Of a stretch of DNA of 32,000 bases, positions 1 through 32,000 are shown piece by piece. The stretch spans positions 2,100,001 through 2,132,000 of the forward strand of contig NZ_CP010904.1 of assembly GCF_001017655.1 (NCBI RefSeq). Reading direction: 5' to 3'. The stretch comes from Kiritimatiella glycovorans. GTDB taxonomy: Bacteria; Verrucomicrobiota; Kiritimatiellia; Kiritimatiellales; Kiritimatiellaceae. The position numbers and the translations under genes were made by a program. Under the pieces are notes generated by a model. That model saw only the letters and a list, made by a program, of their open reading frames with translations, was not told where the DNA came from and ran no database searches. Positions within the stretch are counted from its first letter, which is position 1. Each line of letters starts with the position of its first letter.

Positions 1-41
1 GAACGCACCGAAATGTGCGCGGGCGCGCCATGTTCACTTAC

Positions 42-88
42 AAAACCCCTCGTGGCGACCGCCGCAGGCGGGCGACGCGAGGGGTTTT
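42..88. terminator. GC-rich hairpin flanked by an A-tract and a T-tract; candidate bidirectional intrinsic terminator for a gene left of the window
   Basis: AAAACCCCTCG (42-52) is the exact reverse complement of CGAGGGGTTTT (78-88). The interior is GC-rich and partly self-complementary. A4 lies 5' and T4 lies 3'. No CDS precedes it in the window. Confidence 0.55.
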
Positions 89-92
89 GCAA

Positions 93-392
93 GAGCCTCT
101 TCTCTGTGAACCCCGATTTCGACTTCGATTCGGATTTCGAGATTTCATCCGTGTCATCGGTAATCCGTGGTCGAAAACACAAGCAAGGTCTCTCGCAAAG
201 GCGCCGGGACCGCAAAGATGAATGAAAAGAGCACAGGCAAAGAGATCGTACGCGCTCTCTTACGTTCGCAGCAGACCCGCAGGTCCGCGCAGCGGGAAAA
301 GTTTGTAGTAGGTCCGCAGGCCTGCGAAGCAGGGCCAGGGCCGTTATCTTCACGCGCCCTGGCCCTTCGGGCCTTACGGCGCTACTACGAAC
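93..392 (+). repeat. Composite intergenic repeat, copy 1: ~170-bp conserved module (93-263), a degenerate REP-like half (264-296) and a REPIN-like hairpin element (301-392)
   Basis: Aligns by eye with 2314-2603. Shared blocks are CTGAACCCCGATTTCGA, GTAATCCGTGGTCGAAAACACAAG, CGCAAAGATGAATGAAAAGAGCACAGGCAAAGA and CTCTCTTACGTTCG. Terminal inverted repeats are GTTTGTAGTAG (301-311) and CTACTACGAAC (382-392). Inner stem is GGCCAGGG (333-340) with CCCTGGCC (357-364). Confidence 0.8.
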
Positions 393-404
393 TCTTCCTC
401 ACGC

Positions 405-431
405 TCCTTCATGCTCTTCATGCCCTTCATG
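405..431. repeat. 3 x 9-bp tandem repeat (NYCTTCATG)
   Basis: TCCTTCATG CTCTTCATG CCCTTCATG read directly; non-coding, ~157 nt upstream of the comM ATG. Confidence 0.7.
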
Positions 432-587
432 GTGAATCCCATTCTCTCCCCGCGACAGCGATATTCACGCAGCCACTCCCCCCGATCTGTGGGCGTTTGC
501 GCGAACACGAGGTCTATTAACGACACTCTAACTTGCGGGACGCACGCGGGGGACGTATGGTTCGCGAACCTTTCCCATTCCTCTCTC

Positions 588-2123
588 ATGCTCGCCAACC
601 TTCATTCCGGCACCCTGTATGGCGTCGACGCGGTCCCCGTCGAGATCGAGGTCAACACCGCTTACGGCGAAGAGGTCAGAGTCGTCATCGTGGGGCTCCC
701 CGACACCGCGGTGCGGGAGAGCACGGACCGCGTCTGGTCCGCGCTGATCGAGTCGGGATTCATGCCGCACCGCGGCAGGACGATCATCAATCTGGCCCCG
801 GCGGACATGAAAAAGGAGGGTCCGGCTTTCGATCTTCCGATCGCGCTCGGCGTGCTCGCGGCCAAGGGCGATCTCGCCGCCGGCCGGCTGGACACCCTGT
901 GCATTGCGGGCGAACTGGCCCTGAGCGGAGAGGTGCGCGCGATACGCGGCGCTCTTCCGCTGGCGCTGGGCGCGCGGGAGCGGGGGCATCGCGCGCTGCT
1001 CCTGCCCGCCGACAACGCCGATGAAGCGGCGGTCGTGGAGGATCTCGAGGTCTATCCCGTACGGACGCTGCGCGAGGCCGCGGATTTCATCGACGGCCGG
1101 ATCGCGATTGAGCGGCGGCGGGTGCCGGAACGCGCGTTTGAAGAGGGCACGGCCTACGACGAGGATCTCGGCGAGGTGCGCGGGCAGGAATCGGCGCGGC
1201 GGGCGGTCGAGGTGGCCGTGGCGGGCGGACACAATCTGCTGGTAATCGGGCCGCCGGGCACCGGCAAGACGATGCTTGCGAGGCGCATCCCCTCGATTCT
1301 GCCGGAGATGACCCTGGACGAGGCGCTCGAAGCGACCAAGATCCACAGCATCGCCGGCACACTCCCCCGTTCGAGTCCGCTGCTGAGGCGGCGTCCCTTC
1401 CGCTCGCCGCACCACACCATCTCCGACGCGGGTCTGCTCGGCGGCGGCACGCATCCCGCGCCGGGCGAGGTCAGCCTGGCGCATCACGGCGTGCTCTTCC
1501 TCGACGAGCTGCCCGAGTTCCAGCGCGCCGTGCTCGAGGTGCTGCGTCAGCCGCTCGAAGACGGCGAAGTCACCATCGCACGCGCCGCGGCGACCGTGAC
1601 GTTTCCCAGCCGGTTTATCCTGGTCGCCTCGATGAACCCCTGTCCCTGCGGGTACTACGGCGACCCGCGCCGCGCGTGCCGCTGCACGCCGCGCCAGATC
1701 CGGCGCTACCGCGACCGCCTCTCGGGACCGCTTCTCGACCGCATCGATCTGCACGTCGAAGTCCCCGCCGTCTCCGCGCGCGAATTGCAGTCGTCACAGA
1801 ACGGCGAATCTTCCTCCGCCGTACGCCGGCGCGTTGTGGCGGCGCGGCAGCGGCAGCAGCGCCGCTTCGCGGCGTCGCCCCCCGTACGCTGCAATGCCGC
1901 CATGCCCGCCCGGCTGGTGCGCCGGAGCTGCCGGCCCGACGACGGCGCCGCGGCGCTGCTGCGGATGGCGATGGACGAGCAGCACCTGAGCGCGCGGGCG
2001 CACGACCGCATTCTCAAGGTCGCACGCACCATCGCCGATCTCGAGGGCTGCGAGGACCTGAAACCGGAGCACATCTCCGAAGCCATCCAGTACCGCAGCC
2101 TGGACCGGCAGTACGGGCTGTAG
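588..2123 (+). CDS. comM: Mg-chelatase-like AAA+ ATPase, ComM/YifB family
   Basis: N-terminus [22 protein letters not shown] is typical of YifB. Lon-protease-like S5 domain, Walker [22 protein letters not shown], the cysteine cluster [18 protein letters not shown] and a C-terminal RSLD motif are present. ATG at 588 was chosen because homology begins there; the track ORF starts at 411 inside repeat DNA. Confidence 0.9.
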
Positions 2124-2165
2124 GTGTGAGTGAGAAGGCTGAAACCTGAAACTTGAGCAAGAAGG
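2124..2165 (-). repeat. Dispersed partial copy, in reverse orientation, of the CTCAGGT/TTCTCACTC repeat family seen at 12764-12978
   Basis: The reverse complement reads CCTTCTTGCTCAAGTTTCAGGTTTCAGCCTTCTCACTCACAC. It shares TTCAGGTTTC and TTCTCACTCA with the tandem-array units. It lies immediately after the comM stop. Confidence 0.5.
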
Positions 2166-2204
2166 AAAAACTACTGCTGGATTAGAAATCCGCTCGCGTC
2201 ACAA

Positions 2205-2307
2205 CGTACTCGTACTCAGCGAAGCGGTACTCGTACTAGAATTCCCTGAATCGGGGGAGTGGGATCGCGCCTTCGGCGCTCCGAGTACGCGTACGAGTAC
2301 GAGTACG
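2205..2307. repeat. Inverted hexamer microsatellite (GTACTC)n ... (GAGTAC)n forming a ~100-nt nested hairpin
   Basis: CGTACTCGTACTC (2205-2217) is the exact reverse complement of GAGTACGAGTACG (2295-2307). A second imperfect arm pair is 2226-2237 with 2283-2294. The central stem-loop is GCGCC-TTC-GGCGC (2267-2279). Confidence 0.75.
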
Positions 2308-2313
2308 AATCAT

Positions 2314-2603
2314 GTTCTCTCTGAACCCCGATTTCGAGTTCCCATTCGCATCCGTAATCCGTGGTCGAAAACACAAGAAATGACTCTCGCCAAGGCGCAG
2401 AGATCGCAAAGATGGATGAGAAGAGCACAGGCAAAGAAATGGTGCGTTCTCTCTTACGTTCGTAGTAGGCCCGCAGGCCTGCGAAGCGGGACCAGGGCCG
2501 TTATCTTTCACGCGCCTGGCCTGCCGGGGGGCAGGCGTGCGGCGCTACTACGAACGATATCACGCGCCTTGGCCCTTCGGGCGCGTGCGGCGCTACTACG
2601 AAC
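2314..2603 (+). repeat. Composite intergenic repeat, copy 2: ~145-bp conserved module (2314-2457), a REPIN-like element (2458-2555) and an extra duplicated right half (2556-2603)
   Basis: Left end is GTTCGTAGTAG (2458-2468). Two right ends CTACTACGAAC occur at 2545-2555 and 2593-2603. Hairpin GCCTGCC-GGGG-GGCAGGC spans 2519-2536. The module aligns with 93-263. Confidence 0.8.
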
Positions 2604-2689
2604 GTTTGTCGTCTCCCATCCCGCCTCTTCCCGAACGGCTCCACCACAAAAAATCTGCGAAGAACCCTCTTTACCCGTCGCGAACTGGC

Positions 2690-2730
2690 GCGTTTGTATA
2701 TTTTATCAAACCTGATATTGGATAATATGC
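2690..2730 (+). promoter_or_regulatory. AT-rich island; candidate promoter for the downstream secreted-protein gene
   Basis: CGTTTGTATATTTTATCAAACCTGATATTGGATAATATGC stands out in otherwise GC-rich DNA. It has -10-like hexamers TATATT (2697-2702) and GATAAT (2721-2726) but no convincing -35. It shares the TTTGTATA motif with 28760-28767. Confidence 0.3.
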
Positions 2731-2830
2731 GGACAGGACACCGGGGACATTATGCGTGCTCGACTTCGTGGTAACGGAGAGGTTGGGATGCGTCATAAAG
2801 CGGGACGCCCCGCTGAGGAGGACAGGGATA

Positions 2831-5800
2831 ATGCGCACGGGTACACCAGCTCTTATCGCCTTACTGATGACTGCGGCCGTCGCGGCGGGGCGGGCGGAAA
2901 CCCCGGCCGCCCCGCAAGCCCGGACAACCGACGCACCGGATCAGACGGTCGCGATCGTCCTCGCGGACCACCCCTCCCCCGCCGAGCAGATCGCCGCCGC
3001 GCATCTCGAGCAGACCCTGACCGCCCTGTACCCGTCCGCGAACTTCACCGTATCGAGCGCGGACGCCGGTGCCGGGGCGCTCATTTTCGTCGGAACCCCG
3101 GATTCGCTGCCGACCGTGCGCGACTGGGTCGGAACCGGAACCCTGGAGGGTGAGGAGGACTTTGTGATCCGCCACGCGAGCCGCGGCGGGCGGCAGGCCG
3201 GTCTGATCGCCGGAAAGACCGGGCGCGCCGTGCTCCACGGCGCCTACCGCCTGACCGAGGCGCTCGGCTGCGGACATTACATCACTGAAACCACGATGCC
3301 CGCTCCGCGCGAGGTCTTCACATTCGAAGGCTGGGACATGGAAGACCACCCGCTGGTGCGCGAACGGATCGTGTTTAACTGGCACAACTTTCTCTCGGGC
3401 TGTTCGGGGTGGGATGAAGAGCACTGGCTCGAGTGGATCGAGCAGTCGCAGAAGATGGGCTACAATGCGATTATGGTCCACGCCTACGGCAACAACCCGA
3501 TGTTCACCTACACCTTCCGCGGCATGGAAAAGGAAGTCGGCTATACGGTCACGACCCGCCGGGGCCGCGAATGGAGCAATCAGCACGTCAACGATATCCG
3601 CCGCCTGCCGGGGGGGCCTATCTTCGACCGCGCCGAATTCGGCAGCGAGACCGCGCTCGTTTCCGGGGAACGCCGGATCGAGGCCAAGCAACGACTCATG
3701 CAGACGGTCTTCACCGAAGCCGAACGGCGGCAGATGCGGGTCACCTTCGCGCTGGATGTCGACACCGGTTCCGTACTGCCGCAGGAGATGATCACGGCCC
3801 TGGACGCCGACGAGCGCTTCAGGAACGGTCATATCTGGCTGCCGCGGCCGGACACCCCGGGAGGGTACGAATTCTACCGGGCGCAGGTGCGCGGTCTGCT
3901 GGAGCTGTATCCCCAGATCGACCGCATCGCGCTTTATCAGCGCCCCAATGGCGCGCACTGGGGCCTGTTGAAGAAGGTCGACCAGCTGCCCGAACCCTGG
4001 CGGGCCGAGTACCGCGAGCACGTGCGCGAACATCCCGACGCCGCCGGGCTGGAGCAGTCGATCGGCGCCTTCGCGCTGAGCAAGGTCTGCGCCGCCTTCC
4101 GCAGGGCCCTCGACGAGATGGGCCGCGAAGACATCCGCCTGGGCTACGGGAGCTGGCACACGAAATGGATGCCCGCGGTGGTGGAGTTCTTTCCGGAAGA
4201 GGTCGACCTGATGCCGCTGGATTGTACGAACACCCCCGGGAATAAATCATTTTTCGACCGGGACGATTCCCGGGCCGATCTCATGCAGGCACGCGGACGG
4301 ATCATCCCGATCATCTGGGCGCACCATGACGGCCAGGGCTATATCGGACGTCCGTTTCTTCCGCATGACGATCTGCTCCAGCCGCTCTCCGACCTGGAGG
4401 CGGACGGATTCGCCGTCCTGCACTGGATGAACCGCCCGATGGATCTCTATTTCAAAAACCAGATCAACCAGGTCTGGAGCCTGCGCCGGAGCGAGCCCCT
4501 CGCGCACACCTGCCGGGTCATGGCGCGCCATTTTTTCGGTCCGTCGCACGAGGAAAACCTCGGCGAATACCTGCTGCGCTGGATTCACGATGCGCCCTCG
4601 CTCGGACGGGTAACCCGGGACCACTTCTTTCTGCTGAGCCAGAACCGGATCCGCGAGCCCGAAGCCAAAATCCGCGCATGCCGTGAACGCCTGGAACGGC
4701 TGCGCTCCGTCGATACGTCCGACATGAATCCGCGTCAAAAAGAACGACTCGACTATTTCAAGACCCTGGAGCAGGTGATCATCGGATTCTGCGAAAACCA
4801 GGCGCTCGCGTACCGTCCCGCCTACGGCGCGATCCGAGGGGGCGACTATTCCCGCGCCCGCGCCCTCCTGCGCCGGGCGGACCCGGCCCGCACGATCGAA
4901 CGCTACGCCGAGCTGTCCCAAATCGGGAAAGCGGACCGCGGCGAAAAGGCCCTGGTGCCGTCTCTCGGTACGCGCTGGATGACGGATTTCATCGCGGCGC
5001 GGCAGGCCGCCGGGATGGAGACGGTACGCATCCATTACGGCCCCACCCGGCACGAAGACCTGGCCATGGATCCGGGGAGCTACACCTATCATATCGACAC
5101 CGGCGGACGGTACTGGTCCGTACGCGGGGAACGGGAGGTCTCCCATCCCGTGATGACCCTCGCCTCCGGCACACGCCTGGATCCCGCCGCAGCCGACGCG
5201 GCGCCGGACGCGGCGATCCTGCGCAGCGGAATCTGCATCGACGAATCCGCCGCACTGGCCGTCTCACCGATGGTCGCACTGTTCGAGGAACTCGCCCCGG
5301 GCGCGTACCGGGTGCGGGCCTGGCTGAGTGCCGCCGACGGTTCGGCGCGGTGCAGGCTCGGGATCAACGCCCTCGTCTCCGCCCCCCACGTGGATACGGT
5401 GCGGATCGAGCCGGTCCGGGCCCGGCTGCTGAGGGTCGAATGCCATAGTTACGAGGCGGACAACTGGAACAGCATCTATGAAATCCGGTCCGACGCCATC
5501 GACCGCGCGGCCCCGGGCGGCGCAGCGGCCAGCACGCATACGCCCGGATACCCGCCGGAAGCGGTTCTCGACCACGACCCGACGACCCGCTGGGCCGCGC
5601 AGGGGGAACAGTGGATCCAGGTTCCCCTCGATCCCGGCGAACCGCTCGAGAGCGTGAAGATCGCCTGGTACAAGGGCGAATCGCGCAATTACCGTTATAC
5701 CCTGAAGGTTTCCGATGACGGCGAGCAGTGGCGCGAAGTGACCCGGCTTCCCGATTCCGTGGCGGATGCGGGCGAAAATATCGGGCCGGCCCGTGAAGTC

Positions 5801-5953
5801 CGTCTGGACCGCCCCGCGGACGGGAGCCGTACCGTGACGGCGGCCGATCTCCCCGTACGCCTGGACCACCCGTCGAAGTTGCGGCTGCGGGTCGATCCCC
5901 TGGACGGAGCCGTCCTCCTGCACGCGCTGACCTGCAGTCCGGAACGCGAATGA
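2831..5953 (+). CDS. Secreted ~1040-aa protein: signal peptide, glycosidase-like N-terminal and central region of unresolved family, C-terminal F5/8 type C (discoidin/CBM32-like) domain
   Basis: GAGGAGG (2815-2821) lies 9 nt before the ATG. Signal peptide is MRTGTPALIALLMTAAVAAG. The N-terminal module (FVGTPDSLP...FVIRHASRGG...GKTGRAVLHGAYRLTEALG) resembles N-domains of GH20/GH67-type and DUF4838-type enzymes. The C-terminal DHDPTTRWAAQGEQWIQVPL...IAWYKGESRNYRYTLKVSDDGEQW is a discoidin signature. Confidence 0.8.
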   Translation: MRTGTPALIALLMTAAVAAGRAETPAAPQARTTDAPDQTVAIVLADHPSPAEQIAAAHLEQTLTALYPSANFTVSSADAGAGALIFVGTPDSLPTVRDWVGTGTLEGEEDFVIRHASRGGRQAGLIAGKTGRAVLHGAYRLTEALGCGHYITETTMPAPREVFTFEGWDMEDHPLVRERIVFNWHNFLSGCSGWDEEHWLEWIEQSQKMGYNAIMVHAYGNNPMFTYTFRGMEKEVGYTVTTRRGREWSNQHVNDIRRLPGGPIFDRAEFGSETALVSGERRIEAKQRLMQTVFTEAERRQMRVTFALDVDTGSVLPQEMITALDADERFRNGHIWLPRPDTPGGYEFYRAQVRGLLELYPQIDRIALYQRPNGAHWGLLKKVDQLPEPWRAEYREHVREHPDAAGLEQSIGAFALSKVCAAFRRALDEMGREDIRLGYGSWHTKWMPAVVEFFPEEVDLMPLDCTNTPGNKSFFDRDDSRADLMQARGRIIPIIWAHHDGQGYIGRPFLPHDDLLQPLSDLEADGFAVLHWMNRPMDLYFKNQINQVWSLRRSEPLAHTCRVMARHFFGPSHEENLGEYLLRWIHDAPSLGRVTRDHFFLLSQNRIREPEAKIRACRERLERLRSVDTSDMNPRQKERLDYFKTLEQVIIGFCENQALAYRPAYGAIRGGDYSRARALLRRADPARTIERYAELSQIGKADRGEKALVPSLGTRWMTDFIAARQAAGMETVRIHYGPTRHEDLAMDPGSYTYHIDTGGRYWSVRGEREVSHPVMTLASGTRLDPAAADAAPDAAILRSGICIDESAALAVSPMVALFEELAPGAYRVRAWLSAADGSARCRLGINALVSAPHVDTVRIEPVRARLLRVECHSYEADNWNSIYEIRSDAIDRAAPGGAAASTHTPGYPPEAVLDHDPTTRWAAQGEQWIQVPLDPGEPLESVKIAWYKGESRNYRYTLKVSDDGEQWREVTRLPDSVADAGENIGPAREVRLDRPADGSRTVTAADLPVRLDHPSKLRLRVDPLDGAVLLHALTCSPERE

Positions 5954-5985
5954 CAGGATAGCGCAGCGTCCAAAGCACCCGCGGT

Positions 5986-8109
5986 CTACCGGTTCATCCC
6001 GCGATCGCCCTCCTGCGGAAGGTGCGGCTGAAGGACGGTGCGGTTCGCCTGCCGGGCGGTGCGGAAGGCCTCGCATGCCCGCCGGTGGAGTTCGGCCTGG
6101 CTGCGCACTTTTTTGCGTTTCGCCGCCTTCGTACGGCTCCAGTTCCCGTCGGGTCCCAGCGTCCAGCTCTTTTCCGAATCGCTGAAGTGGACATCGAGGA
6201 TCTTTCGCAGCCGTTTCCGGGAGGGGGCATCGTCGACCGGCACCAGCACCTCGACCCGCCGGTCGAGGTTGCGCGGCATCCAGTCGGCGCTGCCGATATA
6301 CGTGAGGTGTTCGCCGCCGTGGCGGAAGCGAAAGACCCGCGCATGTTCCAGGAAGCGGTCGATGATGCTCAGCACGGTAATGTTCTCGCTCAACCCTTTC
6401 ACGCCGGGTCGCAGGCAGCAGATCCCGCGCACGTTCAGCCGGATGCGGACGCCCGCCTTTGACGCCTCGTACAGTTTCCCGATCATGCCGGGATCGACGA
6501 GCGAATTCATCTTGGCGTCGATCGCCGCCTTCTGTCCCTGCCGGCTGCGCTCGATCTCCTGCTCGATCAGCGCGACGAGGCCGTCGCGCATATGGATCGG
6601 CGCCATCAGCAGGCCGTTGAAATGCCGGGGCTGCGAATAGCCGCAGACGGCGTTGAAGAACGATGACGCGTCCGCGCCCAGGTTCGGATCGGACGTCATG
6701 TAGCTCAGATCGCCGTAGACCCGGGCGGTCACTTCGTTGAAGTTTCCGGTCCCGTAGTGGACATAGCGGACGATTCCGTCCGGCTCGCGGCGCATGACGA
6801 TACAGACTTTCGCGTGCGTCTTGAGTCCGCGCACGCCGTAGATCACCTGGACGCCCGACTGTTCGAGCTGGCGTGCCCACTCGATGTTGCGGGCCTCGTC
6901 GAACCGCGCGCGCAGTTCGACCACGGCCGTCACGTATTTATTCGACTCCGCCGCGCGTTTGAGGGCCTCGACGACCGGGCTGTTCCTGCTGGTGCGGTAG
7001 AGGACCTGCTTGATGGCCAGCACGTCCGGGTCGGCGGCCGCCTCCTCGATAAAACGGACCACGGGGTCGAAGGATTCGTACGGATGATACAGCAGCAGGG
7101 ACCGCTCCGAGATCTGGTCGAACATGGGCCTGCCGGGATCCACTTCCGGCGAAGGCTGCGGCGGCCAGGGCTCGAACTTGTGTTCGTCGAAGCCCTCCAT
7201 ATCGGCCAATGCGCCGAAATCGTTCAGGTTCAGGGGACCGTGGACGGGAAACACTTCGGGGCGCTTCAGTCCGAGCCGATCCTGCAGGCGGGACCGGAGT
7301 TCATGGGAAGCCGCGCCTTCGATCTCCAGCCGCACCGGACCGCTCTGTTTGCGCGCCTCCAGCACCTCCTCCATGCCGCTCAACAGGTCCGGCGCCTCGT
7401 CCTCCTGGACCGCCAGGTCCGCGTTGCGCGTGACCCGGAACGCCGCGGCCTCCTGCACCGGCCGGCCGGGAAACCACTCGGCCGCGTGCATGCGCACGAC
7501 ATCCTCGAGCGTCATGTAGTGGTAGAGTTCATCGCGGGACGGCAGCGAAAAGAAGCGGTGGGTGGCCCTTCCCAGGGGCATCACCGCCAGTTCCGTGCCG
7601 CCGTCTTCTCCGCCCGAGAGCAGGACGGCCATATGCAGTTCCAGGTTATGGATCAGCGGCATCGGCCCCTCGGCTTCGATCGACATCGGCGTGATCAGCG
7701 GGAAGAGCTGTTCCTCGAAGGCGGAGCGGAGAAAGCGGCGCGGCTCGCTTTCCACTTCCTCCGGACGCGCGCGGCGTATGCCCGCGCGCGCCAGCGCGGG
7801 TTCGAGGTCCTCGCGATAGCATGCGTACTGGGTTTCGACCATCGACCGCACCCGCTTGAGTATCGCCTTGAGCTGGCCGGCGGGCGTCAGCCCCGAGGGG
7901 TCTTTTTTGCGCTTGCCCTCCCGGCGCTGGAGCTGCAGTCCGCCCACGCGGACCATGAAAAACTCGTCGAGGTTCGAGGCGGTGATGGACAGGAACCGGA
8001 GCCGTTCGAGCAGCGGCGTCCCGGGGTCGCGGGCCTCGGCGAGGACGCGGTCGTTGAAATCGAGCCAGCTCAACTCCCGATTGATGAAATGCGAACGATC
8101 GGGCGCCAT
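5986..8109 (-). CDS. ppk1: Polyphosphate kinase 1
   Basis: N-terminus FINRELSWLDFNDRVLAEARDPGTPLLERLRFLSITASNLDEFFMVRV is the canonical PPK1 N-domain. Two PLD-like C-domains are present (HAKVCIVMRRE, GSADWMPRNLDRRVEV). Length is 707 aa. Confidence 0.95.
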   Translation of the reverse strand: MAPDRSHFINRELSWLDFNDRVLAEARDPGTPLLERLRFLSITASNLDEFFMVRVGGLQLQRREGKRKKDPSGLTPAGQLKAILKRVRSMVETQYACYREDLEPALARAGIRRARPEEVESEPRRFLRSAFEEQLFPLITPMSIEAEGPMPLIHNLELHMAVLLSGGEDGGTELAVMPLGRATHRFFSLPSRDELYHYMTLEDVVRMHAAEWFPGRPVQEAAAFRVTRNADLAVQEDEAPDLLSGMEEVLEARKQSGPVRLEIEGAASHELRSRLQDRLGLKRPEVFPVHGPLNLNDFGALADMEGFDEHKFEPWPPQPSPEVDPGRPMFDQISERSLLLYHPYESFDPVVRFIEEAAADPDVLAIKQVLYRTSRNSPVVEALKRAAESNKYVTAVVELRARFDEARNIEWARQLEQSGVQVIYGVRGLKTHAKVCIVMRREPDGIVRYVHYGTGNFNEVTARVYGDLSYMTSDPNLGADASSFFNAVCGYSQPRHFNGLLMAPIHMRDGLVALIEQEIERSRQGQKAAIDAKMNSLVDPGMIGKLYEASKAGVRIRLNVRGICCLRPGVKGLSENITVLSIIDRFLEHARVFRFRHGGEHLTYIGSADWMPRNLDRRVEVLVPVDDAPSRKRLRKILDVHFSDSEKSWTLGPDGNWSRTKAAKRKKVRSQAELHRRACEAFRTARQANRTVLQPHLPQEGDRGMNR

Positions 8110-8114
8110 GGTAT

Positions 8115-9683
8115 CTACTCCCCTCTGCGGGAAGGCCGCAGCACGACCTTCCGTCCGTAAATCTGCTCGAAAAACCGCCCCTTTTCACGCAGGGCCATGT
8201 TCTCGAGGGTGACATCCCCCGGCCGGGCGGCCTCGATCACGACCCGGTCCGGCTCCACCGTCACACTCATATCGCGCAGATGCTGGGCGTGCCCCCGGTC
8301 GAGGGCGTCGGCTACGCGAAGGATCGAGGCCAGTTTACTGACCGTCAGCTTCCGGCTCCGGTCGAGCTGCATGTAGTCCTCGTGCGTCGGCCGCGGAACG
8401 GCGCGGCGGTGATAGCGCGCCACCAGCGCAGCCAGTTTGAGATCCTCGCCGCTCAGTCCGAAGATGTCGCTGTTCTCGATCAGGTACTGGGTGTGTTTGT
8501 GATGGCTGCGGTTGCTGATGTACGTGCCGATGTCGTGCAGCCAACCTGCCACGATGAGCAGCACTTCGTAATGAAAGGAAAGCTGATGCTCGTCACGGAG
8601 CGCATCGAAGAGTTTGCGCGCGGCCGTAACCACCACTTCCGCATGCGCGTAGTCGTAGTCGAATTTGCGCCCGACCTCCTGGACCGAGGCCAGGATCTGC
8701 TCGACGAAATCGGAGGTCCACGCGCTTCCGGCGGCCATCTCGGCAATCAGTCCGTCGCGCAGCGTAGGAGTGCCGGTGTACACGTAACGGAGGTTCAACG
8801 CCTCCGCCAGGCGCACCTGGGTGAGCAGCGCGGGACCCAGCGTCTCCGCGTCGCTGTACGAAAGATGATAACGGCGCACCAGCTCGTCCACGGAATAGCC
8901 GAGCATCTCGTCGGCCAGTTTAGCCAGCCGGGTGACGGCGATGCGCTGCACGGCGCCGCCCTGTTTCGCGCCGAGGCGCGCGGCGGCGAACCGCGCCTCG
9001 CCGCCCAGGTAGAGAATAACCGGGGATTTCCGCCCGCGGAACGTCTCGCGTATCTGGCGCACGCCGGTACGCGCCTCGGAGTCGAGGATCTCGCGCAGCT
9101 GCGCCTGCGGCTGGCGGTAGTCCTCCAGCATCTCGCGCAGCCGGAACGCGCCGATGCGGTAGGTGTGAGCAAAGGCCACGCGCCCCTGGCGGAACCCGAG
9201 GATTTCCGTGCTGCCGCCCCCCACTTCGACCACCAGAAGCTGGTCGCTGAGGAGCGCTTCGTGCTCGCGCAAAAGGGCCTGGACGCTGAAGAACGTCAGC
9301 CGGTTCACCTCCGCCCCGTCGATGGCCTCGACGGGGATGCCGGTGGCGATGTAGAGGCGGTCGAGGAAGGCGTCGCGGTTGCGCGCCTCGCGGACGGCGC
9401 TGGTGGCGACGGCGCGCAGGCAGTCGGGGTGATCGATCCGGTACTGGCGGAGCACCTCGCGGAAACTGCGCAGCACCCGCACGCACTCTTCGGTCGTCGA
9501 GAGCCGGATCCGTCCGGTGGTAAAGGTGTCGCGTCCGAGACCGACGCCCTGCTGGAGCGACTCGAGCATCTCGACGGATCCGTCTCCGGCGATCTGCGCG
9601 ACCGCCATGCGCACGGACGTTGCCCCGATATCGATCACGGCCCGCACCCGGTATTCCACCTGCTCTGTGGATCCCTGCTTCAA
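8115..9683 (-). CDS. ppx: Exopolyphosphatase / guanosine pentaphosphate phosphohydrolase (Ppx/GppA) with C-terminal HD domain
   Basis: ASKHA-fold motifs are present (AVIDIGATSVRMAV, VEVGGGSTE), and the HD region is WLHDIGTYISNRSHHKHTQYLI. The start is TTG at 9683, 4 nt after the upstream stop. No ATG lies upstream of the conserved DIGATS motif; GTG at 9659 is an alternative. Confidence 0.9.
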   Translation of the reverse strand: MKQGSTEQVEYRVRAVIDIGATSVRMAVAQIAGDGSVEMLESLQQGVGLGRDTFTTGRIRLSTTEECVRVLRSFREVLRQYRIDHPDCLRAVATSAVREARNRDAFLDRLYIATGIPVEAIDGAEVNRLTFFSVQALLREHEALLSDQLLVVEVGGGSTEILGFRQGRVAFAHTYRIGAFRLREMLEDYRQPQAQLREILDSEARTGVRQIRETFRGRKSPVILYLGGEARFAAARLGAKQGGAVQRIAVTRLAKLADEMLGYSVDELVRRYHLSYSDAETLGPALLTQVRLAEALNLRYVYTGTPTLRDGLIAEMAAGSAWTSDFVEQILASVQEVGRKFDYDYAHAEVVVTAARKLFDALRDEHQLSFHYEVLLIVAGWLHDIGTYISNRSHHKHTQYLIENSDIFGLSGEDLKLAALVARYHRRAVPRPTHEDYMQLDRSRKLTVSKLASILRVADALDRGHAQHLRDMSVTVEPDRVVIEAARPGDVTLENMALREKGRFFEQIYGRKVVLRPSRRGE

Positions 9684-9687
9684 GATA

Positions 9688-11154
9688 CTACGTCATCCCG
9701 TGGAGGTTTTTCTGATGTTCTTCGGACGTGTAGGCCGCCCACAGTTCCTCAAATCGCGCCCACGCCTCTTCGCGTTTACGCCCCAGCAGTTCGCACAGTC
9801 TGGCGGGCCGGTGTTCGTCTTTTGTTAACGCCTCGAGATGCACGTCGCAGTCGTGGATGTCGCCGAGCGCCGTCGCCAGGTCGTCGAGCCGATCGGCCAG
9901 GTCCTTCATGCCACCGCCGAAGACGGGGGCCGCGAATTCGGCGAAGTAGCGCAGCCGGCGCACCCGTTTCCTGAGATGGTGCAGCGCTTCGGGGGCGTCG
10001 CGCAGCGGGCCGGTCTCCGTGGCGGCGATCTCCCCGTTCAGCTTGCGGATTTTCTTCGACATGATTCCGGCGGCGGAGCGGGGTTTGTCTTCGCGTATCC
10101 GCTCGGGGATTTCGACGCGCGTCAACCGCACCAGATCCTCGACCAGTTCCGCGTACCACTCCGTCTCCAGGATCTCCGGAAGCTTCTTTTCAAGCTCGTC
10201 CCTGCGCGCACGCTGACGGTCGAGATAGGGAGGATATTCGGGATCGCCGGCCGCCGCGGACGTGAACTCGTCCGACTCGAGCATCTGCACCCAGACGTGC
10301 TGATCCCGGGCCTCGCTGAGCTGGTTGCACGCTTCCCTGATGCCGCGCTCGACGCGGGAGGCGGCGGTTGTTTTAAGCGGCCCCCGGAACAGACGCAGCA
10401 CCATCCGGAACCGCCGCGCGGATACCCGGTAGTCGTGGAGATATTCGGGATCCTTCCCCTCCAGCATCCCCGGCGTGTTGTCGCGCATCAGATCGTAGAG
10501 TGCGCAGAGCAGTTTGCGCGCCGCGGGCAGCGCATCGTCCTTCCCGCGAAGCACGCCTTTGAAGTTCGACGTCTTCTGCTTCCCCTCCCCGCCGCAGACC
10601 CGGAGCGGGAGCGGAAACACCTCGTCCCACAGGTCGGCCTTGCGCTGCGCGCAATCCGCGTTCGCGCGGTACCAGCGCGTCTTGACGTCCAGCCGCACCG
10701 CATCCTCCCGGAAGGACATCGCGCGGATCTTCGCGTCCTGAATGTGTCCGTGATCGAGTCCGTCCGCGACCCGGAGAATCGCGGCCAGACGCCGGACGCC
10801 GGGATCTTCGAGTTCCGGGGCCAGGTCCGCGAGCATGGACGATGCCGCTTCCGGGGTTCCGCGATGAGAGGCCGCCACCGCGGCCACGCGCCGCACCCGG
10901 CTCTCCTCCCATTCGCCGATTCCCTCGCGAAGGATAATCTCGGCGCTCATGACCTCGTGCTGCGGGGGATTCAGGGCGAACCCGATATCGTGCAGCCTCG
11001 CCGCGGTTTCCAGTACGTCCCGGTCGCCGGCCTCGAGCCCGAACACCGGGGCGGCGGCGTCAAAGAGGGTCCGGGCCAGCCTCGCCACATACTTCGTATG
11101 CGGGTCCTCGTTGCGGTAGAGCCGGCACAGCCTGTTTATTTCCTTCTTTTTCAT
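9688..11154 (-). CDS. HD-domain (Ppx C-terminal-like) protein fused to a CHAD domain
   Basis: The N-terminal HTKYVARLARTLFD...AARLHDIGF resembles the Ppx HD module. CHAD hallmarks are LHDYRVSARRFRMVLRLF, ARDQHVW, LHHLRKRVRRLRYFAEF and LGDIHDCDV. GGGAGG abuts the ATG with an unusually short spacer. Confidence 0.85.
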   Translation of the reverse strand: MKKKEINRLCRLYRNEDPHTKYVARLARTLFDAAAPVFGLEAGDRDVLETAARLHDIGFALNPPQHEVMSAEIILREGIGEWEESRVRRVAAVAASHRGTPEAASSMLADLAPELEDPGVRRLAAILRVADGLDHGHIQDAKIRAMSFREDAVRLDVKTRWYRANADCAQRKADLWDEVFPLPLRVCGGEGKQKTSNFKGVLRGKDDALPAARKLLCALYDLMRDNTPGMLEGKDPEYLHDYRVSARRFRMVLRLFRGPLKTTAASRVERGIREACNQLSEARDQHVWVQMLESDEFTSAAAGDPEYPPYLDRQRARRDELEKKLPEILETEWYAELVEDLVRLTRVEIPERIREDKPRSAAGIMSKKIRKLNGEIAATETGPLRDAPEALHHLRKRVRRLRYFAEFAAPVFGGGMKDLADRLDDLATALGDIHDCDVHLEALTKDEHRPARLCELLGRKREEAWARFEELWAAYTSEEHQKNLHGMT

Positions 11155-11167
11155 CCTCCCGATTCTC

Positions 11168-12616
11168 TCACTTCGCCCGCATCTGCGGGAAGAGGATAAC
11201 GTCCCGAATGGCCTCCGAACCGGTGAGCAGCATGAACAGGCGGTCGATTCCGATGCCCATGCCGCCCGTCGGCGGCATGCCGTATTCGAGCGACTCGAGG
11301 AAGTCGACGTCGATCTTCGACGGGTCTCCGCCCGCCTGCGCCTCGAAGCGCCGGCGCTGCTCGGCGGGGTCGTTCAGCTCGCTGTAGGCGGGTGCGATCT
11401 CCCGTCCGCCGATGACCAGTTCGAATACGTCGACAAAACGCGGATCGTCGTCGCACGGTTTGGCCAGCGGGACCAGTTCGGCGGGCAGCCGCGTCACGAA
11501 CGTGGGCGCGGTGAGGTGCGGTTCGATCTCGTGTTCGTAGATCTCCTGCGCGATTTTGCAGACGCTCCAGTCCGGCTCGACCTCGATCCCGCGCTTCTCC
11601 GCCTCGGCGCGCAGCTCTTCGGCCGGGCGCTCCAGCGCTTTTCCGCCGATCTCCTCCTCCAGGAGCGATTCGAACGTCACTTCACGCCACGGAGGAGTGA
11701 GATCGATCTCATGGCCGTACCACTCGGTGGTGAGCGATCCGAATATCTCCTCCGCGACTCCGGCGATCAGGTCCTGCGCGAGCCGCTGCATCGTGTTGCG
11801 GTCGCCGAAGGCCTCGTACAGCTCCAGCGCGGTGAACTCGGGATTATGGGTGCGGTCGAGTCCTTCGTTGCGGAAATTGCGGTTGAGTTCGAACACGCGG
11901 TCCAGGCCGCCGACGATCAGGCGCTTGAGGTAGAGTTCGGGCGCGATCCGGAAGTACATGTCCGCGCCGAGCGCCTGGTAACGGGTCTTGAACGGGCGCG
12001 CGGCGGCGCCGCCCGCCAGCGGCTGGATCATCGGCGTTTCCACCTCGAGGTACCCGCGGTCGCGCAGCATCCGCCGTAACGCGTCCATCATCGCCGTCCG
12101 CTTCCGGAAGAGTTCGCGGACGTCGTCGTTCGACATGAGATCGAGATAGCGCCGGCGGTACCGGGTTTCGACGTCCTGCAGCCCGTGCCACTTTTCCGGC
12201 GGGGTGCGGAAAGCTTTGGCGAGCAGTTCCCAGCGGTCGATGCGGATCGTCTTCTCGCCGGTTTTCGTCAGACAGAGTTCGCCTTCGACCCCGATCCAAT
12301 CGCCCAGATCGAGCCACTTGAACGCCTGAAAGGCGTCGGGGCCGACCCCGTCGCGCTTGACCATGAGCTGCAGACGCGCCGAGCCGTCGTCGAGATGCGC
12401 GAAGGCCATCTTGCCCATCTTCCGCACGGTCACGAGCCGGCCCGCGGCCCGCACGCGTCTCCCCTCCTCGAAGCTCGCCGCCAGGCCTTTGAGCGTATCC
12501 GTGCGTTCGAAGCCGGCGCCGTAGGGCGCATACCCCGCCTCCTTCAGCCTCTGCATGTTCTCCTCGCGCTGGGCGCGATACTCGTCCGGATTGCCAGCCT
12601 GGTCGTTCTCGGTCAT
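11168..12616 (-). CDS. lysS: Lysine--tRNA ligase, class II
   Basis: An OB anticodon-binding N-domain is followed by class II motifs (FRNEGLDRTHNPEFTALELYEA, GGMGIGIDRLFMLL). GAGGAG lies 7 nt upstream of the ATG. Confidence 0.95.
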   Translation of the reverse strand: MTENDQAGNPDEYRAQREENMQRLKEAGYAPYGAGFERTDTLKGLAASFEEGRRVRAAGRLVTVRKMGKMAFAHLDDGSARLQLMVKRDGVGPDAFQAFKWLDLGDWIGVEGELCLTKTGEKTIRIDRWELLAKAFRTPPEKWHGLQDVETRYRRRYLDLMSNDDVRELFRKRTAMMDALRRMLRDRGYLEVETPMIQPLAGGAAARPFKTRYQALGADMYFRIAPELYLKRLIVGGLDRVFELNRNFRNEGLDRTHNPEFTALELYEAFGDRNTMQRLAQDLIAGVAEEIFGSLTTEWYGHEIDLTPPWREVTFESLLEEEIGGKALERPAEELRAEAEKRGIEVEPDWSVCKIAQEIYEHEIEPHLTAPTFVTRLPAELVPLAKPCDDDPRFVDVFELVIGGREIAPAYSELNDPAEQRRRFEAQAGGDPSKIDVDFLESLEYGMPPTGGMGIGIDRLFMLLTGSEAIRDVILFPQMRAK

Positions 12617-12763
12617 AATCTAACTCCTCATGGTGAAGGCGCCTCAGGCTACAGGGAAAGGGACGAAGATTCAACCGGGGAAAGAAGACATGAGGGAACG
12701 GAAAACCTGAAGGCTGAGCATCCCGACGGCCCTGAGTGTGAAACCTGAGCGTAACACGGGACA

Positions 12764-15060
<2,297 letters not shown>

Positions 15061-15067
15061 CTGCACC

Positions 15068-16126
15068 ATGACCATAAACAAGCCGATCATCAGGATCGCC
15101 CTGCTGGCCCTGCTTCTCACAACCTGCGCCGCCCGTGCGGCGCAGGCGCCCCGCAACGTCATCCTCATGATCGGCGACGGCATGGGTGTCGCCCAGCTCA
15201 CCGCGGGAAAGATCGCGGCGGGCGAACTCGAGATGGAACGGATCCGGACGCTCGGGCTGATGACCACTCACTCGGCGAACGCCCTGGTGACCGATTCCGC
15301 CGCGGCCGGGACGGCGCTGGCGACCGGGCACAAGACGGACAACGGGGTCCTTGCGCAGACGCCCGACGGAAAACCGCTCCGCACCGTGCTCGAGGCCGCG
15401 GAGGAGCGGGGGCTGAAGACCGGTCTGGTCACGAGCTGTTCGCTGACGCACGCCACCCCCGCTGCCTTCGGCGCGCACGTTCCGGACCGCGACAGGGACG
15501 TCCGCATCGCCGAACAGGTGGCCGCCTGCGGGGTCGATGTCCTGTTCGGCGGCGGCGCGAAGTTCTTCAGGGCGCATTTCGAGTCGATGCGCGGGGAGGG
15601 ATTCACCATTGTGACGACGGAGGAGGCGTGGAATGTGATGGGCGCTCCCGCGCGTGCCGCGGCGTTCCTGGCGGAGAAGCATCCGCCGCGCATCACCGAA
15701 GGCCGGGTGCCGCTGGAAGAACTCACGCGTCGCGCACTCCTGATCCTGGAGGAGTCCGGCCCGGGATTCTTCCTGATGGTCGAGGCCTCGCAGATCGACT
15801 GGGGCGGTCACGCGAACGACACCGAATTCATTCTGAGCGAGATGCTTGACTTCGACCGGGCCGTCGGCGCCTGTCTCGATTTCGCGGAATCGGAAGGGGA
15901 TACCCTGGTGCTCGTGACCTCCGATCACGAATGCGGCGGGATGGCCGTCCATGACGGTTCCGTCGAAGACCGTACCGTCACCGAATGCGGCTATACTACG
16001 GGGTATCACACGGCCGTGATGGTCCCGCTCTTCGCCTTCGGTCCGGGAAGCGAGGCGTTCCGCGGTGTGCTGGACAACACGGAGGTGGGCGCGCGGCTGC
16101 TCGAGTGGGCGGAGGGAATCCGATGA
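15068..16126 (+). CDS. Alkaline phosphatase family protein with signal peptide
   Basis: ILMIGDGMG and TDSAAAGTALATGHKT (active-site Ser region), plus SQIDWGGHAND and TSDHECGG metal-site motifs, are present. N-terminal signal is MTINKPIIRIALLALLLTTCAARAAQA. Starts 7 nt after the ligA stop. Confidence 0.9.
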   Translation: MTINKPIIRIALLALLLTTCAARAAQAPRNVILMIGDGMGVAQLTAGKIAAGELEMERIRTLGLMTTHSANALVTDSAAAGTALATGHKTDNGVLAQTPDGKPLRTVLEAAEERGLKTGLVTSCSLTHATPAAFGAHVPDRDRDVRIAEQVAACGVDVLFGGGAKFFRAHFESMRGEGFTIVTTEEAWNVMGAPARAAAFLAEKHPPRITEGRVPLEELTRRALLILEESGPGFFLMVEASQIDWGGHANDTEFILSEMLDFDRAVGACLDFAESEGDTLVLVTSDHECGGMAVHDGSVEDRTVTECGYTTGYHTAVMVPLFAFGPGSEAFRGVLDNTEVGARLLEWAEGIR

Positions 16127-17286
16127 TCCGTTTCTTTGAGAACCGGGGCCTCCTCGCTCTGATTCTCGTGGGGCACCTGTCCTGCGTATGTGCCGGCGAT
16201 GAGCTGTTTCCCGATGTGCCCGGTACGGTGATCCATCACAGCCCCGCCTCAAGCGGCCAGTACATCGGAAGCCCCTCCATCGCGCTGCTTCCCGACGGTT
16301 CCTATGTGGCGGCCCACGACTTCTTCGGTTCCGGCCCCGACGTTCACGATACCCGGATTTACCGAAGCGAAGATCGCGGCGAACACTGGCAGCACGTCTC
16401 GACGCTACGCCAGTTCTTTTCCACGCTCTTTGTCCACCGCGGAACACTCTATCTGATCGGCCGCGATGCGGAGGCCGCCCGCGCCGTCATCCGGAAGTCG
16501 GAAGACGGGGGCCGGACCTGGACGACACCCGTCGACCGGCGTTCGGGCATCCTTCTCCGTGGCCGCATCCACTGCGCACCCGTCCCCGTACTGGAGCACG
16601 ACGGCCGGCTCTGGCGGGCGATGGAGTGTTTCGAGGATTCCGGCACGTGGGCCGAACGATCCCGCGCTTTCATGATGTCGGTGCCCGTCGACGCGAATCT
16701 TCTTAATGCGGAACACTGGCGCTGTTCGGAAATGCTCTCGTACGATCAGAAGCACTGGAAGGGCATGGGATGGATCGAGGGCAATGCCGTCGCCTCCCCC
16801 GACGGGGAAGTCCTGAACATCCTCCGTGTCGCCCGGCTTCAGGGAAAGGCCGCCGTGATTCACGTTTCGGACGACGGTCGGGACGCCCGGTTCGACCCCG
16901 ACACGGACTACATCCGCCTGCCCGGCAGCGCCAAGAAATTCACGATCCGCTTTGATCCCCACAGCGGCCGATACTGGTCGATCACCAACCACGGGCGCTG
17001 GTACGACCGGGTGCGCACCCTCCATCCGGGCTGGGTGCGCAACCGCGCCGTTCTGATTTCCTCTCCGGACCTGAAGCACTGGACGGTTCACGAAACCGTC
17101 GTGCAGCACCGCGATGTCTACCGTCACGGGTTCCAGTACTGGGACTGGCAATTCGAGGGGCACGATATCATCGCGGTTTCAAGGACGGCGTTCGACGACG
17201 GCATGGGCGGTGCACACAACTATCACGACGCCAACTTTCTCACGTTTCACCGCATCGAAAACTTCCGCCTCTGCTTCGATCGCTGA
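16123..17286 (+). CDS. BNR/Asp-box repeat protein, exo-alpha-sialidase-like beta-propeller, secreted
   Basis: Asp-boxes SEDRGEHW and SEDGGRTW plus a degenerate SDDGRDARF are present. N-terminal hydrophobic signal is MIRFFENRGLLALILVGHLSCVCA. The ATG overlaps the upstream stop (ATGA at 16123-16126). Confidence 0.8.
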   Translation: MIRFFENRGLLALILVGHLSCVCAGDELFPDVPGTVIHHSPASSGQYIGSPSIALLPDGSYVAAHDFFGSGPDVHDTRIYRSEDRGEHWQHVSTLRQFFSTLFVHRGTLYLIGRDAEAARAVIRKSEDGGRTWTTPVDRRSGILLRGRIHCAPVPVLEHDGRLWRAMECFEDSGTWAERSRAFMMSVPVDANLLNAEHWRCSEMLSYDQKHWKGMGWIEGNAVASPDGEVLNILRVARLQGKAAVIHVSDDGRDARFDPDTDYIRLPGSAKKFTIRFDPHSGRYWSITNHGRWYDRVRTLHPGWVRNRAVLISSPDLKHWTVHETVVQHRDVYRHGFQYWDWQFEGHDIIAVSRTAFDDGMGGAHNYHDANFLTFHRIENFRLCFDR

Positions 17287-17308
17287 GCGTGCGAGCGGAA
17301 ATGCAGCG

Positions 17309-18106
17309 TCAGGCCTGCCGCATGCATTCCACGGCATTGAGAAAAAGCTTGAGTCCCTCCCCGTATTCCGGAAACCGCCCCTCACCCTTCCTGTGATCCC
17401 AGCGCGGATGGTTCTCCGGGAAAAGGTACGCTTCGGGGTGCGGCATGAGGCCGAAGAGGCGGCCGGTCGGATCGCAGAGTCCGGCGATGGCGTTCAGCGA
17501 CCCGTTTGGATTGGCGGGATAGTCCTGCGCCGGCCGGCCTTCGGCGTCCGCGTAGCGCACCGGCACGCAGCCCGCCTTTTCGATCCCCTCCAGCACCGCG
17601 GCGTCCGGCGTGAAGACCTTGCCCTCGCCGTGGCGGATCGGCAATTCCATGCGTTCCAGCCCGCGCGTGAAGACGCACGGCGAGTCCGGCTCGAACCGCA
17701 GGTCGACCCAGTAGTTCTGAAAATGGCCGCAGTCGTTGCGCATCACGGTGACCGACGGGTTGAGCAGCTCGCCGTCGGCGGCCGGGACCAGCCCCATCTT
17801 CGCCATCACCTGAAACCCGTTGCAGACCCCCAGGATCAGGTGACCGTCCTCGACAAACCGTCGCAGCTCGTCGCGCAGGTGATGCCCCACCCGTACCGCC
17901 ATGGCGTGGCCGCTGCTCATGTGGTCGCCGTAGGAGAATCCGCCGATAAACATCAGCGCCCCGAAGTCGTGGATCCGGCCCGGGGCCGCAAGCAGATCGT
18001 TCAGGTGAACCCGGACGGGGCGCGCGCCCGCGCGCTCCCAGGCCAGCGAGGATTCCGCCTCGCAGTTCACGCCGTATCCCGTGATGATCAGTACGCTCGG
18101 GGTCAT
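17309..18106 (-). CDS. purQ: Phosphoribosylformylglycinamidine synthase, glutamine amidotransferase subunit
   Basis: Class I GATase features are the nucleophile elbow GVCNGFQ and the HGEGK histidine motif. The N-terminus LIITGYGVNCE is typical of the FGAM-synthase amidotransferase. Confidence 0.9.
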   Translation of the reverse strand: MTPSVLIITGYGVNCEAESSLAWERAGARPVRVHLNDLLAAPGRIHDFGALMFIGGFSYGDHMSSGHAMAVRVGHHLRDELRRFVEDGHLILGVCNGFQVMAKMGLVPAADGELLNPSVTVMRNDCGHFQNYWVDLRFEPDSPCVFTRGLERMELPIRHGEGKVFTPDAAVLEGIEKAGCVPVRYADAEGRPAQDYPANPNGSLNAIAGLCDPTGRLFGLMPHPEAYLFPENHPRWDHRKGEGRFPEYGEGLKLFLNAVECMRQA

Positions 18107-18303
18107 CGACGTCCCTTCCTGTGCACATGGGGTTTCCGGTCTGTCCGGCGCCGTTCGACGAGTCCGTGTAACGCCCGAAACGTCTCGTTCGCCTCTTCCA
18201 GCCAGTGGAGGCGCTGATCGGGCGTCATCTCGCGGAACCCGGTATGGCCGTCATAATCCTGCGGGCGGGATTCTCTAATGATCCTGACGGTGCGTTCATC
18301 CAT
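18103..18303 (-). CDS. Hypothetical 66-aa protein, partner of the upstream nucleotidyltransferase
   Basis: GGAGG lies 8 nt upstream of the ATG at 18303. The ATG overlaps the upstream stop by 8 nt (ATGGATGA), and the stop overlaps the purQ ATG (ATGA). I do not recognise any family. The track start (TTG at 18333) would overlap the upstream gene by 38 nt. Confidence 0.5.
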   Translation of the reverse strand: MDERTVRIIRESRPQDYDGHTGFREMTPDQRLHWLEEANETFRALHGLVERRRTDRKPHVHRKGRR

Positions 18304-18805
18304 TTTCGCGGCCTCCAGCCAGGAGATGTTCAAGGGCGGCGATATCGAGCAGGTCCTTGTCCCGCGGCGGATCGATGCGCTGCTTCAAAGACAGCAGTCT
18401 GCTCTTTGAGGCTACGCGCACCCTGCGCCCCTCAACATCCACCTCATCCGCATCTTCATCGAAGGCCTCGAAAGACAGCTCCTCCTTCAGAAAAAGGTCG
18501 AGGTGTCGCGCCGGCTCTTTCGGATCGAGAAAACTGAATACCACTGCGTGCTTCTCTTCGACGATCATACGGATGGTCTCCGGATCCAGAAGCGTCTCGG
18601 GCTCAAGGGGCACACGAGGCTTCAGTCCCAGGTCCTCCATCACCTTGATGAACCGTCTCATGTTTCCCTCGGTGAATCGCACGGCGACATCGAGATCAAG
18701 GGTGAACCGCTCGACGCCTTGAAGCACGCAGGCCACGCCCCCGCCGATGACATAGTCGACCTCCGCATCCGATAACGCCAGAATGATGGTGCGAAGGTGT
18801 CTCAT
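18296..18805 (-). CDS. Minimal Pol-beta-superfamily nucleotidyltransferase (169 aa), exact family unresolved
   Basis: The hG[GS]-x(9-13)-Dh[DE]h signature is present as YVIGGGVACVLQGVERFTLDLDV. The C-terminal helix VRVASKSRLLSLKQRIDPPRDKDLLDIAALEHLL is typical of small TA-type and resistance-type NTases. GGAGG lies 7 nt before the ATG at 18805, which overlaps the purL stop (TGATG). Confidence 0.75.
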   Translation of the reverse strand: MRHLRTIILALSDAEVDYVIGGGVACVLQGVERFTLDLDVAVRFTEGNMRRFIKVMEDLGLKPRVPLEPETLLDPETIRMIVEEKHAVVFSFLDPKEPARHLDLFLKEELSFEAFDEDADEVDVEGRRVRVASKSRLLSLKQRIDPPRDKDLLDIAALEHLLAGGRENG

Positions 18806-21800
18806 CACACCCCCTCCAGGGTTCCCTTGAACGTCGCGCGCAGGTCTTCGACGTCGGCGTCCATGACGGCCTCGCCGTCGTGGCCGCGCACCGTGAGCCG
18901 CCCGTGGCCGCGCACCGTGCCGATCCGCGCAAACGGCGTGCCGGCGAACCGATCCTTCAAGGCCTCTTCATCCTCCGGCGCGCAGGTGAGCACAAACCGG
19001 CTGTTGGTCTCCGAGAACAGGCGCACGGCGTCGTCGAGTTCACCTTCTACCGGCAGCGCGCCCAGTTCAAGGTCCGCGCCGCAGGCCCCGCCGAGGCATC
19101 CCATGACCAGCGCGAGCGCGAGCCCCCCCCGGGCCGGCGTGGTCGCGGAACGGAGCAGCCCGGATTCCGCCGCACGGTGAACGGCCTCAAACCGCCTCCA
19201 GGCGGACGCCGGATCCACGCCGGGGGCGCGGCCCCCGCAGGCCAGCGGCGACCCGGCATCGGCGGCCAGCGACCGCGCCCACGCCGAGGCCCCGGTCTCG
19301 TCCATCGTCACGCCGGCGACGAAGATCGCGTCGCCGGCCCGTTTGAACGGGGTGGTCACCGCGGTGCGCACGTCATCGATCTGCCCCAGCGCCGAGATCA
19401 GCAGCGTCGGCGGGATGGAGATTTTGCGGCCGCCACGGGTGGAGTCGTTCTTCATGCTGTCCTTACCCGAGATGAGCGGCGTACCCCACGCGGTGCAGAG
19501 GTCGTAGAGCGCGCGGTTCGAGCGCACGAGCTGCGCCATTTTATAGGCGCCGTCGGGCGTCTTTTCGGATTCGACCGGGTCGGGCCAGCAGAAGTTATCC
19601 AGCAGCGCGATGCGGTCCGGCCGCGCGCCCGCGGCCACCGCCCGGCGCACCGCCTCGTCCACGACGGATACCGTCATCGCATACGTATCGAGATCGGAAA
19701 GCCACGGATGAATGCCCTCGGAGAGGACGATGCCGCGGTCGGAGTCATAGCGCACACGCAGTACGGTGGCATCGGAGGGCGTGTCGGCGCAGACACCCAT
19801 GAACGGCTTGACGACGCTCAGACCCTTCACCTCGCCGTCGTACATGCGCGACTTGTATTCGCGCGAACACTGGTTCAGATCGGCGAGCACGCGCTTCAGG
19901 CGCGGCGTCAGATCGCGTTCCTCGGGCCGCGGCGGCGCGGAGATCTCCGGCGTCGTCCAGCGCGCGGGAATCGTCATGCGCGGGCAGCCCGATTCGTAGA
20001 GAAAATCCATGTCCAGCGACGCCACCGTCTCACCCCGCCACATCACCGTGAAGTAGCCATCGTCCGTGAACGCCCCCATGACGGCCAGCTCGACATCGCG
20101 CCGCCGCGCCAGCTCGAGCAGTTCATCTCTGTGTTCGGGGGACACGGCGAGCGTCATCCGCTCCTGCGCCTCGGAGAGCAGGATCTCCCAGGGCTGCAGT
20201 CCCTCGTACTTGAGCGGGGCGTCGGCCAGCTCGCAGCGGCAGCCGCCGCTGAGCCGACCCATCTCGCCGAACGAACAGCTTATGCCGCCCGCCCCGTTGT
20301 CGGTGATGCAGCGGTACAGTCCGCGATCGCGCGCCTCGAGCAGAAACTCGTACAGCTTGCGCTGCGTAAGCGGGTCGCCGATCTGCACGGCCTGGGCGGG
20401 CGACTCCATCCGCAATTCCTCGGAGGAAAACGTGGCCCCGTGGATCCCGTCCTTGCCGATCCGTCCGCCGCACATCACCACCAGGTCGCCGGGCTCGACC
20501 TCCTTGCGCTCGGCCGGCCCACCGGCGACCTCCACCGGGGTCACGCCCACGGTCCCGCAGTACACGAGCGGCTTGCCGAGATACCGTTCGTCGAAACACT
20601 CGAATCCGCGGCTCCAGGGGATGCCGCTCTGGTTGCCGCCGTCGATCACGCCCTGGTGCACGCCGTCGCGGATGCGGCGCGGGTGCATCAGGCCCTCCGG
20701 AAGCTCGCCGTCAAAGAACGGCGATCCGAGACAATAGCCCCACACGTTGGTCAGCAGCGCACACCCCATCCCGGTACCCATCGGGTCGCGGTTCACGCCC
20801 ACGATCCCGGTCATCGCCCCGCCGTAGGGATCGAGGGCGGAGGGGCTATTGTGCGTCTCCACCTTGTAGGCCACGTGGACCTCGTCGTCGAACCGCACGA
20901 TCCCCGCGTTGTCGGAGAACACCGAGACCAGCCAGTCGGCGCGCTCGGCCACCTTTTCGGTCGCGGCGCGGATGTACGTCTTGAACAGCGAGCGGATGTG
21001 CTCCTCCTCGCCCGTCTCCTCGTCGCGATACTCCACCTCGGCCGCGAAGATCTTATGGAAGCAGTGCTCCGACCAGGTCTGGGCGATGCACTCCAGTTCG
21101 ACGTCGGTCGGCCAGTCGGGGAGGCCGAGTTCACGGCGGTGGGCGCGTACGGGCTCACTGAGGTAGTGGTCGCGCACCGAGCGCATCTCTGCGAGGCTCA
21201 TCGAGAGGATCCCCTCGCGGGAGATCCGCATCAGGTCCTCGTCATCGCCGGACAGATCGAACGTATGGACCTCGAGGGCGGGACGGTCGGTGAAGACCGG
21301 CACCGAGCGGTCGATGTCCGAGTTCACCCATTCCTGCCGGCTGAACACGCGCACGTCCTGGATCAGCGGATTGGCGAGCAGATCGCGGCCGAGATGTTCC
21401 GCGTCGCCGCGTTCGAGCGCCCCCCACAGAAAGACCTGCCGCGAGGTGAACACCTGTTCGCGCCAGTCCAGTTCCCGCTCGATCAGGTCTTCGAGCACGC
21501 AGCGGGCCGTGCGCCCGACGTTGTCGGTCACGCCGGGCTTGTAGCCGATCTCGATCAGCCAGTCGAACCCCTCCGGCGACGGAAGACGGTCGAGCGCCGT
21601 CTCGGCCACCACGGGGTCGCCGAAGGCCGCGCGGACCATCCCGGCGCGATCCGGGTCCAGTTCGGCGCGGATGCGGTAGACCTCCCGGCACCGGCAGCGC
21701 CGCACGTCGAATCCGAACCACTGCCGGGCCTGGGCTGCGATCCCCTGACCCGCCGCGTCCGGAACCTCTTCCCTGAGTCCCGCCTCGATGCGTACCGTCT

Positions 21801-21810
21801 GTTCGGTCAC
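18805..21810 (-). CDS. purL: Phosphoribosylformylglycinamidine synthase subunit PurL with an N-terminal PurS-like extension
   Basis: PurL/AIR-synthase-like motifs are VETHNSPSALDPYGGAMTGIVGVNRD and TDNGAGGISCSFGEM. The start is taken as GTG at 21810, preceded by AGGAG with a 6-nt spacer. The track's ATG at 21978 would overlap the upstream GT gene by 107 nt. Confidence 0.92.
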   Translation of the reverse strand: MTEQTVRIEAGLREEVPDAAGQGIAAQARQWFGFDVRRCRCREVYRIRAELDPDRAGMVRAAFGDPVVAETALDRLPSPEGFDWLIEIGYKPGVTDNVGRTARCVLEDLIERELDWREQVFTSRQVFLWGALERGDAEHLGRDLLANPLIQDVRVFSRQEWVNSDIDRSVPVFTDRPALEVHTFDLSGDDEDLMRISREGILSMSLAEMRSVRDHYLSEPVRAHRRELGLPDWPTDVELECIAQTWSEHCFHKIFAAEVEYRDEETGEEEHIRSLFKTYIRAATEKVAERADWLVSVFSDNAGIVRFDDEVHVAYKVETHNSPSALDPYGGAMTGIVGVNRDPMGTGMGCALLTNVWGYCLGSPFFDGELPEGLMHPRRIRDGVHQGVIDGGNQSGIPWSRGFECFDERYLGKPLVYCGTVGVTPVEVAGGPAERKEVEPGDLVVMCGGRIGKDGIHGATFSSEELRMESPAQAVQIGDPLTQRKLYEFLLEARDRGLYRCITDNGAGGISCSFGEMGRLSGGCRCELADAPLKYEGLQPWEILLSEAQERMTLAVSPEHRDELLELARRRDVELAVMGAFTDDGYFTVMWRGETVASLDMDFLYESGCPRMTIPARWTTPEISAPPRPEERDLTPRLKRVLADLNQCSREYKSRMYDGEVKGLSVVKPFMGVCADTPSDATVLRVRYDSDRGIVLSEGIHPWLSDLDTYAMTVSVVDEAVRRAVAAGARPDRIALLDNFCWPDPVESEKTPDGAYKMAQLVRSNRALYDLCTAWGTPLISGKDSMKNDSTRGGRKISIPPTLLISALGQIDDVRTAVTTPFKRAGDAIFVAGVTMDETGASAWARSLAADAGSPLACGGRAPGVDPASAWRRFEAVHRAAESGLLRSATTPARGGLALALVMGCLGGACGADLELGALPVEGELDDAVRLFSETNSRFVLTCAPEDEEALKDRFAGTPFARIGTVRGHGRLTVRGHDGEAVMDADVEDLRATFKGTLEGV

Positions 21811-21871
21811 GTCCTGCTCCTGTCGCCAAAACGTACAGAATATCCGCGATGCCGGACGGGGCCAAGACGAT

Positions 21872-23365
21872 TCACTCCGCTTCCCCGGCCACCAGGAGTT
21901 CGACCCGGTGAAATCCGCGTCCCGCCGGCTCGAGTCCGCCGTAGATCTCTCCGAACAGGCGACGGTAGTCGTCCTCATGCCCGCGCGGGTGGCTGATCAT
22001 GAGCACCACGCTATCCGCCTGACGCAGGTCCGGGCAGGCCTCGAACAGTGACTCGCGTGCATCGATGCGGCGGTCGGGCAGTCCGGTAAGTTCGAGTTCC
22101 GGTGCGTAGAATCCGAGCGGAAGCGTCATGTAATCGCAGTAGACGGCCACGGCGTCGGGATCGATCGCGCGCAGTTCCGCCGCCACGGCGCGCCAGTCGG
22201 GTTGCGCCCGCGCCTCCGCGCGCGCGACGCGCACGAGGCCCGCCGTATTGACCGCCAGGAACAGGGCCGCGGCCGCGAAGATCAGGGGACGCGCCCTTCC
22301 CCGCGCCAGCGTCAGTCCCGCGGCCAGCGGGACGAACAGCGCCGGAGCGCCGGCGGCGACGTAGCGGGTGTCGTCGTAGAGCCCTTCCATCCGGAAGGAG
22401 GCCAGCCAGACGAGCACGAGCGGCGCGGCCAGCAGCACGGCCGCGCAGACGACGGGCGCGGCGGCGGCGCGTTCGCCGCGCCGCCGCCACAGCACACCCA
22501 GCGCCGCGAGGGGAAAGAGCGCCAGCAGCAGCCCCGGGATTGCGGCGCGGAGCGCCTCCGCGCGCCCCGCGAGTTCGACCAGCCCGTGTCCCCCCGCAAA
22601 AGCGAAGAACGTGAAGGGGATAACAAGTCCCGTGGAGGGGTACCAGGCGCTCCCCCCGCCCTTCGCCGCCGCCTGCAGCAGGAAGCCGGTCAGCCAGTAG
22701 GCGTACAGTCCGGCGAGCACCAGCCCCGCCGCGCCCCAGCGCGGCCAGGCGCGGGGGCGAAAGGCCGCCAGACACGCCCACGCACAGGCGGCGTAGACGA
22801 TCCCGAGGTAATGACTCGCCATCGTGAACCACCCCGCGAGCACGAGCCCGGTCAACGCCCCGGCGCGTGGACGGTCGTCGCGCAGGCACCTGAACAGAAA
22901 GAAGAGGAGCCAAGCCCCGCCGCACTCCAGCAGGGCGTACATGCGTGCCTCGCGGGCCAGCAGCACGGAGTATACGCTCAGCGCGGCCAGCAGCCCCGCT
23001 GCCAAACCGGCCCGCCGGCCCGCCCACGCGCGGGCGGCGGCCATCACCCCCGCCACCCCGGCCAGGCTGACGAGCACCGTCATCGCACGCAACGCCGTCT
23101 CCCGCGTGGCGCCCGACGATTCGAGCAGGGCGTATCCGCTGCGCAGCCACCCCCAGGTCATCGTGTAAAACAGCGTGGGGTGCGGCTCGCTGCGGTTGAC
23201 CTCGGAGAGCGGATCGAACACCTGCCGCAGGGAGGCGCGCTCCGCGAAGCGGAATGAATAGGCCTCGTCGAGATTGAACGTCCGCGCAGGCAGATTCCAC
23301 AGGCGCGGGAGCAGCGCCAGCAGCAGACAGAGTATCCATCCCGCGATCTCGACGCGTCGGCTCAT
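21872..23365 (-). CDS. Integral-membrane glycosyltransferase, family 39 / ArnT-PMT-like
   Basis: About 10 or more hydrophobic segments are present. The N-terminal loop NLDEAYSFRFA...SEPHPTLFYTMTWGW is typical of ArnT-like enzymes. GGGAGGG lies 5 nt upstream of the ATG. Confidence 0.8.
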   Translation of the reverse strand: MSRRVEIAGWILCLLLALLPRLWNLPARTFNLDEAYSFRFAERASLRQVFDPLSEVNRSEPHPTLFYTMTWGWLRSGYALLESSGATRETALRAMTVLVSLAGVAGVMAAARAWAGRRAGLAAGLLAALSVYSVLLAREARMYALLECGGAWLLFFLFRCLRDDRPRAGALTGLVLAGWFTMASHYLGIVYAACAWACLAAFRPRAWPRWGAAGLVLAGLYAYWLTGFLLQAAAKGGGSAWYPSTGLVIPFTFFAFAGGHGLVELAGRAEALRAAIPGLLLALFPLAALGVLWRRRGERAAAAPVVCAAVLLAAPLVLVWLASFRMEGLYDDTRYVAAGAPALFVPLAAGLTLARGRARPLIFAAAALFLAVNTAGLVRVARAEARAQPDWRAVAAELRAIDPDAVAVYCDYMTLPLGFYAPELELTGLPDRRIDARESLFEACPDLRQADSVVLMISHPRGHEDDYRRLFGEIYGGLEPAGRGFHRVELLVAGEAE

Positions 23366-23521
23366 GCAGTCCCTCCCGGTTCGCGGCCGATCCTAGCCTC
23401 CTTCAGAAGGCCAGACAAGTCCGACGGGGCTGTCGGAATACCCTTCTTTCTAAGAATCGCCTCTTTCCATTGCGCTGCGCGGTGAGCCGGGTACACTCAC
23501 CTCACCGGAAGGAGCGATTAT

Positions 23522-24763
23522 TTGAACGCAGACGTCATGCGCCGGATCGACCGGCTGGCGGGGGTGCCGCTGTGCTTTGCGGCGACGCTGCTCCGCGGAC
23601 TTCGGCACCTCGTCGCGCCGCGGCGCGACCGCCGCCCCGAACGCACACTCTTCATCCTGCTCTCCGAGATGGGCAGCGCGATCATCGCCGATCGGGCCAT
23701 GCGGCGGGCGCGCGACGAACTGAATTCGGAACTCTACTTCGTCGCGTTCAAAAGCACCGCGGGAACGCTCCGGCTCCTGAATACCGTGCCCGCCGATCAT
23801 GTGTTCACGATCCGCGACGACCGCCTGGGAGCGCTGCTGGCGGATGCGCTGCGCTTTCCCGCATGGGCGCGGAGGATGAAAATCGACGCGGCGGTCGATC
23901 TGGAACTCTTCGCCCGCGCCTCGATGCTTCTGAGCTGGCTGAGCGGGGCCGTACGGCGTGCGGGCTTCGACGCCTTCCACCAGGAGGGGCTCTATCGCGG
24001 CCGCCTGCTCACGCACCGCGTGATGTACAGTCCGCACCAGCACGTGGCGAAAAACTACCTGGCGCTTGTAAAGGCGCTGGAAGAAAAACCCGGCACTCAG
24101 CGCCCTTTTACCAAGCGCGTCGTGAGCGACGACGAAATCCGGCCCGTGAAACGGCCGGTCACGGAGGCGGAGCGCGAGGGGGTGCTGAACAAGATTCGCG
24201 CGGCGACACCCGGCTTCGACCCTGCGCGCCATCGACTCGTGCTCTTCAATGCCAACTGCAGCGACCTCGTCCCGCAGCGGAACTGGATGCCGGATCGGTT
24301 CGCGGAGACGGCGCGGCGGGTCGTCGAATCCTTTCCGGACGTGTTCATCCTCTGCACCGGCGCCCCGGCGGAACGGGAGGGGGTCGATTTTGTTCCGCGC
24401 GAAGTCGCCAGCCCCCGCTGCATTAATTTCGCGGGGGCCGTGGACTTCGAAGAGCTTCCCGTACTCTATTCGCTGTCAGAGCTGATGCTGACCAACGATT
24501 CCGGTCCCGCGCATTTCGCCTCGATCACCGACATGCCCGTCTACGTCCTGTTCGGACCCGAGACCCCGAACCTGTACGGCCCGCTCGGTAAGGGCGAGGT
24601 CTTCTACTCCGGCCTCGCCTGCTCGCCCTGCCTGAGCGCCTACAATCACCGCAAGAGTCCCTGCCGCGACAACGTCTGCCTCAAGGCCCTCACGGTCGAC
24701 CGCGTCTTCGCGCGACTCAGGGAAGCCCTGGACGCCGGCCCGCGCAGCGGAAAAAGTTCGTAG
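23522..24763 (+). CDS. Glycosyltransferase family 9 (ADP-heptose:LPS heptosyltransferase-like)
   Basis: The GT9 C-terminal motif is LMLTNDSGPAHFASITDMPVYVLFGPETP. TTG at 23522 lies 7 nt after GGAAGGAG; ATG at 23537 is the alternative. The last 8 codons and the TAG stop lie inside the REP-like repeat. Confidence 0.88.
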   Translation: MNADVMRRIDRLAGVPLCFAATLLRGLRHLVAPRRDRRPERTLFILLSEMGSAIIADRAMRRARDELNSELYFVAFKSTAGTLRLLNTVPADHVFTIRDDRLGALLADALRFPAWARRMKIDAAVDLELFARASMLLSWLSGAVRRAGFDAFHQEGLYRGRLLTHRVMYSPHQHVAKNYLALVKALEEKPGTQRPFTKRVVSDDEIRPVKRPVTEAEREGVLNKIRAATPGFDPARHRLVLFNANCSDLVPQRNWMPDRFAETARRVVESFPDVFILCTGAPAEREGVDFVPREVASPRCINFAGAVDFEELPVLYSLSELMLTNDSGPAHFASITDMPVYVLFGPETPNLYGPLGKGEVFYSGLACSPCLSAYNHRKSPCRDNVCLKALTVDRVFARLREALDAGPRSGKSS

Positions 24764-24839
24764 TAGGCCCGCAGGCCTGCGAAGCAGGGCCAGGGCCGTT
24801 ATCTTCACGCGCCTGGCCTGCCGGAGGCAGGCGTGCGGC
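24756..24839 (+). repeat. REP/REPIN-like element, copy 3; right terminus truncated
   Basis: GTTCGTAGTAGGCCCGCAGGCCTGCGAAGCAGGGCCAGGGCCGTTATCTTCACGCGCCTGGCCTGCCGGAGGCAGGCGTGCGGC is near-identical to 2458-2543. It lacks the CTACTACGAAC end. It sits between the convergent GT9 and purH genes, so it may also act as a terminator. Confidence 0.8.
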
Positions 24840-24876
24840 AACCAACCTTCATGGTCTATCCCCACCCGAAGCCGGT

Positions 24877-26496
24877 TCAGTGCCGGAAGTGACGCATGCC
24901 GGTGAAGGCCATCGCCACGCCGCGCTCGTCACACGCGGCAATTACCTCTTCGTCGCGTTTCGATCCGCCCGGTTCGATCACGTAACGCACTCCGGCCTCC
25001 GCGGCCTCTACGACGGTGTCCGGGAAGGGGAAGAAGGCGTCGGAGATCATCACGCATTCGCTTAACGCCGATTCGAGATCCTCCTCCGTCATGTCCGGAC
25101 TTTCGAGCAGCAGGTTTTCGCGGGCCTTCGTCAGCGCCAGCTTGCGCAGGGCGTCCACGCGATTCGGCTGACCCGCGCCCATGCCGAGGACGCGGAAGTC
25201 GCCTTCCCCGCGGCCCTGGACGAGGACGATCGCGTTTGATTTGACGTGCTTGCAGGCGCACAGGCCGAATTCCGCCAGGTCGCGCATCGGGGGCGGGAAT
25301 TCCTTTTGCGTCACACTGCGCCACTGATCGACCAGTCCGAGGTCGACATCCTGGAGCAGCACTCCTCCGTTGACCTGCTTGACCATGGTTCGCGGCGCCG
25401 GACCCGTCATCGGTTTCGTCAACCGGATCAGACGGATGTTTTTGCTCTTGTTCCGGAGGTATTCCAGCGCGTCCGCCTCGAAGTCCGGGGCGATCAGCGC
25501 CTCCACGAAGCGTCCCTGCAAAAGTTCGGCCGTGGCGAGATCGACCGTTTCCGTGACGGCGATCACGCTTCCGAACGCCGAGACGGGGTCGCCCGACCAG
25601 GCCGACTCGAAGGCGCGGTGGAGGGTCGGGGCGGTGGCATACCCGCAGGGATTGGTATGCTTGATCACCGCTACGGCGGGGCGTCCCGCCAGTTCCTTGA
25701 CCGCCTCAAGCGCGGCGTCGCCGTCCACGTAATTGTTGTAGGACATCGCCTTACCGTGGAGGACCTCGGCGTGGGCGATCGAACCGTCCGGGGCGGACGG
25801 GTCGCGGTACAGCCAGGCGCGCTGGTGGGCGTTCTCGCCGTACCGCAGGCGTTCGCCGGCGGGCCAGGCGCGGGCGTACGGTCCCCCGCTCGCACCCTCG
25901 GGATCGAGACGATCCGAGAGCCAGGAGGCGATGGCCGCGTTGTACTGCGCCATGCGCGCAAACACCTTGCGGCCCAGTTCGAGGCGCAGGGACTCCGTCG
26001 TCGCCCCGTCGTGCTCGCGCATCGATTCGAGCACCCGGCCGTAATCGCCGGGTTCGGTGATGACGGTGACGTACTTCATATTCTTCGCCGCCGAGCGGAT
26101 CATGGTCGGCCCGCCGATATCGATCTGCTCGATCGCCTCGTCGAAATCGACGTCCTCCTTCTCGACGGTCGACTCGAACGGGTAGAGATTCACACAGACC
26201 AGATCGATCGACTTCATCCCCTGCGCCTTCATCGTGTCGGTGTGGTCGGCGTTGTCGCGCACATAGAGCAGTCCGGCGTGCACCTGCGGGACGAGCGTCT
26301 TGACGCGCCCGTCGAGGATTTCCGGAAAGTGGCTCAGTTCGGATATGTCGTGGACCTCCAGTCCGGCCTCACGCAGCACGCGCGAGGTCCCTCCCGTGGA
26401 ATAGAGTTCCACCTCCATCTCCGCCAGTCCGCGGGCGAATTCCACCACGCCCGCCTTATCCGACACACTGATGATCGCTCGCTGAATCCGGTTCAT
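24877..26496 (-). CDS. purH: Bifunctional AICAR transformylase / IMP cyclohydrolase
   Basis: The MGS-like N-domain is RAIISVSDKAGVVEFARGL...STGGT. The C-terminus AFTGMRHFRH is canonical PurH. ATG at 26496 is preceded by GAGGTGG; the track start at 26526 adds 10 unsupported residues. Confidence 0.95.
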   Translation of the reverse strand: MNRIQRAIISVSDKAGVVEFARGLAEMEVELYSTGGTSRVLREAGLEVHDISELSHFPEILDGRVKTLVPQVHAGLLYVRDNADHTDTMKAQGMKSIDLVCVNLYPFESTVEKEDVDFDEAIEQIDIGGPTMIRSAAKNMKYVTVITEPGDYGRVLESMREHDGATTESLRLELGRKVFARMAQYNAAIASWLSDRLDPEGASGGPYARAWPAGERLRYGENAHQRAWLYRDPSAPDGSIAHAEVLHGKAMSYNNYVDGDAALEAVKELAGRPAVAVIKHTNPCGYATAPTLHRAFESAWSGDPVSAFGSVIAVTETVDLATAELLQGRFVEALIAPDFEADALEYLRNKSKNIRLIRLTKPMTGPAPRTMVKQVNGGVLLQDVDLGLVDQWRSVTQKEFPPPMRDLAEFGLCACKHVKSNAIVLVQGRGEGDFRVLGMGAGQPNRVDALRKLALTKARENLLLESPDMTEEDLESALSECVMISDAFFPFPDTVVEAAEAGVRYVIEPGGSKRDEEVIAACDERGVAMAFTGMRHFRH

Positions 26497-26652
26497 CGCC
26501 CCACCTCGCTCTTTTTCGTTGCGCACGGACTCTTGATAGCGTCCCCGGCGGCGCGATGCACGTAAAAAGAAGAACCGAGTTCAAACGACGAAGATTCTTG
26601 ATCTCTCAATAGCTTTCCCGTCATCGTGGACCCCGCAGGAGGAGCAGGAGAT

Positions 26653-27609
26653 ATGAAGACGCTACTGATGACGCTGACCGCCGCGGGCCTTCTCATCGGC
26701 ACCGGGACAGCCGGGTCCACGCTCGACGGATCCCCCTGGAGCTGGGACAAGGACCCCGGGAAGAGCCTGACGCTGACGGGCCCGTCCGGGGTCGTCTGCC
26801 GACTGAACTTCGATGCGGACGAACCGAAACCCTGGATTCATCCGCTCAATACGACCGACGGGCGTACCCTGACGTGGCTCAGCCCGCCGGACCACCCCTG
26901 GCACTGGGGCCTGTGGTTCTCGTGGAAGTACATCAATCACGTCAATTTCTGGGAAATGAACCGCAAGACGGGAAGGATCGCGGGCCGGACGACGATCCGC
27001 AACGCGGAGATCGTGCAGGCCGACCGGGAGGCGGGCGTGGTGCGCATGACGCTCGAGTACGCGCCGCGCGACCGCGAGGGCGAGCCCTGGATGCGCGAGA
27101 CGCGCACGATCCGCATCGGCACGCCGCGGCCGGACGGGAGCTACCGGATCGACTGGGCGATGCGGTGCACCGCCCTGAGCGATCTCGAACTCGGGCGCAA
27201 CCCGAAACCGAGACGCGGATACGGGGGCTTTTCCTTTCGCGGCGCGAAAGGGTTCTTCCCGGTCACGATGCGCGGCGCCGGAGGCCGGCCCGGGAATGAC
27301 CTCTTCGGCCAGCGCGCGCCGTGGGCCTCCGCGTCGGGTCCGGTCGACGGCAAAACCGCCGCCGTGGCGATCTTCGACCACCCCTCCAATCCGGACCACC
27401 CCGCGCACTGGTTCGTGAGAAGCCGCAAGATAGGCGACGGACAACCGTACACGTTTCTCAACCCCGCCCTGCTCTACGAGGAGGACCGCACGCTGCAAGC
27501 GGGCGAGACCATGGACCTGATCTACGGCGTACTCGTGGTTCCGCACGAAGCGGAGGACGAGGTGCTCGAGGCCGAATTCGTGCGCTTCGGCCGGGAAACA
27601 GAACCGTAG
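26653..27609 (+). CDS. DUF6807 / 'PmoA-family' protein, paralog 1, with signal peptide
   Basis: GGAGCAGGAG lies upstream of the ATG. Signal peptide is MKTLLMTLTAAGLLIGTGTAG. The core KPWIHPLNT...DHPWHWGLWFSWKYINHVNFWE matches my memory of the DUF6807 signature (KPY.HPL...DH.HHRG.WF.W..VNG.DFW). Confidence 0.8.
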   Translation: MKTLLMTLTAAGLLIGTGTAGSTLDGSPWSWDKDPGKSLTLTGPSGVVCRLNFDADEPKPWIHPLNTTDGRTLTWLSPPDHPWHWGLWFSWKYINHVNFWEMNRKTGRIAGRTTIRNAEIVQADREAGVVRMTLEYAPRDREGEPWMRETRTIRIGTPRPDGSYRIDWAMRCTALSDLELGRNPKPRRGYGGFSFRGAKGFFPVTMRGAGGRPGNDLFGQRAPWASASGPVDGKTAAVAIFDHPSNPDHPAHWFVRSRKIGDGQPYTFLNPALLYEEDRTLQAGETMDLIYGVLVVPHEAEDEVLEAEFVRFGRETEP

Positions 27610-27686
27610 ACCTGATGGAGGACACGAAATCCCCGCACCCCTGACGCCGCGCCCCTCCGCCGGACCCGCGGCCGGGGCGGCGCCCG

Positions 27687-28691
27687 CTACCCGCGCGCGC
27701 GAAATGATTTCGGCGAAACCCCGACGCAGCGACGAAAAACCGTCGCAAAGTACTGGCTGGTCGAGAACCCACAGGCCATGGCGATCTCGGTAATGCTTCG
27801 ATCGGGCGCTGCGCGAAGCAGGTTCCTGGCACGTTCGATTCTCAGGTGATTGAGATACTGCATCGGGGTCTGGTTGGTGATCTCACGGCAGTAATGCGTG
27901 AACCGTGTCACCCCCAGCCCGCAATGCGCCGCCATGGTCTCCAGCGTCCACGGCTCCGCGGGATCCTCCGCCAGCCGCTCGAGAAACATTTTCGTCGATC
28001 TCGAGGCATGGCTGAGCGAAGGACTCAGCCGCAGTCGGCTCTCGCGCAGCGATTCGAGCAGAAGCAGCAGCAGTTCATTCACATAAATTGCTGCGCGCGA
28101 AACCGTACTCTCCCCACCCGCTCCGGACACCGTATCACCGAGCTTCGAGAAACATCGGCGCATCTCGACCGAGGCCTTGCGCACCGGCTCCTCGTTCTGG
28201 CGGAGGTAACGGGTCAGCTCACGCAGATCCGGTCCCGCCATCACCAGCCAGTCCGGCCAGTGCCAGGCCTGGTGCGGTTGCCGGACCCCGACGTCCAGAA
28301 TCAGCCAGTACAGCCGCCCCGGCCCCACCGCGGGATCGCCGAGGCAGTGAGCCTGCCACGGACGCGTGATCGCCATATCGCCGGGTTCCAGGTTTCGCCG
28401 CGCGCGCCCGACCCGGAAAGCCGTCCCGCCGGTCTCCTGCAGGGTAATCTCGATGCCCTCGTTGCGGTGCCACGGAAGCCCCCAGCTCTGCGGGCGCGCG
28501 GCGTCCCAGAATCCGACGCTGCGCAACCCCTCCAGGTCGCCGCTCCTGAGACGCCGGCCCGGATAGGTGCCGCGCGCCAGGGCCTCCATGTGAATCTCGC
28601 CGCCGCGCGCCGCCTCCGCCATCGGCGCGCAGGTGTCGGCGTGATACGTACGCCGCCCGGCATGATAGGATGGAACTTCACCGCCGATCAT
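27687..28691 (-). CDS. AraC-family transcriptional regulator (cupin sensor plus two HTH motifs)
   Basis: The C-terminal LETMAAHCGLGVTRFTHYCREITNQTPMQYLNHLRIERARNLL...ITEIAMACGFSTSQYFATVFRR is an AraC HTH pair. The start is uncertain. ATG at 28691 (GAGG 6 nt upstream) is preferred because 28740-28860 is AT-rich and looks non-coding. ATG at 28736 and the track start at 28844 are alternatives. Confidence 0.8.
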   Translation of the reverse strand: MIGGEVPSYHAGRRTYHADTCAPMAEAARGGEIHMEALARGTYPGRRLRSGDLEGLRSVGFWDAARPQSWGLPWHRNEGIEITLQETGGTAFRVGRARRNLEPGDMAITRPWQAHCLGDPAVGPGRLYWLILDVGVRQPHQAWHWPDWLVMAGPDLRELTRYLRQNEEPVRKASVEMRRCFSKLGDTVSGAGGESTVSRAAIYVNELLLLLLESLRESRLRLSPSLSHASRSTKMFLERLAEDPAEPWTLETMAAHCGLGVTRFTHYCREITNQTPMQYLNHLRIERARNLLRAAPDRSITEIAMACGFSTSQYFATVFRRCVGVSPKSFRARG

Positions 28692-28754
28692 GATCCGCCT
28701 CTCTCTCCCGCTGCGTCCCGCGTCCCGACGCAACATTCGCCCCAACCTCATCTT

Positions 28755-28775
28755 CCCCATTTGTATAATATCTTT
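28755..28775 (+). promoter_or_regulatory. Candidate -10 element for the TIM-barrel/DUF6807/oxidoreductase operon
   Basis: A perfect TATAAT at 28764-28769 sits within TTTGTATAATATC, ~95 nt upstream of the ATG at 28864. There is no good -35, which fits an activator-dependent (AraC) promoter. Confidence 0.35.
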
Positions 28776-28863
28776 CAACAACGGAATTCGAACGACAAAC
28801 GCGGTCATCCGGTGCGATGATGCCGCACCATAGAACAAAGTCATCGAACCGGGAGGTCGAATT

Positions 28864-29706
28864 ATGGATGTGGGACTGTTTCTTCTGATCGAGCCTTTCG
28901 CGAGCGTGGAGACGCAGCTTCAGCGGGTAAAGGAGCTGGGCTTCAGGCGCGCGGACATCACCGACACGAACGCCGGCGGGAGCATGCTTGGCTCGGCGGG
29001 CTTTTCGCCGACGGTGAGCCTGGACGAGAACCCCTTCGAGGTAAAACGCCTGTTCGAGCGCCACGGCATCACGCCGAGCGCCGTCTGCGCCCACGCTCTG
29101 CTGCTGGAACCCAGCAATCCCGGCAAGTACGGGACGGCGGAGATCATGAAGGCCATACGGTTCGCCGCGGCGATCGGCATCAGGGATGTGGTCACGACGG
29201 AGACGGACGCCCGTTCCGAGTGGGCGCAGCAGCTCACCTACGAAGAGAGCATCTTCACCGTGGCCGAGAAACTCTACACCCCGGTACAGATGGCGGGTGA
29301 TTACGGGGTACGGATCCTGCTCGAACCGCACGGCCCGATCACCGACACGATTCGCGGAATGCAGGACATCTTCGACAGGCTGGGCAATCCCGACGCCCTC
29401 GGCGTAAACCTCGACACGGGCAACGCGTGGCTAGGCGGCACCGATCCGGTGGAAATGGCGCGGGTGTTCCGCGAGAAGATCCACCATGTCCACTGGAAGG
29501 ATCTGGGACCGGAATGGGAGCCGAAGCGCGGCACGATGTTCGGATGCGGTTTTTCGAACATCGCGCTCGGGGACGGCGTCATCGACCTCCAGGGCGTCTG
29601 CGAAGTGCTCAGGGGGTGCGACATCGAGAGTTCGACGCTGGAGATTATCGGCGGCGACGACGTGCTCGTGCGCAGCGCGGAATTCCTGAAGGATCAAGGC
29701 GTATGA
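28864..29706 (+). CDS. Sugar phosphate isomerase/epimerase-like protein (xylose isomerase-like TIM barrel), cytoplasmic
   Basis: GGGAGG lies 7 nt upstream of the ATG. Family motifs are ILLEPHGPITD, NLDTGNAWLGG and HVHWKD. No signal peptide. Confidence 0.85.
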   Translation: MDVGLFLLIEPFASVETQLQRVKELGFRRADITDTNAGGSMLGSAGFSPTVSLDENPFEVKRLFERHGITPSAVCAHALLLEPSNPGKYGTAEIMKAIRFAAAIGIRDVVTTETDARSEWAQQLTYEESIFTVAEKLYTPVQMAGDYGVRILLEPHGPITDTIRGMQDIFDRLGNPDALGVNLDTGNAWLGGTDPVEMARVFREKIHHVHWKDLGPEWEPKRGTMFGCGFSNIALGDGVIDLQGVCEVLRGCDIESSTLEIIGGDDVLVRSAEFLKDQGV

Positions 29707-30653
29707 AAACTCTACGGGTTACGCTGATTACGACAACCTTACTGACCGGTGCGGTAACGGCCGGATCGACGCTGCAGGCCTCGCCGTGGAGCTGGGAAAA
29801 AGCGCCGGGCAAAAGCCTGACCCTGATGGGCCCGTCCGGAGTGGTCTGCCGTTTGAACTTCGATGCGAGCGAACCGAAACCGTACATCCACCCACTCAAC
29901 ACCTCGGACGGCCGCGGACTGACGTGGCTGAGCCCGCCGGACCACCCCTGGCACTGGGGCCTGTGGTTCTCCTGGAAATACATCAATCACGTCAATTTCT
30001 GGGAATTTCAGCGCGACACCGGAGAGATCGCGGGGCGAACGACGATCCGCAACGCGAAGATCGTGCAGGCCGACCGGAAGGCGGGCGTGGTGCGCATGAC
30101 GCTCGAATACGCACCGCGCGAACACGAGGGGAAACCCTGGATGCGCGAGACGCGCACGATCCGGATCGGTACGCCACGCCCGGACGGGAGCTATCGCATT
30201 GACTGGGCCATGGCGTGCACCGCCCTGCAGGATCTCGAGTTCGGACGCAATCCGAATCCCGGACGCGGATACGGGTGCTTCTCCTACCGCGGGGCGAAGG
30301 ATTTTGTGCCGGTCACGCTGCAGGACGCCGAAGGCCGGACCGACGGGGAGATCCATGGAAAGCGGGCACCGTGGGCGGTTGCGGCGGGGGCCGTGGACGG
30401 ACGTGAGGCGGCCGTCGCAATTTTCGACCATCCCTCGAACCCGGGTCATCCCACGCGGTGGTTCGTCATCAACCGCGCCCTCGGCCACGGCCCGTTCACC
30501 TACCTCAACCCCGCCCTGCTCTACGCACAGGACCGCAGCCTGAAGGCGGGCGAGACGATGACCCTGACGTACGGCGTACTCGTGGTTCCGCACGAAGCGG
30601 ATACTGAGAGGCTCGAGGCCGAGTTCGCAGAATTTGCCTTAAAAAAGGAGTAG
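29703..30653 (+). CDS. DUF6807 / 'PmoA-family' protein, paralog 2, with signal peptide
   Basis: The ATG overlaps the upstream stop (ATGA at 29703-29706). Signal peptide is MKTLRVTLITTTLLTGAVTAG. It shares exact runs of 29 aa and 26 aa with paralog 1. Confidence 0.8.
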   Translation: MKTLRVTLITTTLLTGAVTAGSTLQASPWSWEKAPGKSLTLMGPSGVVCRLNFDASEPKPYIHPLNTSDGRGLTWLSPPDHPWHWGLWFSWKYINHVNFWEFQRDTGEIAGRTTIRNAKIVQADRKAGVVRMTLEYAPREHEGKPWMRETRTIRIGTPRPDGSYRIDWAMACTALQDLEFGRNPNPGRGYGCFSYRGAKDFVPVTLQDAEGRTDGEIHGKRAPWAVAAGAVDGREAAVAIFDHPSNPGHPTRWFVINRALGHGPFTYLNPALLYAQDRSLKAGETMTLTYGVLVVPHEADTERLEAEFAEFALKKE

Positions 30654-30658
30654 ACCGG

Positions 30659-32000
30659 ATGAAGGAAATGAAATCTCAATCTCCGCACACCTCGCGCCGC
30701 GCCTTTCTCGGAGCCGCGACCGCTGCCGCGGCGGCCCCGGCCATCATTCCCTCCTCGGTTCTCGGAGCGCAGGCGCCATCGAATCAACTCACCTTCGCCG
30801 CGCTCGGCGTCGGCAATCGAGGCGCCGGGATCAGCAAAGGCTATTTCGCCGGACTCAAGGATGTACGCGTCGTCGCCGCGGCCGACTGCTGGAAGAGTCG
30901 GCGGGAACGCTTCGCGGCCGAGATCGACGAGATGGAGGGGGGGCGGGTCTGCACCCCCTATGCGGATTACCGCGAGGTGCTCGCGCGCGACGACATCGAC
31001 GGCGTGATCATCGGCACGCCCGATCACTGGCACGTCCCGCTGGCGATCCTCGCCGCACAGGCGGGCAAGCACATGTACGTCGAAAAGCCGCTCGGCACGT
31101 CGATGAAACTCGCCTGGCGGCTGCGCGACGAGATCCGCCGCAGCGGCGTGAAATTCCTCTACGGCACCCAGCAGCGTTCCCAGCCCCACTTCCGCAGGGC
31201 CTGCGAACTCGTGCTCAACGGCTATATCGGCGAGATTACGCGCGTGGAGGCCTGGTCGCCGGACATGTCGACCCAGTATGGGGTGCCGCACAATCCTCCG
31301 TACGGATCGACGATGGAGGCGCCGGTGCCGGACGATCTGAACTACGACATGTGGCTCGGCCCCGCACCGATGAAGCCGTACACGGTGGACCGCTGCGTGC
31401 GCGGCGGCCAGTGGCATATCTATGACTACGCGCTCGGATTCATCGCCGGCTGGGGCGCCCACCCGCTCGACATCGCCCAGTGGGGGCTGCAGCGGGATCA
31501 CACCAGCCCGGTGCGCTACGAAGGCACCGGCCATCAGCCCCCGCGCGGCGCACTCTGGGACACCACCGAATCGTGGGACATGACCTGCACCTACGCCGGC
31601 GGGCTGCCGATGCGGTTCATGGATTGTCGCGTCGCGAAACCCCTGGTGCGCGAGTACCACTACACCTTCCGCAATCACGGCACGACCTTTCACGGGACGG
31701 AGGGATGGATCAGTGTCGACCGCAACGCGCTCTATTCCTCCGGACGCAACCAATACACGAAGATCGAACTCAAGAACGGCGACACGCGGCTGCATGCGAG
31801 CGATCATCCCGGACGCGATCTCGTGCAGGCGATCAGGACCGGCGGCGAGACGGTGTGTCCGATCGAGGCGGCGATCCGGTCCGACACGATCAGCCATCTC
31901 ACCGATATCGTCGCCCGGACCGGCCGTTCGATCGAGTGGGATCCGGAACGCGAAAAGATCATCGGTGATCCCGAGGCGGAGAAGTTCCTCGACCGTCCGA
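30659..32000 (+). CDS. Gfo/Idh/MocA-family oxidoreductase with twin-arginine (Tat) signal; 3' end runs off the window
   Basis: This ORF is not in the supplied track because it has no stop in the window; I translated it by hand. It begins MKEMKSQSPHTSRRAFLGAATAAAAAPAIIPSSVLGA (Tat motif SRRAFLG). A Rossmann GVGNRG, then DGVIIGTPDHWH and YVEKPLG follow. The frame is open to 32000 and ends ...WDPEREKIIGDPEAEKFLDRP. AAGGAG lies 8 nt upstream of the ATG. Confidence 0.88.
   Translation, partial: MKEMKSQSPHTSRRAFLGAATAAAAAPAIIPSSVLGAQAPSNQLTFAALGVGNRGAGISKGYFAGLKDVRVVAAADCWKSRRERFAAEIDEMEGGRVCTPYADYREVLARDDIDGVIIGTPDHWHVPLAILAAQAGKHMYVEKPLGTSMKLAWRLRDEIRRSGVKFLYGTQQRSQPHFRRACELVLNGYIGEITRVEAWSPDMSTQYGVPHNPPYGSTMEAPVPDDLNYDMWLGPAPMKPYTVDRCVRGGQWHIYDYALGFIAGWGAHPLDIAQWGLQRDHTSPVRYEGTGHQPPRGALWDTTESWDMTCTYAGGLPMRFMDCRVAKPLVREYHYTFRNHGTTFHGTEGWISVDRNALYSSGRNQYTKIELKNGDTRLHASDHPGRDLVQAIRTGGETVCPIEAAIRSDTISHLTDIVARTGRSIEWDPEREKIIGDPEAEKFLDRP

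Follow-up and report, generated by a model that had tools for sequence, protein, structure and literature searches.

The purL–purQ junction of Kiritimatiella glycovorans harbors a two-gene cassette, which encodes a minimal Pol-beta-fold nucleotidyltransferase (NTase) and a 66-aa partner protein. On balance, and with modest confidence, we read this cassette as a MenAT1-like toxin–antitoxin (TA) module in which the antitoxin family is new and the toxin gene comes first. A TA-type pair had already been suggested in a first-pass annotation of the locus, and it is the best fit to an NTase of the AbiEii/MenT kind and to the MNT–HEPN and BrnT pairs present at the same junction in relatives. The observations in hand are the fold, the catalytic motifs, the strict pairing, the co-divergence, the selection, the variable contexts, the empty junctions, and the one-sided decay, whereas the toxicity, the neutralization, the RNA target, and the physical binding of the pair are what we infer. 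If the reading is true, a TA pair is carried inside an essential purine operon.

Table 1. Features of the purL–purQ region in the window (the whole stretch of 32,000 nucleotides analyzed)
Feature	Position	Strand	Basis or remark
purL (FGAM synthase II, PurS-like N-terminal region)	18805..21978	(-)	Upstream gene; 1057-aa ORF, start codon uncertain
GGAGG, Shine-Dalgarno-like	18813..18817	(-)	7 nt 5' of NTase ATG, within purL 3' end; direct reading
NTase, 169 aa, minimal, AbiEii/MenT (DUF1814)-like, proposed toxin	18296..18805	(-)	Motifs, AF2/Foldseek, Pfam
GGAGG, Shine-Dalgarno-like	18312..18316	(-)	8 nt 5' of small ORF ATG, within NTase 3' end; direct reading
66-aa partner protein, new family, proposed antitoxin	18103..18303	(-)	Pairing, dN/dS, family size, AF2 model
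purQ (FGAM synthase glutaminase subunit)	17309..18106	(-)	Downstream gene; Pfam GATase_5

The cassette is co-directional with purL and purQ, and the genes overlap at all three junctions. Direct reading of the minus strand recovered each of the start/stop overlaps and both GGAGG sites described in the first-pass annotation: the purL TGA (18807-18805) and the NTase ATG (18805-18803) have one A in common, the NTase TGA (18298-18296) falls within ATGGATGA (18303-18296) with an 8-nt overlap of the 66-aa ORF, and the ATGA at 18106-18103 combines the stop of the small ORF with the purQ ATG. Because of this placement and the three overlapping junctions, the cassette is probably transcribed and translated together with the purine operon, as far as the sequence indicates.

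The larger protein, 100% identical to a K. glycovorans protein, bears the GGG-x13-DLD signature noticed earlier, with G21-G22-G23 followed after 13 residues by D37-L-D39. Dy et al. 2014 (PMC3985639) defined four AbiEii/DUF1814 motifs and described two of their elements, the +DxxD pentad and the arginine of motif II, as specific to AbiEii/DUF1814. All four are present and conserved in the NTase: motifs I and II as hGG...DhD (G21-G23, D37, D39), with R33 as the DUF1814-specific Arg four residues ahead of the first Asp; motif III as K141 with an Arg seven residues on (R148); and the +DxxD of motif IV as K150-D151-x-x-D154. Additionally, T35, two residues ahead of the first Asp, is invariant in the NTase family; the corresponding T39 of MenT1, two residues ahead of D41, is the phospho-acceptor position (PMC11375011). 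Public annotation names some of the NTase homologs "AbiEii/AbiGii toxin family", so that the novelty here is confined to the partner and its pairing with the NTase.

Structure comparison of the NTase AF2 model (pLDDT 91.2) by Foldseek matched it to minimal NTases, the closest being TM1012, MenT1, LnuA, and ANT(2'')-Ia. The best match was TM1012, a putative nucleotidyltransferase of Thermotoga maritima (2fcl, 2ewr, 4hx0; E 3.2e-5, TM 0.61-0.65) with 157-163 residues and an N-terminal motif alignable with the NTase by sequence, at an identity of only 13-14%; we know of no function for this protein. MenT1, alone or in the MenAT1 complex (8an4, 8an5; E 3.6e-5, TM 0.62), is on par with TM1012 and LnuA, so that Foldseek gives no separation of MenT1 from TM1012, LnuA, or ANT(2'') for this model. 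The NTase reaches the gathering threshold of no Pfam family, AbiEii included (16.8 bits, cut-off 22.5), and leaves Polbeta/PF18765 unmatched. Its top single Pfam match is the resistance family Aminoglyc_resit (ANT(2'')), at full length over residues 4-156 (19.8 bits, cut-off 21), which counts against the TA reading. This match, the presence of LnuA (4fo1) and ANT(2'')-Ia (5cfu, 4wqk) among the top Foldseek matches (TM ~0.6), and the size and minimal two-lobed architecture in common with them would suit a small-molecule NTase of the ANT(2'')/Lnu type that modifies an antibiotic or a metabolite, with the small ORF as an incidental or regulatory neighbor. To our knowledge, LnuA and ANT(2'')-Ia confer resistance on their own by acting on small molecules and frequently reside on mobile elements, and neither ANT(2'') nor Lnu has an obligate small partner, whereas the window family is chromosomal, strictly paired in every intact locus inspected, and carries DUF1814-type motifs, the motif II arginine and +DxxD both included. 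Across 24 members of the NTase family, AbiEii was also the commonest Pfam match (11/24, best E 1.2e-5) against 7/24 for Aminoglyc_resit, and the cassette was found on no plasmid and with no resistance genes in the neighborhoods inspected. We consider a resistance-type enzyme improbable.

The 66-aa partner is encoded by a genuine gene, on which purifying selection acts (dN/dS = 0.08-0.22). Its family comprises ~428 clusters and conserves an invariant D-x-DGHT-F motif, whose core in the window protein (D16-x-D18-G19-H20-T21-x-F23) precedes a long helix. The AF2 model (pLDDT 75.6) is helical, with this helix at residues 28-55 and a disordered tail. The earlier suspicion that the partner was undescribed is upheld by searches against Pfam, NCBIfam, and PADLOC and by sequence and fold comparisons with the PDB, all without match, and by a solely non-significant PHROGs match (E 0.059); similarity in sequence or fold to MenA1 or any known antitoxin was not detectable. 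Neither HEPN nor nuclease features were found by Pfam or in the AF2 model of this hydrophilic protein.

A search for the pair in other contexts located the partner directly 3' of the NTase in ~40 loci/genomes with varied flanking genes, in keeping with the self-contained two-gene module proposed at first pass. Every inspected locus with an intact NTase of the window-cassette family has the small ORF immediately downstream, mostly overlapping the NTase stop (by 4, 8, 11, or 14 nt), and no intact NTase devoid of the partner occurred among these loci. The two proteins co-diverge, with a Mantel r of 0.50 that was reached in 0/2000 permutations. Decay is one-sided: in five loci the NTase is damaged while the partner is intact, and the reverse was never seen, although several of these damaged NTases are in metagenome bins, where frameshifts may be assembly errors. 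The damage consists of a fusion of the ORFs by a 1-nt deletion together with a change of the invariant D103 to Val (L034), the loss of motifs III and IV to a frameshift (L036), and internal deletions (L046, L048, and L050).

This decay bears on a possible reversal of roles, as in type VII MntA/HepT, in which the NTase would be an antitoxin that nucleotidylylates a small-protein toxin. Minimal NTases are the antitoxins in MNT–HEPN pairs, which, like the cassette, consist of two overlapping genes, one of them for a minimal NTase, and in one relative (L055) the corresponding purL junction holds a pair of this kind; moreover, the NTase gene comes first in the cassette, and the conserved Thr and His of the partner could take a nucleotide. 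However, a toxic small protein left intact after loss of the NTase would be lethal or strongly counter-selected in the five loci, the HEPN RNase of MNT–HEPN has ~130 aa and the window partner is a hydrophilic 66-aa helix, and the window NTase belongs to another subfamily, with AbiEii/MenT motifs and not those of MntA. We regard reversed roles as very improbable.

The contexts of the cassette vary by lineage: it lies in the pabBC operon, in polysaccharide clusters, at the end of a men operon, or in small-gene islands carrying 23S_rRNA_IVP, DUF6036, and Unstab_antitox genes. Kiritimatiellales retain an NT–small–pabBC synteny in at least 8 contigs, with translational coupling between the cassette and pabBC; in Chthoniobacterales and Udaeobacter, it is embedded in polysaccharide gene clusters; and outside the PVC group, its occurrences are scattered. 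The family is well conserved (50-65% identity), roughly tracks taxonomy, and keeps synteny within orders, and the cassette is thus less patchy than typical TA modules, a pattern which also fits a conserved accessory enzyme. Such a non-toxic two-component enzyme would have an NTase that nucleotidylylates a protein or metabolite and a partner that is its obligate regulatory subunit, substrate, or primer, modified for instance on the invariant His20 or Thr21, and the pair would serve Verrucomicrobiota and Kiritimatiellota as a conserved accessory function instead of being a selfish module. The polar D-x-DGHT-F of the partner, which looks like a catalytic, metal-binding, or acceptor site rather than a plug, speaks for it along with the high conservation, the taxonomic signal, the stable synteny within orders, and the failure to find plasmid or phage copies. 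On the other hand, the purine, folate, menaquinone, polysaccharide, and small-gene island contexts have no common function, the purL–purQ junction of close relatives is without the cassette, an intact and selected small ORF beside a destroyed NTase is unexpected of interdependent proteins, and the NTase motifs are those of a known toxin family. Such an enzyme therefore seems to us rather unlikely, if clearly worth considering.

Under the favored TA reading, the NTase would add nucleotides to cellular RNA, by analogy with MenT probably at tRNA 3' ends, and would thereby arrest growth, and the 66-aa helical protein would neutralize it by binding directly to the face that bears the active site, and might in addition induce auto-phosphorylation at the conserved Thr35. 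The closest counterpart is MenAT1 of Mycobacterium tuberculosis (MenT1 Rv0078A/MenA1 Rv0078B), in which MenT1 is neutralized by MenA1, a 68-aa protein that has a single long helix and a disordered tail, lacks a DNA-binding domain, and is encoded upstream of menT (PMC10435456). Both systems have a minimal DUF1814-type NTase (TM ~0.6) in which a Thr stands two positions ahead of the first catalytic Asp and the C-terminal part supplies a Lys and a further Asp. In both, the partner has ~66-68 aa, consists mainly of a single long helix with a disordered tail, and is devoid of a DNA-binding domain. In contrast, the window NTase is 17-18% identical to MenT1 and shorter (169 aa vs 184-195 residues in the matched chains), its partner bears its own invariant DxDGHTxF, and the cassette has the NTase first, is hosted by PVC bacteria rather than Actinobacteria, and is embedded in a biosynthetic operon. 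The type IV TA/abortive infection system AbiE (AbiEi/AbiEii) likewise has NTase motifs I-IV, the motif II arginine, and +DxxD, and AbiEii lends its name to the commonest Pfam match and to annotated homologs, but its Pfam profile covers 238 positions and its cut-off exceeds the NTase score. AbiEi, a member of COG5340, contains a winged-helix domain that binds DNA, and its gene lies upstream. This antitoxin is a two-domain protein (PMC7319586), and the window cassette has no AbiEi-like gene. Several features count against the TA reading: the NTase-first order inverts that of MenAT and AbiE, a simple steric plug would not usually bear an invariant polar motif such as that of the partner, no plasmid or phage homologs of the cassette were found, and PADLOC gave nothing significant for it, an AbiE call included.

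Comparison of the purL–purQ junction across 50 related loci revealed that the cassette is an insert rather than a constant component of the operon, since purL directly abuts purQ in 38 of them and none has the window cassette. Other relatives carry MNT and HEPN genes, a BrnT toxin with a 69-aa ORF downstream, or PDDEXK_3 (PD-(D/E)XK) or 23S_rRNA_IVP genes at this place. The description of the module as acquired hence stands as regards insertion, whereas recency is not implied: the closest cassette homologs all lie just upstream of pabBC, and some relatives have pabBC itself in the purL–purQ interval, so the cassette may have been inserted long ago and pabBC simply lost from K. glycovorans.

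The bias toward A/T-ending codons perceived in both inserted ORFs corresponds to a real dip in GC3, at 0.688 (NTase) and 0.687 (small ORF) versus 0.78-0.87 in six neighboring genes, and no other called gene of the window falls below 0.76. Against the 170-codon windows of the neighbors (mean 0.856, sd 0.036, minimum 0.765), the NTase has z = -4.7. Because GC3 of the NTase homologs is also under that of the long ORFs in their own loci (30/41 loci), this dip is partly a family property and weak evidence of recent transfer. Among the flanking genes, PurL exceeds the cut-offs of Pfam AIRS, AIRS_C, and FGAR-AT_linker, with a weak PurS match and 450.7 bits under the 525.75 cut-off of the NCBIfam equivalog TIGR01736, and PurQ matches the NCBIfam PurQ models under their cut-offs and Pfam GATase_5 with 270 bits.

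The cassette between purL and purQ, which comprises a 169-aa nucleotidyltransferase (NTase) gene and a 66-aa partner ORF, would in the reading we lean toward constitute a toxin–antitoxin (TA) module resembling MenAT1, having the NTase as the putative toxin and the partner as the putative antitoxin. The genes purL, NTase, partner, and purQ all run in the same direction, and the NTase ORF exhibits 100% identity to a K. glycovorans hypothetical protein in the homologue search. Re-reading of the sequence confirmed the junctions described in the first-pass annotation, in which the purL stop and the NTase start share a pentanucleotide with GGAGG located 7 nt upstream, the NTase stop overlaps the partner start with another GGAGG 8 nt upstream, and the partner stop overlaps the start of purQ. 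A scan for consensus promoters and terminators revealed no promoter-like site in the operon and four terminator-like sites, all on the strand opposite to it, which, in combination with the three gene overlaps, suggests that the cassette is co-transcribed and translationally coupled with purL and purQ. When the surroundings of the cassette were searched for repeats or target-site duplications, only short matches turned up, such as a 13-nt pair, and these are probably due to chance. In the 3' end of purL we also observed a perfect 17-nt direct repeat with a spacing of 24 nt. At the protein level it corresponds to a tandem duplication (..TVRGHGRLTVRGHD..) in the C-terminal part of PurL, some 25 codons ahead of the stop. 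At its other end, the 1057-aa purL ORF shares ~100 nt with the 3' end of the membrane-protein ORF located upstream, and the initial ~60 residues do not resemble PurL; the true start is probably an internal one, before the weak PurS-like region (residues 142-211).

Coordinates of the cassette, its flanking features, and features of related loci (L handles)
Feature	Sequence	Coordinates	Strand	Remark
purL	window	18805-21978	minus	weak PurS-like N-terminal region
NTase gene	window	18296-18805	minus	169 aa
Partner (small ORF)	window	18103-18303	minus	66 aa
purQ	window	17309-18106	minus	
purL/NTase junction	window	18807-18803		TGATG
NTase/partner junction	window	18303-18296		ATGGATGA
Partner/purQ junction	window	18106-18103		ATGA
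13-nt pair	window	18101-18113, 18843-18855		probably chance
17-nt direct repeat	window	18879-18919		
Membrane-protein ORF	window	21872-23365		497 aa
Overlap of membrane-protein and purL ORFs	window	21872-21978		
BrnT toxin gene and downstream ORF	L094	905-1393		
PDDEXK_3 gene	L073	723-1091		
PDDEXK_3 gene	L080	1922-2326		
23S_rRNA_IVP gene	L091	3787-4287		
MNT and HEPN genes	L055	1549-2390		Ga0209099_1009077
Orphan partner copy	L027	6998-7258		
Orphan partner copy	L034	1472-1708		
NTase remnant	L046	5992-6153		
NTase remnant	L048	5998-6156		
182-aa ORF and DUF6036 NTase gene	L134	8159-9638		
NTP_transf_5/AbiEii-like gene	L001	2855-3412		185 aa

Comparison of the purL-purQ junction across relatives corroborated the earlier proposal that the cassette is an insert. 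A purQ-anchored metagenome scan retrieved 80 loci with PurQ identities of 57-69%, purL being located upstream in 50; the two genes abut within 20 nt in 38 of these, are separated by 131-752 nt in seven, and enclose pabBC (a pabB-pabC fusion gene) in five (including L053, L057, and L062, without the cassette). The NTase-partner cassette was found in none of the 50 junctions, and in K. glycovorans it is an insertion into an otherwise contiguous gene pair. Other genes were observed in the gaps, namely a BrnT toxin gene followed by a 69-aa ORF (L094), PD-(D/E)XK_3 genes (L073 and L080), and a gene for 23S_rRNA_IVP (L091), a four-helix-bundle protein, with no convincing gene in the gaps of L079, L101, and L130. 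One pabBC locus harbors an acetyl-xylan esterase as an extra insert (L054), and in another (L055) an MNT-HEPN pair (Polbeta, 117 aa, 27.2 bits; HEPN, 128 aa, 79.7 bits) sits exactly between purL and pabBC. Upstream of this insert, the first 33 codons of pabBC occur a second time, a duplication that the insertion mechanism may have left behind. The purL-purQ spot repeatedly collects small TA-type and selfish genes and looks like an insertion hotspot. This reuse, an additional observation beside the cassette, suggests that coupled junctions of essential operons may be safe harbours in which modules borrow the transcription and translation signals of the host.

Regarding the history of the locus, the closest homologues of the cassette all precede pabBC, and the contig shared by L005 and L061 exhibits the order NTase-partner-pabBC-purQ; no pabBC homologue was found within the 32-kb window. 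Since the cassette precedes pabBC in its closest homologues and some relatives have pabBC located between purL and purQ, a plausible course is an arrangement purL-cassette-pabBC-purQ followed by the loss of pabBC in K. glycovorans, in which case the insertion would be old rather than recent. The A/T-shifted codon usage noted at first pass was confirmed by windowed GC3, which is 0.688 in the NTase and 0.687 in the partner versus 0.78-0.87 in six neighbor genes, the NTase lying 4.7 sd below the 170-codon windows of these neighbors, none of which is as low; no other gene among those called in the window has a GC3 under 0.76. We rejected this dip as proof of recent transfer because it is family-wide: over 41 homologue loci, the NTase value broadly tracks the host, running from 0.29 where the host is most AT-rich up to 0.85 in GC-rich hosts, and is lower than that of the long ORFs of its own locus in 30. 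The dip is genuine but partly a family trait, and alone it does not date the acquisition.

In the Pfam scan, the NTase stayed under every curated threshold, scoring 19.8 bits for Aminoglyc_resit (PF10706, ANT(2'')-Ia; cut-off 21, match spanning the full length), 16.8 for AbiEii (PF08843; cut-off 22.5), 16.1 for DUF2204 (cut-off 20.3), and 12.5 for DUF6036 (cut-off 23.6); NCBIfam gave no match and PADLOC a chance-level one only. The homologue search yielded 169 NTases of ~165 aa with identities of 50-65%; those with a named source come mostly from Kiritimatiellales, Pontiella, and Opitutaceae. Some are already named 'AbiEii/AbiGii toxin family' and several carry a precomputed PF08843 match, while over 24 family members the Pfam matches at E <= 0.01 numbered 11 for AbiEii (best E 1.2e-5), nine for DUF2204, and seven for Aminoglyc_resit. 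The NTase belongs to a known superfamily, in which it is divergent, a membership at which database annotation already hints.

The AbiEii/DUF1814 proteins have been described by four motifs, hG[G/S] (I) followed by DhD with an Arg within motif II, a KLxAaxxR-like motif III in which the Lys is followed by an Arg seven residues on, and the +DxxD pentad of motif IV (Dy et al. 2014; PMC3985639). All four are present in the alignment of 24 NTase members, which has 37 invariant columns. The signature GGG-x13-DLD recognized at first pass was located at residues 21-39, motifs I and II comprising I20-G21-G22-G23 and then R33, T35, and D37-L-D39, with G22, G23, R33, T35, and D39 invariant and G21 and D37 conserved in at least 90% of the sequences. 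R33, the family-specific Arg, precedes the first Asp by four residues, like R63 relative to D67 of AbiEii, and T35 lies two residues before the same Asp, in the relation that T39, the auto-phosphorylation site of MenT1, bears to D41 (PMC11375011). Motif III (K141-Q-R-I-D-P-P-R148) and motif IV (K150-D151-L-L-D154) retain K141, R148, K150, D151, and D154 in all members. Despite sharing motifs I-IV with AbiEii, the NTase family differs from it in the spacing of motifs I and II (13-14 residues versus 15), and in a shorter gap between motifs III and IV, and the score of the K. glycovorans protein lies below the PF08843 cut-off. The C-terminal motifs point toward the DUF1814 side.

The AF2 model of the NTase (pLDDT 91.2, pTM 0.85) was compared with the PDB by Foldseek, and the matches, at 13-19% identity and TM about 0.5-0.65, bore out its assignment to the minimal NTases. 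These comprised TM1012 (E 3.2e-5), the MenT1 toxin and MenAT1 complex (E 3.6e-5 to 1.1e-4; 8an4_B, E 3.6e-5, TM 0.62), LnuA (E 8.5e-5), ANT(2'')-Ia (E about 1e-3), JHP933 (E 1.2e-3), and MenT3 (8xhr, E 2.7e-3). The predicted fold puts the protein among minimal two-lobed NTases and does not separate toxins from resistance enzymes, because TM1012, LnuA, and ANT(2'') match as well as MenT1. A small-molecule enzyme of the ANT/Lnu kind would share both this fold and the near-threshold Aminoglyc_resit score, yet that score remains below the cut-off, and we consider such an enzyme distinctly improbable.

The partner, in agreement with the first-pass view that it belongs to no recognized family, had no match in Pfam, NCBIfam, or PADLOC and only weak ones in PHROGs, to function-unknown families; a single-sequence homologue search with the 66-aa protein returned only itself. 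Homologues were found with a profile/HMM built from the ORFs of the fetched loci directly downstream of homologous NTases, which have in common the core D[YF]DGHTxF..[ML]TPxQRLxWL. This profile retrieved 400 proteins from a clustered database and 428 representatives at 50% identity out of 1.84 billion; among the matches listed, nearly all are stand-alone proteins of 46-125 aa, and no Pfam domain was detected in those listed from the 400. Across 40 partner sequences D16, D18, G19, H20, T21, F23, L32, and W34 are invariant, which includes the loop Asp-x-Asp-Gly-His-Thr-x-Phe. The partner dN/dS between locus pairs is 0.08-0.22, and the small ORF is therefore a translated gene under selection. In its AF2 model (pLDDT 75.6) a short helix at the N-terminus is followed by the conserved loop and then by a long helix (residues 28-55), and the tail is disordered; the model gave no Foldseek match in the PDB at E <= 10. 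A profile of the 40 sequences produced only chance-level matches to PDB sequences, the MenA1 chain of 8an5 not being among them, and no likeness to MenA1 or AbiEi (COG5340) was found in sequence or fold. As far as searches of Pfam, NCBIfam, PADLOC, PHROGs, PDB, and the literature show, both the partner family and the pairing are undescribed. Pfam detected neither a HEPN domain in the partner nor PF18765 in the NTase, which distinguishes the cassette from MNT-HEPN/MntA-HepT systems, whose two domains are both present in the L055 insert. In two Chthoniobacterales/Udaeobacter-type loci (L027 and L034), the cassette is followed, a few hundred bases on, by a second, orphan copy of the partner gene.

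In the loci of the genome scan, the HMM located the partner almost without exception directly downstream of the NTase and in the same orientation, and it was adjacent and co-oriented in every inspected locus with an intact NTase of the cassette family, its start mostly overlapping the NTase stop by 4, 8, 11, or 14 nt; divergent Fibrobacterota loci have it too. No intact cassette-family NTase devoid of a partner was found among the inspected loci, the sole partner-less relative (L047) being a distant homologue whose alignment is limited to the N-terminus. Over 38 loci, pairwise NTase distances correlate with those of the partners (Mantel r 0.50; 0/2000 permutations reached this value), and the two genes are thus inherited as a unit. 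Such a unit might be a non-toxic two-component NTase whose partner serves as subunit or substrate, a reading that we hold to be doubtful but possible.

The decay of the cassette is one-sided in five loci, most of them metagenome bins, where a damaged NTase accompanies an intact partner. In L034 a 1-nt deletion fuses the two frames and the invariant D103 is replaced by Val; in L036 a frameshift destroys motifs III and IV; in L046 and L048 an in-frame stretch has been deleted between two 'LDIA'-coding sites, for which an intact relative (L132) shows ~10 nt of microhomology; and in L050 the NTase is truncated after 33 codons. Elsewhere, both genes have decayed (L042), or a truncated NTase remnant is left and the partner is not recognizable (L049). 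A damaged NTase beside an intact partner, seen mostly in metagenome bins, is what a toxin–antitoxin relation between the two predicts. Reversed roles, with the partner as toxin and the NTase as its antidote as in MntA/HepT, are argued against by the same five loci (mostly metagenome bins), and we regard them as very improbable. The joined frames of L034 and L036 were considered as natural fusions showing physical interaction and rejected, since each results from a single-base frameshift and NTase motifs are damaged as well. In L046 and L048 the LDIA deletion leaves an NTase of ~53 codons; dN/dS between these loci is 0.21 for the small ORF and about 0.08 for the remnant, the low value suggesting either recurrent recent deletions or a functional mini-peptide.

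MenT1 of M. tuberculosis, a minimal DUF1814 NTase, adds nucleotides to tRNA and inhibits growth, and is neutralized by the 68-aa MenA1, which consists of a long helix and a disordered tail without a DNA-binding domain, spans the active-site face of the toxin, and induces auto-phosphorylation of T39 (PMC10435456; PMC11375011). The cassette resembles MenAT1 in its NTase motifs, in the conserved Thr, in having a helical partner of similar size, and in the strict pairing of the two genes; the differences are an unrelated partner family, a reversed gene order, and the embedding in a biosynthetic operon. In a further reading, which we rate as unlikely, the partner would do more than plug the NTase passively: its loop D-x-DGHT-x-F might be inserted in the NTase active site as a metal/nucleotide-binding element or an acceptor (His20/Thr21), forming a novel switch of a protein-regulated or protein-primed NTase. 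In the same reading, because the cassette lacks a DNA-binding antitoxin and in several hosts is apparently coupled at translation to biosynthetic genes (purL/purQ here, pabBC in other Kiritimatiellales), the host operon would determine how much of it is made, and growth arrest in K. glycovorans would be tied to purine-pathway expression or NTP supply. The antitoxins of MenT/AbiEii NTases belong to three unrelated families (PMC11375011). MenT antitoxins are thus already known to be diverse. As far as the searches show, the new part is the partner family and its pairing, which, if the MenAT1-like reading is true, would provide a fourth antitoxin type, a family of ~428 clusters with toxin-first order and a distinctive invariant motif. 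The cassette occurs in PVC bacteria, in which, to our knowledge, few TA systems have been studied experimentally. NTase toxins of the MenT/AbiEii type are widespread phage-defence and growth-control elements.

By assigning genes in the related loci through cross-locus clustering, Pfam scans, and pre-called genes, we observed that the internal structure of the cassette is kept while its flanking genes change. In Kiritimatiellales/Pontiellaceae it lies directly upstream of the pabB-pabC fusion gene, often overlapping its start, as is always the case in the Kiritimatiellales loci L003, L005, L006, L009, L138, L139, and L141; further out, the genes differ (EamA, prs, Thiamine_BP, or purQ). In Rariglobus it is preceded by menC-menE, in Chthoniobacterales/Udaeobacter it is found among WecG, GT2, sugar-transferase, carbamoyltransferase, and ABC-transporter genes, and another contig has it between a phosphatase-family (Exo_endo_phos) gene and a hydrolase gene. 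In an Opitutaceae-like population, it is part of a variable island that also contains 23S_rRNA_IVP, DUF6036, and Unstab_antitox genes. Contexts vary between lineages; within an order, however, synteny is preserved, and the family agrees roughly with taxonomy. The tblastn searches of plasmid and phage collections found no NTase. Sporadic copies, explained either by transfer or by mis-binning, occur in bins assigned to Aliarcobacter, Acetobacteraceae, Prosthecochloris, Polyangiales, Fibrobacterota, Fermentibacteria, and Spirochaetota. The partners in the Aliarcobacter (L031) and Acetobacteraceae (L032) bins are nearly identical to those of Verrucomicrobia bins (L025, L028, and L033), which suggests mis-binning or very recent transfer. 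Near the cassette of L134, a 182-aa ORF and a 183-aa DUF6036 NTase are followed by an Unstab_antitox gene, and in Rariglobus (L001) an NTP_transf_5/AbiEii-like gene is located 3 kb upstream of the cassette; these two neighborhoods look enriched in TA-like genes, with other minimal NTase genes nearby.

What the first reader, a model, noticed from the sequence alone, without database searches (positions are those of the whole stretch)
26653..32000. AraC-linked locus: Tat-exported Gfo/Idh/MocA oxidoreductase, two secreted DUF6807 ('PmoA-like') proteins and a cytoplasmic TIM-barrel isomerase-like enzyme
Seen: the TIM-barrel gene, DUF6807 paralog 2 and the oxidoreductase are translationally coupled (an ATGA overlap, then a 5-nt gap). 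They are divergent from an AraC regulator, and a second DUF6807 copy lies just beyond it. The oxidoreductase has an SRRAFLG Tat motif. Both DUF6807 proteins have Sec-type signal peptides. The TIM barrel has none.

Established:
- Zymomonas glucose-fructose oxidoreductase, a Gfo/Idh/MocA member, is Tat-exported with bound cofactor.
- Gfo/Idh/MocA oxidoreductases paired with xylose-isomerase-like TIM-barrel proteins perform oxidation-assisted glycoside cleavage, for example the DgpA/DgpBC C-glycoside system and 3-keto-glycoside pathways.
- DUF6807 has no assigned biochemical function despite its 'PmoA' label.

Inference: this may be a periplasmic sugar or glycoside oxidation module in which DUF6807 is an obligate but uncharacterised partner (substrate-binding, lyase or hydratase role), with the product finished in the cytoplasm by the TIM barrel under AraC control.
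Basis: partly seen in the sequence, partly recalled or inferred. Interest (0 to 1): 0.68.

Follow-up and report, generated by a model that had tools for sequence, protein, structure and literature searches.

The report
Secreted DUF6807 partner of exported sugar oxidoreductase
This locus looks like a new variant of the bacterial pathway that cleaves glycosides by first oxidising the sugar, with an uncharacterised secreted protein family (DUF6807, wrongly labelled 'PmoA') as a frequent but not obligatory neighbour of the exported oxidoreductase.

Summary
They are the ATGA overlap, the 5-nt gap, the SRRAFLG Tat motif, the two DUF6807 paralogs, a signal-less TIM barrel and a divergent AraC gene.

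The DUF6807–oxidoreductase link is real.
- In 80 species-level genomes, a Gfo/Idh/MocA (GFO) gene lies directly next to DUF6807 on the same strand in 33 (binomial P≈3e-31).
- 31 of those 33 GFOs carry a twin-arginine motif.
- The closest of these neighbours are 50–57% identical to the window's GFO.

The link is not obligatory. Only about half of the closest GFO relatives have a DUF6807 neighbour. Copy 1 in this window has lost its own GFO and keeps only a ~90-nt relic of it.

DUF6807 models confidently as a soluble all-β fold resembling galactose mutarotase. It is not a methane-monooxygenase subunit. It has an invariant Asp/His/His/Glu/Arg/Tyr set and is often fused to ThuA.

The locus combines two conserved units: AraC with the TIM barrel, and DUF6807 with the Tat-GFO.

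Best reading: a variant of the BT2156–2160 / Agrobacterium 3-keto-glycoside pathway, with DUF6807 carrying out a post-oxidation step in the periplasm. The chemistry is inferred, not shown.

The parts
26653..27609 (+). DUF6807 paralog 1 (318 aa). It has a secretion-type N-terminus, looks monocistronic, lies divergent from purH and converges on the AraC gene.
   Evidence: PF14100, E 7.7e-61. 76% identical to copy 2. dN/dS 0.24. Keeps every family-invariant residue.
27610..27700 (+). Relic of the 5' end of a GFO gene. It has the same 5-nt spacer, an ATG at 27615, remains of the Tat signal coding region, indels that break the frame and a TGA at 27642-27644. It overlaps the 3' end of the AraC gene.
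   Evidence: About 75% DNA identity with 30654-30750, the spacer and start of the intact GFO gene. Sequence read.
27687..28691 (-). AraC-family regulator with a cupin sensor domain and an HTH_18 domain. The probable start is the Met at 28691. The ORF itself extends to 28844.
   Evidence: HTH_18 E 3e-22, plus weak Cupin_2 and AraC_binding matches. 58% and 50% identical over its full length to AraC genes divergent from orthologous TIM genes in L171 and L166. The alignments begin at residues 8 and 6 of the shorter form.
28692..28863 (.). Divergent intergenic region between the AraC gene and the TIM operon. It presumably holds the promoters and operator.
   Evidence: Sequence. The consensus scan found no sigma-70 match. 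Its function is inferred.
28864..29706 (+). Xylose-isomerase-like TIM barrel (280 aa) with no signal peptide and the conserved metal ligands E154, D184, H210 and E261.
   Evidence: PF01261, E 5e-26. Alignment A4. More than 120 clusters are 74-80% identical, nearly all exactly 280 aa. AF2 model pLDDT 82.6. Foldseek neighbours are UlaE, the AtHYD 2-hydroxy-3-keto-glucal hydratase, IolE, DgpBC and YcjR.
29703..30653 (+). DUF6807 paralog 2 (316 aa). It has a secretion-type N-terminus, and its start overlaps the TIM stop as ATGA.
   Evidence: PF14100, E 6.4e-59. Overlap. AF2 model pLDDT 92.9, all-β. Galactose-mutarotase-like fold matches.
30659..32000 (+). Tat-signal Gfo/Idh/MocA oxidoreductase. 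447 codons are visible and about 7 are cut off by the window end. It starts 5 nt after the copy-2 stop.
   Evidence: SRRAFLG motif. PF01408 plus PF19051. NCBIfam BT_2158_fam glycoside 3-dehydrogenase, 124 bits, below the 750-bit cutoff. PDB 8tdf and 8tdh, E 1e-21 and 3e-19. 50-57% identical to GFOs next to DUF6807 in other phyla. C-terminus located from A8.

Best explanation
The locus encodes a modular, AraC-controlled pathway that processes a sugar or glycoside by oxidising it first. It is of the same kind as the Bacteroides BT2156-BT2160 operon and the Agrobacterium GlycDH/AtOGE/AtHYD/Gfo system.

Proposed steps (all chemistry is inferred):
1. The GFO is exported folded by the Tat system, with NAD(P) bound.
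2. In the periplasm it oxidises a sugar hydroxyl of a glycoside, most likely at C3.
3. DUF6807, a secreted β-sandwich enzyme with a galactose-mutarotase-like fold, binds the keto-sugar intermediate. Using its invariant Asp/His/His/Glu/Arg/Tyr cluster, it catalyses the step after oxidation. That step is either β-elimination of the aglycone or hydration / ring chemistry of the resulting 2-hydroxy-3-keto-glycal.
4. The reduced GFO then reduces the 3-keto-sugar back to a sugar, so the cycle is redox-neutral.
5. The metal-dependent TIM barrel performs a further enolisation-type step (hydratase, eliminase or epimerase). This most likely happens in the cytoplasm on an imported product, because the protein has no signal peptide.

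What is shown: the gene anatomy, the domain families, the fold, the conserved residues, the genomic association and the modular structure. The locus joins two conserved units, AraC with TIM and DUF6807 with Tat-GFO.

What is inferred: the substrate, the position oxidised, the reaction DUF6807 catalyses and the compartments.
For: Association of DUF6807 with the GFO:
- A GFO is directly adjacent on the same strand in 33 of 80 species-level loci, and in 26 of 58 loci with full flanks. One lies within 2 kb in 48 of 80.
- GFO density is 15 per 10 kb next to DUF6807, against about 0.1 per 10 kb at 3-10 kb. Binomial P = 3e-31.
- The GFO is upstream in 10 loci and downstream in 23.
- The loci span Planctomycetota, Verrucomicrobiota, Lentisphaerota, Aminicenantes, Hydrogenedentota and Ignavibacteria.
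- 31 of the 33 adjacent GFOs carry an RR motif.
- The closest of the adjacent GFOs are 50-57% identical to the window's GFO; the rest range down to about 29%.

The pair behaves as a unit:
- Five loci have DUF-GFO-DUF(-GFO) arrays.
- In the window, copy 1 still carries a relic of the GFO start.

Links to 3-keto-sugar enzyme families:
- Other neighbours of DUF6807 are enriched for ThuA (6), DUF1080 3-keto-disaccharide hydrolase (5), enolase-superfamily proteins and sugar transporters.
- Of 70 multidomain DUF6807 proteins scanned, 36 are fused to ThuA and 14 to a galactose-binding F5/8 domain.
- A ThuA-DUF6807 fusion is followed directly by a GFO.

Known pathways match this layout:
- In Bacteroides, the Tat-GFO BT2158 works with either the TIM barrel BT2156 or the DUF1080 protein BT2157 as the minimal cleaving pair.
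- In Agrobacterium, the eliminase and the hydratase are both TIM barrels and a Gfo enzyme reduces 3-keto-glucose.
- The window TIM barrel's fold neighbours include AtHYD, YcjR and DgpBC.
- The GFO's best family match is BT_2158_fam.

DUF6807 looks like an enzyme:
- The model is high-confidence and has a carbohydrate-type fold.
- D80, H81, H84, E149, Y190 and R196 are invariant or nearly so across 112 sequences. E101, R182, K92, H243 and N246 are also strongly conserved.
- The family has about 5,000 clusters at 50% identity.
- For this GFO subfamily, DUF6807 (19 of 80) and TIM (18 of 80) are the leading non-GFO partners. DUF1080 appears once.
Against: - No activity has been measured for any DUF6807 protein. 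The substrate is unknown.
- The GFO scores far below the BT2158 equivalog cutoff (124 against 750 bits), and only its N-terminal 280 residues align. C3 oxidation of a glycoside is therefore an extrapolation.
- The fold matches for DUF6807 have low TM-scores (0.25-0.45), and many are to non-catalytic domains such as the YidC P1 domain and the N-terminal domains of glycoside hydrolases.
- The association is not obligatory in either direction.
- DUF1080 occurs alongside DUF6807 in some loci, so simple replacement is not established.
- The TIM barrel has no signal peptide, unlike BT2156. No transporter is conserved in the module.
- Fusions to cytochrome c, cupredoxin and HEAT domains hint at a redox-related role instead.
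Confidence: 0.45

Rival explanations
1. DUF6807 is a non-catalytic carbohydrate-binding or specificity subunit. It would deliver or position substrates for the periplasmic GFO, or help it fold or dock.
For: Its fold class is dominated by non-catalytic sugar-binding or scaffold domains, including the YidC P1 domain and the N-terminal domains of GH36, GH65 and GH94 enzymes. The conserved motif is rich in tryptophan, as in sugar-stacking sites. The family is often fused to CBM-like F5/8 domains. It sits tightly next to a single GFO subfamily.
Against: An invariant set of Asp, His, His, Glu, Arg and Tyr across a very large and divergent family is more typical of a catalytic or metal site. Many DUF6807 genes lack any nearby GFO. 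Copy 1 in this window persists under purifying selection without its own GFO.
Confidence: 0.2
2. DUF6807 is a redox accessory. Like ThuA in ThuAB-type dehydrogenases, it would help re-oxidise the exported GFO's bound cofactor or pass electrons to periplasmic carriers, possibly through a His/Asp/Glu metal site.
For: The commonest fusion partners are ThuA (36 of 70) and HEAT repeats (32 of 70). There are also fusions to cytochrome c (5) and cupredoxin (2). A periplasmic NAD(P) enzyme needs an electron outlet. The DHxxH...E motif could bind a metal.
Against: There is no haem motif, no Cys-rich motif and no known cofactor-binding fold. The fold is of a carbohydrate type. BT2158-type enzymes run redox-neutral cycles without such a partner. 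No redox carrier is encoded in the visible part of the window locus.
Confidence: 0.12
3. The module does not cleave glycosides. It would act on a free sugar, a cyclitol or a sugar derivative, for example by Iol-like oxidation and dehydration, or by 3-keto-sugar epimerisation as in YcjS/YcjR. DUF6807 would act as a mutarotase- or epimerase-like enzyme on the periplasmic product.
For: The TIM barrel and the GFO give weak IolE and IolG hits, and JGI names the TIM orthologs 'inosose dehydratase'. Fold neighbours include ketose 3-epimerases, UlaE and YcjR. The DUF6807 fold resembles aldose 1-epimerases. One TIM ortholog lies next to a sugar ABC transporter.
Against: The Iol scores are far below their cutoffs: 35 against 290 bits and 73 against 355 bits. 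A Tat-exported GFO plus a secreted partner is not the layout of Iol or Ycj pathways, which I recall as being cytoplasmic. The neighbourhood is enriched for 3-keto-disaccharide hydrolase, ThuA, sulfatases and CBM domains, which points to glycans.
Confidence: 0.15
4. The adjacency is incidental. GFO genes are so numerous in these genomes that the two genes merely happen to be neighbours, and DUF6807 and the GFO have unrelated functions.
For: These genomes carry many GFO paralogs, and several loci hold 2-4 of them. The association is not universal.
Against: Background GFO density at 3-10 kb predicts about 2 adjacent cases in 80, but 33 are observed (P = 3e-31). The adjacent GFOs nearly all carry Tat motifs, and the closest are 50-57% identical to the window's GFO. 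Adjacency survives changes of gene order across phyla, and the pair duplicates as a unit.
Confidence: 0.03

Closest known systems
Bacteroides thetaiotaomicron BT2156-BT2160 operon (oxidative cleavage of disaccharides and glucosinolates through 3-keto-glycosides)
   Same: It has a dedicated regulator, a Tat-exported GFO oxidoreductase with bound NAD (BT2158), a xylose-isomerase-like TIM barrel (BT2156) and a second, secreted, non-TIM partner. The GFO plus one partner forms the minimal cleaving unit. The window GFO's best family match is BT_2158_fam.
   Different: The secreted partner here is DUF6807, not DUF1080 (BT2157). The regulator is AraC-type, not SusR-type. No second, cytoplasmic GFO like BT2159 is visible. 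The TIM barrel lacks the signal peptide that BT2156 has. The GFO is well below the equivalog cutoff and has a divergent C-terminal half.
Agrobacterium tumefaciens GlycDH / AtOGE / AtHYD / Gfo pathway (β-elimination of 3-keto-O-glycosides)
   Same: It proceeds by oxidation, Mn-dependent TIM-barrel β-elimination, TIM-barrel hydration of 2-hydroxy-3-keto-glucal, and reduction by a Gfo enzyme. AtHYD (8ro4) is among the top fold matches of the window TIM barrel, and AtOGE (8bvk) is a weak profile hit.
   Different: The oxidase there is an FAD enzyme with a Tat partner protein, not a Tat-GFO. Both post-oxidation steps use TIM barrels and there is no DUF6807.
ThuAB (rhizobial and Agrobacterium trehalose/sucrose-isomer 3-dehydrogenase)
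   Same: A GFO-family dehydrogenase (ThuB) works with an accessory protein of unknown role (ThuA) to make 3-keto-disaccharides. ThuA is the commonest fusion partner of DUF6807 and a common neighbour.
   Different: The visible part of the window locus encodes no ThuA. The role of ThuA is itself unresolved.
Zymomonas mobilis glucose-fructose oxidoreductase
   Same: It is a GFO-family enzyme exported by Tat with tightly bound NADP, and it runs a redox-neutral ping-pong cycle in the periplasm. Sequence hits reach E about 1e-10.
   Different: The relationship is distant, it has no partner proteins and it acts on free sugars.
DgpA / DgpBC C-glycoside deglycosidase and E. coli YcjS / YcjR
   Same: A GFO oxidoreductase is paired with xylose-isomerase-like TIM enzymes acting on 3-keto-glycosides. 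DgpA is a sequence hit (E 3e-13), and DgpBC and YcjR are fold hits.
   Different: From memory, these systems are cytoplasmic, with no Tat signal. They have no DUF6807. Similarity to the GFO is limited to the Rossmann domain.
Galactose mutarotase / aldose 1-epimerase fold class
   Same: The DUF6807 model has the same all-β sandwich topology, with Foldseek probability about 1 against 3k25, 3dcd, 2cir and the N-terminal domains of GH36 and GH65 enzymes. From memory, catalytic members use His/Glu acid-base chemistry on sugars.
   Different: There is no detectable sequence similarity: no PDB hit even with a profile and no Aldose_epim Pfam hit. TM-scores are only 0.25-0.45.

Membership tests
Pfam PF14100 (DUF6807, formerly 'PmoA') | Match to the family HMM above the gathering score | tested here: met
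   Copy 1 scores 206.5 bits and copy 2 scores 200.2 bits against a 27-bit cutoff, each nearly full length.
Particulate methane monooxygenase subunit A (true PmoA) | Polytopic integral membrane protein of the AMO/pMMO family | tested here: not met
   The AF2 model (pLDDT 92.9) is an all-β soluble domain behind an N-terminal signal-like segment. The only Pfam hit is PF14100. The fold matches sugar-binding sandwich domains.
BT2156-2160-type oxidative glycoside-cleavage system | Tat-exported GFO glycoside 3-dehydrogenase equivalent to BT2158 | tested here: inconclusive
   The Tat motif and GFO domains are present. BT_2158_fam is the top NCBIfam hit, but at 124 bits against a 750-bit cutoff, and it covers only residues 12-285. 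The position oxidised was not testable.
BT2156-2160-type oxidative glycoside-cleavage system | DUF1080 (PF06439) 3-keto-disaccharide hydrolase partner | tested here: not met
   No PF06439 hit among the five locus proteins. DUF6807 occupies the position of the secreted partner.
BT2156-2160-type oxidative glycoside-cleavage system | Xylose-isomerase-like TIM partner located outside the cytoplasm | tested here: not met
   The TIM barrel is present (PF01261). It has no signal peptide and no upstream in-frame start, whereas BT2156 has a signal peptide. Co-export with the Tat-GFO was not testable.
BT2156-2160-type oxidative glycoside-cleavage system | Formation and cleavage of a 3-keto-glycoside intermediate | not testable with these tools
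   This requires enzyme assays.
Agrobacterium AtOGE/AtHYD-type 3-keto-glycoside TIM enzymes | Metal-dependent TIM barrel with the E-D-H-E ligand set and close similarity to AtOGE or AtHYD | tested here: inconclusive
   The ligands E154, D184, H210 and E261 are conserved. AtHYD (8ro4) ranks fifth by fold (E 3e-13, TM 0.71), but UlaE, IolE, ketose epimerases and DgpBC score about the same. AtOGE (8bvk) is only E 1e-3 by profile.
myo-Inositol catabolism IolG / IolE | Scores above the equivalog cutoffs for TIGR04380 and TIGR04379 | tested here: not met
   73 bits against a 355-bit cutoff and 35 bits against a 290-bit cutoff.
Aldose 1-epimerase / galactose mutarotase family | Sequence membership and the catalytic His/His/Glu arrangement | tested here: not met
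   Similarity is at fold level only. There are no sequence or profile hits to any solved structure. The 3D arrangement of conserved residues could not be inspected because no coordinates were accessible.
Tat substrates | Twin-arginine consensus S/T-R-R-x-F-L-K followed by a hydrophobic region | tested here: met
   The GFO has TSRRAFLGAATAAAAAPAII at residues 11-30. RR motifs are present in 31 of the 33 GFOs adjacent to DUF6807, most of them matching the consensus.

The most novel reading that the evidence does not exclude
DUF6807 may be a third, independently evolved class of enzyme that processes 3-keto-glycosides, alongside the xylose-isomerase-like TIM barrels and DUF1080. It would be a secreted eliminase or hydratase with a mutarotase-like fold, working with Tat-exported GFO dehydrogenases (and ThuA). 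If so, it would define a widespread periplasmic route of oxidative glycan breakdown in Planctomycetota, Verrucomicrobiota and related phyla.
Probability: 0.33. Interest if true: 0.75.

Novelty: new variant of a known kind. Interest (0 to 1): 0.6.

Why it matters
- PF14100 is a large family, with about 5,000 clusters at 50% identity. No paper I could find addresses its function.
- It was long labelled 'PmoA', and at least two metagenomic studies have used it as a methane-monooxygenase marker. Showing that it is a soluble, secreted, carbohydrate-type β-sandwich tied to exported sugar oxidoreductases corrects that label.
- The result gives a concrete assay to run: GFO plus DUF6807, with and without the TIM barrel, on glycosides and 3-keto-glycosides.
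- Oxidative, non-hydrolytic cleavage of glycosides was recognised only recently. Planctomycetes, Verrucomicrobia and their relatives carry very large unexplained expansions of Tat-GFO, ThuA, DUF1080 and TIM genes.
- A new module in this toolkit would help explain how these environmentally abundant glycan degraders work. It could also yield broad-specificity deglycosylation catalysts.

Tried and rejected
- Looking up the window's own contig to see genes downstream of the GFO: the protein is not on record. The operon's end therefore remains unseen.
- Sequence and profile searches of DUF6807 against PDB: no hits, even at E = 10.
- Literature searches for DUF6807, PF14100, 'PmoA family protein' and IPR029475: nothing on function.
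- The Cheng 2017 cosmid has a PF14100 gene between two reported β-galactosidases and next to an enolase-family gene. The PF14100 gene itself was not tested there.
- The Nature 2024 oxidative glycan-breakdown paper is not held in the library.
- Promoter, terminator and repeat scans of the locus: uninformative.
It was redone with database homologs.
- A search for Art22, a PDB neighbour of the TIM barrel, was unproductive.
- A direct DUF6807-GFO fusion was looked for and not found among 70 multidomain proteins.
- The idea that DUF1080 and DUF6807 are strictly mutually exclusive was rejected, because they co-occur in some loci.
- Co-folding of DUF6807 with the GFO was not attempted. So I could not check whether the conserved residues cluster in 3D.

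Full report
**Observation.** The region holds five genes and one gene relic.
- DUF6807 copy 1 lies at 26653-27609 (+).
- An AraC-family regulator lies on the minus strand with its stop at 27687. Ortholog alignments put its start at 28691 rather than at the ORF's first ATG at 28844.
- A xylose-isomerase-like TIM barrel lies at 28864-29706 (+).
- DUF6807 copy 2 lies at 29703-30653 (+).
- A Gfo/Idh/MocA (GFO) oxidoreductase runs from 30659 to the window end. An alignment with relatives shows that only about 7 C-terminal residues are missing.

All Pfam assignments are far above threshold. The signal-peptide calls rest on a hydrophobicity heuristic, the low-confidence N-terminus of the model, and the fact that the fold starts at about residue 29. 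The TIM barrel's first β-strand spans residues 2-6, and there is no upstream in-frame start. No terminator-like site lies between the three co-oriented genes. The rest of the window carries housekeeping genes: ppk/ppx/CHAD, a class II aminoacyl-tRNA synthetase, ligA, purL and purH. It has no transporter or glycosidase genes.

**A duplication relic.** The two DUF6807 genes are 76% identical in protein and 77.5% in DNA. dN/dS is 0.24, so both are under purifying selection. The similarity does not stop at the stop codon of copy 1. The next ~90 nt (27610-27700) align at about 75% identity with the spacer and 5' end of the intact GFO gene. They include the 5-nt spacer, the ATG and the Tat-signal coding region, but indels break the frame and there is an early TGA. 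Copy 1 therefore arose by duplication of a DUF6807-GFO pair and later lost its GFO. The same pair appears in DUF-GFO-DUF(-GFO) arrays in five other genomes (L030, L063, L067, L072, L073). The pair behaves as a unit in evolution.

**Is the association real?** I scanned one genome per species for relatives of DUF6807. 358 loci were found and the best 80 kept. They come from Planctomycetota, Verrucomicrobiota, Lentisphaerota, Aminicenantes, Hydrogenedentota, Ignavibacteria and others. I located GFO, TIM and AraC homologs in them with iterated HMMs.
- A GFO gene lies within 150 nt on the same strand in 33 of 80 loci, and in 26 of 58 loci with full flanks. One lies within 2 kb in 48 of 80.
- GFO density is 15 per 10 kb directly next to DUF6807, against 0.04-0.17 per 10 kb at 3-10 kb in the same loci.
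- Using that internal background, the binomial P is 3e-31.
- The GFO is upstream in 10 loci and downstream in 23, so adjacency has survived rearrangement.
- 31 of the 33 adjacent GFOs carry an RR motif, most of them a canonical [ST]RRxF[LI].
- The closest adjacent GFOs are 50-57% identical to the window's GFO over the full length. That is closer than the DUF6807 proteins are to each other (36-46%).

**The reverse test.** I scanned metagenome contigs for relatives of this GFO subfamily.
- DUF6807 is adjacent in 7 of 15 loci whose GFO is at least 50% identical to the window's, or 5 of 11 with full flanks.
- It is adjacent in 3 of 11 loci at 45-50% identity and in about 1 of 27 at 40-45%.
- Across all 80 loci, DUF6807 (19) and the TIM barrel (18) are the leading non-GFO partners. 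ThuA follows with 6, and DUF1080 appears once.

The partnership is therefore strong and specific, but not obligatory. The closest DUF6807 homologs point the same way. One sits among sulfatases, and another sits before LutAB-like genes and a DUF1080 gene. Neither has a GFO nearby.

**What DUF6807 is.**
- The AF2 model is confident (pLDDT 92.9, pTM 0.89). It is all-β and has no membrane helices.
- Foldseek places it in the galactose-mutarotase-like fold class. Matches include the YidC periplasmic domain, N-terminal domains of GH36, GH65 and GH94 enzymes, and the aldose-1-epimerase-like proteins 3k25, 3dcd and 2cir. Probability is about 1, E is 1e-5 to 1e-4, and TM-scores are only 0.25-0.45.
- No sequence or profile hit exists in PDB. 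The old 'PmoA' label is wrong.
- Across 112 diverse sequences, D80, H81, H84, E149, Y190 and R196 are invariant or nearly so (copy-2 numbering). E101, R182, K92, H243, N246 and several Trp residues are also strongly conserved. Both window copies keep all of them. This pattern favours a catalytic or metal site over a simple lectin.
- The family has 5,078 clusters at 50% identity with E ≤ 1e-3.
- More than half of the top representatives are multidomain. Among 70 scanned, the fused domains were ThuA (36), HEAT repeats (32), the galactose-binding F5/8 type C domain (14), cytochrome c (5) and cupredoxin (2). None was fused to a GFO.
- A ThuA-DUF6807 fusion is followed directly by a GFO with the same domain pattern as the window's.
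- Among 121 other neighbours of DUF6807, the most frequent families are ThuA (6), DUF1080 3-keto-disaccharide hydrolase (5), enolase-superfamily proteins (4) and sugar transporters.

**The other components.**
- The GFO's best curated match is NCBIfam BT_2158_fam, 'glycoside 3-dehydrogenase', at E 7e-36. The score is only 124 bits against a 750-bit cutoff, and only residues 12-285 align.
- Its best solved relatives are 8tdf and 8tdh, followed by DgpA, GFOR and a glucuronide 3-dehydrogenase.
- The TIM barrel is unusually well conserved. More than 120 clusters are 74-80% identical, nearly all exactly 280 aa, and the few that sources name are from Planctomycetota (Phycisphaerae, Planctomycetaceae, Thermoguttaceae).
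- Those TIM orthologs occur in several settings. Some are alone. Some are divergent from an AraC that is 50-58% identical to the window's regulator. Some have Tat-type GFOs and an LRR lipoprotein, and one has a sugar ABC transporter. None of the five contexts examined has a DUF6807 gene.
- The TIM model (pLDDT 82.6) is closest in fold to UlaE, the Agrobacterium 2-hydroxy-3-keto-glucal hydratase AtHYD, IolE, DgpBC, ketose 3-epimerases and the 3-keto-glucoside epimerase YcjR. All score about equally.
- The E-D-H-E metal ligands are conserved.

The locus is therefore a composite of two conserved units: AraC with TIM, and DUF6807 with Tat-GFO. In this genome they are joined by an ATGA overlap. The same four-gene set recurs in other lineages, sometimes in a different order and sometimes with a different TIM subfamily: L004, L010, L050, L054 and L069.

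**Comparison with known systems.**
- In B. thetaiotaomicron, the Tat-exported GFO BT2158 works with either the TIM barrel BT2156 (β-glucosides) or the DUF1080 lipoprotein BT2157 (α-glucosides) as the minimal unit. Together they cleave disaccharides and glucosinolates through 3-keto intermediates, under a dedicated regulator.
- In A. tumefaciens, oxidation is followed by a TIM-barrel β-eliminase (AtOGE), a TIM-barrel hydratase (AtHYD) and a Gfo reductase.
- The window has the same logic: a regulator, an exported GFO, a TIM barrel and a second secreted partner. The differences are that the secreted partner is DUF6807, the TIM barrel lacks a signal peptide, and the GFO belongs to a distinct subfamily.

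**Most likely mechanism (inferred).** The GFO oxidises a glycoside in the periplasm. DUF6807 carries out the elimination or hydration step on the keto-intermediate. The GFO then reduces the keto-sugar, closing a redox-neutral cycle. The TIM barrel does a further enolisation-type step, probably in the cytoplasm. Alternatively, it could be co-exported bound to the Tat-GFO. I put about 0.45 on this reading. The rivals are:
- a non-catalytic binding or specificity subunit (0.2);
- a non-glycoside substrate with epimerase- or Iol-like chemistry (0.15);
- a redox accessory role suggested by the ThuA, cytochrome and cupredoxin fusions (0.12);
- coincidence (0.03).

**Verdict.** The pathway type is known, but a DUF6807 module in it is not described in any paper I could search. 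I rate it a new variant of a known kind, with interest 0.6.

Noticed in passing
window 27610-27700: A ~90-nt relic of a GFO gene's 5' end follows the stop of DUF6807 copy 1. It has the spacer, the ATG and the Tat-signal coding region, but the frame is broken. It overlaps the 3' end of the AraC gene. It marks a former second DUF6807-GFO pair.
   Followed up: yes
window 30240-30270 (copy 2, around residues 183-189) and the same place in copy 1: Both window DUF6807 proteins lack about 7 residues of the loop after invariant R182 (family consensus '...PGEPxGxxxGGYAGLS'). This sets them apart from nearly all homologs in alignment A2.
   Followed up: partly
window 28864-29706; loci L165-L172: The TIM barrel is far more conserved than its operon partners. 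More than 120 clusters are 74-80% identical, nearly all exactly 280 aa. Its closest orthologs often stand alone or with only the orthologous AraC. No explanation was found for this degree of constraint.
   Followed up: partly
L050 13187-14416; L165 8182-9372; L166 3304-4452: An LRR protein of about 390-410 aa recurs directly after a Tat-type GFO in clusters that contain AraC and TIM. It starts with a lipoprotein-like signal (hydrophobic stretch followed by Cys). It is another uncharacterised periplasmic partner.
   Followed up: no
L074 8656-9933, L047 12268-13497 and other loci: Enolase-superfamily (MR_MLE) genes lie next to DUF6807 in 4-6 loci, and at least one carries a Tat-like signal. The same enolase-PF14100 pairing sits between two reported 'novel β-galactosidases' on soil cosmid Lac161 (PMC5342196).
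   Followed up: partly
proteins P0126, P0127, P0128, P0130 (1,070-1,510 aa): These are giant secreted proteins with the domain order ThuA, HEAT repeats, F5/8 type C, DUF6807. Related fusions carry cytochrome c or cupredoxin domains.
   Followed up: partly
literature (PMC7914226, PMC10291797): PF14100 has been used under its old name 'PmoA' as an HMM marker for methane oxidation in metagenomic studies. The family is a soluble secreted β-sandwich and is not a pMMO subunit.
   Followed up: partly
window 27687-28844 (-): The AraC ORF's first ATG (28844) would leave only 19 nt before the TIM start. Ortholog alignments support the internal Met at 28691, which gives a 172-nt divergent control region.
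   Followed up: yes
window 2756-5953 (+): A 1,065-aa protein whose only recognisable domain is a C-terminal F5/8 type C (galactose-binding) domain. The same domain is found fused to DUF6807 elsewhere.
   Followed up: no
window 21872-23365 (-): A 497-aa hydrophobic, apparently multi-pass membrane protein with no Pfam hit. It lies in the window's highest-GC stretch (0.73, strong AT skew), next to a GT9 glycosyltransferase gene.
   Followed up: no
window 5986-11154 (-): A polyphosphate gene cluster: ppk1, a Ppx/GppA phosphatase, and a protein with CHAD and HD domains.
   Followed up: no
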